Shown piece after piece: positions 1 through 64,000 of a DNA stretch of 64,000 nucleotides. The position numbers were made by a program, and so were the translations under genes. Every line of letters begins with the position of its first letter. The stretch's first letter is position 1. The stretch comes from an uncultured Bacteroidota bacterium (lineage in GTDB: Bacteria; Bacteroidota; Bacteroidia; Bacteroidales; P3), in the NCBI GenBank assembly GCA_902778925.1, contig CACYZN010000021.1:3847-67846 (forward strand), read 5' to 3'. Below the pieces are notes generated by a model. The model had not been told where the DNA came from. It saw only the letters and a program-made list of their open reading frames with translations, and ran no database searches.

Positions 1-513
1 CACGGTGGCCTTCGAGGCGGTGGTCTTCAGCGCCACGCCGAGTATGATGCTCCAGAAGAGGATGGCTATGTAGTTGGCGTTGGCCACGGCGGCTATGGGG
101 TTGCCTACCATCGAGGTGAGCAGGTTGGCAAACACCTCGCCCAGCGAGCCTGCTCCCGCCGCCGGCTCTACGTTGGCGGTGTCGGTCAGCTGTAGGGTGA
201 CAGGGAATGCGAAGCTGCCTACCACGGCACAGACGGCCGCGATGAAGGTGGAGAGCAGGTAGATGGCCACCAGCATGCTGAAGCGGCGCCCCATGCCGCG
301 TCCGGCCTTGGCGATAGACGAGATGACCAGCACGGCCACCAGCACCGGTGCGATGCCCTTGAGGGCGCTGACGAACATGCGTCCCAGGATGGCGATGCCG
401 GACCATTGCGGCAATGTGAGACCCAGCACGGCACCGATGGCCAGGCCTATAAGGATGCGCAGCACCAGGCTTACGGAGGTGTACTTCTTCAGCGCGAGTT
501 TCGGATAGTTCAT
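1..513 (-). CDS. sstT: Serine/threonine:Na+ symporter SstT, N-terminal 171 codons (rest lies beyond the window start)
   Basis: It is not in the ORF track because it runs off the edge. Reverse translation from ATG 513-511 gives MNYPKLALKKYTSVSLVLRILIGLAIGAVLG...MFVSALKGIAPVLVAVLVISSIAKAG...NYIAILFWSIILGVALK. This is colinear with the E. coli SstT N-terminus (DAACS family). Confidence 0.75.
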   Translation of the reverse strand, partial: MNYPKLALKKYTSVSLVLRILIGLAIGAVLGLTLPQWSGIAILGRMFVSALKGIAPVLVAVLVISSIAKAGRGMGRRFSMLVAIYLLSTFIAAVCAVVGSFAFPVTLQLTDTANVEPAAGAGSLGEVFANLLTSMVGNPIAAVANANYIAILFWSIILGVALKTTASKATV

Positions 514-545
514 GGCAGAGAGGTTTCAGTTGAAGGTGAGGGGAA

Positions 546-1253
546 TTAAATAATAGAGAAGGCCACGTCCATCATCTTGGTAAAGGTGGTCTGGCGCTCC
601 TCGGCGGTAGTGGCTTCGCCGGTGAGTATGTGGTCGGATATGGTGCAGATGCCCAGGGCGCGGCGCTTGGCATAGGCGGCGTTCATGTAGAGCATGGCTA
701 TCTCCATCTCGATGGCCAGCACTCCCATGCTCTGCCAGCGGTCGTTGTGGGGGTTGGCGGAGTAGAAGGTGTCGCTCGACATCACGTTGCCCACCTGGTG
801 GCGGTAGCCCATGCGCTCGCAGGCTTCGACGGCTCGGCGTGCCAGCGCGAAGTCGGCGATGGGGGCGAAGGTGCCGGGCAGCTCGTATTGGGCAGCGTAG
901 TTGGAGTTGGTGCAGGCACCGGTGGCCACCACAAGGTCGCCCACGTGCAGACTCTCCTGTATGGCGCCGGCCGAACCGACGCGGATGATGGTCTGCACGT
1001 CGTAGAAGTTGTACAGCTCGTAGGTATAGATGCCTATCGAAGGGCCTCCCATGCCGTGGCCCATCACACTGATACGCTGGCCGTGGTAGGTGCCGGTGTA
1101 GCCCAGCATGTTGCGCACCTGGTTGAAGAGCACCGGATTGTCGAGGTAGTTCTCGGCCATGAATTTCACGCGCAGCGGGTCGCCGGCCATGATGACGGTA
1201 TCCGCTATTTCGCCTTTCTTTGCCCCGATATGGGGGGTGGGGGTGGTTGCCAT
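546..1253 (-). CDS. deoD: Purine nucleoside phosphorylase (hexameric DeoD type)
   Basis: Translation from ATG 1253-1251 gives MATTPTPHIGAKKGEIADTVIMAGDPLR...RISVMGHGMGGPS...LAIEMEIAMLY, typical of DeoD. The track ORF 546..1367 is an over-extended N-terminus. Confidence 0.9.
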   Translation of the reverse strand: MATTPTPHIGAKKGEIADTVIMAGDPLRVKFMAENYLDNPVLFNQVRNMLGYTGTYHGQRISVMGHGMGGPSIGIYTYELYNFYDVQTIIRVGSAGAIQESLHVGDLVVATGACTNSNYAAQYELPGTFAPIADFALARRAVEACERMGYRHQVGNVMSSDTFYSANPHNDRWQSMGVLAIEMEIAMLYMNAAYAKRRALGICTISDHILTGEATTAEERQTTFTKMMDVAFSII

Positions 1254-1257
1254 ATAG

Positions 1258-3624
1258 TTATTTGTTTTTGATTTCACGCAGACTGACGGCGAAGCCGCCG
1301 CAGGGTGCCATGTGGAGTTTAAGCTTGCTTTTGCTGGTGACGGTCTTCTTGGTGATAGTGTAGCCATAAGGGTTGTAGCCCTCGCTGGCGGCGAGGCCAG
1401 AGGCGTCCTTGGAGTCGCAGTAGAGGGTGGCCTCGTATTTGGTGCCGGGTTTCAGGAAGTCGAGCTTCACCTCCACATCGCGGGCGTTCTCGTCGGTGAC
1501 GCCGCCAATGTACCACACGTCGTGTGGCTTCGCTTGTTGAACGTCGAAGGTGGAAAGAGTGTCGGGTATGTTGTATACGAAGCGGGTGGCGCTGTTGAGC
1601 CCTCCCTGCTTGCCGTCGGGCAGCTGACTTACACCCTCGGCGGCCTTGTTGAGGGTCGCTGTCTTTGGGTGTCGGGCGGTCACGATATAGGCGCCGGGCT
1701 CGGCCATCAGGTAGAGGCTGGTGTCCCAGTCGACGGCCACGTCCTTGATGAACTGGAAGGCGTCCATGTAGGGCTCGTAGTGCTCGGGGAAGTCGGCAGC
1801 CATCTGCAAGGGTGAGTAGAAGGTGACGTATAGTGCCAGTTGGTTGCAGATGGTGATGTTCATCCTATTGCCTTTGGCCCAGGAGACGAACTTGCCCATG
1901 TCGGGCTCGAAGATGCCGGGGGTATAGTCCATAGGGCCGCCCTGCAGGCGGGTGAAGGGCAGGATAGTGGTGTGGCCGGGACGTATGCCGCCGCGGAACT
2001 CGGTGCCCATGGCGCTCTCGTTGCCAATCATGTTGGGCCAGGTGCGGCAGAGGCCGGTGGGGCGCACTGCCTCGTGGGCGTTGACCATGATGTGGTGCTT
2101 TGCGGCCTCGAGCACGGCGTAATGGTAGTGGTTGATGAGGGGCTGGCTGTAGTGGTGCTCGCCGTGGGGCACTATCTTACCCACGTAGCCGCTCTTTACT
2201 GCGTCGTAGCCATACTGGTTCATCAGGTTGTAGGCTTGCTCCATGTGGCGCTCGTAGTTGGTCGTGGCGGAGGAAGACTCGTGGTGCATGATGAGGCGCA
2301 GACCTTTCTGGTGGGCGTAGCGGTTCAGCGCGGGCAGGTCGAAGTCGGGGTAGGGGGTGACGAAGTCAAAGACGAAGTTCTTCTCCTTGCCGTACCAGTC
2401 CTCCCAGCCTATGTTCCAGCCTTCGATGAGGAGAGCGTCGAAACCGTTGGCGGCGGCGAAGTCTATGTATCGGCGCACGTTGTCGTTGTTGGCGGCATGG
2501 CGGCCGTGGGGCTTGCAGTTGGTGTAGTCGGTGGCAGACGGGGCCAGCGAGGGCGGGATGGCTGGGTCGCCCGGCAGGCGTACAGATGGGAAGTCGTTGG
2601 TGTAGGACCAGCAGTTCTTGTCGCTAATCATCTCCCACCACACGCCCATGTACTTCACCGGATGTATCCAGCTGACATCATGCAGCGCGCAGGGCTCGTT
2701 TAGGTTGAGGATAAGGCGCGAGCGGAGCACGTCGGTGGCAGAGGTGCAAACCTGTACCGTCCTCCACGGCGAGTAGCAGGGTGCTTGCAGCCGCCCCACA
2801 TAGCCTGTGGCGTCGGGTGTGAGGTGTACCCTGAGGGAGTATTGTTTTCCCGAACCGGTACCGACGCTGTCGATGTTGAGGTTCATGGTTGGGAAGTCGA
2901 GCACCGCGGCCTCGTGGATGTTGATATATAGGCCTTCGTTGGACTTCATCTGCAGGGCTGTCTGCACGCCGCTCTCGGAGAAGCTCTTCCAAGGCCATCC
3001 GCCGCCTTGCTGCGATTGCCAGTGCAGTCCCTTCACCTGGCTCAGTCGGCTCTCGGTGTAGTTAAACTCCTGGGTGTCGTAGTCGCCGGGGATCCACCAG
3101 GCTGTGTGGTCGCCCGCCATGCGGAATTCCGTGAGTTCGTCGGTGAGCCAGAAGTACACCAGCGAGTTCTCGACGGGCCATTCGTAGCGGAATCCCAATC
3201 CGTCGTCGTACAGGCGGAAGCGTATGAGCATCACCGTCGTCTTGTCGACGCGCTTGCCCTCGTGGTCGAGGTAGTGATCCTGTTCCAGGGTGACGCATAG
3301 CTCGTTGTAGTGGTTGCGGATATTGGCCTCTTCTCCCCATACGGGCTGCCACACTTCGTCGAAGGAGGTGTACCGTTGGTTGGCGATGCGGAAGCCGCTG
3401 GCGAGGTCGTTCTTGCGCCACTCGAGGGTGAAGCCCATCTGCGACGGGAGCACCACGGCGCTGCCGTCGTGCCGCAGCTCGTAGGTCGGCCGTCCGTCGT
3501 CGGCCAGCCAGAAGCGAGCCTGCAGGCGGCCGTCGGGGCTACGCAGCGATAGGGTGTCGGCCTCGGCGGCCGAGACCGAGAGGGCTATTGCCAGGAGGCA
3601 GAAGGCGGTAGTCAGTCTTTTCAT
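1258..3624 (-). CDS. Glycoside hydrolase family 97 alpha-glucosidase (SusB-like), secreted
   Basis: 788-aa ORF with signal peptide MKRLTTAFCLLAIALSVSAAEA. Its size and motifs such as IDFAAANGFDALLIEGWNIGWEDW resemble Bacteroides GH97 enzymes. It lies 4 nt upstream of deoD. Confidence 0.7.
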   Translation of the reverse strand: MKRLTTAFCLLAIALSVSAAEADTLSLRSPDGRLQARFWLADDGRPTYELRHDGSAVVLPSQMGFTLEWRKNDLASGFRIANQRYTSFDEVWQPVWGEEANIRNHYNELCVTLEQDHYLDHEGKRVDKTTVMLIRFRLYDDGLGFRYEWPVENSLVYFWLTDELTEFRMAGDHTAWWIPGDYDTQEFNYTESRLSQVKGLHWQSQQGGGWPWKSFSESGVQTALQMKSNEGLYINIHEAAVLDFPTMNLNIDSVGTGSGKQYSLRVHLTPDATGYVGRLQAPCYSPWRTVQVCTSATDVLRSRLILNLNEPCALHDVSWIHPVKYMGVWWEMISDKNCWSYTNDFPSVRLPGDPAIPPSLAPSATDYTNCKPHGRHAANNDNVRRYIDFAAANGFDALLIEGWNIGWEDWYGKEKNFVFDFVTPYPDFDLPALNRYAHQKGLRLIMHHESSSATTNYERHMEQAYNLMNQYGYDAVKSGYVGKIVPHGEHHYSQPLINHYHYAVLEAAKHHIMVNAHEAVRPTGLCRTWPNMIGNESAMGTEFRGGIRPGHTTILPFTRLQGGPMDYTPGIFEPDMGKFVSWAKGNRMNITICNQLALYVTFYSPLQMAADFPEHYEPYMDAFQFIKDVAVDWDTSLYLMAEPGAYIVTARHPKTATLNKAAEGVSQLPDGKQGGLNSATRFVYNIPDTLSTFDVQQAKPHDVWYIGGVTDENARDVEVKLDFLKPGTKYEATLYCDSKDASGLAASEGYNPYGYTITKKTVTSKSKLKLHMAPCGGFAVSLREIKNK

Positions 3625-3685
3625 ATATGTATGGCGTTTATCTGTTTAACAAAAAAAGAGGAAACGTTGCTTGTTTCCTCTTTCG

Positions 3686-3762
3686 TGGTGACTCCTGCAG
3701 GATTCAAACCTGCAACCTTCTGATCCGTAGTCAGATGCTCTATTCAGTTGAGCTAAGGAGCC
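3686..3762 (-). tRNA. tRNA-Arg (anticodon ACG), CCA encoded
   Basis: The reverse complement reads GGCTCCTTAGCTCAACTGAATAGAGCATCTGACTACGGATCAGAAGGTTGCAGGTTTGAATCCTGCAGGAGTCACCA. It folds as a cloverleaf: acceptor GGCTCCT/AGGAGTC, anticodon stem TCTGA/TCAGA with loop CTACGGA, and a GGTTTGAATCC T-arm. Confidence 0.9.
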
Positions 3763-3801
3763 AATCCTTGTTTCGGGCTTTCCTCTCCCCGAAAGCGAGT
3801 G

Positions 3802-3809
3802 CAAAAGTA
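3802..3809 (-). promoter_or_regulatory. Bacteroidota sigma-A -7 box (TACTTTTG) upstream of tRNA-Arg
   Basis: Plus strand CAAAAGTA is TAnnTTTG on the minus strand, about 40 nt upstream of the tRNA 5' end. Confidence 0.45.
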
Positions 3810-3914
3810 CGAACTTTTTTGATACCGACCAAATTATTTTTCAAATATTTTTCTGCACCCGTTATAGAGGTTTGATATGTAGTGCGTTGTGTGATGCCGA
3901 ATTTTTTGTCTTTC

Positions 3915-4433
3915 CTACTTTATTCCGTACACTTCGCGGTATAAAAGGTCTTTTATTTCGTTAAATTCGTCGTCGTCGAGTTCATATTTCGACATTATTA
4001 TCATCGGCACTGTGCGGTTGTCGTTGTGGTACGAGGGTTGCACGTAGGGCTGAGGGTTCTGGAAGAAGCCCATCGAGGCGTAGAACTCCACGCGGTGGTC
4101 GGCCTCTTCGGTGTCTGGGGGCTCCACTTCGAGCACCACTTGCTCTTGCTGTTGCGAGAGGAAGGTGAGGAATGCTGCTTTGCCAAGGCCTTGGTTGCGC
4201 AGTTCTTCTGCTACGGCGAAGTGCTCGACGTAGACTAGTTCGTCGAAGGTCCAGTAGGTGAGTATGCCTACGGGTTCGTCGCCGTTTTCGGCCACGAGGA
4301 AATGGAATTTGCCGGCATCGCGCTGCCGGAGACTACTGAAAGGGGGGCGTTCCTGTTCCGGGAATGCCTCTTCGAACAGCTCTTGCGCAAAGTGTGCGTG
4401 GTCGCTGTCGGCCAGTTTTGTAAATGTTATCAT
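3915..4433 (-). CDS. GNAT family N-acetyltransferase
   Basis: 172 aa. The acetyl-CoA binding motif region is VAEELRNQGLGKAAF. Its ATG overlaps the upstream stop (ATGA at 4430-4433). Confidence 0.8.
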   Translation of the reverse strand: MITFTKLADSDHAHFAQELFEEAFPEQERPPFSSLRQRDAGKFHFLVAENGDEPVGILTYWTFDELVYVEHFAVAEELRNQGLGKAAFLTFLSQQQEQVVLEVEPPDTEEADHRVEFYASMGFFQNPQPYVQPSYHNDNRTVPMIIMSKYELDDDEFNEIKDLLYREVYGIK

Positions 4434-5320
4434 ATCTTGAAGTTGTTCATTTCTATTCTAATGCCAAGCATGTGGTGCCATCCCCAGGCGGTGTAGCCTT
4501 TGAGGACGGTTTTGGTCTGGTAGCAGGTGTAGCCCACTTTGAAGGCTCCGATGCCGTTGACGCGGTAGCCGAGCAGCAGGCTGGAGAAGACGCCGTAGCC
4601 GATGCCGCCCTGCGGCGGGTTGTTTTCGTAGGCTGCCACCCCGGCGTCGGGGGTGCGGCCGTCCCAGCGGTCGAGTATGGAGTAGGTCTGGCCGCCGATC
4701 TGCATGATGTTGTCTTGCACCTGGGTGTTGACGAGTGTGGCGCCGAGGTCGAGCTCGAGTTCGAGGGTGGGGGAGAGTGGCACGGTGCGGGTGAGTGCGA
4801 GGTCGATGTTGATGCGTTTCTCGCGGCCCATGATTTCGCAGGGTATGTACTGGTTGGTGCCGGGCAGGCTGGCGCCGTTGGCGGCGCTGAGGTTGAAGCC
4901 GCCGATGGCTTGCAGGCGTGCCAGGTCGAAGCGCAGCAGCCATCCGAAGCCCGAGGCGTAGTCGTAGCGCAGGCCGACCCCTATCTGGTACGATGTGCGG
5001 TAGTACATGCGCTGCGAGTATTCGACTACCTGCAGCTGGTTGTAGCTGCCTATGGCCGAGGGCGAGATGAGGCCTTGCCCCACCAGGTTGTTCCAGATGG
5101 CGGTGCCGTAGGTGTTGCTGTGCAGCACGCGGTTTATGGTGTTGACGTTTTCCGGGCTGCCGTTGTAGAAGTTGGCTGTGATGTTGCTGGCCCAGTAGGC
5201 GCCAGCGTTGGCAAACACCGAGAGGCCTGTGTAGTGCGTACTACTCGGAGGCTTGCCGTCGTCGGCGATGGCCGATGTGGCAAGCAGCAGTGCGGTGAGT
5301 GTGAGTACGGTGTGTTTCAA
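4430..5320 (-). CDS. Putative outer-membrane beta-barrel protein (hypothetical), TTG start
   Basis: The only start giving a signal peptide is TTG 5320-5318 (LKHTVLTLTALLLATSAIADD). It overlaps the sigma-factor stop by 2 nt. The protein is rich in alternating aromatic/Gly beta-strand-like segments. The upstream part of track ORF 4430..5686 is Arg/Pro-rich junk. Confidence 0.55.
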   Translation of the reverse strand: MKHTVLTLTALLLATSAIADDGKPPSSTHYTGLSVFANAGAYWASNITANFYNGSPENVNTINRVLHSNTYGTAIWNNLVGQGLISPSAIGSYNQLQVVEYSQRMYYRTSYQIGVGLRYDYASGFGWLLRFDLARLQAIGGFNLSAANGASLPGTNQYIPCEIMGREKRINIDLALTRTVPLSPTLELELDLGATLVNTQVQDNIMQIGGQTYSILDRWDGRTPDAGVAAYENNPPQGGIGYGVFSSLLLGYRVNGIGAFKVGYTCYQTKTVLKGYTAWGWHHMLGIRIEMNNFKI

Positions 5321-5925
5321 ATCAGGCTTTCTTTGTCGTGTTTCATGGTTGCCGCGAGGAGGTCTTTGGCGCGTGCCAGGCGCACCTTGACGGTGCCGAG
5401 GGGTATGCGCAGGCGCGAGGCTATCTCTTCGTAGCTGAGGTCGTCGTAGTAGCGCAGGCGGATGATCTGGCGGTAGGGCTCTTTCAGCTGGTCTACAATC
5501 TGCGTCAGGTTCTGGTCGCGCTCCATGCGTATCATCCGTTCTTCGGGGTTGGGTTGGCCCGAGGGTATCTGGTATTCCACGAAGTCGCCGTCGGGGTTGC
5601 GTTCGGCCGTGCTGAGGGGCACGGTGTCGACGCGCTGGCGGCGGCGGTGGTCGATGTAGGTGTTCACCCCGATGGTGTAGAGCCACGAGGCGAAGCTGCC
5701 CGTGGGGGCGTAGCGGTGCAGCTGGAGGAAGGCTTTGCCGAAGGTCTCTATGGTGAGGTCGGCGGCGGCGGTGGTGTTGCGCGTCATGCGCAGCAGCAGC
5801 AGGTAGAGCGGCTCGCGGTAGGTGGCCATGAGGTCGGCATAGGCCTTGTGGCTGCCTTGTTCGCGGGCGGCACAGACGAGCTGGTAGTCGTGCTGTATGC
5901 GTTCGGTTGTCGCTGCGGTTTCCAC
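5317..5925 (-). CDS. RNA polymerase sigma-70 family factor (ECF-type)
   Basis: 202 aa. Region 2 is ADLTIETFGKAFLQLHRYAPTGSFASWLYTIGVNTYIDHRRR. Region 4 HTH is LSYEEIASRLRIPLGTVKVRLARAKDLL. Confidence 0.85.
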   Translation of the reverse strand: METAATTERIQHDYQLVCAAREQGSHKAYADLMATYREPLYLLLLRMTRNTTAAADLTIETFGKAFLQLHRYAPTGSFASWLYTIGVNTYIDHRRRQRVDTVPLSTAERNPDGDFVEYQIPSGQPNPEERMIRMERDQNLTQIVDQLKEPYRQIIRLRYYDDLSYEEIASRLRIPLGTVKVRLARAKDLLAATMKHDKESLI

Positions 5926-5928
5926 TGC

Positions 5929-7110
5929 TTATTTTTTGAACTTCCTGTTGCTCTGTAACGGCAAAAGTATCAAAATAGTATTTGCCACCATAAAATAAAG
6001 TTCAAAAATGGGAGCGGCGAAGTGTATGTAGCCTCCGTCGAAGCGGTGGGTGAGGCGCGAGAAGCTCACTATCTGCCATGCCCATTTCACTATGGCACAG
6101 GTGGCTACGACTATCCATGGCAGGCTGCCCTGCACCAGCAGCAGTGCCCCGGCGCAGTAGAAGAGCAGGTTGGCCAGCGGGGTGAGCTGTTCGTTGAACC
6201 GGCTGCCCAGCGAGTGGCGGCGGCGGGTGGCTACGCGGTGCACGCGGTCTTCGTGCCACAGGGCGAAGGTCTTCTTGGCCTCGACCGAGAGGCAGGCGTC
6301 GCTGTCGATGCAGATGGTCGTGTTGTCGCGGTCGGCGTTCTGGTACACGAACAAGTCGTCCGAGCCGTCGGCCACGTCGTAGTGGCGTATGAAGGCTCCT
6401 TGTTTGAAGAAGAAGGAGCGGCGGTAGCTGAGGTTGCGGCCCGAGCCGGTGTAGGGGTGCCCCAGCAGGGCGTTGCCCAGGTACTGCGAGCCGTAGGCCA
6501 GCGCGTCGTATTGCTGCAGGGCGCCCAGGAGGGTCTTGGTACGCTTCACGCCGCAGTAGCCCAGCACTATCTGCACGGGCTTCTGTGCCTGACCTTTGTG
6601 GCTTTTGGCGTCGGCGCGGAAGTAGCCGCGCACCATGCCGCGCAGCCACATCAGGTTCTTGGGCGTGCAGTCGGGGTCGGCCAGCAGCAGCACGTCGTTC
6701 TTGGCGCTCTTGATGCCTATGGACAGCGGGTATTTCTTGCCCTGGAACAGGTTGACGTCCTCCTTGAAGGGCACCACCTTCAGGTGGGGGTAGTAGTCCC
6801 GCAGGGTCTTCAGCACGTATGGCGTGTCGTCGTGGCTCAGGTAGTCGACCACCACTACTTCGAAGTCGGGATAGTCCTGCTCGAGCAGGTATACCAGGTT
6901 CTCTTTCAGCCACTCCGAGTCGTTGTGGGCCGTCAGCACGATGCTCACCGGCGGCAGGGGGTGCTCCTCGCTCAGGTTGTGGTGCTTCCACCGCCCCACG
7001 CGGAAGTGGTACAGACCATAGTAGATGGACAAATACGCCAGCCCCGCTAGCATGGCCACGGTAAGCACAATGGCGTATGTATCAGTTACAAAGTTGCTAA
7101 AGTCGAACAT
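5929..7110 (-). CDS. Family 2 glycosyltransferase, membrane-anchored
   Basis: 393 aa. An N-terminal TM segment is followed by VSIVLTAHNDSEWLKENLVYLLEQDYPDFEVVVVDYLSHDDT and LLLADPDC (GT-A fold, DxD-like). C-terminal TM helices are present. Confidence 0.8.
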   Translation of the reverse strand: MFDFSNFVTDTYAIVLTVAMLAGLAYLSIYYGLYHFRVGRWKHHNLSEEHPLPPVSIVLTAHNDSEWLKENLVYLLEQDYPDFEVVVVDYLSHDDTPYVLKTLRDYYPHLKVVPFKEDVNLFQGKKYPLSIGIKSAKNDVLLLADPDCTPKNLMWLRGMVRGYFRADAKSHKGQAQKPVQIVLGYCGVKRTKTLLGALQQYDALAYGSQYLGNALLGHPYTGSGRNLSYRRSFFFKQGAFIRHYDVADGSDDLFVYQNADRDNTTICIDSDACLSVEAKKTFALWHEDRVHRVATRRRHSLGSRFNEQLTPLANLLFYCAGALLLVQGSLPWIVVATCAIVKWAWQIVSFSRLTHRFDGGYIHFAAPIFELYFMVANTILILLPLQSNRKFKK

Positions 7111-7133
7111 TGTTGCACATCAGTTTCAGCGTA

Positions 7134-7141
7134 CAAAAATA
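7134..7141 (-). promoter_or_regulatory. -7 box TATTTTTG for the GT2-sigma-OMP-GNAT operon
   Basis: Plus strand CAAAAATA lies 24 nt upstream of ATG 7110. Confidence 0.45.
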
Positions 7142-7382
7142 CACATTATTCCGCATCCCCGCCGGCCGCCGATGTTTAAAATATCAACATTTATTCAACA
7201 CCTCCGCACTCCGCTGCCCCCGCCGCCCCCCGTCGCCGTCGGCCCGGCACCCCCTGCGGTGCCAGAAATGTGCCTTTCTTAATACTATTTAACTTAAACC
7301 TTAAAGGATTTAGGATTTCGGTCGGATTTTGACCCCTTCGTAACCGGTTGATACCCAGCTCTGCCAGCCTTCTTCTCCGGAT

Positions 7383-7483
7383 CCCCTCCGGTATTTCTTA
7401 TGTACTTCTTATGTATTTCTTATGTATTTCTTATGTTTTAAACATAAATACAACATAAGATATACATAAGAACGACATAAGAG
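7383..7483. repeat. AT-rich palindromic element built from 11-bp units, copy A (TTCTTATGTA family)
   Basis: CCCCTCCGG then TATTTCTTATGTACTTCTTATGTATTTCTTATGTATTTCTTATGTTTTAAACATAAATACAACATAAGATATACATAAGAACGACATAAGAGA. It is near-identical to the copies at 39291-39383, 63583-63680 and (inverted) 50175-50278. Confidence 0.9.
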
Positions 7484-7514
7484 AAGTTTTTTTTGCCGTG
7501 TCGGCGAAAAGGTG

Positions 7515-7522
7515 TATCTTTG
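7515..7522 (+). promoter_or_regulatory. -7 box TATCTTTG for nfo
   Basis: TAnnTTTG match 46 nt upstream of ATG 7568. Confidence 0.45.
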
Positions 7523-7567
7523 CACACGAAAACGATACCGTATTACGAACATATCAACACCAGAATC

Positions 7568-8407
7568 ATGACGAAATACATCGGCGCCCATGTGAGCGCA
7601 TCGGGGGGCGTGGGCAACGCCATACTGAACGCCGAGGCCATCGGGGCCAACGCCTTTGCCTTGTTTACCAGAAACCAGCGTTCGTGGGTGAGCAAACCGC
7701 TGCCGCAGCTGGAGATCGACGGCTTCCGGGCCCTGCTCGTCGACCGCGGCTTCAGTCCCAAATACGTGCTGCCGCACGACAGCTACCTCATCAACCTCGG
7801 CTCGCCCGACGAGGAGACGCTGCAAAAGAGCCGCGCCGCCTTCCTCGACGAGATGACGCGCGCCCAGCAGCTGGGCCTCACCATGCTCAACTTCCACCCA
7901 GGCAGCCACCTCAACAAGATAAGCGAGGAGGAATGCCTCGACCAGATAGCCCGCGAGGTGAACCTGGCCCTCAGCAAGACCGAGGGAGTGACGGCGGTCA
8001 TCGAGAACACTGCCGGACAAGGCACCAACCTCGGCTGGAAGTTCGAGCACATCGCCCGCATCATAGCCGGCATAGACGACAAAGCCAGGGTGGGCGTCTG
8101 CATCGACACCTGCCACACCCTCGCTGCCGGCTACGACCTGAGCACCGAGATGGGCTACATGTTCTGCTTCGAGGAGTTCGACCGCCTGATAGGGCAGCAG
8201 TACCTCCGCGCCATCCACCTCAACGACAGCAAGAAAAACGCCGGCAGCCATGTGGACCGTCACGAGGTGCTGGGCGAGGGCTTCCTCGGCAAAGCCTTCT
8301 TCAGCCGTTTCATGCACGACCCCCGCTTCGACGACATGCCCATCATCCTCGAGACCCCCGACCCCATGCGCTGGGCCGAGGAAATCAAATGGCTGCGTTC
8401 ACTATGA
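7568..8407 (+). CDS. nfo: Endonuclease IV (AP endonuclease)
   Basis: [14 protein letters not shown]...NFHPGSH...VIENTAGQG...[13 protein letters not shown]...IHLNDSK...[11 protein letters not shown] are canonical Nfo metal-binding motifs. The upstream part of the track ORF is not coding. Confidence 0.9.
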
Positions 8408-9003
8408 AACTACACCACGATACCTTGCCGCACATGTTGGCAATAATAACGCTGCTGTTATGTTGCCACAGTGCCTCAGCACAGGGTATCTACACGCCCG
8501 GTCGTGAATTCGTCTATGGGGTGGTATATGTCAACGGTAACGATACTACCCGTAGTTTTATCAGCCTGCAAGCCATTGACAGCGTATGGGAATTCGACAA
8601 CAGTCAACGTGTGCTCCGCTACAACCGATGGCCTTTGGACGGCGTTATGGAAACCACGGGATATATAGAGAACGAAAAGACTGTCTGGCTTCATCCTCCA
8701 CGTAGCGGTTACTTCGCCATACTGGAGTACTTTCCCTTCCCCGAGGTGGCATTGCCAATCAAATGCAAACGTAGTTACAGCCGCTGGTTTATTGGGCATA
8801 TCGATTTTCTCGACCGTTTTGCAATCCTGCGGTACAGGATGCACATTGAATGTCACGGCGACACCACCATAATCACCGCACGAAGCCAGTCGGGACGCTG
8901 GAAGGCCACCTACTGCTTCACTCCTACAGAAGGCTTCACCAATATGGAGTTTTCATTCGACAATACTACACTCATTATGACATTAATTGAAATATGTGAA
9001 TAA
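8404..9003 (+). CDS. Hypothetical secreted protein (no recognisable family)
   Basis: ATG 8404 overlaps the nfo stop (ATGA). The signal-like N-terminus is [28 protein letters not shown]. It is the distal in-frame part of track ORF 7498..9003. GC is visibly lower than in neighbouring genes. Confidence 0.55.
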
Positions 9004-9708
9004 ATGATACCAACATTGCACCCCGACACCCTGCCCTTCTTGCAGGAACTGACAGTGAACAACAACCGCCCGTGGTTCAACGACCACAAGGACCGATGGC
9101 TGGCCATCAAGGCCGACTTCGAGGCTTTCACGCAGGCCCTCATCGACGAGATGGTGAAATACGACGACACCCTCGTGGGCCTCACGGCCAAGAACTCGGT
9201 CTACCGCATCTACCGCGACACACGCTTCTCGGCCGACAAGACGCCCTACAAGACCCACATCGCCTGCTTCCTCAGCAGCTGGGGGCCGAAGAACAGCGGT
9301 GTGCCCGGCTACTACTTCCAGATAGGCACCGAAGAGGCCTACGGCCTGAAGGGCACCTGCAACCTCGGCGGCGGCATCTTCATGCCCACACCCGAAGTCC
9401 TGGGCGCCATACGCCAGGAGATATTCTACTGCACCGACGAGTTCCTCGCCATCATGAACGGGAAGGACTACAAGCGCTACTTCGGCAGCGAGTTCTTCAC
9501 CCTGAAGAAGCTGCAGCGTGTACCCAAGGACTACCCCGCCGACTGGGAGCACGCCGACCTGCTGAAATACAAAGACTACACCACCAGCTACACCATGCCC
9601 GACCGCTTCATCGGCACAGACAAGCTCTTCGACGAGGTGGTGAAAGTGTGGAAGGCCAGCGTGCCGCTGAACCGCTTTGTGCAGCGGGCTATGGAAGACT
9701 TACACTAA
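9004..9708 (+). CDS. DUF2461 (TIGR02453) family protein
   Basis: 234 aa. FLQELTVNNNRPWFNDHKDRW...YRIYRDTRFSADKTPYKTHI matches my memory of the family signature. Confidence 0.7.
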   Translation: MIPTLHPDTLPFLQELTVNNNRPWFNDHKDRWLAIKADFEAFTQALIDEMVKYDDTLVGLTAKNSVYRIYRDTRFSADKTPYKTHIACFLSSWGPKNSGVPGYYFQIGTEEAYGLKGTCNLGGGIFMPTPEVLGAIRQEIFYCTDEFLAIMNGKDYKRYFGSEFFTLKKLQRVPKDYPADWEHADLLKYKDYTTSYTMPDRFIGTDKLFDEVVKVWKASVPLNRFVQRAMEDLH

Positions 9709-9715
9709 CATTGAA

Positions 9716-10129
9716 ATGATGAGTAAAATGATCAATACCAGCATTGTCGACGGCCGTCGTGTGGCGTCGGACCGTATAGCCGAGCTAGGCGAGAACGAGA
9801 TATTCGTCTTCGGCAGCAACAAACAAGGTATGCACGGCGGTGGAGCTGCGTGGGTGGCCAGCCAGCGCTTCGGTGCGGAATGGGGAGTGGGCGAGGGCCT
9901 GACGGGCCGTTGCTACGCCCTGCCCACCATGGAAGGCAAGGCCTCGCTAGTGCATGCGGTGGAGCATTTCACAGCCTGTGCCCACGACAATCCGTCGCTT
10001 GTATTCCTCGTCACTGCTGTGGGCTGTGGAATAGCGGGATACACAGCCGCCGAGGTGGCTCCGCTGTTCAGGGAAGCCTCCTTGCTCGACAATGTCTATC
10101 TGCCGCAGACCTTCTGGGAGTACTTGTAG
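9716..10129 (+). CDS. Conserved small protein with FVFGSN..G.HGGGAA motif (A1S_2505-type)
   Basis: 137 aa from ATG 9716. The motifs are EIFVFGSNKQGMHGGGAAWVA, GEGLTGRCYALPT and VTAVGCGIAGYTAAEVAPLF. The family name is from memory only. Confidence 0.5.
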   Translation: MMSKMINTSIVDGRRVASDRIAELGENEIFVFGSNKQGMHGGGAAWVASQRFGAEWGVGEGLTGRCYALPTMEGKASLVHAVEHFTACAHDNPSLVFLVTAVGCGIAGYTAAEVAPLFREASLLDNVYLPQTFWEYL

Positions 10130-10225
10130 TCGTTTGACAAGGTGCAGGGCCGCGGTTAAATGCCTGAGAGATAAAAGAATGGTGGATATACACCAGGCGG
10201 TTGTTAAAAATTCATAAAGAAAAAG

Positions 10226-10256
10226 TTTGGTGGATTGAAAAAATGTAGTACTTTTG
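10226..10256 (+). promoter_or_regulatory. Promoter for the acyl-CoA ligase gene: -33 TTTG and -7 TACTTTTG
   Basis: TTTG at 10226-10229 and TACTTTTG at 10249-10256 are separated by 19 nt. The ATG is at 10283. Confidence 0.5.
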
Positions 10257-10282
10257 CAAAATAATTTTAAACAGCAAACACT

Positions 10283-12067
10283 ATGCAAGAGCCAACCCGA
10301 TTGTTCGACTTGCTCGAGTGGAGAAAACAGTTACATCCCGAGCGTCCCGTCTTCAAGTACAAGGAAAACGGCGAATGGAAAGAACATTATATCGACGAAT
10401 ATATCGAGAAGTGCAACCTCATAAGCTACGCTTTGATGCATCTCGGTGTGAAGAAGGGCGAAAACATCGGCCTCATCTCTGCCGGACGTCCCGAGTGGAA
10501 CTATGTGGACTTCGGTGTGCAGCAAACGGGTGCCGTACTTTTGCCCATCTACCCAACCATCAGCGAGGAGGATTACGAGTTTATACTGAACGACGCGCAG
10601 GTGCGCCTGCTTGTCGTCGAGACACCGGCGTTGTATAAGAAGATTTGCAGCATCCGCGAGCGCTTGCCGCATTTGGAGAACCTATGCACCATTGTGCCCA
10701 TGGAGGGTGTGAAGTCGTTGGACGATATTTATGAGCTGGGCCGTCGCTATGTGGCAGAGCACCCCGACGCCCCACAGCAGCTACAGGCCACCAAGGACTC
10801 GCTGACTACCGACGACGTGTGCACCATGATCTACACCAGCGGTACCACAGGCACCCCAAAGGGTGTGATGCTGGCCCATCGCGGTTTGATTATGAATGTG
10901 CAGGAGATCAAGGAGAGTCCGGGAAAGACTTGGACCAAGGCCCTCAGCTGGCTGCCCATGTGCCATATCTACGAACGTATGATGGGCTACCTCTATCAGT
11001 GGCTCTGCTTCACCGTAGCCTATGCCGAAAGCATTGCCAAGGTGGCCGACAACTGCAAGGAGATTAGTCCCAACATGATGGCCTGTGTGCCGAGATTTAT
11101 CGAGAAGGTCTACGACAAGATATTCCGCAAGGGTGAGAAGATGACCGGCATAAGCAAGAAGATTTTCGACTGGGCCATCGACTTGGCTTTCAAGTACGAC
11201 CTTGATGAGTCGAAACTCTCGTGCTGGTACAAGATGCAGAAGAAGATGGCCGATAGGTTGGTCTATAAGTCGATTCGCGAGAGCATGGGCGGCGAGCTGT
11301 ACATGCTCGTCAGCGGCGGCGCCACCATCCAGCCGCGTCTGACGCGCTTCTTCTCGTGCGTTGGTCTCGACCTCTACGAGGGCTATGGCCTCACCGAGAC
11401 GTCGCCACTGATTGCTGTTACCAACAGCAACAAGAAAGGCCGCAAGATTGGTTCGGTGGGCTTCGCCATGCGTGCGATAGAAGTGCGTATCGACAACGAG
11501 ACGGGTGAGATACAGTGTCGTGGCGGCAATGTGATGAAGGGCTACTACAACGCACCCGAGCTCACTGCCCAGGCCATAGACCCCGACGGCTGGTTCCACA
11601 CCGGCGACACGGGCTACTTCGATCCCGACGGATACCTCTTCATCACCGGTCGAACCAAGAGTATGTTCAAGACATCAATGGGTAAGTATATCAACCCAGA
11701 GGTGATTGAAGAGAAGATGAAGCAGTCGCCATTCATCATGGATATGATGGTGGTGGGTGCCGAGCAGAAGTTTGCCGCAGCCTTGATAGCACCCGACTTC
11801 GACATGCTGAAGGACTGGTGTGGGCGTCATGGCGTTGCTGCCCAGACCAAGGAAGAAATGATAGCCGACCGTACTGTCATAGCCCGTTACCAAAAGGTGG
11901 TAGACAAGTATAATGCCGAACTGGGTGTTACCGAACAAGTGAAACGCTTCGCATTGGTGGCCGAGGCCTGGACCGAGGCTAACAAGATGCTCACTCCAAC
12001 CCAGAAACTCATCCGCCGCAACGTCGAAGCCGCCTACAGGCAGCAGATAGATGCACTCTTTGTGTGA
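10283..12067 (+). CDS. Long-chain fatty acid--CoA ligase (AMP-forming, FadD-like)
   Basis: 594 aa. The AMP-binding signature is MIYTSGTTGTPKGVML, followed by YGLTETS and WFHTGDTGYFDPDGYLFITGRTK. Confidence 0.85.
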   Translation: MQEPTRLFDLLEWRKQLHPERPVFKYKENGEWKEHYIDEYIEKCNLISYALMHLGVKKGENIGLISAGRPEWNYVDFGVQQTGAVLLPIYPTISEEDYEFILNDAQVRLLVVETPALYKKICSIRERLPHLENLCTIVPMEGVKSLDDIYELGRRYVAEHPDAPQQLQATKDSLTTDDVCTMIYTSGTTGTPKGVMLAHRGLIMNVQEIKESPGKTWTKALSWLPMCHIYERMMGYLYQWLCFTVAYAESIAKVADNCKEISPNMMACVPRFIEKVYDKIFRKGEKMTGISKKIFDWAIDLAFKYDLDESKLSCWYKMQKKMADRLVYKSIRESMGGELYMLVSGGATIQPRLTRFFSCVGLDLYEGYGLTETSPLIAVTNSNKKGRKIGSVGFAMRAIEVRIDNETGEIQCRGGNVMKGYYNAPELTAQAIDPDGWFHTGDTGYFDPDGYLFITGRTKSMFKTSMGKYINPEVIEEKMKQSPFIMDMMVVGAEQKFAAALIAPDFDMLKDWCGRHGVAAQTKEEMIADRTVIARYQKVVDKYNAELGVTEQVKRFALVAEAWTEANKMLTPTQKLIRRNVEAAYRQQIDALFV

Positions 12068-12090
12068 TTTGACGAAAAAGTCTTAAATGA

Positions 12091-12130
12091 AGAATGCAGC
12101 TGGTTCATCGAACCAGCTGCATTCTTTTAT
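12091..12130 (+). terminator. Rho-independent terminator after the ligase gene
   Basis: Perfect hairpin AGAATGCAGCTGGTTC-ATCG-AACCAGCTGCATTCT followed by TTTTAT. A-rich sequence upstream could allow bidirectional use. Confidence 0.8.
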
Positions 12131-12142
12131 ATGGCCCCTGTC

Positions 12143-12610
12143 TTATTCGGACAACTTGAACCGCATGCGCCAAACATGTCTGTCGGAGTCGTAATCATGG
12201 GAAATGATTTGGAAGCGGCCAATTTCCGACGTGTTTGCTACATGTGTGCCCACACATGCACACAGGTCATAGTCGCCGATGCGCACCAGCCGTAGTGTCT
12301 CGCTGGCATCGTCGGGGAGCTTCCATAGGTCTACCTCGGGCGGCACCTCTCCTCTCTTCACAAACTCATACGTCACAGGCAGGTGCTGTGCAATTACTTC
12401 GTTCACGCGGTGCTCTATTTCCAGCACCTGGGCCTCGGTGGGGCAAGCATCGAGCAGGTAGTCGCACTTGCTCTTCTTACGCTCGATGTGTGCATTGCGC
12501 GACCGAGGGCAGCCGAACATCCGCACCATCGTCTGATTCAGTATATGCTCCGCCGTATGCATCGGCGGATATTCCTCTTTGTTGTGGGCATTTAGAATGG
12601 GTTGTTCCAT
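12143..12610 (-). CDS. Alanyl-tRNA editing protein (AlaX-type, tRNA_SAD domain)
   Basis: 155 aa from ATG 12610. The Zn/editing motifs are HTAEH and CACVGTH. The upstream part of the track ORF is Arg-rich non-coding sequence. Confidence 0.7.
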   Translation of the reverse strand: MEQPILNAHNKEEYPPMHTAEHILNQTMVRMFGCPRSRNAHIERKKSKCDYLLDACPTEAQVLEIEHRVNEVIAQHLPVTYEFVKRGEVPPEVDLWKLPDDASETLRLVRIGDYDLCACVGTHVANTSEIGRFQIISHDYDSDRHVWRMRFKLSE

Positions 12611-12627
12611 AAAAGAGAAAGGGAATA

Positions 12628-12921
12628 TTATACCATCTGTTCGATGTTCCAGACAAAGGCTCGGATGCCTACTTCCTCGTTGCGTCGGTCGAGTTTGCGG
12701 ACGGCGAGAAGCAGTTCTTCTACCTTGGAGTCGTCGATTACTGTCATGACGGCATTGTTCATCTCGGGCCATGTGTGGGTACCACGATGGGGGTCGCCGT
12801 TTTCGTGGCCTCGACCTTGCACGTTCTCCCAGAAAGTGAAACCCCGGATGGAAAGCATGTCGAGCATGTATTCCACGCGCTCGTTATTGGCTTGGTTGTA
12901 TACTATAAGGACTGATTTCAT
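12628..12921 (-). CDS. Small transporter-associated protein, PII-like fold (PG0541-type)
   Basis: 97 aa, immediately downstream of the RND pump. The family assignment is from memory of similar small genes trailing Bacteroidota RND operons. Confidence 0.5.
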   Translation of the reverse strand: MKSVLIVYNQANNERVEYMLDMLSIRGFTFWENVQGRGHENGDPHRGTHTWPEMNNAVMTVIDDSKVEELLLAVRKLDRRNEEVGIRAFVWNIEQMV

Positions 12922-12932
12922 ATTTGGTCTGT

Positions 12933-15900
12933 TTACTGTTCATTAAGGTTGATATTCAGGAAAACAAACTTGCGGCGTTCGCGTTCCTTCTTCTCTATGT
13001 CGCCACGGCGGTTGAAGACACCGTAGAGCACGGGAACCACGATGAGGGTTACGAATGTAGAAACGGTAAGACCACCGATAACAACGAGTCCCATGGTGGT
13101 CCACATTTCGGAACCTTCGGACGTGGAGGTTGCCATTGGAATCATACCGAGAATGGTGGTGAAGGCAGTCATCATAACGGGGCGCAAACGGCTTTGGCCG
13201 CTCAAGGCAATAGCTTCGTTCAGCGCTATGCCACGTTCACGCATGAGATTGATGTAGTCGACCAAGACGATACCGTTTTTGACCACGATACCGATAAGAA
13301 GTATGAGGCCTAACATACCAATCATATCAATATTCTGACCGGTGATGAACATCATGAGAGCCACTCCGCTCAATGCGAATGGAATGGAGAACATGATGAT
13401 GAAAGGCTTGGAGAAAGATTCGAACTGTGAGGCCATAACGATGTAGACAAGCATGAGGATAAGTGCGCCAAGCATCATCATGTCGCGGGTGGAATCCTGT
13501 TGGTCCTTGTAGTTACCGGCCAGTGCAACGTGTATCTCAGAAGGTATGTTCATCTGGTCTAGTTCCTTCTGGACGCCCATGGCCAACTCTTGCAATGAAG
13601 TACGATATGGCATCACAGTAAGTGTAAGGTAACGTTGGCGGTTCTTGCGCTCTATAGTTGGCGGGCACCAATATTCTTCAACTTTGGCCAACTCTTCGAG
13701 CTTAATGATTCGTCCGGTAGCTGTGGGGATGGAAAGCTGTTCGATGTCGGATATTGACGAACGATATTCCTCTTTTAAGCGGACTACAATGTTATACTCC
13801 TCGCCGTCCTCTTTAAGGAAACCTGCAGCCATGCCGTTGACCCGGTTGCGGACATATAGAGCCACGGTAGAGCCGTTCAGACCGTGCAGGGCAAGTTTTT
13901 GTTTGTCAAAAGTAATCTTCAATTCGGCTCGGTCCTCATCACGGCTTACTTTCGTGTCGCGGGCTCCAGCGACATTCTGCTCGACTCGGCGACGCAACTC
14001 GTTTGTAAAGGCTGTTGTTTGGTCAAAGTCATAGCCGTATATCTCGACCGAAAGCGAATTGTTGCTTCCTCCACCCATACCGCCACCTTGATTCACTTGG
14101 AATGTGATAAGTTCAGGGTATTGTGCGAAACATTGACGGAGGTCTTCCTGCATTTCAAAGATGGTACGGTCGCGTTCGTACTTCTTTGTGCAGCGTATGG
14201 TCATGGAAATCTTGTTGTTGGTAGTCGAGTTGAAGAGTGCTGCCATGCCGGCATCATCATTCGAACCAGCCGATGTGGAGATTACCTCTACATCGTCGCC
14301 GAGCAAACGGTAGATATCTTGCTCCATCTGGCGAGCGGTTTTGAGAGTCTCTTCAATGCGGGTGCCACGCTGTAGTTCAGCGTTTATAGAAATGCGGCCA
14401 TTATCTTGCTCCTTCATGAAGTCCATACCAATCTTGCCCATCATAAAAGGCAGGAGGGTTAGAATGAAGAAAGCGAATGCGATAAGCAGGGTGATACGTT
14501 TGTGCCTTAAGCACCATCGAAGGATATTCGCATAGCCAGCCTCTATAGAATCGAATACACGACCAATTGTCTTGTCGAACGTAATCTTCTTCGAGGCTTG
14601 TTTCCTCTCGGCTTCCTCTCGTGCTGATTGGCTCAAGAAGAAAGGCTTCTCCTTGAGTATTTTCGAAGAAAGCATAGGAATAAGGGTGATGGCGGCAGTT
14701 GTAGATACGCAAACAACAATGGTTACAATCCAGCCCAACTCCTTCATGAAAATACCCATCATGCCAGGCAGCATGGTGAGAGGCACAAACACAGCAACGA
14801 GCACCAGAGTTGTGGCAATGACCGATGTCCATACCTCGTTTGTGGCGCATATTGCGGCTTCACGAGGATTCTCGCCTCGTTCGATATGTTTGGTAATGTT
14901 CTCTAGCACGACTATAGCATCGTCCACTACCATACCGATAGCCACGGTGAGCGAAGCCAGTGAGATGATATTGAGAGAACTGTCGGCCAGTAACAAGTAA
15001 ATGAAAGATGTTACGAGTGAGATAGGAATGGTAAGTGCAATAATGATGGTAGAACGCCAGTTTCCAAGGAAAACAAGCACAACCAGAACAACAAATAGCA
15101 GCGCGTAGAAGATACTTTCAGTAAGGCCGTTGATGGCATTTACGATTTCCTCAGAACCATCACGAATATTGGTGATCTTGATATCTGGCGGCAGTGTCTT
15201 TTTTATTTGTTCCATCTCGGCTCGTACCTCGTTTGCAATGGCTACTGTGTTGGCGCCAGTCTGTTTTGTGATGATTAAACGAGCACCATCGTGTCCGTTG
15301 ATCTTCTCGTCAAGGGAGAGGTCTTTGATAGTATCGCGTACTGTGGCAAGGTCGCGTACAAATATCTGTTTGCCTGTGGGCGTAGTGGTGACTACGATGT
15401 CGGAAATCTCTGAACTCTCAATATATTCACCCTTTACCCTCATCTGGTATTGCTCTTTGCCCATTTTTACGGTACCGGATGCTAAATCCAGATTGTTGGC
15501 ACTAATGGCATTGCCCACAAGTTCAAGTGGTATACCATAAGCATCGAGCTGTTTGGGGTCTAGGTCAATGTAAACATATCGTTCTGGCGCGCCGCTGACG
15601 GTTATATTGCCGATTCCGTCTACACGGTTAAGGACGTTGACTACATTATCCTCCAGTATACGATCCAATCCAGGATAACTTTCTTCAGCAGTGAAACCGT
15701 ATACCATGATTGGCATAGCACTCGAGTTGAGCTTAAGTATCATGGGGCGGGAAACGCCATCTGGGAGATTGTCATACAGTAAGTCGACATAGGAGCGAAT
15801 GTCGTTGAGCGCTTCATCAATATCTGACCCCCACTCGAATTCAAGTGAGACAACCGAGATGTTGTCCTTAGAAGTGGATGTGATGTTTTTCAGCCCATCT

Positions 15901-16121
15901 ACACTATTGAGAGAATTCTCTATCAATTTAGTGATGTTAGTCTCGATTTCGCTGGCATTGGCACCAGCGTAGGTGGTCATCACGGTTACATAAGGAGGGT
16001 CCATCTCTGGCATCTGGTCGATAGGCAGACGCGATAGCGAGAAAAGGCCCAACACAATCACAGCCACAAAAATGAGGCCTGTCGTGATAGGCTTGTTGAT
16101 TGCTGTTTTGTATATTGCCAT
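12933..16121 (-). CDS. RND efflux permease (AcrB/HAE1 family)
   Basis: 1062 aa. The N-terminus MAIYKTAINKPITTGLIFVAVIVLGLFSLSRLPIDQMPEMDPPYVTV is typical. It has a 12-TM architecture with two large periplasmic loops. Confidence 0.9.
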   Translation of the reverse strand: MAIYKTAINKPITTGLIFVAVIVLGLFSLSRLPIDQMPEMDPPYVTVMTTYAGANASEIETNITKLIENSLNSVDGLKNITSTSKDNISVVSLEFEWGSDIDEALNDIRSYVDLLYDNLPDGVSRPMILKLNSSAMPIMVYGFTAEESYPGLDRILEDNVVNVLNRVDGIGNITVSGAPERYVYIDLDPKQLDAYGIPLELVGNAISANNLDLASGTVKMGKEQYQMRVKGEYIESSEISDIVVTTTPTGKQIFVRDLATVRDTIKDLSLDEKINGHDGARLIITKQTGANTVAIANEVRAEMEQIKKTLPPDIKITNIRDGSEEIVNAINGLTESIFYALLFVVLVVLVFLGNWRSTIIIALTIPISLVTSFIYLLLADSSLNIISLASLTVAIGMVVDDAIVVLENITKHIERGENPREAAICATNEVWTSVIATTLVLVAVFVPLTMLPGMMGIFMKELGWIVTIVVCVSTTAAITLIPMLSSKILKEKPFFLSQSAREEAERKQASKKITFDKTIGRVFDSIEAGYANILRWCLRHKRITLLIAFAFFILTLLPFMMGKIGMDFMKEQDNGRISINAELQRGTRIEETLKTARQMEQDIYRLLGDDVEVISTSAGSNDDAGMAALFNSTTNNKISMTIRCTKKYERDRTIFEMQEDLRQCFAQYPELITFQVNQGGGMGGGSNNSLSVEIYGYDFDQTTAFTNELRRRVEQNVAGARDTKVSRDEDRAELKITFDKQKLALHGLNGSTVALYVRNRVNGMAAGFLKEDGEEYNIVVRLKEEYRSSISDIEQLSIPTATGRIIKLEELAKVEEYWCPPTIERKNRQRYLTLTVMPYRTSLQELAMGVQKELDQMNIPSEIHVALAGNYKDQQDSTRDMMMLGALILMLVYIVMASQFESFSKPFIIMFSIPFALSGVALMMFITGQNIDMIGMLGLILLIGIVVKNGIVLVDYINLMRERGIALNEAIALSGQSRLRPVMMTAFTTILGMIPMATSTSEGSEMWTTMGLVVIGGLTVSTFVTLIVVPVLYGVFNRRGDIEKKERERRKFVFLNINLNEQ

Positions 16122-16127
16122 AACTTA

Positions 16128-17171
16128 TTAATCTACTATTTCAAGTGTTGTTCCGTCGACAAGGCGAGCCTGGCCTGTAACTACGAGGCGGTCACCAGCC
16201 TTGATGGCATTGTTCTCTACGGGAATAATCTCTATGCGGTCGTCAAACCGTTGACCAAGTGTTACGGCTACACGGCGAGCGACGATACCATCGCCATTGG
16301 TATTGGCAACAAATACATATCGGTCGTTCGAACCTGTGAGTTTAAGTACGCTCTGATAAGGGACCACTATGGCATTTACCTCGCCCACGGCCAATTTGGT
16401 GCGCACGTACATACCTGGACGTATCTTCTCGGCAGAGTTGGGAATGTTGAGTTTTGCTTGGAAAGTGTGGCTCGAAGGGTCAATGGTTGGATATACAATC
16501 TCAATGGTTGCGGGGAATACTTGGTCTGGGTATATGTCGCTTTCGATGCTCACATGCATACCTTGTTTTACTAAAGGGAAGTATGTTTCAGGAATGTTGA
16601 TTATGGCTTTTAACCGGTTAATCTGAGTGAGTGTAAGGATTGGAGCTCCTGTATACATCTCACCGTCTTCATAGTTTTTTGCGCTTATTACGCCAGCAAA
16701 TTGGGCTTTGACAAAAGTGTTCTGGTCTTGGAAACGCTCGGTCTCTACCAATTGGTCGTATCCGGCTTTTGTTTGGTCATAGACTTGCTCACTTATAGAG
16801 CCACTTGCTTTCAATGCACTTACGCGGTCGAACTCGGTTTTTGTCGATGCTAGGTTGATGCGGGTAGTATTCAGTTGCGTTTGGTCCATACGTACCAGCA
16901 TAGCCCCCTTTTGTACGCGGCTTCCAACCTCGACGTATATATGCTCGATATGACCGGTTATACTGGGCGAGATATTCATGGTTTCATAGCCTTCAAGTGT
17001 AGCACTGAGCTCTAATGTCTTGGATATTCGCTCGCTTTCGAGGATTTGCACTTTTACCTTTTCGGCTTCTTTTTGGGTAGTGGTTGCACCTTTGTTGCCG
17101 CCATTGCCTCCACAGGCAGTAAGGATTGCTGTGGCAAGTACGATTGTTGCTAATCGGGTTGTTCTATTCAT
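16128..17171 (-). CDS. RND periplasmic adaptor (membrane fusion protein), lipoprotein
   Basis: ATG 17171 gives MNRTTRLATIVLATAILTACGG (lipobox). The rest is HlyD/AcrA-like barrel-sandwich and coiled-coil sequence. The track start 17201 is a TTG. Confidence 0.85.
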   Translation of the reverse strand: MNRTTRLATIVLATAILTACGGNGGNKGATTTQKEAEKVKVQILESERISKTLELSATLEGYETMNISPSITGHIEHIYVEVGSRVQKGAMLVRMDQTQLNTTRINLASTKTEFDRVSALKASGSISEQVYDQTKAGYDQLVETERFQDQNTFVKAQFAGVISAKNYEDGEMYTGAPILTLTQINRLKAIINIPETYFPLVKQGMHVSIESDIYPDQVFPATIEIVYPTIDPSSHTFQAKLNIPNSAEKIRPGMYVRTKLAVGEVNAIVVPYQSVLKLTGSNDRYVFVANTNGDGIVARRVAVTLGQRFDDRIEIIPVENNAIKAGDRLVVTGQARLVDGTTLEIVD

Positions 17172-17197
17172 ATTGTTGTTTTTTTTATTATCTATTA

Positions 17198-18595
17198 TCA
17201 ATTCTCAATGTTGAGGAGGTTCTCGAGAGCCAACTGTGCACTTATTACGCTCATTACAGCTTGTATGTAGTTGCTTTGGGCCGATATAATATCCGTCGAG
17301 GCATTGGTTACTTCGAGGCTGCTGGCGCGTCCGTATTTGTATTTTTCGGTCAGGTTGTCGAATACTCGTTTGGTTACGTCGAGATTGCGGTTCTGTATAT
17401 CGTAGTTTTCGAGAGCCGAGGCAAGGTCGTAGCTTAGTTGGTTGTACTGTACTTTTAGCCCATCTTCAGCTTGACGCTTGGTGTTGAGTGCTTCCTGATA
17501 GTCGATTTTTGCACTCTTTATATTTGCTGTGCGGGTGCCACTGGTGAAAATTGGCAGGCTCACAGATGCCCCAACCATGTTCGGGGGCGTCATGTTGAAG
17601 CCTTCATCCTTTCCAAAGTATGTCTTGGCGCTGTATTGATAATATGCCGAGAAGGTCGGTGTTAGGTCCATGCGGGCCATAGTTACGTTGCGGCGGGCTA
17701 ACTTCTCGTTTTGTTCAAGCAGTTGGTAATTGTAATTCTGTGTAATGTCGAACCCTTTGCCGAGTAGTTGTGTCGCAGCATCGACGCTAAGTATTTCTTC
17801 TATTGGTGTGGTGAGTTCCAGATGTACATTCACATCAGCTCCAAGCTGCAGCAACATCGAGTTGCGCAAAGCCTGTAAAGAACGGCGAGTACTGTTAATA
17901 CTACTTTTCATCGAGGCTACCTGTACCAGCAGTTTGTCTGCATCGACCTGTTCGGCAGCTCCAACATCAACGGCACTCTGACTTGTGGCGGCCAGTTGCT
18001 CGAGGTTTGCAAGGCTTGAGTCTAGTAGGCCCACCGTCTGTTCCATGACGAGTATGCTTACATATACGTTTTTTACGTTCGAACGGGTCTGCTGTTCTGT
18101 TTGGCGACGTGTTATGTCGGTCATCTGCATGGCAATGTTTTGCAGCATGGTACCAACAATCTGGGCACCCGTTATGGCCACCGAGGCTGTGATGCTGAAG
18201 GTGCCGCTGGGGTTCATCGCAATGCCACCGCTTTCACCGTCTTCCGTGGTGGTGGGTAAACTGAACGAAATAGGCATGGGACCCATGGGAGTGTTGATGA
18301 TCATGCTGTCAGGTAGCATGCTGCCACCGCGGCTGCCAAAGTTCATTGTGTAGCCGCACATGTTTTGGTAGTCGAAGCCAGCCTTCACCTGCGGTAGCAT
18401 GGTGCTGAGGGTCTTCCATCGGTTCAGTTCTGCTTTACGGGTCTCTAGGTTGGCGTTCTGCATTGCTGCATTGTGCTCCAAGGCGTAGTGCTGAGCCTCT
18501 TCCAGACTAAGTCTAAGGGTTTTACTCTCTTGTGCTTCGGCGCACATGGCAAGAGCCGCTAGAGCTATGACCAGAGTTACGCTTTTTAGTTTCAT
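17198..18595 (-). CDS. TolC-family outer-membrane efflux channel
   Basis: ATG 18595 gives MKLKSVTLVIALAALAMCAEAQ (signal peptide). The protein has two OEP repeats. The track start 18670 lies inside the TetR gene. Confidence 0.85.
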   Translation of the reverse strand: MKLKSVTLVIALAALAMCAEAQESKTLRLSLEEAQHYALEHNAAMQNANLETRKAELNRWKTLSTMLPQVKAGFDYQNMCGYTMNFGSRGGSMLPDSMIINTPMGPMPISFSLPTTTEDGESGGIAMNPSGTFSITASVAITGAQIVGTMLQNIAMQMTDITRRQTEQQTRSNVKNVYVSILVMEQTVGLLDSSLANLEQLAATSQSAVDVGAAEQVDADKLLVQVASMKSSINSTRRSLQALRNSMLLQLGADVNVHLELTTPIEEILSVDAATQLLGKGFDITQNYNYQLLEQNEKLARRNVTMARMDLTPTFSAYYQYSAKTYFGKDEGFNMTPPNMVGASVSLPIFTSGTRTANIKSAKIDYQEALNTKRQAEDGLKVQYNQLSYDLASALENYDIQNRNLDVTKRVFDNLTEKYKYGRASSLEVTNASTDIISAQSNYIQAVMSVISAQLALENLLNIEN

Positions 18596-18645
18596 ATCTT
18601 TTATTTCCTTTTTTTTCTCTCTTTTGTTTGTGTTTCTTTTTGCCC

Positions 18646-19296
18646 TTAGACAGTCTTTTCTGAGTTCCATCCAAGTTCTTCCAGCACTTGACGGAAGTGG
18701 GTCTCTGACTGCTCATAGCGTCCTATCGTTGCGGTGTTCATAAGCCCACGCAAGTAGGTGAAGCATATCTCGTTCAGACGGTATATATAGGCTTTGGGGT
18801 CGCTTACGTCAGACAGTCGGTGCTGTTGCATGAGGTCGCACAGAAAATCAACTGCAACATCAACATCGGCATCTGGGCGCAAGTAATTGTGGCTTTTTAC
18901 ATATTCCATGCCGTGTTTCATCATCGAATGCAGTGCTTCGGTATGGAGGTGAAAGAACCGGTCGTGTATTTCCGGGTAGTAGCGCTCTGCCTCTTCAATG
19001 AGACGGTGGTAGCGGTGGTTGGTGTCGGCGCCTACGCGCAACATGTACATAGCCACCAGCAATGGCTCGTCCACCTTCTGGTGTGCCTGTCGGTGCATGT
19101 CGTTTATTTGGTCGTGTACACGCATCAGGCATTCTGCCAGCAGTTCTTCTTTGTTGGCGAAAGTCTCGTACAATGTACGCTTCGACATGTGGAGCGCCTG
19201 TGCTATGTCGTCCATCGTTACGCCGCGGCACCCACGCGAATTAAACATCTGTAGTGCCGTCTCTACGATTTTTTCTTTTGTCTCTTCTGTCGCCAT
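18646..19296 (-). CDS. TetR/AcrR family transcriptional regulator
   Basis: The N-terminal HTH is IVETALQMFNSRGCRGVTMDDIAQALHMSKRTLYETFANKEELL. It heads the efflux operon. Confidence 0.9.
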   Translation of the reverse strand: MATEETKEKIVETALQMFNSRGCRGVTMDDIAQALHMSKRTLYETFANKEELLAECLMRVHDQINDMHRQAHQKVDEPLLVAMYMLRVGADTNHRYHRLIEEAERYYPEIHDRFFHLHTEALHSMMKHGMEYVKSHNYLRPDADVDVAVDFLCDLMQQHRLSDVSDPKAYIYRLNEICFTYLRGLMNTATIGRYEQSETHFRQVLEELGWNSEKTV

Positions 19297-19368
19297 CTTT
19301 GGTCAATACATTGTCTTTGTGTGCCAAGCATGCCTATCTGGCCTATGTCTCGGTGTGCAAAAGCGCTG

Positions 19369-19376
19369 CAAAAATA
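19369..19376 (-). promoter_or_regulatory. -7 box TATTTTTG for the TetR/efflux operon
   Basis: Plus strand CAAAAATA sits directly after the yajC terminator, about 70 nt upstream of ATG 19296. Confidence 0.45.
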
Positions 19377-19413
19377 CAAAAAAAACTCCGGAAACCAACA
19401 TAGTTTCCGGAGT
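19377..19413 (-). terminator. Rho-independent terminator of yajC
   Basis: Stem ACTCCGGAAAC (19385-19395) pairs with GTTTCCGGAGT (19403-19413). On the minus strand it is followed by a run of eight T. Confidence 0.8.
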
Positions 19414-19450
19414 TTTGTCTGTTAAATAATCTTAAAGCCTGCCTAGGCCA

Positions 19451-19732
19451 TTATTTGCGCTCTGGTATTGGACTTAATGTGGCTATTTGGACTTTGATTT
19501 TAACACCCGGAGCTACTTCTACGGTGGCATAGGCGCCGTCGCGACTTACAAATCTTACATGTATCCCGCCGGCCGTCATCAACTCGTCTCCGGCCTTTAG
19601 CGAGTCGCGGTATGCGGCTTCTTTTTTGGTCTTGTCGCTCTGTGGTTTAATCAGGAAGAGGTAAAACACGGCTATCATTGCCACCACCATTATGGCGGTC
19701 TTCCATCCATTTGCAATATCGAGTAGTATCAT
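19451..19732 (-). CDS. yajC: Preprotein translocase subunit YajC
   Basis: 93 aa with a single TM (AIMVVAMIAVFYLFLIKPQ), then LKAGDELMTAGGIHVRFVS. Confidence 0.85.
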   Translation of the reverse strand: MILLDIANGWKTAIMVVAMIAVFYLFLIKPQSDKTKKEAAYRDSLKAGDELMTAGGIHVRFVSRDGAYATVEVAPGVKIKVQIATLSPIPERK

Positions 19733-19789
19733 GTTGTTTGTTGTTTTGTATTGTTGTTCGACGGTGCTTATAACGGCTTACCTATAACT

Positions 19790-20488
19790 TTATTGTGCGA
19801 TGCCATCTTTTAATTGTTCGATTGTCCATGAGAAAGCTCTTGCCATGCGGCCAGCCGGGTTGTTGAAGTGGCCTCCTTGCTCCCATACTAGGGTGGTGCG
19901 GTTGGCCCCGAGTTGTGCCTGCAGACGGGCATGTTCCGCGCGTAGACGGTCGCCGCTGCGTGCCATAGTCTTGTTGCGTGTATACTCTTCACGGTCGCCG
20001 AGGCTGAGGTATACTTGCTTTGCCAGCATAGGGTGGCTGTCAGAGTATTGTGGCCAGTCGCCAGCCCACAACGATGGCGATGCGGCTGCGACAGCCTTGA
20101 AGACGGCAGTCTGGCAGGCTGCCCACATGGCAAACAGGCCCCCCAACGAATAGCCTCCAAGGACAGTAGGAATATCGTGAAGCGGAAGGGCAGGTAGCAC
20201 ATGGTCGGTGATGTAGCGAAGTGTCACTACGGCGCCACTGCCTACCTCTGGCCGGCGACTAACCACCTGCTCGGCCCAAGGCATCAACTCCAGTTCCCAG
20301 TCTACAATAGGCACTGCCACCAGTGCAAACGGTATGTTGGTGGCAGCGGCTATCTGCTCAACCTCTTTGTCCATATCCTCGCCTTGCCGTTCGCTCACAA
20401 CCTGTACTAGCAGCAAGCGAGGTATACCAGACGAGTATACTGTGCACTCGCGGTCGCCAATGGTGTAGTTCTGTTTATCTATTGTCAT
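19790..20488 (-). CDS. Alpha/beta hydrolase (esterase family)
   Basis: 232 aa. The nucleophile elbow is LGGYSLGGLFAMWAA, and a GGH motif lies near the C-terminus. Confidence 0.7.
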   Translation of the reverse strand: MTIDKQNYTIGDRECTVYSSGIPRLLLVQVVSERQGEDMDKEVEQIAAATNIPFALVAVPIVDWELELMPWAEQVVSRRPEVGSGAVVTLRYITDHVLPALPLHDIPTVLGGYSLGGLFAMWAACQTAVFKAVAAASPSLWAGDWPQYSDSHPMLAKQVYLSLGDREEYTRNKTMARSGDRLRAEHARLQAQLGANRTTLVWEQGGHFNNPAGRMARAFSWTIEQLKDGIAQ

Positions 20489-20503
20489 GCGCCTTGTAAA
20501 GAG

Positions 20504-20551
20504 AACAGTTAAGGAGACAGCGGTTAAGCCATACTGTCTCCTTTAACTGTT
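20504..20551 (-). terminator. Stem-loop between hbd and the hydrolase gene (probable terminator/attenuator)
   Basis: AACAGTTAAGGAGACAG pairs with CTGTCTCCTTTAACTGTT (one bulge) around a 13-nt loop. There is no strong U-tract. Confidence 0.5.
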
Positions 20552-20574
20552 ATCTACTTAACTCCCCAGGGGAA

Positions 20575-21411
20575 TCAATATTTGTAGAAGCCTTCGCCGG
20601 TCTTGCGGCCGAGGAGGCCGGCACGGACCATCTTGCGGAGCAGGGGGTGAGGACGATACTTGGGATCGCCAAACTCCTTGTAGAGCACTTCCATGATGGC
20701 GAGGTTCACGTCATTGCCGATGAGGTCGGCCAAAGCCAAGGGACCCATGGGGTGGTTGGCACCGAGCATCATGCACTTGTCGATGTCCTCGGCGGTGGCT
20801 ATACCGTCGGCCAATATACCAACGGCCTCGTTGATCATGGGGATAAGGATGCGGTTCACCACAAAGCCGGGGGCTTCCTTCACCTCGACGGGCTGTTTGC
20901 CGATGCTGGTGGCCAGGTCGACGACGCACTTGCACACCTCGTCGCTGGTCAGCTGGCCGCGGATTACCTCGACCAGGGCCATGCGGTCGGCGGGGTTGAA
21001 GAAGTGCATGCCGATGAACTGGGCGGGACGTTTGGTGCAGGCAGCAATCTCGGTGATGCTCAGCGAGCTGCTGTTGGTGGCGAAGATGGTCTCGGGTTTG
21101 CAGATGCCATCCAGCTCGGTGAATACGTCTTTCTTGAGCTGCATCTCTTCGACGGCGGCTTCGATGACGAGGTCGGCATCGGCGAAGGTGGCGTAGTCGG
21201 TGGTGGTGGTGATGTTGGCGAGCAGGGCGTCGACGGCCTCCTGGGTCATCTTGCCTTTCTCGACGAGCTTGCCGTAGCCCTTGCTGATGCTGGCCATGGC
21301 TTTGTCGAGGCTGGCCTGGGTGCGGCTCTTCATGACGACGGGCATCTTGGTGGCGAAGGCTTTCACAATGCCTTTGGCCATAGTGCCGGTTCCAATAACA
21401 CAGATTTTCAT
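20575..21411 (-). CDS. hbd: 3-hydroxybutyryl-CoA dehydrogenase
   Basis: [15 protein letters not shown] is a Rossmann motif. [32 protein letters not shown] and [16 protein letters not shown] are typical of HBD/HADH. Confidence 0.9.
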
Positions 21412-21437
21412 GTTTCTATCTTTTTAGTGTTAAACGA

Positions 21438-22214
21438 TTATTTCCCTTGAAATTCGTACTTGCCTTTCTCGAGGAAAGCCTTCATGCCTTGCTTCTGGTC
21501 CTCGGTGAGGAAGCAGCGGCCAAAGATGACGCTCTCGTTCTGGATAGCGGCATCGGCATCCATGTCGTACTCGTCGTTGATGCACAGCTTGGCTGCCTTG
21601 ACGGCGAGCGGGGCGTTGGCGGCAATCTGGTTGGCCAGTTCCATGGCCTTGTCCATCAGCTCGGCCTGAGGCACCACGGCGTTGACGAGCCCAATGCGCA
21701 TGGCCTCGTCGGCTTTGATAGCCTTGCCGGTGTATATGAGTTGCTTGGCTATGCCCATGCCCACCAGTCGGGCCAGACGCACGGTGCCGCTGAAGCCGGG
21801 TATGATGCCGAGTCCCACCTCGGGCTGGCCGAAGCGGGCGTTGTCCGAGCAGATGCGAATGTCGCAGGCCATGGCCAGCTCGCAGCCACCGCCGAGGGCG
21901 AAGCCGTTGACGGCGGCGATGACGGGCACGTGCATGGTCTCTATCTTGCGGAAAACGGCGGCGCCGCGGGAGCCGAAGGCTTGTCCTTCAAGCATGCTGA
22001 GGTTGGCCATCTCGCTGATGTCGGCACCGGCCACGAAGCTCTTCTCGCCGTCACCGGTGATGATGAGGCAACGGAACTTGTTGCAGTCGAAGTGGCTGAT
22101 GTAGTCGTCCATCTCTTTGAGGATGGCGCTGTTGAGGGCGTTGAGGCTCTTGGGGGCGCTGATGGTCAGGATGGCCACCGTGCCACGTTCTTCGGTTTTG
22201 AGGTATTGGTACAT
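21438..22214 (-). CDS. crt: Enoyl-CoA hydratase (crotonase)
   Basis: 258 aa. NALNS, FVAGADISEM, VIAAVNGFALGGGCELAMACDIR and FGQPEVGLGIIPG are crotonase-fold signatures. Confidence 0.9.
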   Translation of the reverse strand: MYQYLKTEERGTVAILTISAPKSLNALNSAILKEMDDYISHFDCNKFRCLIITGDGEKSFVAGADISEMANLSMLEGQAFGSRGAAVFRKIETMHVPVIAAVNGFALGGGCELAMACDIRICSDNARFGQPEVGLGIIPGFSGTVRLARLVGMGIAKQLIYTGKAIKADEAMRIGLVNAVVPQAELMDKAMELANQIAANAPLAVKAAKLCINDEYDMDADAAIQNESVIFGRCFLTEDQKQGMKAFLEKGKYEFQGK

Positions 22215-22217
22215 GGT

Positions 22218-24395
22218 TTACTTTGCTACTATGAGTTTGCGAGCCACCTGGCTGTCGGCGCTGCGGAACACCACGGTGTAGTGGCCGGCGGCGAGGCGGG
22301 CGGTGTTGATGTTGTAGACGATGGTGCCCTGGGCGTCGAGCGACGAGGTGTGCACGGTGCGGCCCATGGCGTCGACGATGCTGACGGAGTAGGTCTGGCC
22401 GTCCTTAAGGTCGATCTGCATGCTGGCGCGGTCGGTGGCAGGGTTGGGGTAGAACTGGCCGAAGCCCTGTTCTATGGCGGCCTCGTCGATGCCGGCCAAC
22501 GGACGCTGGGTGCTGCTGTCAGCGGTAGCCCAGTCGCTGCCGAAGGTGAAGGTGATGTCTTCCATGGCCATCGGCATGGTGTCGTAGTCGAAGAACGAGC
22601 TGTCGAACACTATGTTGGTATCGGCAATGGTGCTGTATTGGAAGTTGTAGTAGCCACCCTGGCCTGCAGTCATGGGCTTGGTGATGGTCTTGCCGTTGTT
22701 GCTGGTGGCGCTGATGTAGTAGTCCACATTGACCACTGTGTCGGCCAAAAGCGGGATGGCGCCGTAGAAGCGGTTGTTGTTGGCGGCGAGGCTGACGGTA
22801 TGCCATGTGGTGTCGGGGCCGAAGGGCATGCGCCACATCACTTCGGCGTGGGCGATGCCGCTTTGGTTGGTGATGATGGCGCTGACGGGCAGCGATGCCA
22901 CGTTGCCGCCGGTATTGTAGTGGCCATATATGTTCTTATGCAGTATGCGGATGGGGTTCTCGGCGGGAATCTGCTTGGTGACGCAGTGGATGGCGCCGCC
23001 CGAGCCGTCGAAGGTGCGCACGTCGACCGGATAGATTGTGTAGCCGGGGTAGGCCTGATGGATGGCATCCATGTTGGCGCGGTCCCAGGCGGCCGAAGGC
23101 TCGCCGTTGACGACTTTGGAGAAGCAGGGCTGCAGTATGACGTTGTTCACGAACGTGTGGTTGGAGTAGGTGCGTGTGAACTGGCTATCGTACTCATCCT
23201 GGCTCTCGAAGTTGCCGCCGTTGTTGGTCGAGGGGAAGGGCAGGGTGGCCATGGTGTAGTAGTTGCGGCCGAAGACGCTCTGGTAGGAGCAGAGGGAGTC
23301 GATGTTGCGGGCGCCGGTCTGGTAGTCGTCCCACGACGAGTAGTCGTCGGGCATGACCGAGAAGACGAAGCCGTTCTCGTCGTAGGCGTCGGCATAGAGG
23401 TCTATGTGGCCGGTACCGCCGTCGTACTGGTAGGCGGGCAGTATGTAGGTGGCGCGCTGGCCTATGAGCGATTGCAGGGCCGCCTTCACCTGGCTCTGGT
23501 TGAGTGGTGTGACATGTTTGTAGTTGAGCGAGCTGATGTTGCGTCCGTTCCAGGTGAGCTGGCCGTACTGGTCGGCGTTGTTCGAGTAGAGGGCGTCGCT
23601 GGAGATGACCATGCCAGCGCCGTCGACCAGGCAGTTGCCGCCTTCCCACTCGATGTTGGTCTGCCAGTTGGGGATGCCTTTCTGCCACTGTATGATGGAG
23701 GGCAGCGAGTCGTCGAGGGCGCGACCGGGGTAGTAGGTGAAGTCGAGCATGCCGACCGAGTCTTGGTCGCCATAGTAGAAGCAGATGGGACCGCAGTCGC
23801 GGTACCAGAACGAGTTGCCGGGGCCGTAGAGGAATTTCACGTTGTCGTGGCGCAGGCCCATGCGCTCGAGGGTGCGGAGCACGATGGCCGAGTCGGAGGG
23901 ACGCTCTACGCGCACCCATGCCTCGGCACCGCCCAGCTGTATGCCGTCCATGAGGTAGAAGAAGACACGGCCGAAGGACGAGGTGGTGTCCATCTTGGCT
24001 ATGTAGTTGCCCATGCCGCGGTTTTGCCATCTGCCGTGCACGTACTCGTAGTATTCGGCATAGCCGTTGACCATGGGGTCGGCCGACCATGTGTAGCTGT
24101 TTTCGTGGCCGGGGACGGAATAGCTGTAGGAGGGTGTCACGACGATGGCCTGCACCTCTTCCCACTCGCCGGGGAACCACACGCGGTCTTCGGGCAGGCT
24201 TTTGGCGCCGCCCGCTTTGGCCATTTGCGGCTGGCCGAGGGGTATGTCGGTCTCGAGGTGGTGTTTGGACACGTCGCGTTTCTGCACTTGCTGGCGGAAG
24301 CTGCGTTGCAGCTCTTCGCGCGAAAGCTGTTCGCTTTGTGCCATGGTGCCGAGGCTCAGGGCCAGGGCTGCCAGTATGACGAGGGTCTTTTTCAT
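22218..24395 (-). CDS. Agmatine deiminase / Porphyromonas-type peptidylarginine deiminase family protein with T9SS type-A C-terminal sorting domain
   Basis: 725 aa with a signal peptide. The guanidino-modifying motifs are FWYRDCGPICF, EGGNCLVDGAGMV, GTGHIDLYADA and GGAIHCVTKQIP. The C-terminus is FYPNPATDRASMQIDL...GHYTVVFRS...KLIVAK. Confidence 0.75.
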   Translation of the reverse strand: MKKTLVILAALALSLGTMAQSEQLSREELQRSFRQQVQKRDVSKHHLETDIPLGQPQMAKAGGAKSLPEDRVWFPGEWEEVQAIVVTPSYSYSVPGHENSYTWSADPMVNGYAEYYEYVHGRWQNRGMGNYIAKMDTTSSFGRVFFYLMDGIQLGGAEAWVRVERPSDSAIVLRTLERMGLRHDNVKFLYGPGNSFWYRDCGPICFYYGDQDSVGMLDFTYYPGRALDDSLPSIIQWQKGIPNWQTNIEWEGGNCLVDGAGMVISSDALYSNNADQYGQLTWNGRNISSLNYKHVTPLNQSQVKAALQSLIGQRATYILPAYQYDGGTGHIDLYADAYDENGFVFSVMPDDYSSWDDYQTGARNIDSLCSYQSVFGRNYYTMATLPFPSTNNGGNFESQDEYDSQFTRTYSNHTFVNNVILQPCFSKVVNGEPSAAWDRANMDAIHQAYPGYTIYPVDVRTFDGSGGAIHCVTKQIPAENPIRILHKNIYGHYNTGGNVASLPVSAIITNQSGIAHAEVMWRMPFGPDTTWHTVSLAANNNRFYGAIPLLADTVVNVDYYISATSNNGKTITKPMTAGQGGYYNFQYSTIADTNIVFDSSFFDYDTMPMAMEDITFTFGSDWATADSSTQRPLAGIDEAAIEQGFGQFYPNPATDRASMQIDLKDGQTYSVSIVDAMGRTVHTSSLDAQGTIVYNINTARLAAGHYTVVFRSADSQVARKLIVAK

Positions 24396-24422
24396 TGTGT
24401 TTCTGTATTCGAAGGTGTTGTA

Positions 24423-25295
24423 TTAGCGTTTCTTGAGGCTCAGTATCTCGCGGGCTTCGTCGCTGGTGGCGATGGGGCGGCCGAGGAGTTTGGCCATGCG
24501 CACCACCTTGTCGACCAGCTCGCCGTTGCTCTTGGCCAGCACGCCGCGTTCGAGGTAGAGGTTGTCTTCGAAGCCCACGCGCACGTTGCCGCCCATGACG
24601 ATGGCGGGAGCGGCCAGTGTGAAGGCGTTGCGGCCGATGCCGGTGGCGGTCCAGGTGCTGCCGGCGGGTATGTTCTTCACCATCCACACCAGATTGTCGA
24701 CCGAGGCCGAGGCGCAGCCGAGCACGCCGAGCACGAAGTTGAACTGCATGGGCACCAGGGGCAGGGGCTGGCCGTCGGGGCCGGCTACGCCGAAGGCGCT
24801 GGGCACCTGGCCTTTGCGGGCCATGTGGACTATGGTCTCAAGGTGTCCCATCTCGAAGCACTCGTACTCGGGCTTGATGCCTTTCTCGATCATACGCTTG
24901 CCGAAGGCGCGCATGGTGGGCATGGTGTTGTCGAAGATGTCGTCGCCAAAGTTGCAGGTGCCGCAGTCGAGGGTGGCCATCTCGGGCACGGGGGTGGTGT
25001 TGGTCGAGTCCAGTCGCTCGTCGGGCGTCATGCCCACGGCACCGCCGGTCGAGGGGATAAGTATCACGTTGGGGCACTCTTTCAGTATGGCCTCGGTGCA
25101 CTCCTGGAAGCGCACGTGGCTCTGGGTGGGCGTGCCGTCGTCTTCGCGCACGTGCAGGTGCACGATGGCGGCGCCGGCGTCGACGGCGCTCTTGGCTTCG
25201 CGCACTATCTCTTCCACGGTGTAGGGCACGTTGGGGTTCTGCTCTTTGGTTACTTCGGCGCCGCAGATGGCGGCGGTGATTATCAGTTTCTCCAT
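24423..25295 (-). CDS. Beta-keto acid cleavage enzyme (BKACE/DUF849; 3-keto-5-aminohexanoate cleavage enzyme-like)
   Basis: ATG 25295 gives MEKLIITAAICGAEVTKEQNPNVPYTVEEIVREAKSAVDAGAAIVHLHVREDDGTPT, a typical BKACE N-terminus. Confidence 0.8.
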   Translation of the reverse strand: MEKLIITAAICGAEVTKEQNPNVPYTVEEIVREAKSAVDAGAAIVHLHVREDDGTPTQSHVRFQECTEAILKECPNVILIPSTGGAVGMTPDERLDSTNTTPVPEMATLDCGTCNFGDDIFDNTMPTMRAFGKRMIEKGIKPEYECFEMGHLETIVHMARKGQVPSAFGVAGPDGQPLPLVPMQFNFVLGVLGCASASVDNLVWMVKNIPAGSTWTATGIGRNAFTLAAPAIVMGGNVRVGFEDNLYLERGVLAKSNGELVDKVVRMAKLLGRPIATSDEAREILSLKKR

Positions 25296-25345
25296 GTTGT
25301 TGTATGTTTTATTATTACTAATCCGAACAATTTTCAATCAAGCGG

Positions 25346-25353
25346 CAAAAATA
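25346..25353 (-). promoter_or_regulatory. -7 box TATTTTTG for the BKACE operon
   Basis: Plus strand CAAAAATA lies about 50 nt upstream of ATG 25295. Confidence 0.45.
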
Positions 25354-25430
25354 CAAAAAAAAATACAATCGCAATAAAAAAAGTACTCCCCGGCCATCAA
25401 AAAGCCCTCGCGCCCCCCTCGGCACCCCGT

Positions 25431-25575
25431 CCCCTCCGCTTCCGGTGGCCTCGTTGTACTATTGTTGTACTATTGTTGTACTATCGTTGTACTATTGAAA
25501 ACATAAGAACGATAGTACAACGATAGTACAACAATAGTACAACGATAGTACAACGACCGGAGGAGGGGAAGGGGC
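25431..25575. repeat. AT-rich palindromic element built from 11-bp units, variant copy B (TYGTTGTACTA family)
   Basis: Left arm 25451-25495 is (T[C/T]GTTGTACTA)x4. Right arm 25512-25556 is its reverse complement with 44 of 45 positions matching. The 16-nt loop is TGAAAACATAAGAACG. CCGG and CCCCTCC/GGAGGGG brackets flank the arms. Confidence 0.9.
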
Positions 25576-25605
25576 TTTTTTTCTTACCGGATTAAGAATA
25601 ATTTG

Positions 25606-25613
25606 TATTTTTG
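25606..25613 (+). promoter_or_regulatory. -7 box TATTTTTG for the OmpA/caspase-like gene
   Basis: TAnnTTTG match 30 nt upstream of ATG 25643. Confidence 0.45.
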
Positions 25614-25642
25614 CACTTCGGATTTTGAACAACAACGACAGT

Positions 25643-27385
25643 ATGAAGAAGGTAGTAATTACAGTGTTAGCCCTTGTGGCGGCGGTGGCGGCATGGTGCC
25701 AGAACGGCGAAGTGCAGCTCAACCGCGAGTATCAGGCCGCTATACGCGAGTGGTTGGAACAGGATGTGGCCGGTCGCGGCCGTGCCATGCAGGAACGTGC
25801 CGAGCGCATGCTGCTGGCGCTGCCCAACGACGAGAAGCTCTACGACGAGGGGCTGGTGGCCATAGGCTCGCGCATCGAGGAGGGCGTCGGCGCCGACGGG
25901 CAGCCGGTGCTCAACTTTGTGTACGACATATCCTACAACTGCCGACACATGGAGGGCTACACCGACGACTACCCGCTGGGCCAATACCGCTGGGACGTGT
26001 CGAACTCGGCACGCGCCATGTGCCAGCTGACCAAGCAGTTTGTCGAGGGAGTGCTCGACGACCTGTTCCGCGCTGGCAAGGATGTCACCATCCGCATCAC
26101 CAGCTCGGCCGACGGCACCGACATCAGCGCCCCGATAGCCTACGGCGGCGAGTACGGCGACTTCCGCTACATGCCCACCGTCTTCAACGGCGAGCCCCTG
26201 CGCCTCTCGGTGAGCCGCCAGAGCGGCATAGCCAACAACGCCCAGCTGGCCTACGTGCGCGCCCAGTCGGTGCGCCACTACCTGGAGACCGAGGTGCGCA
26301 ACCTGGCGCAGACGCGCAACCGCTACGAGTACATCACCCGGTCGTACATAGATACCGGCGCACAGTACCGCCGCTCGAGCATCGAGCTGGTGGTGCACGA
26401 CGCCTTCCGCGAGACCATCGACCTGATGACGGCCGACAAGATACAGGACGACTATGTCGACTTCAACGTGCCGCAGGCCGCGGGCAGCTACGAGGAGGCC
26501 TATGTGCTGATACTCTGCAACGACGAGTACCGCCTGCCCTTCCTGCCCTCGGTGCCCTTCGCCATGAACGACGCCAACATGGTGCGCCGCTACTTCACCC
26601 GCGCCCTCGGCGTGCCCGAACGGCATGTGAAGATGCTGCATGGCGCCACCAAGCAGGCCGTGCTCGACGAGGGTGTGCACTGGCTCACCGACCTCTCGCA
26701 GGCCGTGGCAGGCCACAAGGGCGACGCCCTCGACCCCCAGATGGATGTCTACATTTACTACGTGGGCTTGGGCTACACCGACTACGACGGCAAGGGCTAC
26801 CTGGTGCCCGACGGCTTCGAGGTGAGCAATATCAAGTCGCTGGCTGTGAACAAGAAAGGCAAGGCCCCCTACATGGGCGCCGACGGCCGGGTGAACTACG
26901 ACATACCCCTCTCGGGCAAGGAGAGCGGCCGCCTGACCAAGGGACTGCTGGGCATCGACGAGCTGCTCGGCAAGTTCAAGGGCTTCCCCATACGCCGACT
27001 GACCATGGTGATAGACGCCAGCTTCGACGGCAACCAGCGCAACGGCCAGCCCATGCTACGCGCCGACCGCAAGATAGACACCAAGAAGAAGAAACGCCGC
27101 CGTATGAACCTGCGCAGCGACGCCGTGGTGCTCATGGCCGCCGACCTGGACCGCACGGCCTACGCCTTCGACGCCCAGCACCACGGTTTCCTCACCTACT
27201 TCCTGCTGAAGGAGGTGAAGGGCGCTGCCGGCCGCATGGACGAGTGCACCTATGGCGACCTGTACGACGCCATAGAGCGCAAGGTGAACAAGGAATCGGC
27301 CCTGCAGGGCCGCTGGCAGGAAGTGGGCGGCGCCGCCGGTGGCCGCTACAAGGATAGCTGGCGCGGGTTGAAGATAGAAAAGTAA
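25643..27385 (+). CDS. Secreted OmpA-like domain / caspase-like (peptidase C14 fold) fusion protein, predicted catalytically inactive
   Basis: ATG 25643 gives MKKVVITVLALVAAVAAWCQ. The OmpA-like block is VTIRITSSADGTD...NNAQLAYVRAQSVRHYL. The C14-like block is YVLILCNDEY...MNDANMVRRYF...VYIYYVGLGYTDYDGKGYLVPDG...MVIDASFDG...HHGFLTYFLLKEV. Confidence 0.6.
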   Translation: MKKVVITVLALVAAVAAWCQNGEVQLNREYQAAIREWLEQDVAGRGRAMQERAERMLLALPNDEKLYDEGLVAIGSRIEEGVGADGQPVLNFVYDISYNCRHMEGYTDDYPLGQYRWDVSNSARAMCQLTKQFVEGVLDDLFRAGKDVTIRITSSADGTDISAPIAYGGEYGDFRYMPTVFNGEPLRLSVSRQSGIANNAQLAYVRAQSVRHYLETEVRNLAQTRNRYEYITRSYIDTGAQYRRSSIELVVHDAFRETIDLMTADKIQDDYVDFNVPQAAGSYEEAYVLILCNDEYRLPFLPSVPFAMNDANMVRRYFTRALGVPERHVKMLHGATKQAVLDEGVHWLTDLSQAVAGHKGDALDPQMDVYIYYVGLGYTDYDGKGYLVPDGFEVSNIKSLAVNKKGKAPYMGADGRVNYDIPLSGKESGRLTKGLLGIDELLGKFKGFPIRRLTMVIDASFDGNQRNGQPMLRADRKIDTKKKKRRRMNLRSDAVVLMAADLDRTAYAFDAQHHGFLTYFLLKEVKGAAGRMDECTYGDLYDAIERKVNKESALQGRWQEVGGAAGGRYKDSWRGLKIEK

Positions 27386-27389
27386 CCCT

Positions 27390-28637
27390 TTAGTTTATAG
27401 GCTGCACAAGGTTGCGCAGCTGCTCGATGTCGAGCTGCTGGTAGGTGATCACCTCGGGATTGGCGAAGTTGGTCTGGTTGGCCGTGTAGGTCTCGCGGTC
27501 GTACTCGGTGGCTTTGTCGAACAGGGCTTTGGCCACGACCCGGCGCAGGTGGTCGAAGTCGAGCCGTCCGGCCTGGTACTGCTCCACGTCGCTCTCCGAC
27601 AGATACTTCTTCACCTTCTCGAACTGTGCTTCGGGCAGCTGGCCGTTCTCGTCCAGGCTGCGCTCGAGGGCCGGGAAGTCGACCCACGAGGTGATGGTGG
27701 TCTCGAGCAGGGCCAGTTGCTTGCGGTTGCGGTCGGTGTAGTAGCCCAGGTAGGCGTGGCAGGGCTCGACGAAGATGACGGGTTTGAGGCCTATCTTGCG
27801 CAGTATGGAGGCGAAGAAGACGCAGGCGTCGATGCAGTTGGCCTGACGCGAGGCCCACACCTCGTCAAAGAAGCGTATGTGCTGCACGTTGGCGCGCGGC
27901 GAGGGGTTGGAGGTGCACGAGATGGACGAGTAGGTGATGCCGCGGGCCAGGGCGTAGTACCACACGGCAAAGACCTGGTCGCGCACGTTCTGGGCACCGT
28001 TCTGGTAGCCCGAGAGGCGCGATACGTTGCCCTGTGCCACGATGTCGGTCAGTATCTGCTCGATCTGGGGGTGGTCTTCGTTGACGTAGGCGGCGAAGAG
28101 CCAGCGGAAGTCGTGGGTCTGTCCGTTGTAGGCCAGCGAGAGGGGGCACTCGTTGACGGTGCGGTAGGCGAGGTGCAGGTTCTTGATGTCGACTTCCTCG
28201 TCGTTGATGAAGCAGGTGAAGGTGAGGTCGACGGCACCGGGATGGCGCAGGTTGCGCAGCACCTGGTATTTCCACTTCAGCGAGGGTGCGAAGGTATACT
28301 GCTGGCCGCGGTGGGGCAGTATCTCCTGGAATATGGTAACGTAGTTGAGGGCCGACGAGTCGACGACCACGCGCAGCACGGCGTTGTCGGCTGGGGCGGT
28401 CAGGGTGATGGTGAACTCGGGCGCTGTCTGCTGGGCTGTGTTGGCCGAGCTGTTCTGGTGGGTCGAGTTGTTGAGGCCGAGTATGAGCGAGGGGTACAGC
28501 TGGCCGTCGAAGAGGGGGTTGTATTGCGCCGTGAAGCTCACCTGACGTGGGTCGAAGAGCTTGGCGCGCGGCGACTGGCAGGCGACGGCCAGCAGCGCGA
28601 CGGCGACGCCGAGCAGTAAGGACCGTTTCATGTTCAT
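27390..28637 (-). CDS. Lipoprotein with transglutaminase-like (papain-fold Cys-His) core
   Basis: ATG 28637 overlaps the ruvC stop (ATGA). The lipobox is LLAVAC. The core motif is RQANCIDACVFFASILRKIGLKPVIFVEPCHAYLGYY...LLETT. The upstream 305 codons of track ORF 27390..29552 are Arg/Pro-rich and non-coding. Confidence 0.6.
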   Translation of the reverse strand: MNMKRSLLLGVAVALLAVACQSPRAKLFDPRQVSFTAQYNPLFDGQLYPSLILGLNNSTHQNSSANTAQQTAPEFTITLTAPADNAVLRVVVDSSALNYVTIFQEILPHRGQQYTFAPSLKWKYQVLRNLRHPGAVDLTFTCFINDEEVDIKNLHLAYRTVNECPLSLAYNGQTHDFRWLFAAYVNEDHPQIEQILTDIVAQGNVSRLSGYQNGAQNVRDQVFAVWYYALARGITYSSISCTSNPSPRANVQHIRFFDEVWASRQANCIDACVFFASILRKIGLKPVIFVEPCHAYLGYYTDRNRKQLALLETTITSWVDFPALERSLDENGQLPEAQFEKVKKYLSESDVEQYQAGRLDFDHLRRVVAKALFDKATEYDRETYTANQTNFANPEVITYQQLDIEQLRNLVQPIN

Positions 28638-29212
28638 AGTATTATATCGGGGTTTTGGTTTACGAAATCGGACCACTGCTGCTTGGCCGACTTGTGGGAC
28701 TTCTTCTTGGGCAGCAGCTGGCTGCGCAGGTCGGCCAGGGGGTTGGAGAACTGCATGTGGCAGGTGTAGGCCACGGCAAGGGCGTCGGTGGCGTCGAGGT
28801 AGCGGGGTGAGTCTTCGAAGCCCAGTATGGAACGGAGCATGGCGGCGACCTGTTCTTTCGAGGCGTTGCCGTTGCCGGTCACTGTCTGCTTTATCACCGA
28901 GGGCTCGTATTCGGTGTAGCTCAGGTCGCGGCTCATGGCGGCGGCTATGGCTACACCTTGGGCGCGGCCCAGCTTGAGCATCGACTGCACGTTCTTGCCG
29001 AAGAAGGGCGCTTCGATGGCCAGGTGGTCGGGGTGGTAGGAGTCGATGATGCGGAGGGTGGTGTCGAAGATACGGCGTATGCGCTGGTTGAAGTCGGATA
29101 TCTGCCGCAGATAGAGCACATCCATCACCGGTATGGTGATACGGTCGCCGTCGGTGTCGAGCAAGCTGTAGCCGAGTATGCGGGTGCCGGGGTCTATGCC
29201 TAGGATGAGCAT
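28634..29212 (-). CDS. ruvC: Holliday junction resolvase RuvC
   Basis: MLILGIDPGTRILGYSLL, LAIEAPFFGKNVQSMLKLGRAQG, VTGNGNASKEQV and DATDALAVAYTC. Confidence 0.9.
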   Translation of the reverse strand: MLILGIDPGTRILGYSLLDTDGDRITIPVMDVLYLRQISDFNQRIRRIFDTTLRIIDSYHPDHLAIEAPFFGKNVQSMLKLGRAQGVAIAAAMSRDLSYTEYEPSVIKQTVTGNGNASKEQVAAMLRSILGFEDSPRYLDATDALAVAYTCHMQFSNPLADLRSQLLPKKKSHKSAKQQWSDFVNQNPDIIL

Positions 29213-29224
29213 CGAACGGAGTGG

Positions 29225-29653
29225 TTAGCTGTTGTGGGCTATGGTGAGGGTGAATTTGTTCTCCACGCGGTGACGGGTGTAATAGAGCGCCACGACATAC
29301 AGTCCAAGCGTGGCAAAGGCGGCAAGGACGACGGCCCACTCGGGCAGGCCTGCTATCGAGAGACCCACGATGACGGCCAGCATGAGCAGGGCCGGCATCA
29401 GGTAGGCTATCCACACGGCCAGGAGGCCGCGGCTTTCGTCGATGCGCACGGTCACGGTCTCGCCGGCCTGGTACTGCTGCCAGTCGGCGCTGGGTATTTC
29501 GAGGGTTTTGTTTTTCGACTCGGCAAAGCCGCAGTGGGCGTGGGCCTGGCACGAGGCGCAGGCGCTTACCGACTCGATCTGTACTTCGACCTTGCCGTCG
29601 GCGACCTTGGTCACGATGCCGGCGTGGGTCGCTATTTCTCGATGTCTCTCCAT
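29225..29653 (-). CDS. RseC/MucC-family membrane protein
   Basis: 142 aa. ATHAGIVTKVADGKVEVQIESVSACASCQAHAHCG is followed by two TM helices. Confidence 0.65.
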   Translation of the reverse strand: MERHREIATHAGIVTKVADGKVEVQIESVSACASCQAHAHCGFAESKNKTLEIPSADWQQYQAGETVTVRIDESRGLLAVWIAYLMPALLMLAVIVGLSIAGLPEWAVVLAAFATLGLYVVALYYTRHRVENKFTLTIAHNS

Positions 29654-30906
29654 GCTATTATTCCTTTACAGTTTTTTACACAACGACCTTTGAGGTCGAC
29701 CTTGCTGGTATTGCCGTTGTAGACCACCTCGGCGCGTCCCCAGCGGAAGGGGGAAACGAACTCGAACACAAAGGGGAGGTATACGTCGCCGTTGGTGTCG
29801 ATGTAGCCCCAAAGACCTTGATGGCGGACGGCGGCGAGCCCCTGGGTGAAGTGGTAGGCACGCTCGAAGTAGAAGGGGATGACGAGCTTGCCGTCGAGGT
29901 CGACGAAGCCAAGTTTGCCGTCTTTCTCGACCAAGGCGCGGCTGTCGTAGTAGGTGTATTTGGTGCCGCCGGGAAGGCTGTTGTCGTATTCGATGGGGAG
30001 GACGATGCGGCCTGTGGTGTCGACAATGCCGTAGTGGTCGCCGCGGCGCACCATGACGCGCCCCTCGCGGACGGCACCCACCTGGTCGTAGATGCAGGGG
30101 ATGGCTTCGCGCCCATGTGCATCGAGGAAGCCGTAGCCGCCGTCGCGATAGACGGGTGTGAAGCCTTCGTAGTAGCCTTCAGTCCAGGTATAGACGAAGG
30201 GGGTGAGGGGTTGCATGGAGTAGTCGAACATGGCGAGGCCGGTGTCGTAGCCGGCGAAGAAATGGCCGTTGCTGTTGTCGGTCATGTAAGGGTATTGGGC
30301 TGGCAGCACTTCGCGTCCGGTGCTGTCGATTATTCCCCATAGTCCGTTGCGTCGCACTAGGGCATGGCCTTCAATCATGGGCTTGGCATTCTCGTAGGTG
30401 GTTCCGAAGAGGGGGGCGCCAAGGGTGTCGATGAAGAGGCAGTAGGGGGCGAAAGTGTCGTACACGGCCACCACAGCGATGCCGTTGTGGAAGTCGGCCC
30501 CTTGCCAGTACTGGGGCTCTATTACTTGGCGGCCGTCCATGTCGCAGTAGCCGGTGCGGTAGTCCTTGATTACAAGTATACGGCCCGACGAGGGGTAGTT
30601 GATGTCGCTATAGATGCAGGGTATTATCTCGCGGCCGGTACGGTCGATGAGGCCGCACATACCTTCGTCGAGATAGACTTTGCAGTACTGGCCGTGGAAT
30701 TGGTCGACGTATTTGTATTTGTTTTCCACTATGACGGTGCCGTCGGCCAGTCGGAAGCCATGCAGGTCGCCGTCGCGGGTGGTCTGTATGCCGTCGACAA
30801 AAAAGAGTTCGCAGCCACACTCCTCGTCGTCGATGTATTCGACGGTCTGGGCTTGGACCATGGTCGTCAGGGCGGCGAACAGAAGTATGGTGGCGAGGCG
30901 TTTCAT
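29632..30906 (-). CDS. WG-repeat (KWG-type) secreted protein
   Basis: ATG 30906 overlaps the batE stop (ATGA) and gives signal peptide MKRLATILLFAALTTMVQAQ. It contains repeated G(L)WG.ID..G..V.P motifs. Confidence 0.65.
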   Translation of the reverse strand: MKRLATILLFAALTTMVQAQTVEYIDDEECGCELFFVDGIQTTRDGDLHGFRLADGTVIVENKYKYVDQFHGQYCKVYLDEGMCGLIDRTGREIIPCIYSDINYPSSGRILVIKDYRTGYCDMDGRQVIEPQYWQGADFHNGIAVVAVYDTFAPYCLFIDTLGAPLFGTTYENAKPMIEGHALVRRNGLWGIIDSTGREVLPAQYPYMTDNSNGHFFAGYDTGLAMFDYSMQPLTPFVYTWTEGYYEGFTPVYRDGGYGFLDAHGREAIPCIYDQVGAVREGRVMVRRGDHYGIVDTTGRIVLPIEYDNSLPGGTKYTYYDSRALVEKDGKLGFVDLDGKLVIPFYFERAYHFTQGLAAVRHQGLWGYIDTNGDVYLPFVFEFVSPFRWGRAEVVYNGNTSKVDLKGRCVKNCKGIIAWRDIEK

Positions 30907-31658
30907 ATACGTTCTAGAGCTTCGGCTTCGCACCAGCCGGTGGTGCCGTCGGCAATGCGGATCTTGTACCAGTTGGAGAGTTGGTCCTGTATCTCGACTT
31001 TGGTGCCTTCGTGCAGTATCAGCTTGTCGACGCTTTGCTGTTCGGGCGAGCCTTTCACACTGATGGCGGGCTCCATGATGATGGCGCTGGTGCGGGCGTT
31101 GTAGCGGTTGGTGGAGGTGATGAGGACGACGGTGGTGGCCACCAGCAGCACTGCCACTACAATGGCAGAGATGAAGCCTGTCTTGCGGAGCGAGAGGGTG
31201 CGACCGATGCGCAACAGTATGATGGTGGCGCCGAGCAAGGCAAAAAGCACAAGCCAAAAGAACCGCCAGGTGCCGGGCTTGACCTTGGTGCAGAGGGTGT
31301 CGAACCACCGTACCACAAAAAGCTGGGGCAAGGTGGCTATGCGGTCTACGGTGTGTACTTCGGCCAGGGCAAGGTTTTCTTGTGCATCTTTCATGGTGGG
31401 CTTGAGGCGCAGGGCTCGCTCGTAGTTCAGAATGGCCATGCCCATCTGTCCGGTGCGATAGTAGGCGTTGCCGAGGTTGTAATAGAGTTCGGCCGAGGTG
31501 TAGTTGGCGGCGAGCACCTTCTGGTAGCAGGCGGCTGCCGTGTCGTAATTGCCAAGGTGGTACATCTCGTTGCCTTCGGCAAACCATTGGTCAACATCCT
31601 TTGCATCGACGCAAAGAGGAAGAAGTATTATGCTTAGAAGTATTATGGTCTTTTTCAT
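30903..31658 (-). CDS. batE: BatE (TPR + TM + C-terminal SH3-like domain)
   Basis: The TPR block is AELYYNLGNAYYRTGQMGMAILNYERALRLKP, followed by two TM helices. The SH3-like tail is WYKIRIADGTTGWCEAEALERI. It occupies the position after batD. Confidence 0.75.
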   Translation of the reverse strand: MKKTIILLSIILLPLCVDAKDVDQWFAEGNEMYHLGNYDTAAACYQKVLAANYTSAELYYNLGNAYYRTGQMGMAILNYERALRLKPTMKDAQENLALAEVHTVDRIATLPQLFVVRWFDTLCTKVKPGTWRFFWLVLFALLGATIILLRIGRTLSLRKTGFISAIVVAVLLVATTVVLITSTNRYNARTSAIIMEPAISVKGSPEQQSVDKLILHEGTKVEIQDQLSNWYKIRIADGTTGWCEAEALERI

Positions 31659-31671
31659 TTGGCAGTCGGTG

Positions 31672-33492
31672 TTATTCCAGTCCTACTATCATTTCTATGG
31701 CTTCGTCGTAGATATGCTGCATCTGCGAGTGAGCGTCGCCTGGGGTGAAGCGGGCGAGATCGACGTCCTGCAGCACCTGCATGATGCTGTTCTGTCGCTC
31801 GTCGGGGACCTGTTTCTCAGCCAGGCATGCGGCTACCGTATCGTGATTGAGGGTTGAGAGCGGTATGTTGTACTTGTCGGACAGGCAGCCCCAGATGGCG
31901 CGGTATATTTCTTCGTAGAAGGCTTCGGTGGCGCCTTTGCCAAGGTGGGCCGCCGCTTTCTTCAGTCTTTTCTGGGCCTTGCGGGTGGCATGCTTCCTGC
32001 GCATGCCAGCCACATCCTGCTCGGCCACCTTGCGGCGGTTGCCATAGATGATGGTGGCTACAGTAAGTATAGCAATCAATGCTGCTGCAAGCCAGAAGCC
32101 GAAGCCGCCGTGTTCTTCGCCACGTATGGCTTTAAGCTTGGTAGATGGGTGAATGTAGTTGATATCGTTGTTGAGCAGACGCACGTCGTCTTTGCTGCTT
32201 ACAGATGCGGTCGAGGAGGCGTCGCCCTTGGCTACTTCTATTGTCTGCTCTGGGACACGCTTGGTGATATACTGGCCACTGTTTGGGTCGAAGTATACGA
32301 AACTGTAGGCAGGAATGGTATAAGAGCCTTTGCTGCGAGGAATGAGTATCCATTCATAGGTGCGGCTGCCGCTTACCCCGTTTTCAGATTTCTTTATATT
32401 ATCGTCTATCTGCGGGTCGTAGACCTCGAAGGTGGAGGGGAAGTCGGGACGGGGAGCATCGATGAGCATCAGGTTGCCGCGACCCGATACGGTGATGCGG
32501 TAGCTCACAGCCTCGTTGGCTTTCACTTTGTTTATATTCAAGCCACCCTTCACATCGAACGAGCCCACAGCCCCACTGAATGTTTCTGGCGTGCGTGGTA
32601 AGGGCTTTACGTTGAGTGTAATCTTGTTGGTGCTCAGTGGACGCTCAACGGCCTGCTGTGCATTGAAGAAGGGGTCGTCGAAGAGGTCCCAGATACTACC
32701 GGTCCGGCGACGTTGGCGTTGCACCATGGCCAGTACGTTCAGGTCAAGTGGCTCGATGGTGAGTTTGCCACTCTCTTGTGCAAAGAGAGCACCACGACGT
32801 ATCTCGGCCACCTGGTAGCGCTTGTCGCCTATGGTTTCTTCGTATTGCTTTATCTGTTGTCCTACGCTGAGGTCTTCGGCCCAGAAGCCTTTGTTGCCGG
32901 GCAGCTTGTCTATCGCGAACTGGCTTATCGGCACCTGGGTGTATATCTTGTAGGTGATGATTATTTGTTCACCTTGGTAGGGATTGCTCTTGTTGACCGA
33001 GGCACGGGCAAACAGACTCTTCTCGTCTATGTCGGCAACAGTCTCCGGTTGCTGCGACCATGGGTCGAAGGCCTGCCGTTGCTGTTGTTGCTGCTGGCGT
33101 TTCTTCTGTTGCGAGGCAGAGGCCTTTTCTACCTTGACGGTTACGCTTTTCGAGCTGATCTTCTTGCCTCCAGCCGTGCAGGAGGCTGGACCAATGGTGA
33201 ATGTGCCTTCGAGGTCGGCGGTGAGAGTATATGAGAAGGTGGTGCTTATGGAGCGTGACATCTGTCCATTGACGATGCTCATGCTTGTGGATGACGATGT
33301 GTTTGGGCCGGAGCGAAGGCTGAAGCCTTTGAATGTTGGACCGCGGAAGTCTTTAGCCTGGTCGTTGACTACAAACCTAATCGTGAAGTTGTCGCCTTGA
33401 TATACCGATTGTGGAGCCTGCACAGTTATCTCTTGTGCTATGGCGGCACTCAATATTAGGAGGCATGTCAATATGCTTAGCGTATGTTTCAT
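31672..33492 (-). CDS. batD: BatD (oxygen-tolerance protein)
   Basis: 606 aa with a signal peptide and a C-terminal TM. The start QEITVQAPQSVYQGDNFTIRFVVND resembles BatD. Confidence 0.75.
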   Translation of the reverse strand: MKHTLSILTCLLILSAAIAQEITVQAPQSVYQGDNFTIRFVVNDQAKDFRGPTFKGFSLRSGPNTSSSTSMSIVNGQMSRSISTTFSYTLTADLEGTFTIGPASCTAGGKKISSKSVTVKVEKASASQQKKRQQQQQQRQAFDPWSQQPETVADIDEKSLFARASVNKSNPYQGEQIIITYKIYTQVPISQFAIDKLPGNKGFWAEDLSVGQQIKQYEETIGDKRYQVAEIRRGALFAQESGKLTIEPLDLNVLAMVQRQRRRTGSIWDLFDDPFFNAQQAVERPLSTNKITLNVKPLPRTPETFSGAVGSFDVKGGLNINKVKANEAVSYRITVSGRGNLMLIDAPRPDFPSTFEVYDPQIDDNIKKSENGVSGSRTYEWILIPRSKGSYTIPAYSFVYFDPNSGQYITKRVPEQTIEVAKGDASSTASVSSKDDVRLLNNDINYIHPSTKLKAIRGEEHGGFGFWLAAALIAILTVATIIYGNRRKVAEQDVAGMRRKHATRKAQKRLKKAAAHLGKGATEAFYEEIYRAIWGCLSDKYNIPLSTLNHDTVAACLAEKQVPDERQNSIMQVLQDVDLARFTPGDAHSQMQHIYDEAIEMIVGLE

Positions 33493-33509
33493 TGTCTTTA
33501 GCCTTTGTT

Positions 33510-34283
33510 CTACCAGTCTTTGTCCGAGCGGTTCCTGCTGCCTATTTGTTCTTTCTTGACTTGCTCTTTTAGGGTCTGGCGCTCGTTGTTTTTCACAGCT
33601 TCGAGCATACGTTCGGCGTCTTGGCGGCGCTGGTTCTCAGCTTTGCTCGGTTGTTGCTGTTTTTGGTCTTGTTTTTGCTGTTGTTGCTGCTGGTTCTGTT
33701 GTTGCTGACCTTGTTGCTGCTGGTCTTGCTGTTGGTTCTGCTGCTGTTGCTGGTTTTGTTGCTTGTCTTGACCGCCACCGCCCCCTTGTTGCTGTTGCTG
33801 CTGTTGTTGCTGGGCTTGCTGCAGTAGTTTTTTGGCATAGGCCAGGTTGTAGCGGGTGTCGTTGTCTTTGGGTTCCAGTTTTAGCGACTCTTGGTAGGCT
33901 TCCACGGCTTGCTGGAACATCTGCATGCCTTGGCCACCTTCGTTGTTGGCTAGCCCGTTTTCCACAAGGCTGTTACCCTTATTGTGCAGTGTTCTGGCAC
34001 GTTGATGCTTGTCAAGCTTTGGGTTGGCAAGGCTTTGGTCGAAATGGCGCACCGCCTCGTCGTATTTCTTCTGGCGATACAATGCGTTGCCAAGGTTGTA
34101 CTGTCCGCGGTAGTCGGTACTGTCGCTCTCCAGCGCCTGTCGGTAGTTTGTCTCGGCCTGGTCGAAGTGCTCTTTGTTGTAGTTTCTGTTGCCCTCGCGT
34201 ATCAAGTGTCGGTTGGCTTGGCCATGGGCGATGCCCACGGCGGCCATAGCGAGCATGAGTATAAGTGTTCTCTTGATGTTCAT
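33510..34283 (-). CDS. batC: BatC (TPR protein with long Gln-rich tail)
   Basis: ATG 34283 overlaps the batB stop (ATGA) and gives MNIKRTLILMLAMAAVGIAHGQ. TPR repeats are followed by a roughly 60-residue Q-rich tract. The upstream part of the track ORF is non-coding. Confidence 0.75.
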   Translation of the reverse strand: MNIKRTLILMLAMAAVGIAHGQANRHLIREGNRNYNKEHFDQAETNYRQALESDSTDYRGQYNLGNALYRQKKYDEAVRHFDQSLANPKLDKHQRARTLHNKGNSLVENGLANNEGGQGMQMFQQAVEAYQESLKLEPKDNDTRYNLAYAKKLLQQAQQQQQQQQQGGGGGQDKQQNQQQQQNQQQDQQQQGQQQQNQQQQQQKQDQKQQQPSKAENQRRQDAERMLEAVKNNERQTLKEQVKKEQIGSRNRSDKDW

Positions 34284-35317
34284 AGTATCTCGTCCAGTTT
34301 CCATTTGCGGTTGCGCCGTTCGAATATTAGCAGTTCGGCAATCAAGCACAATAGTGCTGCTGCCAGTGGGTATTGGAAGCGACTCTCGTAGGCGCTGAAT
34401 ACCGCCTCGCCGTAGTTTTCTTTCTCCAGGCTTTCTATGGTCTTGGTGATGTCGCTCAGACCGCTGCCTACATTGCTGGCTCGCACGTATACGCCGTCGC
34501 CGGCCGATGCTATGTCGCGCAGCATCTGCTCGTTGAGGTGCGTCATCACTACGTTGCCCTCGCGGTCGCGCTTGTAGTTGCCTTTTCGTCCTTCGGGAAT
34601 AGGAGCGCCGTCTGGAAGACCCATGCCCACGGTGAGCACCTTCACACCCTCTTTGGCAGCACGGCGGGCGGCTTCTATGGCGTCGTCTTCGTGGTTTTCG
34701 CCATCGCTTATCACCACTATGGCGCGTCCTTTGTTCTTCTCCCATTGCCGGTCTTCGTCGCCGTAGCCGAAGGCCTGCATGGCTTTGTCGATGGCGTCGC
34801 CGATGGCGGTACCTTGAGTGCTGACCATGTCGCAACTCACTCCGTCGAGGAAGAGCTTGGCGGCGCTGTAGTCGTTGGTGAGCGGCATCTGGATGTAGCT
34901 GGTACCGGCAAACACCACAAGGCTGACGCGGTCGCCGGCAAAGGTCGACATCAGGTTGCTCACCGCGCGCTTGCTGCGCTCGAGGCGGTTGGGCTGTATG
35001 TCCTCGGCCATCATGCTATTGGAGACGTCGAGGCATATTGCCACGTCGCTGCCAGCGCGTTTGCCTTTCTCTATCTTGGTGCCAAACTGCGGGTTGGCGA
35101 GTGCCACGACCAGCAGTGCCATGCCTACGAGGGTGAGTATGCATTTGGCGGCGGGGCGCCACGGCGACTGGTCGGGTATGAGGCGGCCAAACATGCCACG
35201 GTCGGCCCATGCTTCGAGGCGTTTGCTATTGCGCCACTGTATGAAGAGCCATAGTCCGCCGACCACAGCCACTACCACCAGCAGCCACAAGTATTCTGTA
35301 TGTTCAAAATGTATCAT
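34280..35317 (-). CDS. batB: BatB (VWA-domain membrane protein)
   Basis: N-terminal TM helices are followed by a VWA MIDAS motif, DVAICLDVSNSM. Confidence 0.8.
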   Translation of the reverse strand: MIHFEHTEYLWLLVVVAVVGGLWLFIQWRNSKRLEAWADRGMFGRLIPDQSPWRPAAKCILTLVGMALLVVALANPQFGTKIEKGKRAGSDVAICLDVSNSMMAEDIQPNRLERSKRAVSNLMSTFAGDRVSLVVFAGTSYIQMPLTNDYSAAKLFLDGVSCDMVSTQGTAIGDAIDKAMQAFGYGDEDRQWEKNKGRAIVVISDGENHEDDAIEAARRAAKEGVKVLTVGMGLPDGAPIPEGRKGNYKRDREGNVVMTHLNEQMLRDIASAGDGVYVRASNVGSGLSDITKTIESLEKENYGEAVFSAYESRFQYPLAAALLCLIAELLIFERRNRKWKLDEIL

Positions 35318-35323
35318 AACCTT

Positions 35324-36316
35324 CTATATCTTCATCACCCCCCAACGCAGCACCACTTCGAGCAACAATGCAATCATGGCGATCCACAGCCACCGACCCT
35401 GTTCGTCGCGGGTCTGGGCGTATTGTGTCACGTCGATGCGGCTTTTCTCCATCTCGTCTATTTGGTTGAATATTTGCTTGAGGGCGTTCTTGTTTGTGGC
35501 GCGGAAGTAGCGTCCGTCGCCGGTGGCGGCAGCCATCTGCTGCATCAGCGGCTCGTCGATTTCCACGTCGATATTCTGGTAGTGCACACGTCCGAACTGG
35601 TCGCGGAAGGGGTAGGGGGCTTTGCCGAGCGACCCCACGCCGATGGTGTAGAGGCGTATGTTGTACATGGCGGCGATCTCGGCCGCCGACTGCGGGTCGA
35701 CGCTGCCTTGGTTGTTCACGCCGTCGGTGAGCAGTATGATGACCTTGCTCTTGGCCTCGCTGTCCTTGATGCGATTGATGGCGGTGGCCAGGCCGTCGCC
35801 GAGGGCGGTGCCGTCGCGCACAATGCCGCTTTTTACCGAGCCTAGCTGCTTGAGCAGTACGTGGTGGTCGATGGTGAGCGGTACCTGGGTGAAGGCTTCG
35901 CCGGCGAAGACCACAAGACCCATGCGGTCGTTCTTGCGCCCGTCGATGAAGTCGGCGGCCACCTTCTTGGCGGCTTCCAGGCGGTTTGGCTTGAAGTCCT
36001 CGGCCAGCATGCTGCCCGATATGTCCATGGCCATCACTATGTCGATGCCTTCCACTTTCATCTCCTGGCGGCTCAACTGGCTCTGCGGTCGTGCCAACGC
36101 CACCACGGCGGCACCGATGGCGATTACCCGCAGGGCGTAGGGCAGCCAGCGCAGGCGCACGCGCCAGGTCTTGACCACACCGTCGAAGACGGCTATGTTC
36201 GAATGCTGCAAGGCGGCTTCCTGCTTGCGGTAGCGCCAAATCCACCATGCCACGAGCAGCGGCACGAGCACAAGGCCCAACAGCATCCACGGATTGGCAA
36301 AGGTGATGTTATTCAT
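35324..36316 (-). CDS. batA: BatA (VWA-domain membrane protein)
   Basis: FANPWMLLGLVLVPLLVAWWIW is followed by a MIDAS motif, DIVMAMDISGSM, and a C-terminal TM. Confidence 0.8.
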   Translation of the reverse strand: MNNITFANPWMLLGLVLVPLLVAWWIWRYRKQEAALQHSNIAVFDGVVKTWRVRLRWLPYALRVIAIGAAVVALARPQSQLSRQEMKVEGIDIVMAMDISGSMLAEDFKPNRLEAAKKVAADFIDGRKNDRMGLVVFAGEAFTQVPLTIDHHVLLKQLGSVKSGIVRDGTALGDGLATAINRIKDSEAKSKVIILLTDGVNNQGSVDPQSAAEIAAMYNIRLYTIGVGSLGKAPYPFRDQFGRVHYQNIDVEIDEPLMQQMAAATGDGRYFRATNKNALKQIFNQIDEMEKSRIDVTQYAQTRDEQGRWLWIAMIALLLEVVLRWGVMKI

Positions 36317-37187
36317 TGCTGGCGGCCTCCTCTTCCTCGGGTTTCACTTTCTCCCACATCTTGCCCACGAAGTCCACGGCCTCGCTCATCGAGCGGTCGT
36401 GCTCGTGGGGCAGGGGCTCGCTCTTGGCGAACTTCACCAGGTCGGCGGTAGTGAAGATGTCGCGCAGTGCGGCGCAGTCGATCTTCCACTCGCTGTCTTC
36501 GAGTGCCGCCACGGTCTCGTCGCTCGTCATCTCGGTGGCGCGAATGGCGGTGCTCTCTTCGATGAAGATGCGCACTATGTCGGTCAGCTCGGTGTGGTAT
36601 TCTTTGGTTTTGCCGGCCTGCCACAACTGGCGCTGGCGCAGCTGCTCCAGGTTGTCGAGGGCGCGCTGCTGCGGGTTGCGGGTGTCGACGGGCTCGGCTG
36701 TGCCGAGCATCTGCTGCACCTGCTGCCGGTGGGTGACAAGCCACCACACGGCGAATGCTATGGCTGCGATGCCTAGTGCCAGCAGTACCCAGCGGAATAT
36801 CTCCCAGAAGGTGTATGGCATTTGCACGATGGGGGCTATGTCGCGCAGTTGGGCGGTGGCGCTGTCGATCTCGACATCGGTGACCACAAGCAGCAGCGAG
36901 TCGTCGGGGCCCAGGTGTATGTAGTGCTCGCCAGGCTCGAAGCAGGTGAGCACGGTGTACTGTGTGTGTGTGGCGGTGTCGAAGGTCTGCTCCAGAGCCA
37001 CTATGCCGCCGGTGCCGAGCATGTCGGTTGAGGGGTAGTTGAGGGCACGGCTTATGGCGAGTGTAGTCTGGTCGCCCAGGGCTATGGTGTCGGCTTCGAG
37101 CTTGGCCACGGTCTGCGCGTTGGCAGCCGGCAGCCCCGCGAGGCCAAGGAGGCACAGCAGGCTTATGTATATGGTTTTCCTTAACAT
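36309..37187 (-). CDS. Bat-operon membrane protein (DUF4381-like, hypothetical)
   Basis: 292 aa with a signal peptide and a central TM (WVLLALGIAAIAFAVWWLV). It sits in the conserved slot between DUF58 and batA and overlaps batA by 8 nt. Confidence 0.5.
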   Translation of the reverse strand: MLRKTIYISLLCLLGLAGLPAANAQTVAKLEADTIALGDQTTLAISRALNYPSTDMLGTGGIVALEQTFDTATHTQYTVLTCFEPGEHYIHLGPDDSLLLVVTDVEIDSATAQLRDIAPIVQMPYTFWEIFRWVLLALGIAAIAFAVWWLVTHRQQVQQMLGTAEPVDTRNPQQRALDNLEQLRQRQLWQAGKTKEYHTELTDIVRIFIEESTAIRATEMTSDETVAALEDSEWKIDCAALRDIFTTADLVKFAKSEPLPHEHDRSMSEAVDFVGKMWEKVKPEEEEAASNE

Positions 37188-37191
37188 TGTA

Positions 37192-38055
37192 TCAGCTTCT
37201 TCTTGCCAGTAGGTTCTTTAGTGGTTTCACGAAGTCTTCGCCAGTGTAGAGCGTTGCTACGTCGATGCCGTAGCGGCGCAGGGTGGCCAGGGTGCTGGCA
37301 TCGTGCTCGGCGGCGCGGGCGTCGACCACGCGGCGCACCTCGGCGCTGCCGGTGTCGACCCACAGGGTCTCGGTGCTCTCGGGGTCGTAGAGTTTCACCA
37401 GTCCGAGGTCGGCCAGATGCTCTTCGCTACGGTCCACCAGGCGCAGTGCCACCAGGTCGTGGCGGCCGGCGGCCAACTTGAGGGCGTCGGTGTAGCCGCT
37501 GTCGTAGAAGTCGCTCAGCAGGAAGGTGGTGCAGCGCCGCTTGATGGCGTTGTAGAAGTAGCTGAGGGCGCCTCCTATGTCGGTGCCGTTGCTGCTGGGG
37601 CGGAAGGTGATGAGCTCGCGTATGATGCGCAGTATGTGCGAGCGGCCTTTCTTGGGTGGTATGAACTTCTCGATGCGGTCGCTGAAGAGTATCATGCCCA
37701 CCTTGTCGTTGTTGGCTATAGCGCTGAAGGCTAGGGTAGCGGCGACCTCGGCGGCCAGTTCTTCCTTGAACTGCGAGTGGGTGCCGAAGCGTCCGCTTCC
37801 GCTCACGTCGACCAGCAGCATCACCGTCAGCTCGCGCTCTTCTTCGAACACCTTGACGTAGGGGTGAGCCAGGCGGGCGGTCACGTTCCAGTCTATGCTG
37901 CGCACGTCGTCGCCATACTGGTATTCGCGCACTTCGCTGAAAACCATGCCGCGACCTTTGAAGGCCGAGTGGTATTCGCCGCTGAACATCTGCTGGCTGA
38001 GGCCGCGGGCTTTGATTTCTATTTTGCGAACTTTCTTTATTATCTCTTCGTCCAT
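37192..38055 (-). CDS. DUF58 domain protein (MoxR-associated)
   Basis: 287 aa. The motif is FKGRGMVFSEVREYQYGDDVRSIDWNVTAR. It lies downstream of MoxR. Confidence 0.8.
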   Translation of the reverse strand: MDEEIIKKVRKIEIKARGLSQQMFSGEYHSAFKGRGMVFSEVREYQYGDDVRSIDWNVTARLAHPYVKVFEEERELTVMLLVDVSGSGRFGTHSQFKEELAAEVAATLAFSAIANNDKVGMILFSDRIEKFIPPKKGRSHILRIIRELITFRPSSNGTDIGGALSYFYNAIKRRCTTFLLSDFYDSGYTDALKLAAGRHDLVALRLVDRSEEHLADLGLVKLYDPESTETLWVDTGSAEVRRVVDARAAEHDASTLATLRRYGIDVATLYTGEDFVKPLKNLLARRS

Positions 38056-38127
38056 AAGTCAGTTTTAGTTTTTAGTTTCAGTCGTTGATATAGCGCTCGA
38101 CAGAAACTTATAACTTAAACTTATTTA
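38056..38127. repeat. Short-period AT-rich intercistronic spacer with weak dyad symmetry
   Basis: The left part AGTTTTAGTTTTTAGTTTCAGTCG and right part CGACAGAAACTTATAACTTAAACTTAT are partly complementary. Confidence 0.4.
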
Positions 38128-39135
<1,008 letters not shown>

Positions 39136-39272
39136 ATCTGTTTTTGCTTTTTTTTTATTTTGAATTTTCCAATAAACTTAAAAAGCCCCCCTTTATTGCC
39201 TTTTTAACAATCTTTTTGATTTCGCCGAAAACCACTGCCCCTGCAAGCGCCTCACTATCAGTCCCGCCACTG

Positions 39273-39423
39273 CTCCCCTCCGCTTCCCCTCCGGTAGTTC
39301 TTATGTACTTCTTATGTATTTCTTATGTATTTCTTATGTTTTAAACATAAATACAACATAAGAAATACATAAGAACGACATAGGGCGGGGAAGGGGTGGA
39401 AAACGGGGGCGTGGAGAGTGGGT
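39273..39423. repeat. AT-rich palindromic element built from 11-bp units, copy C, with C-rich left and G-rich right flanks
   Basis: CTCCCCTCCGCTTCCCCTCCGG, then a TTCTTATGTA-unit palindrome, then GGGCGGGGAAGGGGTGGAAAACGGGGGCGTGGAGAGTGGG. Confidence 0.9.
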
Positions 39424-39492
39424 AACAGGGTGGCTGTTGAAAAAAGTTGTGAAAAAAATACGAGAAAAATCATATATATAAAGAAAAAGTTG

Positions 39493-39500
39493 TATCTTTG
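39493..39500 (+). promoter_or_regulatory. -7 box TATCTTTG for the T9SS propeller protein gene
   Basis: TAnnTTTG match 54 nt upstream of ATG 39554. Confidence 0.45.
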
Positions 39501-39553
39501 TGCGATAAAAGTTTAGTGTGAATTTGAAAGAACTAACTAATTAATAATATCTT

Positions 39554-42500
39554 ATGAAAAGAAGCAAAGTACTTTTCGGCCTATTTGCGGGCGTTTTGGC
39601 TTTGGTAGGGAGCACGGCGAGTGCCCAGAACAAGTTTTGTGAGCTTGGTCCGGCCAACCTCGGCGGTCAGGTTTCGTGCCTGGCGTTGGACCAGCAAGAC
39701 ACTATCCACACCACCGTTTTTGCCGGTGCCACCTCGGGCGGTTTGTTCGTGAAGTCGAACAATCGCGAGTATTTGCGTGGGTTGTACACTGCACGTCAGA
39801 TGGATACCACGCTGTCGGCCGGTACCGACATGTGGCATTTCATCCCCAATCCCATCTCGGGTAGGGAGGATGTGCTTCCGGTGAGCGCCATCAAGCAGCT
39901 GCCCAACGGCTCGCTGCTGATCGGTACGGGCGACGATTTGTACCCCATGGGTACCAATGTGACCCGGATGTCGAACCTGGGCAAGGGTTTGTACGTCATG
40001 GACAAGAATACTTTCGCATGCGATATGGTGGCCGGCACACGTCCGTCGATGCCCGGCGACAAGTTTGCCGCCATCCACGCCATCGACTACGTCTATCGTA
40101 ACGGCGTGCTGAACGTGTTCGTGGCTTCGAACACCGGCCTCTACCGTTGGCAGATACGCGACGGCCATGAGACCGACTGGAACCGCAGCCCCGAGACCGT
40201 CATCAGCGGTTCGGTCGACCAGTTGGTGGCTGCCGCACAGCTGAAGATGGTCTACTTCAGCATTGGTGGCAACCTCTATGCCATCGCCGACGCCACGGCC
40301 CAGACGCTGCAGTACATCGACCTCACGTCGACCAACAGCGCTTTCGGCCAGAGCAACAGCGTGCTGAAACTGGCTGTCTCCCCCTCGAATCCCTCGTATC
40401 TGTATGCGATGGTGATCCATGGAGGCATGATGCAGAACATCTACCTGACCCGCAACCTGCAGACCTGGTCCGAGCTGGCCACCGGCACGGTGATGCCGTT
40501 CAGCTACACCAGCGGCCAGACTTGCGGCAGCGTGGCTGTGGACCCCGCCCAGCCCGAACATATCCTGATTGGCGGCACCACGCTGTACAGCGGTACCGGC
40601 TATGTGGAAGGCAGCCACTATCAGTGGATGAAGATCTCCTCGTCGGAGTTCGAGACCAACTATGGCAACTATATGGCTATGGTGTTCAACAACTCCTCGT
40701 TCGTGCACTCGGGCATTCAGCAGATACTGCCTGTGTACCGCCGTGTCAACCCCGCTTCGGACGAGAAGGTGCTGACCTACTACTTCGCCACCAACGGCGG
40801 TGTCTACACCACCACCAATATGTATGTGTACGAGAATGTGAACCGCGGTCTGAACAATATGCAGATGAACAGCATCGCCGTTTCGCCCGACGCTTCGGTC
40901 ATCAGCGGTTCGAACGACAATGCCTGCCCCTTCATCGAGAGTCGCGCTGCCCACAACGAGGCTGAGACCGAGGTGGCTTGGTACGACAATGGCCTTGTCG
41001 AGGGTCTGAACCACTCGGGTGTGATACTGTGGAACGGTTCGGGCGGACAAGTTGGAGCTTCGCGCTTCCAGCAGGTCAAACCCGAGCAGCGCCGCAACAT
41101 CTATGTGTCGTCGAACCAGAGCCCCGACCGTGGCCGCGCCTACAGAAATTACTTCGACTATACCGACAACCAGGTGTGGACATACAACCAGGCCTTCACC
41201 ACCAGCGAGCTGCGTGGCGGTAGCACCGACATCGGAAATATCTACACTTGGGAGACCGACCACAACACGATCTTCAACGACAGTATCAAGGTTACCTTCG
41301 ACACACTGGGCTACTATATGCGTCTCAAAGCCGACGGCACCTACGACAGTGCCCGTATCTCGGGTGCCAACTTCAGCTTCAAGGCTGGCGACAAGTTGAC
41401 CGTGCTGAGCCGTGCCAACTCGGACTATCCCTTCGAGTACACCTTCACCAAGACCCACCCGCTGAACAAGACCCTGAAGGTGCAGAACCCGCTGCAGGCC
41501 CGCGCAGTCATCATCGCCGTCGACTCGCAGACTCCCACCATCTGGGGTGTCTACATGTCGTGGCGTGCTTCCGACTTCACCAAGGTCTACGACGCCACCA
41601 TGGCCAACGCAGGCTTGAGAGAAGGTCTCAACTATTGGCCGCGCGTGTTCTATTGCAACACCAACCTTGCAAGCGAGCGCTACTATCGTCCGTCGAAGGT
41701 GACGATGAGCGAGGATGGCCGCTTCCTGTATGTTGCCGTTCGCGACATCTCGACCGGCAAGACCATGGTGGTACGTTGCAAGGGTATGGAGACTGTAGAC
41801 TTCTCCAACCCCGACCCCAGTAAGATAAGCGGTATGCTTCAGGACAGCCGAAACAACGATGAATCGCACATCAGCTACGATACCTTGAAGCTCACGAACG
41901 GCGATATATGGCTGCCGCGCAACATCAGCTCGATGACGACAGACGGCAACCGCATTATCCTCACCTTCGACGGCTACAACAACGATCCCGCCTGCCTCTC
42001 GAACATCGGCTGCATTAGCAACATAGACGACACCATGGCTTTCGCCGAGATTGCCAGCCCGAACAAGGGTATCCCAGCCTTCTGCTCGATGGTGGCTCAC
42101 AATGGCAATATCTACATGGGTACCACCGATGGCGTGAGCATTTACAACGGCACCACCTGGAGCGACTATGCAAACCTTTCTGGCATACCTGTGATGCAGA
42201 TTGTCCAACAGAAGGACACCCTGCCTGTGCGCCATCACTTCGGCCACAATGGTATCGAGGAGCTCAACTATGTGTTTGCAAAGACCAAATGGCCGTATGC
42301 CATGTACTTCGCCACCTACGGTCGCGGTATCTTCATGGATATGCAGTTCGTTACCGACACAGTGAACGAGATTTGCGACTCGGCCGACTACACCGAGGTC
42401 GGTATCCCCACCGTGCGTGGTACCGAGACCAATAGCGTCAGCATCTATCCCAACCCCGTGTCGGGTCGCGCCAACCTCCACATCGAGGCTGCCGAAGCCG

Positions 42501-42682
42501 GCAATGCACAGCTGCGCATCTACGACCTCAACGGCCGTTGCGTGGTCGACCGCCGACTGGGCTACGTGGCCGAGGGCGAGCAGACCTTCAGCGTGACTAC
42601 CGAGGGTATGAATCGCGGCATGTATTTGGTGAATGTCATCATTGGCGGCCATACTGCGGCCACGAAGATGATGGTTCGCTAA
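39554..42682 (+). CDS. Large secreted beta-propeller-type protein with T9SS type-A C-terminal sorting domain
   Basis: 1042 aa with signal peptide MKRSKVLFGLFAGVLALVGSTASAQ. Propeller-like repeats include TVFAGATSGGLFVKS and GTTDGVSIYNGTTWSDY. The C-terminus is VSIYPNPVSGRANLHI...GMYLVNVIIGGHTAATKMMVR. Confidence 0.7.
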   Translation: MKRSKVLFGLFAGVLALVGSTASAQNKFCELGPANLGGQVSCLALDQQDTIHTTVFAGATSGGLFVKSNNREYLRGLYTARQMDTTLSAGTDMWHFIPNPISGREDVLPVSAIKQLPNGSLLIGTGDDLYPMGTNVTRMSNLGKGLYVMDKNTFACDMVAGTRPSMPGDKFAAIHAIDYVYRNGVLNVFVASNTGLYRWQIRDGHETDWNRSPETVISGSVDQLVAAAQLKMVYFSIGGNLYAIADATAQTLQYIDLTSTNSAFGQSNSVLKLAVSPSNPSYLYAMVIHGGMMQNIYLTRNLQTWSELATGTVMPFSYTSGQTCGSVAVDPAQPEHILIGGTTLYSGTGYVEGSHYQWMKISSSEFETNYGNYMAMVFNNSSFVHSGIQQILPVYRRVNPASDEKVLTYYFATNGGVYTTTNMYVYENVNRGLNNMQMNSIAVSPDASVISGSNDNACPFIESRAAHNEAETEVAWYDNGLVEGLNHSGVILWNGSGGQVGASRFQQVKPEQRRNIYVSSNQSPDRGRAYRNYFDYTDNQVWTYNQAFTTSELRGGSTDIGNIYTWETDHNTIFNDSIKVTFDTLGYYMRLKADGTYDSARISGANFSFKAGDKLTVLSRANSDYPFEYTFTKTHPLNKTLKVQNPLQARAVIIAVDSQTPTIWGVYMSWRASDFTKVYDATMANAGLREGLNYWPRVFYCNTNLASERYYRPSKVTMSEDGRFLYVAVRDISTGKTMVVRCKGMETVDFSNPDPSKISGMLQDSRNNDESHISYDTLKLTNGDIWLPRNISSMTTDGNRIILTFDGYNNDPACLSNIGCISNIDDTMAFAEIASPNKGIPAFCSMVAHNGNIYMGTTDGVSIYNGTTWSDYANLSGIPVMQIVQQKDTLPVRHHFGHNGIEELNYVFAKTKWPYAMYFATYGRGIFMDMQFVTDTVNEICDSADYTEVGIPTVRGTETNSVSIYPNPVSGRANLHIEAAEAGNAQLRIYDLNGRCVVDRRLGYVAEGEQTFSVTTEGMNRGMYLVNVIIGGHTAATKMMVR

Positions 42683-42702
42683 TACGGGCTACGACGAACG
42701 AT

Positions 42703-42740
42703 AAAGGAGGTGCCGCCCGTGGGCAGTGCCTCCTTTTCTT
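42703..42740 (+). terminator. Rho-independent terminator
   Basis: AAAGGAGG...GCCCGTGGGC...CCTCCTTT stem-loop followed by TCTTG / T-rich sequence. Confidence 0.65.
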
Positions 42741-42769
42741 GTAAAATAAAAGAATACATAAATATATTA

Positions 42770-42800
42770 CTATAGTACCTATTGCTCCTATAGTACCTAT
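42770..42800. repeat. 13-bp direct repeat CTATAGTACCTAT x2 upstream of tyrS
   Basis: Copies lie at 42770-42782 and 42788-42800. Each contains the 10-bp palindrome TACTATAGTA or most of it. Confidence 0.7.
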
Positions 42801-42812
42801 AATACACCTTAA

Positions 42813-44090
42813 ATGAAACAAAACCTTGTAGAGGAACTGAAATGGCGCGGTATGATACACGACATCATGCCTGGCACCGAAGAACAACTCAATAAAGAAA
42901 TGACTACGGCTTATGTGGGTATAGATCCCACGGCCGACTCGCTGCATATAGGCCATCTGGTAAGCATCATGCTCTTGAAACACCTGCAGATGGCAGGCCA
43001 CAAGCCCCTCGCGGTGGTGGGTGGCGCCACGGGTATGATAGGCGACCCGAGTTTCAAGGCTCAGGAGCGCAAACTGCTTACCGTGGATGAGATCCAGCAC
43101 AATGTGCAGTGCATCCGCAAGCAGTTGGAACGCTTCCTCGACTTCGACAATCCCGTCAATGGAGCCGAGATATGCAACAACTACGACTGGATGAAGGACT
43201 ACCTTTTCCTCGACTTCATACGCGACGTGGGCAAGCATATCACCGTAAACTACATGATGACTAAGGACAGCGTGAAGAAGCGCATGGAGACCGGCATCTC
43301 GTTCACCGAGTTCAGCTACCAGTTGCTGCAGGGCTACGACTTCCTGACTCTCTACCGCACCAAGGGCTGCAAACTGCAGATGGGCGGTAGCGACCAGTGG
43401 GGCAACATCACCACTGGCACCGAGCTCATACGTCGCATGGAAGGCGGCGAGGCTTTCGCACTCACCTGTCCGCTCATCACCAAGGCCGACGGCACCAAGT
43501 TCGGCAAGACCGAGGGCGGCAACGTGTGGCTCGACCCCGAGAAGACAAGTCCGTACAAGTTCTACCAGTTCTGGCTCAACTGCTCGGATGTCGATACGGC
43601 GCGCTACATCCGTATTTTCACCCTCTTTGGCCGCGAGGAGATTGAAGCACTCGAGAAACAGCATGCCGAGGCTCCCGAACAGCGCATACTGCAGAAGGCC
43701 TTGGCCAAAGACATTACAATCCGTGTGCACGGCGAGGAGGCCTACAATACCGCCATCGCCGCCAGCGAGCTCCTTTTCGGTAAAGCCACTACCGAGCAGC
43801 TGAACAGCCTGGACCGTGCAACCCTGCTTTCCGTCTTCGACGGAGTGCCACAGTACAATGTGGCTCGTGCCTCCATCGAGGCTGGTGCTTCGCTGGTCGA
43901 CCTCGCTGCAGAAGTGGGTATGTTCGCCTCGAAAGGCGAGATACGCCGCGAGCTGAAGCAGAATAGCATCAGCGTCAACAAGCAGAAGGTAGGCGAAGGC
44001 GCCACCCTCTCGGCGGCAGACATACTTGCCTCGGGCTGTATTCTTGTCCAGAAGGGAAAGAAAAACTACTATATACTTAACGTCGAGTAA
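42813..44090 (+). CDS. tyrS: Tyrosine--tRNA ligase
   Basis: HIGH motif (SLHIGHL), KFGKT (KMSKS equivalent), and a C-terminal S4-like domain. Confidence 0.9.
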
Positions 44091-44112
44091 GCCTCGTCGC
44101 GAAGAAAGCAGT

Positions 44113-44141
44113 ATCGGCCACTGTTAGAAGCAGTGGCCGAT
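44113..44141. terminator. Hairpin at the convergent tyrS/patatin junction (bidirectional terminator candidate)
   Basis: ATCGGCCACTG-TTAGAAG-CAGTGGCCGAT followed by ATTTATAT. The right arm overlaps the last codons of the patatin gene. Confidence 0.6.
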
Positions 44142-46142
44142 ATTTATATACAAGTATAGCTTGTCGGTGCGGTTGCTGTAGCCGAGCCGCAGGTCGATGG
44201 GACCGAAAAGGGTATTGTAGCTGTAGCCAATCTGGGCTCCATAGATATCGGGCAGGTTGAACAGCTGCTCCAGTTGGTTGCTGTGTATGGCAGTGGCCAG
44301 ACGAAGCAGCAGGTAGTGGTTCTTAAGTATGCGGTACTGTGCCTGTAGCTGTAGGGCTATAAAGTGGCGCTCAATGTATTCGACGTTGCCGATACCTGCG
44401 AAGGGCATTTGTTGTTCCAGTTGGTGGCCGAACCACTCGCTCCCTATGGCGTTGAGGTAGGCTGGCGGTATGTCGTCGGTCATTACTATTCGGCCGTAAA
44501 TCATGGGCTGCAGGGTGAGGCGCTGGGCTATTGTAGCGTTGACGCGCCAGTGGGCGCTGACGTCGTTTATACCCACACCGCCGTTGTAGCCGAGCAGATT
44601 GTCGGTACGGTAGGCGTAGGATGCATGCAGGCGGGTGCCGTGTTGTGGAAAATACCAGTGGTCCTCGGTATTCACGTCGGCATCGGCGAAGTAGGCGAAG
44701 TAGTGGTCATCGGTCAGCTCTGGCACCTCGTTGCCAGCAGAGAGCAACCGTCCGTAGTAGTTGTAGTAGTCCCATCGTGCGCCGGCTTTAAGGGTGAAGT
44801 TTTTCACCTTAAAGTTGAATGGGCTGAAGTCTACGGTGTGGCGGCGATACTTTGTGTTGTAGGTGCGCAGGCCTTCGGTGTATATGTCGATGTCGTGCCG
44901 GCTATATGTGTAGCCCAGGGTGGGGGAGGTGAAGCTGCGGGGCAGCAGAGTGACCTCGGCTCCTGCCACAAGCCGACGTCCGAGGCGCAGTGTGCCCGAG
45001 AGTCCCAGAGGCAGGCGCGAGTAGATGGGTAGCTTGATGTTCATCTGCAGGGCTCCAGACTCTTCACTGTCGAAGCGGAATCCCACGCTGGCTATGGGGA
45101 TGGCCGAGATATGGCCTGTAGGGATGGCGCGACGGTAGCGTGTGGCGGTGCCGTCGGCCCCACTGTCGGGTATCGAGGTGCGCCTATTGGCAAACACGTC
45201 GGGGGTGTATTGTATCCGTGCGCTCAGTATCAGCAATTCGTCGCGGTGGCGGGCGGCCTCTTCGGCTCCACGGCGCAGCAGTGTGTCTACAGCCGAGTGG
45301 GTAAAGCTGGCGGCGCTGTAGCCGCTCACGTCGACCTGCATCAGCACATCGCTCAGCTTCAGGTTCTCCTCGAACTTGTTGCGACAGTTGATGTCTATCA
45401 GCTGGTTCATCACATCGACGGCCCCCGTGATGTTGTCGGGCTTCAGCTTTGCGTCCTGTACCGAGACGCCGATGATGATGTCGGCCCCCATTCGCCGCGC
45501 TATGTCGGCGGGGTAGTTGTTGCTCAGGCCACCGTCGACCAGAATACTGTCGCCCATGCGTATGGGTGTGAATACCCCTGGTATCGCCATCGAGGCGCGC
45601 ATGGCCTGGGTGAGGTAGCCGCTACGGAAGTCGACCTCGGTATTGGTAACTATGTCGGTGGCGACACAGGCAAAGCGTATGGGCAGACTGTCGAAGCTGA
45701 TGCTGTCGAGGTATCCGGTGCAGAGCTTGCGGAAGAGGGCCATCAGGTTGCGCCCTCGGATGAGGCCGCCTTGGTCTTTCCGCTCAGGACTGATGCCGCG
45801 TATCAGGGCGTAGGTGTTCTGCTCGCGACGCTGCTGCAGCGATAGGGAAGAGGGATCGGCGCGGTCGCTCAGCAGTGCAGTCCAGTCCTGGGCGCGCACC
45901 AGCGAGTCCAGGAAGTCGGTCGAGTAGCCTATGCTGTACAGTGCACCGATCAGGCTGCCGATGCTGGTACCGCACACTATGTCTATCGGTATGCCAGCAT
46001 CTTCGATGGCCTTCAGCGCCGAGATGTGGGCCACACCCTTGGCGCCGCCGCCGCTGAGCACCACCGCCACCGTGGGACGTTGTTGTGCAGTGGCTCCCAT
46101 ACCTATGGCCACTGCGATTAGTATACAGAGCAGTTTCTTCAT
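44124..46142 (-). CDS. Patatin-like phospholipase with C-terminal Omp85/surface-antigen-like beta-barrel
   Basis: ATG 46142 overlaps the MATE stop (ATGA). The sequence reads MKKLLCILIAVAIGMGATAQ, then VLSGGGAKG and CGTSIGSLIG (GxSxG). A C-terminal aromatic-rich barrel ends in F. Confidence 0.8.
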   Translation of the reverse strand: MKKLLCILIAVAIGMGATAQQRPTVAVVLSGGGAKGVAHISALKAIEDAGIPIDIVCGTSIGSLIGALYSIGYSTDFLDSLVRAQDWTALLSDRADPSSLSLQQRREQNTYALIRGISPERKDQGGLIRGRNLMALFRKLCTGYLDSISFDSLPIRFACVATDIVTNTEVDFRSGYLTQAMRASMAIPGVFTPIRMGDSILVDGGLSNNYPADIARRMGADIIIGVSVQDAKLKPDNITGAVDVMNQLIDINCRNKFEENLKLSDVLMQVDVSGYSAASFTHSAVDTLLRRGAEEAARHRDELLILSARIQYTPDVFANRRTSIPDSGADGTATRYRRAIPTGHISAIPIASVGFRFDSEESGALQMNIKLPIYSRLPLGLSGTLRLGRRLVAGAEVTLLPRSFTSPTLGYTYSRHDIDIYTEGLRTYNTKYRRHTVDFSPFNFKVKNFTLKAGARWDYYNYYGRLLSAGNEVPELTDDHYFAYFADADVNTEDHWYFPQHGTRLHASYAYRTDNLLGYNGGVGINDVSAHWRVNATIAQRLTLQPMIYGRIVMTDDIPPAYLNAIGSEWFGHQLEQQMPFAGIGNVEYIERHFIALQLQAQYRILKNHYLLLRLATAIHSNQLEQLFNLPDIYGAQIGYSYNTLFGPIDLRLGYSNRTDKLYLYINIGHCF

Positions 46143-47479
46143 ATAGCTTGTGAGTAAATATCCTTTCGGACCCGTAGTCCCTGCAGCAGTCCACGCAGGG
46201 TGAGGTAGACCATGAATGCCATCCACAGTATGTTGTTCCACACGTGCTCGTCGTCGGTGCCATAGTAGTATTTCAAGCCGTAGTATACCGCAAAGAAAGC
46301 GGCAGTGGCCACAAACATGGCGTTGCGCATGGTGCGGGTGGCTGTGGCGCCGATGAAGATGCCGTCGAAGAGAAATGCCGCAAAGCCGCAGACGGGTATG
46401 ACGAGCACCCAGGTCATGTAGTTTCCGGCGGCGGCAATGACGTCCTGCTGGTCGGTGAAGATATGCAGGAACTGGTTGCCGAAGGCTGCGTACAGGCCTG
46501 TGAAGACCACCGTCAGCGCCATACCCCACATGATAAGTAGGCGCACGGCGAGCTTCAGGTGCCGTTGTTGTTTGGCACCTATGTGGCGGCCCACGAGGCT
46601 CTCGCCTGCATAGGCGAAGCCGTCCATGATATAGCTGAAGAGGGTGAAGAACTGCAGCAGTAGGGCGTCGACGGCCAGTATCTGGTCGCTGATGTGGCTC
46701 GAGGCCGCAGTGATGAAGGTGAACACCCCCGAGAGGCACAGTGTGCGCAGGAAGATGTCGCCGTTCACCTTGAAGAAGCGTCGCATCTCGTCCCAGTGCA
46801 GTGCCTCCTTGAAAAGTGAAAGGTGAAAGGTGAAAGGAGAGAAGTTCTTGTCACGGCGGAGACGTCGGCGCAGGAAGAGAATGCCCAGGACAAGGCCTGT
46901 GTAGTTGGCCAGCACAGTTCCGAGGGCCACTCCGAAGATGTCCCATTTCAGCACAATTACGAAAAGCAGCGACAGAGCAATATTGACGCAGTTCAGGGCT
47001 ATGGCTATCCACATGGGTGTCTTCGAGTCCTGCATGCCTATGAACCACCCCTTGATGGCGTAGAGCCCCAGGGTGGCTGGTGCCGCCCAGATGCGCACGA
47101 AGAAGTAGGTCAGTGCGAGGCCCAGCACATTGCTGCTGCCCTCAAAGATATAGGGTACAGCCAGCGATATGGGCCATTGCAGCGCTATGAGCAGCACGGC
47201 TATGGAGAGGGCGATGGCACAGGCGCGAATCAGTATCTTCACGGCCTCGTCCCATCGTTCGGCGCCGAAAGCCTGGGCGGTGAAGCCGCTGGTGCCCATG
47301 CGCAGGAATCCGAAGTTCCAGTAGATGAGGTTGAATATCTGTGTGCCGATGGCTATGGCGCCTATGTGGTCGCTCGACAGATGTCCCACAATGGCCATGT
47401 CCACCATGCCGAGCAGCGGCACGGTGATGTTGGTCACTATGTTGGGCAACGCCAGCCCCAGTATGCGCCTATTCATCAA
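46139..47479 (-). CDS. MATE family efflux transporter
   Basis: 446 aa. The N-terminus is MMNRRILGLALPNIVTNITVPLLGMVDMAIVGHL. The topology is 12 TM helices. Confidence 0.85.
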   Translation of the reverse strand: MMNRRILGLALPNIVTNITVPLLGMVDMAIVGHLSSDHIGAIAIGTQIFNLIYWNFGFLRMGTSGFTAQAFGAERWDEAVKILIRACAIALSIAVLLIALQWPISLAVPYIFEGSSNVLGLALTYFFVRIWAAPATLGLYAIKGWFIGMQDSKTPMWIAIALNCVNIALSLLFVIVLKWDIFGVALGTVLANYTGLVLGILFLRRRLRRDKNFSPFTFHLSLFKEALHWDEMRRFFKVNGDIFLRTLCLSGVFTFITAASSHISDQILAVDALLLQFFTLFSYIMDGFAYAGESLVGRHIGAKQQRHLKLAVRLLIMWGMALTVVFTGLYAAFGNQFLHIFTDQQDVIAAAGNYMTWVLVIPVCGFAAFLFDGIFIGATATRTMRNAMFVATAAFFAVYYGLKYYYGTDDEHVWNNILWMAFMVYLTLRGLLQGLRVRKDIYSQAI

Positions 47480-48308
47480 TAGTGCACTCTTTGCTGTTCA
47501 GTACGTGTAACGACGCTTTGTCCGACACCATCGCCACCACGTGGCATTTCTCCACCTTCACCCCTTCGGGCAGCGTGTATTTGAACTGTGCCTTGCGGCA
47601 TTCACCCTTGGTTCCGGTAGCGTCGATGTCTATTCCCCACACGTCGGTGATGACGTCCCTCAGCATGTGGTTGTGCGCATAGTCCTTCTTCAGGCCTGTA
47701 GTCGAGATCTGCCAGTACACCAGCGAGTCCTCGGTCAGTGCCAGCGTCAGCGTCAGCGGCTGGTCGACATCCTGCAGAAACTCGATACCGACCTCGATGG
47801 TCACCTTGTCGCCCCTGGTGGCCTTCACGTCCAGTGCCACTGCGGCCTCGTCGGCCGTGGCGGCCTCGATGTCGGCCTCCAGGCTGTTGAACGCCGGTGC
47901 GCCCTCGTAGCTCTTGGTCCGGTCAAGCATGCCGTAGGGCAGGTTGCTCGCTCCGAAGCGCTCCACCCACTGCTCGCCGTCGTCGGTGCTCATGTCGGGG
48001 TTGCCATCGTACGGCACCCCCTGTCCACTACGCGGGTTGATGGCCATCACCACCATGCGGTCGCCCACGCGGCTGTGCATGTCGTTCAGTATGTCGTCGG
48101 CCGTGGGGCAGTTGTTGCACTGCGGACCCGTGTACTTCTCCACTATCGAGCGGTGGGTGTGGTCGGCCACCGCGGTGCCGTCGGTCCACGTGGCCACGCT
48201 GCCGCCGTAGACGGTGTACTCGCCGTTCTCGCCGGGTTCTATCTTGTCGCATGCCACCATGCTCACCAATCCCATCAGGCCCATCAAGCCTATCAGTATC
48301 TTTTTCAT
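47469..48308 (-). CDS. Omp28-related lipoprotein (thioredoxin-like fold)
   Basis: The lipobox is LVSMVAC. EKYTGPQCNNCP is a CxxC-type motif. The family name is from memory. Confidence 0.55.
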   Translation of the reverse strand: MKKILIGLMGLMGLVSMVACDKIEPGENGEYTVYGGSVATWTDGTAVADHTHRSIVEKYTGPQCNNCPTADDILNDMHSRVGDRMVVMAINPRSGQGVPYDGNPDMSTDDGEQWVERFGASNLPYGMLDRTKSYEGAPAFNSLEADIEAATADEAAVALDVKATRGDKVTIEVGIEFLQDVDQPLTLTLALTEDSLVYWQISTTGLKKDYAHNHMLRDVITDVWGIDIDATGTKGECRKAQFKYTLPEGVKVEKCHVVAMVSDKASLHVLNSKECTIDE

Positions 48309-48314
48309 AATCGT

Positions 48315-49979
48315 TTAGAAGCTAGTTGTTAAACTTACCGTCAATCCGTTGCTGGCGGGCACCATGCGGCACACACCGCCAATGCAGAGCAGGCCTTCGC
48401 GCTGCTTGCCGTAGCCCACCTGCAGGCGCGTGGCGCCCTGGGTGTAGCCCACCGAGAGGTTGTAGTAGTTGCCAATGCCGTAGTTGTAGGCGTATTGGTC
48501 GCTGGCCGAGACGAACCAGTGCGAGCCTATGTTCCACTCCACGAGGCCCATCACCCAGTCGCCGGCGCGGCGGTCGGTGTGACCCTCGGCGGGGGCGTAG
48601 CGGCTGTCGCTGCCCATCCACTCGGCCTCGAAGCGCAACGAGTGCTTCTTGTTGACCTTCCACGCCACATCGGCAATGGCCACGTGGTTGTGATACAAAT
48701 CGCGCTCATGCCCCTCGACCACCGGGTTGAACAACTGGTAGGCGTAGGTGGCGGTCAGCTTCACACTCTTGCTCAGCTTCTTGGCCACCTCGAGCGAGAG
48801 GTCGGCGTAGTAGGTCTCGCCCAGCCCCGAGGCCACGGTGTAGCCCTCGGTGCCGGCGCCGCCTATGACGGTGGTGTCCAGCCCGGCCACGAACGAGCCG
48901 TTCAGGTGCACGTCGGTGCCGTATTTTCCGCCCAGGGCGGTGCCCTTCTTTATCTTGTACATCACATCGCCCTGCAATCCCTGCTCACCCATCACCTGTG
49001 TGGCATAGGGGTACATGGTCAGGAAGGCGTACGAGTGGTTCTTCGTGATGGCGGGCAGGTAGTTGATGTAGAGCATCTCGCCGCCTTGTGTGCGCACGCT
49101 CTTGAAGCCCATGTTGTCGACCCGCTTGGCCTGCACCCCGGCGCTGAAACCGCGCTGCGAGTAGTTGAGGTTCAGCACCAAAGCATTGCCCATGCGGTAG
49201 GTGTAGTCGTTCAGTGCCGACGGGTCCTGCCCCTTCACCGCGTACTCGGCCTGCAGGCTCCAGCCCTTGTAGCCCAGGTCGGCCCGCACGGCGCCCGCAC
49301 CCACGTTCAGCGGCAGCTGCAGCCGGTACTCGGGGTCGCTGGCCGACGCTATGGTCTGGTCGCCCTCGTACTTGCTCACAAAGCCTGCCCCCAGTGTGGC
49401 ACGCACCCCGCTCTCCTGCAGCGACGGGATGAGGGTGGCCAGGTTGGCCTCGGCGTCGATGCCGCGCACTATGCCCTCGCCGTAGCTCCAGTAGAAGCGC
49501 TGCTTTCCGGCCAGCGCCTTCACCGTGATGCCGTCGACCGGCCGCAGGGTGAGGTTGAGGCCCAGCAGCGCGTTGTCCAGACCCAGGTAGCGGTCCTCGT
49601 AGGCACGCAGTATCAGACCCGAGCCGAACTGCTCGTAGAAGTTACCGGCCGTCACGCTCAGCCGACGGCCGTTGTAGGCCACGAAGTAGTTGGCCAGCCC
49701 CTGGCCCTTCCACTGTGGGTCGAAGCCCAGCATGGGGTTCTGGTACATCTCGAACCGCAGGCCCGCCGTGAAGTCGCCGTTGGTATACATTATGTCGGCA
49801 CGCGCATTCATCAGCAGCCATTCCGGCACATTGCTTGCACCTATCACCGTGTCCTCGCGGCTCATCTGGGCGTCCATCTGCACGTTGCCCGTCACATGGC
49901 CGCCGCCGATACCCTGTGCCCCTGCACCCGTCGCGACAACCACCGCAACGGCCAAAAGCATGATTTTCTTTATCTTCAT
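48315..49979 (-). CDS. Outer-membrane beta-barrel protein (DUF6029-like)
   Basis: ATG 49979 gives MKIKKIMLLAVAVVVATGAGAQ. Alternating beta-strand sequence ends in TSF. The track start 50009 lies inside the predicted promoter. Confidence 0.55.
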   Translation of the reverse strand: MKIKKIMLLAVAVVVATGAGAQGIGGGHVTGNVQMDAQMSREDTVIGASNVPEWLLMNARADIMYTNGDFTAGLRFEMYQNPMLGFDPQWKGQGLANYFVAYNGRRLSVTAGNFYEQFGSGLILRAYEDRYLGLDNALLGLNLTLRPVDGITVKALAGKQRFYWSYGEGIVRGIDAEANLATLIPSLQESGVRATLGAGFVSKYEGDQTIASASDPEYRLQLPLNVGAGAVRADLGYKGWSLQAEYAVKGQDPSALNDYTYRMGNALVLNLNYSQRGFSAGVQAKRVDNMGFKSVRTQGGEMLYINYLPAITKNHSYAFLTMYPYATQVMGEQGLQGDVMYKIKKGTALGGKYGTDVHLNGSFVAGLDTTVIGGAGTEGYTVASGLGETYYADLSLEVAKKLSKSVKLTATYAYQLFNPVVEGHERDLYHNHVAIADVAWKVNKKHSLRFEAEWMGSDSRYAPAEGHTDRRAGDWVMGLVEWNIGSHWFVSASDQYAYNYGIGNYYNLSVGYTQGATRLQVGYGKQREGLLCIGGVCRMVPASNGLTVSLTTSF

Positions 49980-50006
49980 CGTTGTAACGTTTGGTCTATT
50001 CCACTG

Positions 50007-50014
50007 CAAAAATA
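50007..50014 (-). promoter_or_regulatory. -7 box TATTTTTG for the OMP-lipoprotein-MATE-patatin operon
   Basis: Plus strand CAAAAATA lies 28 nt upstream of ATG 49979. Confidence 0.45.
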
Positions 50015-50078
50015 CACAAAAAACTCAATACATGTAATAATTCTAAGTTCTAAGTGCTAAATTCTAAGTGCTGAGTCT

Positions 50079-50162
50079 CACCTTTCACCTTTCACCTTTC
50101 ACCTTTCACCTCACACCTCTCCACTCTCCACTCTCCACTCTCCACTCTCACCTCTCCACTCC
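50079..50162. repeat. 84-nt tract of twelve 7-nt units: (CACCTTT)x4, CACCTCA, CACCTCT, (CCACTCT)x4, CACCTCT, CCACTCC
   Basis: Counted directly from the sequence. The tract is pyrimidine-only except for A and abuts palindromic copy D. Confidence 0.9.
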
Positions 50163-50174
50163 GAGCCATCCTCT

Positions 50175-50278
50175 CCGGCCGTTCTTATGTCGTTCTTATG
50201 TATATCTTATGTCGTATTTATGTTTAAAACATAAGAAATACATAAGAAATACATAAGAAGTACATAAGAACTACCGGG
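50175..50278. repeat. AT-rich palindromic element built from 11-bp units, copy D (inverted relative to copies A, C and E)
   Basis: The reverse complement reads CCGGTAGTTCTTATGTACTTCTTATGTATTTCTTATGTATTTCTTATGTTTTAAACATAAATACGACATAAGATATACATAAGAACGACATAAGAACGGCCGG. Confidence 0.9.
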
Positions 50279-50505
50279 ATAGAAAGTGGTGAAAAACCGG
50301 GGTTTTTGGGTGGAATGTTAAAATAGTGTTAAAAAAAGGTGGCTTTTAGTTAAAATTATGTTATGCTGGCCAGCTTGGCGCCCTTCAATCTTTTTACTTT
50401 TAACTTCCATTTTTTAACTTTCCCGCCCTCTTGGTGCGCAATAATTGCGGGGATGTGTCGTTACTAAAAAGTCAAAAAACAGAACGAGGAAATTATAGTT
50501 TAGCG

Positions 50506-52062
50506 ATGAAGATACACATAGTACAACACGATGTCCGCACGTTGCGGATGGAAGAGAATCTGGCTTGGATACGTGAGGAGCTGGAGTCCGAGGCCTCGCG
50601 CGAGGCGATGCTCACCGTCTTCCCGGCCTGCACGGTGTGCGGCTCGCCGCTGTTCGCCGCCGCCGGACAGCTCGACGTGCAGAAGCGTTCGCAGGAGGTG
50701 CTGCAGCAGCTGGTCGAGATGTCGGAACACCGCGCCTTTGTGGTGGGTCTGCCGCTGGCGGTGCAGGACAAGGGTCTGTGCAACGCGCTGGTGTTTGTGC
50801 AGAACGGCGCCATCAGGGCTGTGGTCACCAAGAAGTACCTGGGCGTAGACGAGCAGAAGTATTTTGTTCGTGGCGAGGGCGTGCAGGTGGTCGACTTTCT
50901 CGACGAGCGCGTCGCCATAGGCTTCTACGAGGACATGAAAGAGCTCTCGAAAGGCTTCCTGGGCCGCCCCGACGTGGTGCTGTGCTGCGGATGCCAGGTG
51001 TTCGACTACCGCAGGCCCTATCGCGTGCGCTACCGCATGACCAAGACCGTCGAGACCCTCGGCGCCAGCATGGTGTATGTGAACCGCATCGGCGGCGAGG
51101 GCAGCTACCTCTACGCAGGTGGCTCGGTGGCTATGAACGCCGCCGGCGGACTGCTGTGCCAGCTGCCTTACTTCGAGGCTGGATGTGCCACAATCGACAC
51201 GCAGCTGATCGACACCGTTGAGGACGAGCGCCCCGAGGTCGTCGAGCTGGTGTACAAGGCGTTGGTGTGCGGTTTGCGCGACTACTTCGGCAAGAACGGC
51301 ATGCGGCGCGCCGTGCTGGGCCTCAGCGGCGGCATCGACTCGGCGCTGGTGGCCACCCTGGCCGTCGACGCGCTGGGTGCCGAGAACGTGCACGGTCTGC
51401 TTATGCCGAGCGAGTATTCGACCGACCACTCGGTGAAGGACGCCGTCGACTTGGCCAACAACCTGGGCATGAGCTACGACATAGTGCCCATCAAGCCTGC
51501 TTTCGACACTCTGCGCTCCATGCTCAAGCCCGTCTTCGGCGAGCGCGCCGAGGATGTGACCGAGGAGAACATGCAGGCCCGCATACGCGGCACCCTGGTG
51601 ATGAGCTACGCCAACAAGTTCGGCGCACTGGCCCTGAACACTACCAACCGCAGCGAGGCCGCTATGGGCTACGGCACGCTGTATGGCGACTCGTGCGGGT
51701 CGCTCGGCGTGATTGCCGACCTCTATAAAACCGAGGTCTACGAACTGAGCGAATGGCTGAACCGCGACGGCGAGCGCATACCGCGCAACAGCATCGAGAA
51801 GGCACCGAGCGCCGAACTGCGCCCCGGCCAGAAGGACAGCGACTCGCTGCCCGACTACGAGGTGCTCGACGCCATACTGACCCTCTACCTCGACGAGGCT
51901 ATGTGCGAGGACGAGATAGTGGACGAGGGCTACGAGCGCGAGCTGGTGCACCAGATTCTGGCGAAGACCAACCGCAATGAGTGGAAGCGCCTGCAGTTTG
52001 CCCCGCAGCTGAAGGTAAGCCCCATGAGCTTCGGCCTGGACCGCCGCTGGCCGATATCTTGA
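50506..52062 (+). CDS. nadE: Glutamine-dependent NAD+ synthetase
   Basis: ATG 50506 gives MKIHIVQHD. An N-terminal CN-hydrolase-like domain is followed by the PP-loop LGLSGGIDSALV. Confidence 0.85.
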   Translation: MKIHIVQHDVRTLRMEENLAWIREELESEASREAMLTVFPACTVCGSPLFAAAGQLDVQKRSQEVLQQLVEMSEHRAFVVGLPLAVQDKGLCNALVFVQNGAIRAVVTKKYLGVDEQKYFVRGEGVQVVDFLDERVAIGFYEDMKELSKGFLGRPDVVLCCGCQVFDYRRPYRVRYRMTKTVETLGASMVYVNRIGGEGSYLYAGGSVAMNAAGGLLCQLPYFEAGCATIDTQLIDTVEDERPEVVELVYKALVCGLRDYFGKNGMRRAVLGLSGGIDSALVATLAVDALGAENVHGLLMPSEYSTDHSVKDAVDLANNLGMSYDIVPIKPAFDTLRSMLKPVFGERAEDVTEENMQARIRGTLVMSYANKFGALALNTTNRSEAAMGYGTLYGDSCGSLGVIADLYKTEVYELSEWLNRDGERIPRNSIEKAPSAELRPGQKDSDSLPDYEVLDAILTLYLDEAMCEDEIVDEGYERELVHQILAKTNRNEWKRLQFAPQLKVSPMSFGLDRRWPIS

Positions 52063-52100
52063 TAGTTGGTAGCCGATAGTTGGTAGTTTCAGTTTTCAGT
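52061..52100. repeat. Tandem repeats in the nadE-helicase spacer: GATAGTTGGTAG x2 (period 14) and TTTCAGT x2
   Basis: Read directly: GATAGTTGGTAGCCGATAGTTGGTAGTTTCAGTTTTCAGTTT. Confidence 0.8.
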
Positions 52101-52101
52101 T

Positions 52102-54162
52102 TTGAAGACACAGCTTGAATTAGCCTGGCGGTATGTGGAAAATACCGGAACCAGCCTCTTCCTGACGGGCAAGGCCGGTACCGGCAAGACCACCTTCCTG
52201 CACGAGGTCGACGAGCGTAGCGTGAAGCGGCATGTGGTGGTGGCGCCGACCGGCGTGGCCGCCGTCAATGCCGGTGGGGTTACCATCCACTCCTTCTTCC
52301 AGCTCCCCTTCGAGCCCTACCTGCCCGAGGTGAAGGAACTGGTCACCGAGTACCAGGCCGGCCAGCGCAGCATGACCAAGAGCAAGCTGGCCACGATACG
52401 CTCGCTCGAACTGCTGATTATAGACGAGATCTCGATGGTGCGGGCCGACCTGCTCGACGCCATCGACATGGTGCTGCGCCAATGTCGGCACAGCAGCCGC
52501 CCCTTCGGCGGCGTGCAGCTGCTCATGATAGGCGACGTGCACCAGTTGCCACCCGTGGTCACCGAACACGAGCGGCCCTACCTCGAGCGGGTATACCGGT
52601 CGCCGTTCTTCTTCGAAAGCAAAGCCTTGCATCAGCTGCCCTATGTCACCATCGAGTTGCAGCATGTCTTCCGCCAGCAGGACGCCTGTTTTGTCGACCT
52701 GCTGAACGCAGTGCGGCAGGGACGTATGGACCCGCCGGTGCTGGCGGCGCTCAACAGCAGGCTGGGGCGTGCCCCCGAGGGCGCCATCGTGCTCACCACC
52801 CACAACCGGCAGGCCGACGCCATCAACGCGGCCCACATGCAGGCGCTGCAGGGCGAAAGCAGGACGATGGAGGCGCTTGTGAGCGGCACCTTCCCACAGG
52901 GTTCGATGCCGGTCGACGAACACCTGGTGCTCAAGGTGGGCGAGCGGGTGATGTTTGCCAAGAACGACTCGTCGGGCGAACACAACTACTACAACGGCAA
53001 GCTGGGCAATATCGTCGGCTTCGAGAGTGGCGATGACGGGGAAGAGGCGCGTGTGCTGGTGGTCGACGACGAAGGCGACACCGTCGAGGTGGGGCGCGAG
53101 GTGTGGGAGAATGTGCGCTATGTGACCGATACCAAGGACGGCACCATCAGTCAGGAAGTGGAAGGCCGCTTCGTGCAGTATCCGCTACGTCCGGCATGGG
53201 CCGTCACCATACACAAGGCGCAAGGCTTGACCTTCGACAGGGTGGCAGTGGATGCCGCCGAGGCCTTCGCCTTCGGACAGGTGTATGTGGCGCTGAGCCG
53301 TTGCCGCACGCTCGAGGGGCTGACGCTGACCTCGCCGTTGTCGGCGGGGGTGGCGGTGGGCGATGCCGGCGTGGAGGCTTTCTGCCAAAGCTGGCCGACG
53401 CTGCAGCAAGTGGAGGCCGCCGTGGACGACTGCGAGCGGCAGTACTACTATGAGCGGCTGGCCGAGACCTTCAGCATGGCCGGCGTGCAGCACGATGTGG
53501 AGCACGTGTACGAGGCCTACGGCAAGGTGCGCGGCATTTTCGAGAAGAAGTATGCGGCCATGCAGGCGCTGTACAACCATGTGTTGGAATTGGCTACCGT
53601 AGGCGAGAAGTTCGTAAGGCAGCTGATGTCCACCACACCCGAGCAGCACAAAGAACGGGTGCCGAAGGGAAGCGCCTATTTTCTGGAACAGCTGAAAGGG
53701 GTGCAGATGGCGCTGACGGCCCTGCTGGATGTGGACATCGACAACAAGGCCCACGCCAAGTTGCTGCGCGAAAGCGGTGCCGCCGCCCGCGAGACTATAA
53801 GACAGAAGATACTTCGTATAGAAGGTCCCGGCACCGACAACAAGGTCGAGAAGCCCAAGGCCGCCAAAGTCCGCAAGGAGGCAGCACCCAAGGCGCCCAA
53901 ACAGCCTAGGGCTCCCAAGGAAACCGTACCGGTCGAGACAGACGCCCGGAGCGAGGAGTTGGTGCGGCTGCTCTCGCTGTGGCGCCGCAGCAAGGCCGAG
54001 GAACTGGATGTGAAGCCCTTCATGGTGCTGCACCAGAAGACGTTGGTGGCCATAGTGGAAGCCCGCCCCAAGACCGAGGCCGAATTGCTGAAGATAGACG
54101 GCATAGGGCCTACCAAAGCACGCCTTTACGGCACAGAGATACTCGATATAGTAAATAGTTAA
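52102..54162 (+). CDS. PIF1/RecD-like SF1 helicase with C-terminal HRDC domain
   Basis: 686 aa with an apparent TTG start. Walker A is LTGKAGTGKTT and Walker B is LLIIDEISMV. QGLTFDRV is also present. The C-terminal segment FMVLHQKTLVAIVEARPKTEAELLKIDGIGPTKARLYG is HRDC-like. Confidence 0.75.
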   Translation: MKTQLELAWRYVENTGTSLFLTGKAGTGKTTFLHEVDERSVKRHVVVAPTGVAAVNAGGVTIHSFFQLPFEPYLPEVKELVTEYQAGQRSMTKSKLATIRSLELLIIDEISMVRADLLDAIDMVLRQCRHSSRPFGGVQLLMIGDVHQLPPVVTEHERPYLERVYRSPFFFESKALHQLPYVTIELQHVFRQQDACFVDLLNAVRQGRMDPPVLAALNSRLGRAPEGAIVLTTHNRQADAINAAHMQALQGESRTMEALVSGTFPQGSMPVDEHLVLKVGERVMFAKNDSSGEHNYYNGKLGNIVGFESGDDGEEARVLVVDDEGDTVEVGREVWENVRYVTDTKDGTISQEVEGRFVQYPLRPAWAVTIHKAQGLTFDRVAVDAAEAFAFGQVYVALSRCRTLEGLTLTSPLSAGVAVGDAGVEAFCQSWPTLQQVEAAVDDCERQYYYERLAETFSMAGVQHDVEHVYEAYGKVRGIFEKKYAAMQALYNHVLELATVGEKFVRQLMSTTPEQHKERVPKGSAYFLEQLKGVQMALTALLDVDIDNKAHAKLLRESGAAARETIRQKILRIEGPGTDNKVEKPKAAKVRKEAAPKAPKQPRAPKETVPVETDARSEELVRLLSLWRRSKAEELDVKPFMVLHQKTLVAIVEARPKTEAELLKIDGIGPTKARLYGTEILDIVNS

Positions 54163-55985
54163 ACCAGCTCGTCGAGTTCGAGCCAGCGCAGCTCCTTCTC
54201 GTCGAGGAGGGCTATGATTTCGCCTATGCGGTTGCTCATGGCGAGCAGCCGGTCGGCGTCGGCGACGGTGCCCGACGAGAGCAGTGCTTCCAGTTCGCTG
54301 CGCTCGGCCCCGAGGGCGGCAATCTCCTGCTCCAAGGCTTCGTACTCCTTCTTCTCCTTGTAGGTGGCTTTGCGCTTCTCGGGCTGTTTGGCCTTTTTCT
54401 CGGCGTACTCTACCTTGCGTTCGCCACTCTCCACACGCCGCTCTTCGTTTTCCACACGTCTCCGCTCCAGTCGGTACTGTGTGTAGGAACTGTGGTAGTC
54501 TTTTATCCTGCCGCTGCCTTCGAAGACGAAGATGTGGTCGACGATATGGTCGAGAAACGAGCGGTCGTGCGATACCACAAGCAGGCAGCCACGGTAGGTC
54601 TGCAGGAACTGCTCGAGGATTTGGAGGGTGTAGATGTCGAGGTCGTTGGTGGGTTCGTCGAGGATGAGGAAGTTGGGGTTGGCCATGAGCACCAGCAGTA
54701 GGTAGAGTCGGCGGCGCTCGCCACCGCTCAGGTTTTCGAAGTAATTGTACTGCGTGGTGCTATCGAAGCCGAAGTAGGAGAGGAACTGGTGGGCCGACAA
54801 CGAGCGGCCGTCGTCGAGTTCTATCTGTTCGGCCACGTCTTTCACAATGTCTATCACACGGTGGTCGCCAGCTGCCTTCATGCCACCTTGGGTGTAGAAG
54901 CCGAACTTGATGGTCTGGCCTACGACCACACGTCCCGAAGTGGGGCGCAGTTGCTCGGTGATGATGTTCAGCAGGGTGCTTTTGCCCACACCGTTGGGTC
55001 CGACAATGCCGACCTTCTCGCCGCGTTTGAATACGTAGCTGAAATCGGATATAAGGGGGGCGGTGGCTGACGTGCCGTTGTAGCAGATGTTGTACAGCTC
55101 GAGTATCTTGCCGCCGATGCGCTCAGTCTTGACGGTCAGCTGGGGACGCTTCTCGTCGAAGCGGGTGTGGGCTTTGGCCTCAAGTTCGTAGAAGGCGTCG
55201 ATGCGGGCTTGAGCCTTGGTGCCGCGAGCCTGTGGCATGCGGCGCATCCACTCCAGTTCGGTGCGGTATAGGCTGCGGGCCTTCTCGACTTCGGCACGCT
55301 GGTTTGCCTCGCGCTCGGCTTTCTTCTCGAGGTAGTATTCGAAGCCGCCACGGTAGTGGTAGAGGTGGGTGTCGGCCAGCTCGTAGATGTTGTCGCACAC
55401 ATGGTCGAGGAAGTAGCGGTCGTGGGTTACCATAAGGATGGCCAGCCGCTGTCGGGCAAGATAGTCCTCGAGCCATTCAATCATGTCGATGTCCAAATGG
55501 TTGGTAGGCTCGTCGAGGATAAGCAGGTTGTCGGCCGAGCCGGCATCGTAGCAGCTGTCGAGTAGCATGCGGCACAGGGCAACCTTTTTCTGCTCGCCGC
55601 CACTCAAGGTCTGCATCTGGCGGTCGAGCATGGAGTCCACCTTCATGCGGCTCACCACTTCGTCGCGGCGCTGTTCGAAGACCCAGGGCTCTTCGGCCTC
55701 GGGGCGTTTGAGGTTGTAGATATATGCTCTTACTGTGGAATCGAAGTTGCGCACTGCATCCTGTGGCAGATAGGCGATGTGCAGTTTCTCGCGTTTGGTG
55801 ATGCGGCCGCTGTCTTGCAGGGTCCGGCCCATGATGATGTCGAGCAAGGTTGATTTGCCAGCTCCGTTGCGGGCTATGAGGGCCGACTTCTGGCCGGCGT
55901 TGATGCCAAACGAGATGTCTTCGAAGAGGAGCTTCTCGCCGAAGCTCTTGGTAAGGTTTTCTATGGTGAGTAGGGCGTCTGCCAT
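54159..55985 (-). CDS. ABC-F family ATPase (Uup-like, no TM domain)
   Basis: Two ABC cassettes (ARNGAGKST and GPNGVGKST, with LSGGEQKK and LSGGERRR) and a C-terminal coiled-coil. Confidence 0.85.
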   Translation of the reverse strand: MADALLTIENLTKSFGEKLLFEDISFGINAGQKSALIARNGAGKSTLLDIIMGRTLQDSGRITKREKLHIAYLPQDAVRNFDSTVRAYIYNLKRPEAEEPWVFEQRRDEVVSRMKVDSMLDRQMQTLSGGEQKKVALCRMLLDSCYDAGSADNLLILDEPTNHLDIDMIEWLEDYLARQRLAILMVTHDRYFLDHVCDNIYELADTHLYHYRGGFEYYLEKKAEREANQRAEVEKARSLYRTELEWMRRMPQARGTKAQARIDAFYELEAKAHTRFDEKRPQLTVKTERIGGKILELYNICYNGTSATAPLISDFSYVFKRGEKVGIVGPNGVGKSTLLNIITEQLRPTSGRVVVGQTIKFGFYTQGGMKAAGDHRVIDIVKDVAEQIELDDGRSLSAHQFLSYFGFDSTTQYNYFENLSGGERRRLYLLLVLMANPNFLILDEPTNDLDIYTLQILEQFLQTYRGCLLVVSHDRSFLDHIVDHIFVFEGSGRIKDYHSSYTQYRLERRRVENEERRVESGERKVEYAEKKAKQPEKRKATYKEKKEYEALEQEIAALGAERSELEALLSSGTVADADRLLAMSNRIGEIIALLDEKELRWLELDELV

Positions 55986-55996
55986 GATGGGGAGGG

Positions 55997-56791
55997 TTAG
56001 TCGCAGAGTACGTAGAGGTCGTCGCGCTGGTTGAGTAGCAGCAACGGGGTGTGTGAAGGGTGGGAGAGAAGCCGCTTCTCGGGAACTCCGAGCAGCCAGT
56101 CGCCCACGTCGCGGTCGCGGCGGTCGGTGGTCATAGCTATAAGAAGTTCGGGCTTCAGCTGGTCAAGGGTTGCCACGTCGGGGCTGCCAAAGGCGGAAGT
56201 GGCCACGGTGGCGGCCGTATACTGTACGCCCAGTGAGCGATACATCTTGTCGAGGAAACTCATGTTGTTTCGCCAGCGGCGGCGCAGGTCCTGGTCTTTG
56301 TAGTCGGGACTGGCTACGGTGAGGTCGGTCTTTAGGAAACGGGCCATATAGGAGCCCCAGATTAGTTTCTCTTTGCTCTCGCGCCGGTGGTCGAGGGTGA
56401 GGGCCGTTGTGGCGGGCCAGTGGTCGGGGTCGGGTGTGCTGCCAGTGGGTACGACGAGGTAGGCCGACTTGCAGTTCGAGAATTGGCGCAACATGGTGCC
56501 GGGATGGGCCAGGCTGGTGCGAGGTGCCGAAGGCGAAATTGCCGTAACGGCCAGTATGCCACCAAAAGCGGAGGGCAGGCCTTCGATAGCGGTAGACCAG
56601 TTGCCTCGCAGTGCCACATAGGGTACGCCATATTCTTTTACCCATTCGGCTTTTGTGTCTTTGCTTACATTGAGCAGTATCACACCTTTGCCGTTCAGAA
56701 GGCGGGCACAATGAGTGGCGTAGGCAAGCACTGTGGCGGCGTCCTCTTGCCTGTCGACGCAGGCTATCACATGTTGGTCGGTCTTGGTCAT
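55997..56791 (-). CDS. Tandem universal-stress-protein-like (USP fold) protein
   Basis: 264 aa. The USP-like start is HVIACVDRQEDAATVLAYATHCARLL and the USP-like end is LLIAMTTDRRDRDVGDWLLGVPEKRLLSHPSHTPLLLL. Its ATG overlaps the upstream stop (ATGA). Confidence 0.5.
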   Translation of the reverse strand: MTKTDQHVIACVDRQEDAATVLAYATHCARLLNGKGVILLNVSKDTKAEWVKEYGVPYVALRGNWSTAIEGLPSAFGGILAVTAISPSAPRTSLAHPGTMLRQFSNCKSAYLVVPTGSTPDPDHWPATTALTLDHRRESKEKLIWGSYMARFLKTDLTVASPDYKDQDLRRRWRNNMSFLDKMYRSLGVQYTAATVATSAFGSPDVATLDQLKPELLIAMTTDRRDRDVGDWLLGVPEKRLLSHPSHTPLLLLNQRDDLYVLCD

Positions 56792-59700
56792 CGTATGAGA
56801 GTTATATCACCTTTGAAGTCGTTCTCTTTGTCAGCATGACAGCGTATGTGGCAGGTGTAGGTATAGACTCCTTGTAGGCATGGATGGTTGCGATAAGTGC
56901 CGTCCCAGCATTCGGCAGGATTGGTGCTCTGGTACACGCATTCGCCCCAACGGTTGAAGATGGCTATGCTGAACTCTGTCAGTTCTTCACCGTTGAAGCA
57001 CAGCCGGTCGTTGATGCCGTCGCCGTTGGGAGTGAATATATTGGGAACGGTGAACATTGGTGCACCACATATTACTTCGGAGCAGTGTACACAGACTTCG
57101 GCTGTCGAAGAGCATCCTGCGTCAACAGCCAGAACGGTGTAGCAGGTCAGAGTGTCGACGGGCGATGCTATTGGGTTCTGTGAGTAGGGATTGTTGAGGT
57201 CAGTGTAGGGCGACCATGAGTAGACTACATTGGAATTGTTGCTGTCGATGGCGGCATGCAGTTGAACGCTCTCGCCGATGTATACCTCGTCGGCGTCGGC
57301 CCAGGCATGCAGTCCGTCGAGGGAGTGGTTGCGTACAACAACAGTGGTATCGTTCAGCGGACATCCATCCGAGGTGGTTAGATTGGTGATGTAGACACCC
57401 TCGCAGAGGCCGTTGCGCAGCGTGTCGCGACAAGGTTGTTCCGGCACGGCACTGTAGTCGTAGCGCAGGCGTACCCATCCGGTGCAACTATCGGAGCAAA
57501 GCATGGTGGACGCTTCCTTGGTGTATATGGGGAGCGGTTTATTGTTTACACGGAAGTCTTGCTCGTAGAGACAGCCATAGCCGGTCACTGTGAGGTGGTA
57601 GGTCTGGTCGGGCACCAGACTGTCGACCCTGAAGTACCAGCGTCCAGACTGCAGAGTAGGAACTCCTATTGGCGCAGTTGGGTAGATGGTAATGCTTAGC
57701 GAGTCGGGCTCAATAGATGCTCCCATGCGGAATACAGCCGCCGCATCGATGCTATCGTGGCAGCTGTTGGCTATCGGGTTCCAGTCGTCGACCAAGGTGA
57801 AGTTCTGTACGTGGAAGGTGTCGGTCTGGGCGCAGCCAGTGGCGGAAGTGTGCAGCACGTAAGTGCCTGTATTATATACCCACGGGTTGGCTACCGTGGG
57901 GTCGCTCACCGGGTCGCCAGTCCATATGTAGGTGGCTCCAATGACGGGTGCCAGCCCTATCTGTGTGCCACCGTCGCCACAAGCTACTTGGGGTGTGTGG
58001 GTATGGCTGCTGTTGCTTAGCACAAGTACTGAGTGACGCTGAGTGTCGGCATCGGTACATCCGCCAGGCATACCTGCCACGAGGGTAACGGTGTAGACAC
58101 CGGCATTGATATAGGTGTGCTGCGGTGCGCGTTGGGTCGAGTAATTGCCGTCGCCGAAGTCCCATAGGAAAGCGTCGCCGCGGCCGGTATTGTTGAATTG
58201 TATGGTGTATGGAGCACATCCTGCGGCCGGTGCATTGAACTCGGCCACAGGGAAGTCGTCGGTTACATTGAAGCGGAAGAGGGCGTTGTTGCAGTTGTTC
58301 GATAGGTTGCTGTCGCTCCAGGCACCGGCAGTGGTGGGGAAGTTCTGTGTGCGGCCGCACGAGGCGCACACAGATTGGTATAGAGTGGCCAAGCGGTCGA
58401 AACGTGAAGTGCCGCCGTCGACATGGTCGCCTCCACCGTGGCTGTATGTCGACGTGCCTTGGTGTAGCTCGCCGAAGAAGGTTGCGTACTCCATGTTGTT
58501 GGCGTCGGCGTCGAGGCTGATGATGTAGAAATCCTGGCCGTCGGTAGAGTCTTGTTGGGCTGTTGCTGTGGTCTCCATGCCATGGGTGCCCAAGGTATAC
58601 CAATGTACGCCATTGTAGCCGACGAAGTCGCGCCCCCAGCCGGCGGCATAGATGCGGTTGCAGATGTCGGCCGCGAAGGCAGTGGGCGAGAGGTTGATAC
58701 GGCCTGTGGTGCCGAATACGGTGCTCCACTGTCTCTGTCTCAGGTCGGGTGAGAGGCGTGCCAGAAGCATGCCCGAACCGTAGACGCTGTAGCCTGCGTT
58801 GTGGATCATGGTGCTGCCGGTGGCTGCGGTTTGGCCGAAGAGGAAGACGTCGTTGTGGCGACCGGTGCGCACAAAGTATATCTGGTCGTATTGCTGTGAG
58901 CCGAAGTAAGTGCTGGCCATGAGACGTCGCCCGTTGTACGAAAGCAGGCTTACGAAGCCATCGGCAGAACCGCCTCCATACGTGGTCTGAAATGTGCTGT
59001 CGCTCACAGGGAAGTTCAAGCTGCTGGTACCGCCGCACACCACCACGTTGTAGGCACTGTCTATATCGACAGAATAGACGGCGTCGTCTTCCGTACCGCC
59101 AAGGTAGGTGCTCCAGATGAGGTTGCGCAGGTTATAGTCGAGCTTGAACACCACACCGTCCTGACGTGCGCTCCAGTTGGGCTGTATGCAGCCGGTGGTG
59201 GTGGGGAAGTCGCTGCTCATGGTGGTAGAGCCAACATACACGTTGCCTTGGTTGTCGGTGATGAGCTCGCCGCGTGCCCCGTCGCCATAGTTGTGGTAAA
59301 GCGAGTCGTTGCCTTGCATCACTATCTGCTCGGCATTGTAGTGCTGGCGGAAGTTGAGCCCGTCGTTGCCACTGCCGCCGATGTAGGTGGAGGCCTGCAG
59401 GCTCGTGCCGTCAGCGTTGAAGCGGCACACGAAGATGTCGCTTCCAGCGTCGAAATGTATTATGTTGGCCTCGTAGTCTATCGGGCTGCCACCGGCATGT
59501 GTGCTCTGGTAGGCTCCGGCAGTGATGGGGAAGTCGGTGCTGCCAGTGGTGCCAAATAGAAGTAACTCGTCGAGCGAGTTGACGAACATGCTGTGCGGCA
59601 TGTCGCTCGAGGCACCTCCCAGGTAGGTGGCCCAAAGTCGAACTCCGCCGCTGGTGTCGAACTTGAAGATGCCTATATCGACGCCGCCGTTGAAGTCTGT

Positions 59701-60561
59701 GTCGTAGGCGCCGAGCGATACAGGATAGCCGATAGCGAATACCAGACCTGCCGTGTAGGTGTTCTTGTACGAGTCGTAGGTGGCTGTTGTGCCCCAGTTG
59801 TCGGCCGTCGAGCCGGTGTAGGTGCTGAAAATAAGTGTCGGGTCTATTATCAGGTCCCGACTGTGGTCGTAGTCTCCGACCTCTACCCATACCACATAGT
59901 CGTCGCCGTCGCGCTTCACACGCCACCGGCTTGTCACCTCGCGGTCGCCTTGATACACATAAGGCTTCATCTCCACCACCTCGCGTACGCTCGTCTTCAC
60001 ATGTAGCATACCTTTGTGGTCCACGCTCACTCCCTCTGTACCGCTGTATCGCAGCGCCACCCGGCTGGCGTCGGCACCGGCATGTACCACGAAGTTGTAT
60101 TTCGCTGCCCGCTGTGCAGCATACAGCTCAAGGTCCACTCCGTCGTACACGTCGGTGCATCGTACCACAGCATAGGAGTTCACCCGTGAGCGCCAGGTCC
60201 CGGGATTGTTGCCTCGGAAGTAGTTGCTGTAGCCTTGCATGATACCTTCGCCCACAGGGGTTAATCCATCGCATCCTTCCACAACCACTCGGTAGGCATG
60301 ATAGCGTGGCGACTCGGTGCTGTATGGGGCAGGGTGGGGTACAGGTGTTCGTAGTGCGACCGTCCACCCGCGTTCTTCTATAAAGAGGGCGGCGTCGTTA
60401 AGCTGTGCTGCAAAGCGCACATGGGCGTCCCACTGGCCGATATTCTCGGTCAGCGCTGCCGCACGCCCCACGCCAGGCCCACCGTCAGTGGTGGCAAAAA
60501 CACAGCCTGGCGCAAGTAACAATAGCGTCAGTGTCAGTACTATATGCCGTACCTTGTACAT
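56788..60561 (-). CDS. Giant surface protein: SBBP beta-propeller repeats + PKD domain + T9SS type-B (gliding-motility) C-terminal domain
   Basis: 1257 aa. The SBBP-like repeats are ATYLGGASSD...GTTGSTDFPIT and STYLGGTEDDAVYSVDIDSAYNVVVCGGTSSLNFPVS. The PKD-like block is WDFGDGNYSTQRAPQHTYINAGVYTVTLV. The C-terminus is FTPNGDGINDRLCF...IFNRWGECVY...WDGTY...GVYTYTC...GDITLIR. Confidence 0.75.
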   Translation of the reverse strand: MYKVRHIVLTLTLLLLAPGCVFATTDGGPGVGRAAALTENIGQWDAHVRFAAQLNDAALFIEERGWTVALRTPVPHPAPYSTESPRYHAYRVVVEGCDGLTPVGEGIMQGYSNYFRGNNPGTWRSRVNSYAVVRCTDVYDGVDLELYAAQRAAKYNFVVHAGADASRVALRYSGTEGVSVDHKGMLHVKTSVREVVEMKPYVYQGDREVTSRWRVKRDGDDYVVWVEVGDYDHSRDLIIDPTLIFSTYTGSTADNWGTTATYDSYKNTYTAGLVFAIGYPVSLGAYDTDFNGGVDIGIFKFDTSGGVRLWATYLGGASSDMPHSMFVNSLDELLLFGTTGSTDFPITAGAYQSTHAGGSPIDYEANIIHFDAGSDIFVCRFNADGTSLQASTYIGGSGNDGLNFRQHYNAEQIVMQGNDSLYHNYGDGARGELITDNQGNVYVGSTTMSSDFPTTTGCIQPNWSARQDGVVFKLDYNLRNLIWSTYLGGTEDDAVYSVDIDSAYNVVVCGGTSSLNFPVSDSTFQTTYGGGSADGFVSLLSYNGRRLMASTYFGSQQYDQIYFVRTGRHNDVFLFGQTAATGSTMIHNAGYSVYGSGMLLARLSPDLRQRQWSTVFGTTGRINLSPTAFAADICNRIYAAGWGRDFVGYNGVHWYTLGTHGMETTATAQQDSTDGQDFYIISLDADANNMEYATFFGELHQGTSTYSHGGGDHVDGGTSRFDRLATLYQSVCASCGRTQNFPTTAGAWSDSNLSNNCNNALFRFNVTDDFPVAEFNAPAAGCAPYTIQFNNTGRGDAFLWDFGDGNYSTQRAPQHTYINAGVYTVTLVAGMPGGCTDADTQRHSVLVLSNSSHTHTPQVACGDGGTQIGLAPVIGATYIWTGDPVSDPTVANPWVYNTGTYVLHTSATGCAQTDTFHVQNFTLVDDWNPIANSCHDSIDAAAVFRMGASIEPDSLSITIYPTAPIGVPTLQSGRWYFRVDSLVPDQTYHLTVTGYGCLYEQDFRVNNKPLPIYTKEASTMLCSDSCTGWVRLRYDYSAVPEQPCRDTLRNGLCEGVYITNLTTSDGCPLNDTTVVVRNHSLDGLHAWADADEVYIGESVQLHAAIDSNNSNVVYSWSPYTDLNNPYSQNPIASPVDTLTCYTVLAVDAGCSSTAEVCVHCSEVICGAPMFTVPNIFTPNGDGINDRLCFNGEELTEFSIAIFNRWGECVYQSTNPAECWDGTYRNHPCLQGVYTYTCHIRCHADKENDFKGDITLIR

Positions 60562-60705
60562 TTATTCCGACTACAAATTTACTATTTTTTCCCGATATGC
60601 AAATACAAATCTTCCAAAAACAGCCCCCATAGTCGATGTCCATATACAAACAATAGCCGCAGGCCAGTGCCTGCAGCTATTGCTTGTTGTACTATTTGTG
60701 TGCCG

Positions 60706-61455
60706 CTATGCTTTCAGCAGGAAGTCGATGTTGCTGCGGAGGCCGTACTCTTTGGTGTTGGCCATGTTGGTCTTGAAGACCTTCATCTTGTTGGCCTTGC
60801 CTATGAGCTTCAGCTTGCCGTCCTCAAGCAGCAGGGCGGTGGCTTCGCGTATGGCGGCGACGGTGGCCTTGGGGTTCACCATGATGTATTCCTTCAGTCG
60901 GTCGTCGCGGGTCTCGCCGCCGTGCTTCGGGTCGAAGAAATCGGTGTAGTGCGGGTTGATCTGGAACGGCACCAGACCCATGCAGTCGAACGAGGCGGGC
61001 ATGACGATGGGCATGTCGTTGGTGGTGCACAGGGTGGGACCGGCCACATTCGAGCCAGCGCTCCAGCCCATGTAGGGCATGCCGTCGAAGGCGCGTTGGC
61101 GGATAGCCTGCATCAGGCCCGTGCGCTGCAGCTCACGCACCAGGTGGAAGGTGTTGCCACCGCCCACGGCCACGCAGTCGGTGTCGTATACGGCGTTGAT
61201 GGGCAGCGCCTTGTGGTGCACCGAGGTGAGCTTCACGCCGAACTCTTTGTACACGGCAGCCACCTTGGCCTCGTAGGCGTCGTAGCTCTTGGTCAGTCCG
61301 CCTTCGGCCAGCGACACGCCGGCGTAGGGTACGAAGAGCACTTTCTTCACGTTGTGCCGACGGCAGAAGTCGGCGATCATGTCCTTGCACCAGCCGAGGT
61401 ATGCCTCGCCGCGCATGGTGCTGTTGCTTATCAATAAAAGATTCCGTTTATCCAT
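60706..61455 (-). CDS. pepE: Dipeptidase E (peptidase S51)
   Basis: ATG 61455 gives MDKRNLLLISNS. GGGNTFHLV, GWSAGSNV and INPHY are S51 motifs. Confidence 0.8.
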   Translation of the reverse strand: MDKRNLLLISNSTMRGEAYLGWCKDMIADFCRRHNVKKVLFVPYAGVSLAEGGLTKSYDAYEAKVAAVYKEFGVKLTSVHHKALPINAVYDTDCVAVGGGNTFHLVRELQRTGLMQAIRQRAFDGMPYMGWSAGSNVAGPTLCTTNDMPIVMPASFDCMGLVPFQINPHYTDFFDPKHGGETRDDRLKEYIMVNPKATVAAIREATALLLEDGKLKLIGKANKMKVFKTNMANTKEYGLRSNIDFLLKA

Positions 61456-61463
61456 AATTATTT

Positions 61464-61498
61464 CAATTCTCAATTATCAATTATCAATTTTCAATTAC
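61464..61498. repeat. (CAATTNT)x5 heptamer tract filling the gyrB-pepE spacer
   Basis: CAATTCT CAATTAT CAATTAT CAATTTT CAATTAC, read directly. Confidence 0.85.
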
Positions 61499-61499
61499 C

Positions 61500-63455
<1,956 letters not shown>

Positions 63456-63474
63456 TTATTTCAAGATTAGATTG

Positions 63475-63482
63475 CAAAGATA
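63475..63482 (-). promoter_or_regulatory. -7 box TATCTTTG for gyrB
   Basis: Plus strand CAAAGATA lies 32 nt upstream of ATG 63443. Confidence 0.45.
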
Positions 63483-63577
63483 CAACCTTTTTTTCAATTG
63501 GCAGTGCTTTTTTTTGAGCCATGTTTCAACATTTTTTCAACCACCTTCACCCCGTCCTCACCTCTATCGCTCCCCAT

Positions 63578-63728
63578 CCCCTCCGGTAGTTCTTATGTAC
63601 TTCTTATGTATTTCTTATGTATTTCTTATGTTTTAAACATAAATACAACATAAGAAATACATAAGAAATACATAAGAACGGCAGGACCGGAACCGGTGGG
63701 GAACGGTAGGGGTGGCAGGGTGGCGGGC
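63578..63728. repeat. AT-rich palindromic element built from 11-bp units, copy E, with a G-quadruplex-type right flank
   Basis: CCCCTCCGG, then the TTCTTATGTA-unit palindrome (the right arm has one extra ATACATAAGAA unit), then GGCAGGACCGGAACCGGTGGGGAACGGTAGGGGTGGCAGGGTGGCGGGC. Confidence 0.9.
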
Positions 63729-63781
63729 AATAAATCGGGCTGTGTCGCGTTATGGTGGATGAATATGAAATACTGCACGAT

Positions 63782-64000
63782 ATGAAGATATTGGGACTGA
63801 TGTCGGGCACCTCGCTCGACGGGGTCGACCTGGCTTTGTGCGACATCGACGAAAAAAGCTACTCGATCGAGGCGGCGCAGACCGTGCCCTATCCACCCGA
63901 ATGGCGCCAGCGGCTCTCCACCCTCGAGCATGTCTCGGCTGTCGACTATGTTCAAGCGCATGTTGAATTGGGTCATTTCTTTGGGCGGATAATCAACGAT
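63782..64000 (+). CDS. anmK: Anhydro-N-acetylmuramic acid kinase, N-terminal fragment (continues past the window end)
   Basis: MKILGLMSGTSLDGVDLALCDI is the AnmK N-terminal signature. An in-frame ATG at 63752 is an alternative start. It is not in the ORF track because there is no stop in the window. Confidence 0.75.
   Translation, partial: MKILGLMSGTSLDGVDLALCDIDEKSYSIEAAQTVPYPPEWRQRLSTLEHVSAVDYVQAHVELGHFFGRIIND

What the first reader, a model, noticed from the sequence alone, without database searches (positions are those of the whole stretch)
63578..63728. Copy E upstream of gyrB: an extra arm unit and a canonical G-quadruplex motif in the right flank
The right arm carries an additional ATACATAAGAA unit compared with copy C, so unit copy number varies between copies. 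The right flank at 63698-63727 reads GGGG-AACGGTA-GGGG-TGGCA-GGG-TGGC-GGG. This satisfies the strict G3+N1-7 G-quadruplex rule, counted by hand. The left flank (CACCCCGTCCTCACCTCTATCGCTCCCCATCCCCTCCGG) has mirrored C4 runs, which are G-runs on the sense strand of gyrB. gyrB expression is classically supercoiling-sensitive in other bacteria. A structure-prone element directly upstream of its promoter (-7 box at 63475-63482) is therefore a concrete test case for the supercoil-sensor idea.
Basis: partly seen in the sequence, partly recalled or inferred. Interest (0 to 1): 0.65.

Follow-up and report, generated by a model that had tools for sequence, protein, structure and literature searches.

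The report
Iteron palindrome between divergent promoters
The sequence upstream of gyrB is one of roughly a hundred near-identical copies of a hairpin-forming repeat built from 11-base units that sits between almost every pair of back-to-back genes in this uncultured rumen bacterium and its relatives; its G-quadruplex motif is incidental and it is not special to gyrB.

Summary
The described sequence is real. The G3+N1-7 motif at 63698-63727, the C-runs on the left and the gyrB -7 box are all there. Copy E is about 190 bp long. It has an AT-rich palindromic core of 11-bp units (4 forward, 3 inverted) with a C-rich left flank and a G-rich right flank. It is one of five such elements in the window and about 100 per genome equivalent. 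All five divergent spacers in the window carry one; no convergent or tandem spacer does. In relatives (GyrB 95-98% identical), period-11 arrays with other unit sequences occupy 14 of 16 divergent spacers, against 1 of 123 other spacers. The strict G4 motif occurs in only 5 of 23 flanks, about what G-richness alone predicts, and it pairs with the C-rich flank in the long hairpin. The element is not gyrB-specific. It is also not a REP/RAYT element, a classical MITE, a terminator or a known RNA. My best reading is a copy-pasted DNA-level spacer element tied to the negatively supercoiled zone between divergent promoters. Its core is the predicted first site to open or extrude as a cruciform. That function is inferred, not shown. 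A purely selfish element and a protein-binding iteron array remain serious rivals.

The parts
63475..63482 (-). gyrB -7 promoter box (TATCTTTG on the minus strand). It lies outside the element, 66 nt left of its C-rich flank.
   Evidence: identical in conspecific contigs L001-L004
63548..63585 (.). C-rich, G-poor left flank (C 0.56, G 0.06 over the 50 nt left of the core), ending in the family motif TCCCCTCCGG. It pairs with the G-rich right flank in the extended hairpin.
63586..63633 (+). Left arm: four tandem 11-bp units, GTAG/GTAC/GTAT/GTAT + TTCTTAT.
63631..63637 (.). AT-only centre of the palindrome (TTTTAAA; predicted loop 3-4 nt). TATGTTTT at 63627-63634 is the only near-consensus -7 box facing anmK.
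63635..63679 (+). Right arm: one variant unit (ACATAAATACA) followed by three ACATAAGAA units, inverted relative to the left arm. The same asymmetry is present in all A-type copies.
63680..63730 (.). G-rich right flank (G 0.54, C 0.18), containing the strict G4 motif 63698-63727 and the shared end motif GGCAGGGTGGC.
63752..64000 (+). Start of anmK, the divergent neighbour of gyrB. No strict -7 box lies between the element and its ATG.
7340..7482 (.). Copy A, between a glycosyltransferase gene (-) and nfo (+). In this strain it lacks 64 nt (G-rich flank plus one unit) that another strain keeps.
25405..25572 (.). Copy B: same architecture and flanks but with unit GTTGTACTATY. The loop keeps one A-type unit (AAACATAAGAAC). 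The left flank has a strict G4 motif on the minus strand.
39240..39433 (.). Copy C, in a divergent spacer. The right flank is G4-like only under a relaxed loop rule.
50078..50300 (.). Copy D: core inverted relative to A, C and E. The C-rich flank is made of 7-bp arrays (TCACCTT, CTCTCCA). No G3 runs.

Best explanation
Copy E belongs to a high-copy, lineage-specific family of dispersed intergenic palindromes built from 11-bp iterons.

**Structure.** Each element has a C-rich flank, a CCGG boundary, 4 forward units, a short AT loop, 3 inverted units, a second CCGG boundary and a G-rich flank, about 190 bp in all.

**Spread (inferred).** The copies share the same internal imperfections, so they spread by copying from a common master sequence. 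They have no target-site duplications or terminal inverted repeats. The copying mechanism is unknown; gene conversion is possible.

**Placement (shown).** They occupy the untranscribed spacer between divergently transcribed genes. This holds for all five such spacers in the window. It also holds, with other 11-bp unit sequences, in related species.

**Link to supercoiling (inferred by elimination).** What mainly sets a divergent spacer apart from a long tandem spacer is that negative supercoils from both transcription units accumulate there. It is also never read through.

**Proposed action (inferred).**
- The element acts at the DNA level.
- The 22% G+C palindromic core, clamped by 60-78% G+C flanks, is the cheapest local site to unwind or extrude as a cruciform.
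- It therefore absorbs torsional stress between the two promoters. This would buffer or insulate them from each other and from global supercoiling changes.
- An 11-bp unit equals the in vivo helical repeat, so unit gain or loss changes capacity by one turn without rotating the flanking promoters relative to each other.

The G-quadruplex motif is a by-product of the G-rich flank. The position next to gyrB is incidental.

**Confidence.** About 0.9 for the descriptive part (family, architecture, copy number, placement). About 0.35 for the torsional-buffer mechanism.
For: **Family and architecture**
- Five copies in the window, with 23 unit matches against 0.5 expected.
- Nine more copies in one rumen metagenome.
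- Shared asymmetric imperfections across all A-type copies.

**Copy number**
- Core unitigs are at 56-134x the depth of the single-copy flanks in three DNA metagenomes.

**Placement**
- The window has exactly five minus-to-plus strand switches, and each carries an element.
- With called genes across the window, its extensions and four related genomes, period-11 arrays are in 14/16 divergent, 0/17 convergent and 1/106 tandem spacers (Fisher 3e-16).
- Among spacers of at least 120 nt the figures are 14/16 against 1/17.
- Strict -7 boxes lie outside the element on both sides in copies A and B, on the right side in C and on the gyrB side in E.

**Architecture conserved while sequence is not**
- Units seen in relatives: TGGTAGGAGTT, CGCCTGATCAA, TTCTTCAGTAG, TTGGTACGGTG, TGTTCTACCAT.

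**Structure-proneness**
- Single-stranded DNA hairpins fold at -23 to -54 kcal/mol, z -9.5 to -15.
- Core G+C is 0.22-0.32 against flanks of 0.42-0.78 (0.60-0.78 where the flank is intact).
- A-type cores rank 1, 3, 5 and 6 among the most AT-rich 90-bp windows of the 64-kb window.
- In a one-run superhelical-opening model at sigma -0.055, the A-type core is the dominant opening site in 4 of 4 A-type spacers, with p 0.76-1.0.

**Supporting observations and literature**
- One array-less divergent spacer upstream of gyrB in a relative has a 23-nt alternating purine-pyrimidine tract instead. This is another supercoil-absorbing motif.
- In E. coli, predicted stress-destabilised sites cluster in divergent spacers, and destabilisation there rises when the genes are transcribed (PMC2211533).
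Against: - No experiment or strand-resolved RNA data bears on the element. Metatranscriptome contigs were uninformative.
- Some relatives carry one-armed arrays that cannot form hairpins. L098 has z -0.9, and most of the distant TCTTATGT arrays are one-armed.
- Several relatives' arrays are not AT-rich or have G+C-rich centres (L097, L100).
- For the B-type copy, the model opens the neighbouring promoter region rather than the core.
- Near-identity of about 100 copies is the signature of selfish spread, not of locally selected structure.
- The opening model was my own simplification, with parameters recalled from memory.
- The sample is 16 divergent spacers, not a whole genome.
- One B-type copy lies in a tandem spacer (L095 19615-19813).
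Confidence: 0.4

Rival explanations
1. A purely selfish, non-autonomous foldback or REPIN-like mobile element with no host function. It either inserts preferentially into torsionally stressed or single-stranded DNA, or it survives only where it is never transcribed. Either route leaves it in divergent spacers.
For: - About 100 near-identical copies.
- Subfamilies A and B within one genome, and different families in sister species.
- Shared imperfections prove copying from a master sequence.
- A strain-level 64-nt deletion in copy A and 11-bp indels.
- Absence of TSDs and TIRs, as in HUH-type (IS200/RAYT-like) mobilisation.
Against: - No cognate transposase was found. The only RAYT-like gene seen, in L097, is flanked by its own unrelated GTAG-REPs.
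- Occupancy of divergent spacers is near saturation (14/16), while long tandem spacers are almost empty (1/15).
- The conserved part is the centre, while the outer flanks vary. This is the reverse of a MITE.
- A degenerate array upstream of gyrB is retained across seven related contigs despite bacterial deletion bias.
- No empty site was seen among conspecific contigs.
Confidence: 0.3
2. Arrays of binding sites (iterons) for an unidentified DNA-binding protein that polymerises with one subunit per helical turn. The model is ParR on parC, omega-type ribbon-helix-helix repressors, OmpR/PhoB-type regulators or DnaA on its oppositely oriented oriC arrays. The protein would organise or co-regulate divergent promoter pairs.
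For: - An exact 11-bp period in every family.
- Forward-plus-inverted arrays, like the two sets of five 11-bp iterons of parC (PMC2241845).
- An 8-nt core, TCTTATGT, with a variable 3-nt spacer recurs in 3-6-unit arrays in many rumen and gut Bacteroidales MAGs. These arrays lie upstream of outward-facing -7 boxes (46/94 sides against 14/94 inward).
Against: - Unit sequences differ between species whose GyrB is 95-98% identical, and up to three unrelated units coexist in one genome. This would need several fast-co-evolving proteins.
- Spacers, loops and imperfections are as conserved as the cores within a genome.
- Arrays are absent upstream of promoters in tandem context.
- The TCTTATGT conservation is partly imposed by my search pattern.
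Confidence: 0.18
3. An RNA-level bidirectional insulator. Any transcript entering from either side first reads a C-rich, G-poor (rut-like) tract and then a 45-bp hairpin. Antisense or upstream-antisense transcripts would be terminated or cleaved before they become sense RNA of the neighbouring divergent gene.
For: - The strand asymmetry is always C-rich 5' and G-rich 3' on both strands.
- The one tandem-context copy has a 130-nt extremely C-rich tract facing the upstream gene.
- The hairpin is very stable.
Against: - No U-tract and no terminator-like site.
- No evidence that the element is transcribed.
- Elements are missing from convergent and tandem spacers, where termination is needed.
- It does not explain the 11-bp period or the one-armed arrays.
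Confidence: 0.07
4. One reading: a G-quadruplex plus i-motif in the flanks of copy E senses supercoiling and tunes the relaxation-sensitive gyrB promoter.
For: - The strict G4 motif at 63698-63727 is real.
- 2 of the 4 strict motifs in the window lie in element flanks.
- A very strong one, GGGGATGGGGAGGGGTGTGGGGGG, lies in the flank of copy A in another strain.
Against: - The motif is on the anmK side, about 220 nt from the gyrB -7 box. The gyrB-side flank fails the strict rule.
- Only 5 of 23 flanks have a strict motif, against 2.6 expected from composition.
- The G-tract is base-paired to the C-rich flank in the lowest-energy fold.
- Elements occur at every divergent spacer irrespective of gene, and gyrB has none when it is not divergent.
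Confidence: 0.04

Closest known systems
REP / REPIN elements mobilised by RAYT transposases (PMC3116915, PMC3733652)
   Same: High-copy, species-specific, extragenic repeats. Inverted doublets form long hairpins in single-stranded DNA. They have no TSD or TIR and have been proposed to interact with supercoiling.
   Different: - REPs are 20-40-bp imperfect palindromes with a GTAG or CGTC tag and are not built of tandem iterons.
- REPINs are reported as randomly distributed in extragenic space, not confined to divergent spacers.
- The RAYT-like gene found in a relative is flanked by its own GGGCGTAC-type GTAG-REPs, not by the 11-bp arrays.
Bacterial MITEs, including BrickBuilt of Porphyromonas gingivalis (PMC4596501, PMC10969869)
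   Same: Non-coding, exclusively intergenic, multi-copy and AT-rich. BrickBuilt, also from Bacteroidales, carries internal tandem direct repeats and affects neighbouring transcription.
   Different: - MITEs have conserved terminal inverted repeats and target-site duplications around an arbitrary interior.
- BrickBuilt has 23-nt direct repeats between IS-like TIRs.
- Here the conserved part is the centre, the arms themselves are the tandem repeats, the outer flanks vary, and no TSD or TIR is seen.
Foldback (FB) transposons of Drosophila (from my own knowledge; not checked in the library)
   Same: Long inverted arms composed of tandem short repeats whose unit changes from the outside inward, almost abutting at the centre. 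This is the closest architectural analogue.
   Different: They are eukaryotic, kilobase-scale and transposase-associated, with no known tie to divergent promoters. No homology is implied.
Iteron arrays bound by polymerising DNA-binding proteins, e.g. parC/ParR of plasmid R1 (PMC2241845)
   Same: Two sets of tandem 11-bp repeats flanking or adjoining a promoter region. One protein dimer binds per 11-bp unit.
   Different: parC is a single plasmid locus with a cognate ParR gene next to it. Here there are about 100 chromosomal copies, several unit sequences per genome, inverted rather than direct sets, and no cognate protein identified.
Supercoil-responsive non-B DNA in divergent spacers (SIDD sites, PMC2211533; transcription-driven cruciform extrusion, from my own knowledge)
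   Same: Location between divergent genes. An AT-rich, easily opened segment with an inverted repeat and a short AT loop. It is the predicted first site to open under negative superhelical stress.
   Different: Known SIDD sites are ordinary AT-rich promoter DNA, not a dispersed, copy-pasted repeat family. No bacterial genome is known to me that equips its divergent spacers with a dedicated palindromic repeat.
Promoter-proximal G-quadruplex motifs
   Same: Copy E and four other flanks meet the G3+N1-7 rule on the non-template strand upstream of a gene.
   Different: The motif is not conserved across copies, is not enriched beyond composition, and is embedded in a competing duplex or hairpin.

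Membership tests
REP/REPIN (RAYT-associated) | 20-40-bp imperfect palindrome carrying a conserved GTAG or CGTC tag at one end | tested here: not met
   The arm is four tandem 11-bp units, not a short palindrome. 'GTAG' at 63586 is just the unit linker GTAN, which reads GTAT or GTAC in other copies.
REP/REPIN (RAYT-associated) | Cognate RAYT (Y1 transposase) gene flanked by the same repeats | tested here: not met
   tblastn found no RAYT in the window or in loci of the same species. The RAYT-like gene in L097 scores 64.7 bits against NF047646 (below the cut-off of 80) and is flanked by unrelated GGGCGTAC REPs. The whole genome was not available.
REP/REPIN (RAYT-associated) | Inverted doublet forming a long hairpin; high copy number; extragenic | tested here: met
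   Hairpin z -9.5 to -15. About 100 copies. Always intergenic.
MITE (including BrickBuilt) | Conserved terminal inverted repeats related to an IS element | tested here: not met
   The outer flanks are compositionally similar but cannot be aligned across copies. The centre is the conserved part.
MITE (including BrickBuilt) | Target-site duplications flanking the element | tested here: not met
   No direct repeats at the boundaries of A-type copies or of the sharply bounded 47-nt L098 arrays.
MITE (including BrickBuilt) | Presence/absence polymorphism (mobility) | tested here: inconclusive
   Copy E is present in all 4 other conspecific contigs. Copy A shows only an internal 64-nt deletion. No empty site was sampled.
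Canonical G-quadruplex regulatory motif | Four G3+ runs with loops of 1-7 nt | tested here: met
   63698-63727.
Canonical G-quadruplex regulatory motif | Conservation or enrichment of the motif across homologous elements | tested here: not met
   5 of 23 flanks against 2.6 expected from composition. G3+ runs average 3.1 per flank against 2.6 in shuffles.
Canonical G-quadruplex regulatory motif | Folding into a G4 in vitro or in vivo | not testable with these tools
   Needs circular dichroism, melting or chemical probing.
Intrinsic terminator | G+C-rich hairpin followed by a U-tract at the 3' end of a transcription unit | tested here: not met
   No terminator-like site at 63300-63900. The element lies between two gene starts.
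Known structured RNA (Rfam) | Match at a family's gathering score | tested here: not met
   The whole window gave only a tRNA. Permissive hits are eukaryotic miRNA-hairpin models at 17-47 bits against thresholds of 60-230.
Cruciform-forming / stress-destabilised (SIDD) site | Long inverted repeat with short AT-rich centre; lowest local duplex stability | tested here: met
   Arms are 82% complementary over 57 nt in the longest pairing and 97% over 35 nt in a shifted register. The predicted loop is 3-4 nt. The core is the dominant opening site in the one-run model for 4 of 4 A-type copies. The B-type copy is not.
Cruciform-forming / stress-destabilised (SIDD) site | Actual extrusion or opening at physiological superhelical density | not testable with these tools
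   Needs plasmid topoisomer or in vivo probing experiments.
Protein-bound iteron array (parC/ParR-like) | Tandem units of one helical turn, in two sets | tested here: met
   Period 11 in all arrays.
Protein-bound iteron array (parC/ParR-like) | Cognate binding protein | not tested
   No candidate identified. It would need phylogenetic profiling over whole genomes or biochemistry.

The most novel reading that the evidence does not exclude
A whole clade of uncultured rumen Bacteroidales equips essentially every divergent promoter pair with a dedicated architectural DNA element. The element is defined by its period (11 bp, one in vivo helical turn), its two-armed symmetry and its pyrimidine-to-purine strand polarity, not by its sequence. 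It would work as a quantised torsional buffer or insulator. Capacity would be adjustable in one-turn steps by unit gain and loss, and the element would be renewed by copy-paste of species-specific variants. That would be a new class of bacterial genome-organising element.
Probability: 0.25. Interest if true: 0.85.

Novelty: new variant of a known kind. Interest (0 to 1): 0.62.

Why it matters
- **Open question.** Why bacteria keep dispersed intergenic palindromes has been debated since REPs were found. A link to supercoiling has long been suspected but is hard to isolate.
- **What this family offers.** Its placement is almost binary: divergent spacers yes, all others no. Its sequence is replaceable but its 11-bp period is fixed. 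That makes a torsional or architectural role directly testable with simple reporter and topoisomer experiments.
- **Practical points.** These about 100 identical hairpins per genome break short-read assemblies of abundant rumen Bacteroidales; contigs end in them. Their species-specific units are ready-made strain and species markers.
- **For the original claim.** The practical message is negative. A G4 oligo experiment would probably be positive in vitro, yet it would say little about the element.

Tried and rejected
- **RNA evidence.** Metatranscriptome runs exist only as unstranded contigs. Core depth there (63-127) fits about 1x DNA carry-over of a 100-copy repeat as well as it fits transcription, so nothing can be concluded.
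- **Rfam.** Nothing at gathering scores. Permissive hits are generic hairpin (miRNA) models.
- **Plasmid collection.** blastn found no match.
- **Literature search for the unit sequence.** Only primers turned up. A search for papers on 11-bp repeats, divergent promoters and cruciforms found nothing relevant.
- **REP/RAYT membership.** Rejected.
- **Classical MITE.** Rejected, because there are no TIRs or TSDs and the centre is the conserved part.
- **Terminator.** Rejected.
- **Units as arrays of degenerate -7 boxes (TAnnTTTG).** A- and B-type units are 1-2 mismatches away, and in one Paludibacteraceae MAG the last unit is a perfect TATGTTTG. Units of relatives (TGGTAGGAGTT, CGCCTGATCAA) do not fit, so I dropped this as a general explanation. 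It remains possible that the centre of copy E (TATGTTTT, 63627) serves anmK, which has no other box.
- **Units as DnaA boxes.** By eye the best match is 5-6 of 9 positions, which is not convincing.
- **My own gene callers.** On the 61 MAG loci they were too gappy for a clean context count (18 of 44 divergent). I used the -7 box orientation test instead and based the main statistic only on loci with supplied gene calls.
- **First G4-in-flank count.** One search used wrong arm boundaries and was redone.

Full report
**1. What is at the coordinates**

Positions 63444-63751 are the 308-bp spacer between gyrB (61500-63443, minus strand) and anmK (from 63752, plus strand).

Reading left to right, the spacer contains:
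- the gyrB -7 box (TATCTTTG on the minus strand, 63475-63482);
- a C-rich, G-poor tract (63548-63585) ending in TCCCCTCCGG;
- four tandem 11-bp units TTCTTATGTAY (63586-63633);
- an all-AT centre;
- one variant unit plus three inverted units ACATAAGAA (63635-63679);
- a G-rich tract (63680-63730).

The G-rich tract contains GGGGAACGGTAGGGGTGGCAGGGTGGCGGG at 63698-63727.

The whole of 63530-63735 folds as single-stranded DNA into one long hairpin (-51.4 kcal/mol, z -9.9). In that fold the G-tract pairs with the C-rich left flank. The 'mirrored C4 runs' are thus the other arm of an extended inverted repeat.

The claimed extra unit relative to copy C is not an indel. E and C align gap-free, and C's last unit is degenerate.

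**2. It is one member of a family**

The window holds five such elements.
- A: 7391-7482.
- B: 25451-25556, with a different unit (GTTGTACTATY) but the same flanks. Its loop keeps one A-type unit.
- C: 39294-39382.
- D: 50175-50277, with the core inverted.
- E: the copy under study.

All five fold as hairpins, with z -9.5 to -15.

Nine more A-type copies came from one rumen metagenome, mostly at contig ends. Two more B-type copies lie just outside the window in a conspecific 106-kb contig.

All A-type copies share the same asymmetries: the GTAC linker in the second unit and the ACATAAATACA variant next to the loop. They therefore descend from one master sequence.

The core is essentially identical between copies. 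The flanks keep only their composition (mean G 0.40, C 0.15 on the outward-reading strand) and the CCGGAGGGGA boundary.

In three DNA metagenomes, the core unitigs have 56-134 times the depth of the adjacent single-copy DNA. That implies roughly 100 copies per genome equivalent.

The organism is an uncultured bovine-rumen Bacteroidales with 57% G+C and T9SS-type cargo.

**3. Placement**

A curated strand map shows that the window switches from minus-strand to plus-strand genes exactly five times. Each switch carries one element. The four convergent junctions and about 38 tandem junctions carry none.

I then fetched loci with supplied gene calls around gyrB from relatives whose GyrB is 95-98% identical. 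Their divergent spacers also carry period-11 tandem arrays, mostly two-armed, but with other units.

| Locus | Unit(s) | Note |
|---|---|---|
| L097 | TGGTAGGAGTT / CCTACCAACTC | all 3 divergent spacers, including gyrB and dnaA upstream |
| L098 | CGCCTGATCAA x3.5 | one-armed; 47 nt identical at both divergent spacers |
| L100 / L101 | TTCTTCAGTAG | two-armed; differ by one 11-bp unit |
| L096 | TTGGTACGGTG | 1 of 3 divergent spacers |
| L102 | TGTTCTACCAT | B-like unit |

Counting TRF arrays of period 11 with at least 2.5 copies gives 14 of 16 divergent, 0 of 17 convergent and 1 of 106 tandem spacers (Fisher 3e-16). Among spacers of at least 120 nt the figures are 14 of 16 against 1 of 17.

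gyrB has an array whenever it is divergently arranged, except in L096. It has none in L098, where it sits in a tandem arrangement. The element is therefore tied to gene geometry, not to gyrB.

A pattern scan of reference genomes found 3-6-unit TCTTATGT arrays at 11-bp spacing in many other rumen and gut Bacteroidales MAGs. Most are one-armed and all are intergenic. Outward-facing -7 boxes lie within 300 nt on 46 of 94 sides, against 14 of 94 inward-facing.

**4. The G-quadruplex**

Strict motifs number 4 in the window, against 2.0 +/- 1.5 in shuffles. Two of them lie in element flanks (E right, B left).

Over 23 distinct flanks, 5 have a strict motif against 2.6 expected from composition. G-runs are barely more clustered than in shuffles.

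Copies A and D in the window have none. Copy A in another strain has a strong one, inside a 64-nt segment that the window strain has lost by a deletion between short CTTC repeats.

G-richness is a family property. The G4 rule is met only sporadically.

**5. What it is not**

- Not a known RNA.
- Not a terminator.
- Not on plasmids.
- Not a REP/REPIN. It has no short tagged palindrome. The RAYT-like gene found in a relative has its own unrelated GTAG-REPs.
- Not a classical MITE or a BrickBuilt element. It has no TIRs or TSDs, and the centre rather than the ends is conserved.

**6. Mechanism**

*Shown:*
- copy-paste origin;
- about 100 copies;
- hairpin potential;
- AT-rich core (0.22 G+C) between G+C-rich clamps;
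- strict preference for divergent spacers;
- conservation of period, symmetry and strand polarity without conservation of sequence.

*Inferred:*

Two things set a divergent spacer apart from a long tandem spacer. It receives negative supercoils from both sides, and it is never read through. So the element is linked to torsional stress, either as its function or as its insertion or survival condition.

A-type cores rank 1, 3, 5 and 6 among the most AT-rich 90-bp windows of the window. In a one-run superhelical-opening model at sigma -0.055 they are the dominant opening site in 4 of 4 A-type spacers. This model was my own script, and I recalled the Benham-type parameters from memory. The B-type core is not the dominant site.

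I also made a back-of-envelope estimate with textbook constants, which is not a tool result. Cruciform extrusion of about 95 bp relaxes about 9 turns at a cost of roughly 15-20 kcal/mol. In a 4-kb domain it should therefore become favourable near sigma -0.03. That would leave the core poised to extrude when the neighbours are transcribed.

This agrees with published E. coli work. There, predicted destabilised sites cluster in divergent spacers, and destabilisation rises with transcription (PMC2211533).

I therefore favour a torsional buffer or insulator role. I hold it at only about 0.35, for these reasons:
- one-armed and G+C-rich arrays in relatives do not fit it;
- selfish spread explains the near-identity of copies better;
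- the exact 11-bp period is just as well explained by a protein that binds one unit per turn, as ParR does on the 11-bp iterons of parC (PMC2241845).

**7. Verdict**

The interpretation as a gyrB-specific G4 sensor is not supported.

What lies behind it is more interesting than proposed. It is a repeat family defined by period and architecture that marks divergent promoter pairs across a clade of uncultured rumen Bacteroidales. I found no description of it in the searchable literature.

Noticed in passing
window 61463-61497; L096/L097 11945-11987; L093 11947-11983: The short gyrB-to-peptidase-S51 spacer (co-oriented genes) also holds a tandem array in each species, but with other periods and units: TCAATTA x5 here and CTAGGAACGC x4.3 in relatives. 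Period-7 arrays also occur at 46810-46837 (TGAAAGG) and at other tandem or convergent junctions in relatives (CTTTCAC, TTTCAAT). This clade seems to fill different spacer classes with different repeat periods.
   Followed up: partly
L097 3680-4640: A RAYT-like Y1 transposase gene (178 aa; NF047646 at 64.7 bits, below the cut-off). Inverted GTAG-tagged REPs (GGGCGTAC...GTACGCCC) flank it on both sides. A 32-bp x7.5 tandem array of that REP precedes it. This is a separate repeat system in a sister species and is absent from the window.
   Followed up: partly
L096 9891-9913: One of the two divergent spacers without an 11-bp array (gyrB upstream in this relative) contains CGCGCGCGTGCGCGTGTACATAT. 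This is a 23-nt alternating purine-pyrimidine tract of the kind that forms Z-DNA under negative supercoiling.
   Followed up: no
window 7482-7483 vs L095 6083-6146: A strain polymorphism: the window strain lacks 64 nt of copy A (the whole G-rich flank plus one unit) between short CTTC repeats. The surrounding 470 nt are otherwise identical.
   Followed up: yes
window 63680-63751 and 63627-63634: anmK has no recognisable -7 box between the element and its ATG. The only near-consensus box facing it (TATGTTTT) is at the centre of the palindrome. If that box is used, the anmK leader would consist of the right arm and the G-rich flank.
   Followed up: partly
L002 2945-4676; L100 12005-13441; L103 4505-5941: The spacer downstream of gyrB is a strain-variable insertion point. 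One conspecific contig has an EcoRV-like endonuclease plus a D12 methyltransferase there. Relatives have a DUF4357 gene.
   Followed up: no
window 12000-20000: A low-G+C island (0.46-0.50 against 0.57 overall) containing an RND-type efflux transporter and neighbours. It may be horizontally acquired.
   Followed up: no
L097 818-1672; L100 1195-2077: The long spacer upstream of dnaA (probable oriC, with TTATCAACA/TTATCCACC boxes) also carries 11-bp arrays at its far end, next to the divergent neighbour's promoter.
   Followed up: no
L062 1-260; L052 1-260: A Sphingobacteriia MAG has a nested palindrome in which several different 11-bp units follow each other from outside to centre (CTCTTATATCT, CTCTTATGTYT ... 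TAGGGAGAGGA x5). This resembles the unit gradient of eukaryotic foldback elements.
   Followed up: no
window 33650-33821: A complex 6/9/12/15/21/30-bp tandem repeat (TGTTGC-based) lying inside predicted coding sequence on the minus strand. It probably encodes a low-complexity protein segment.
   Followed up: no
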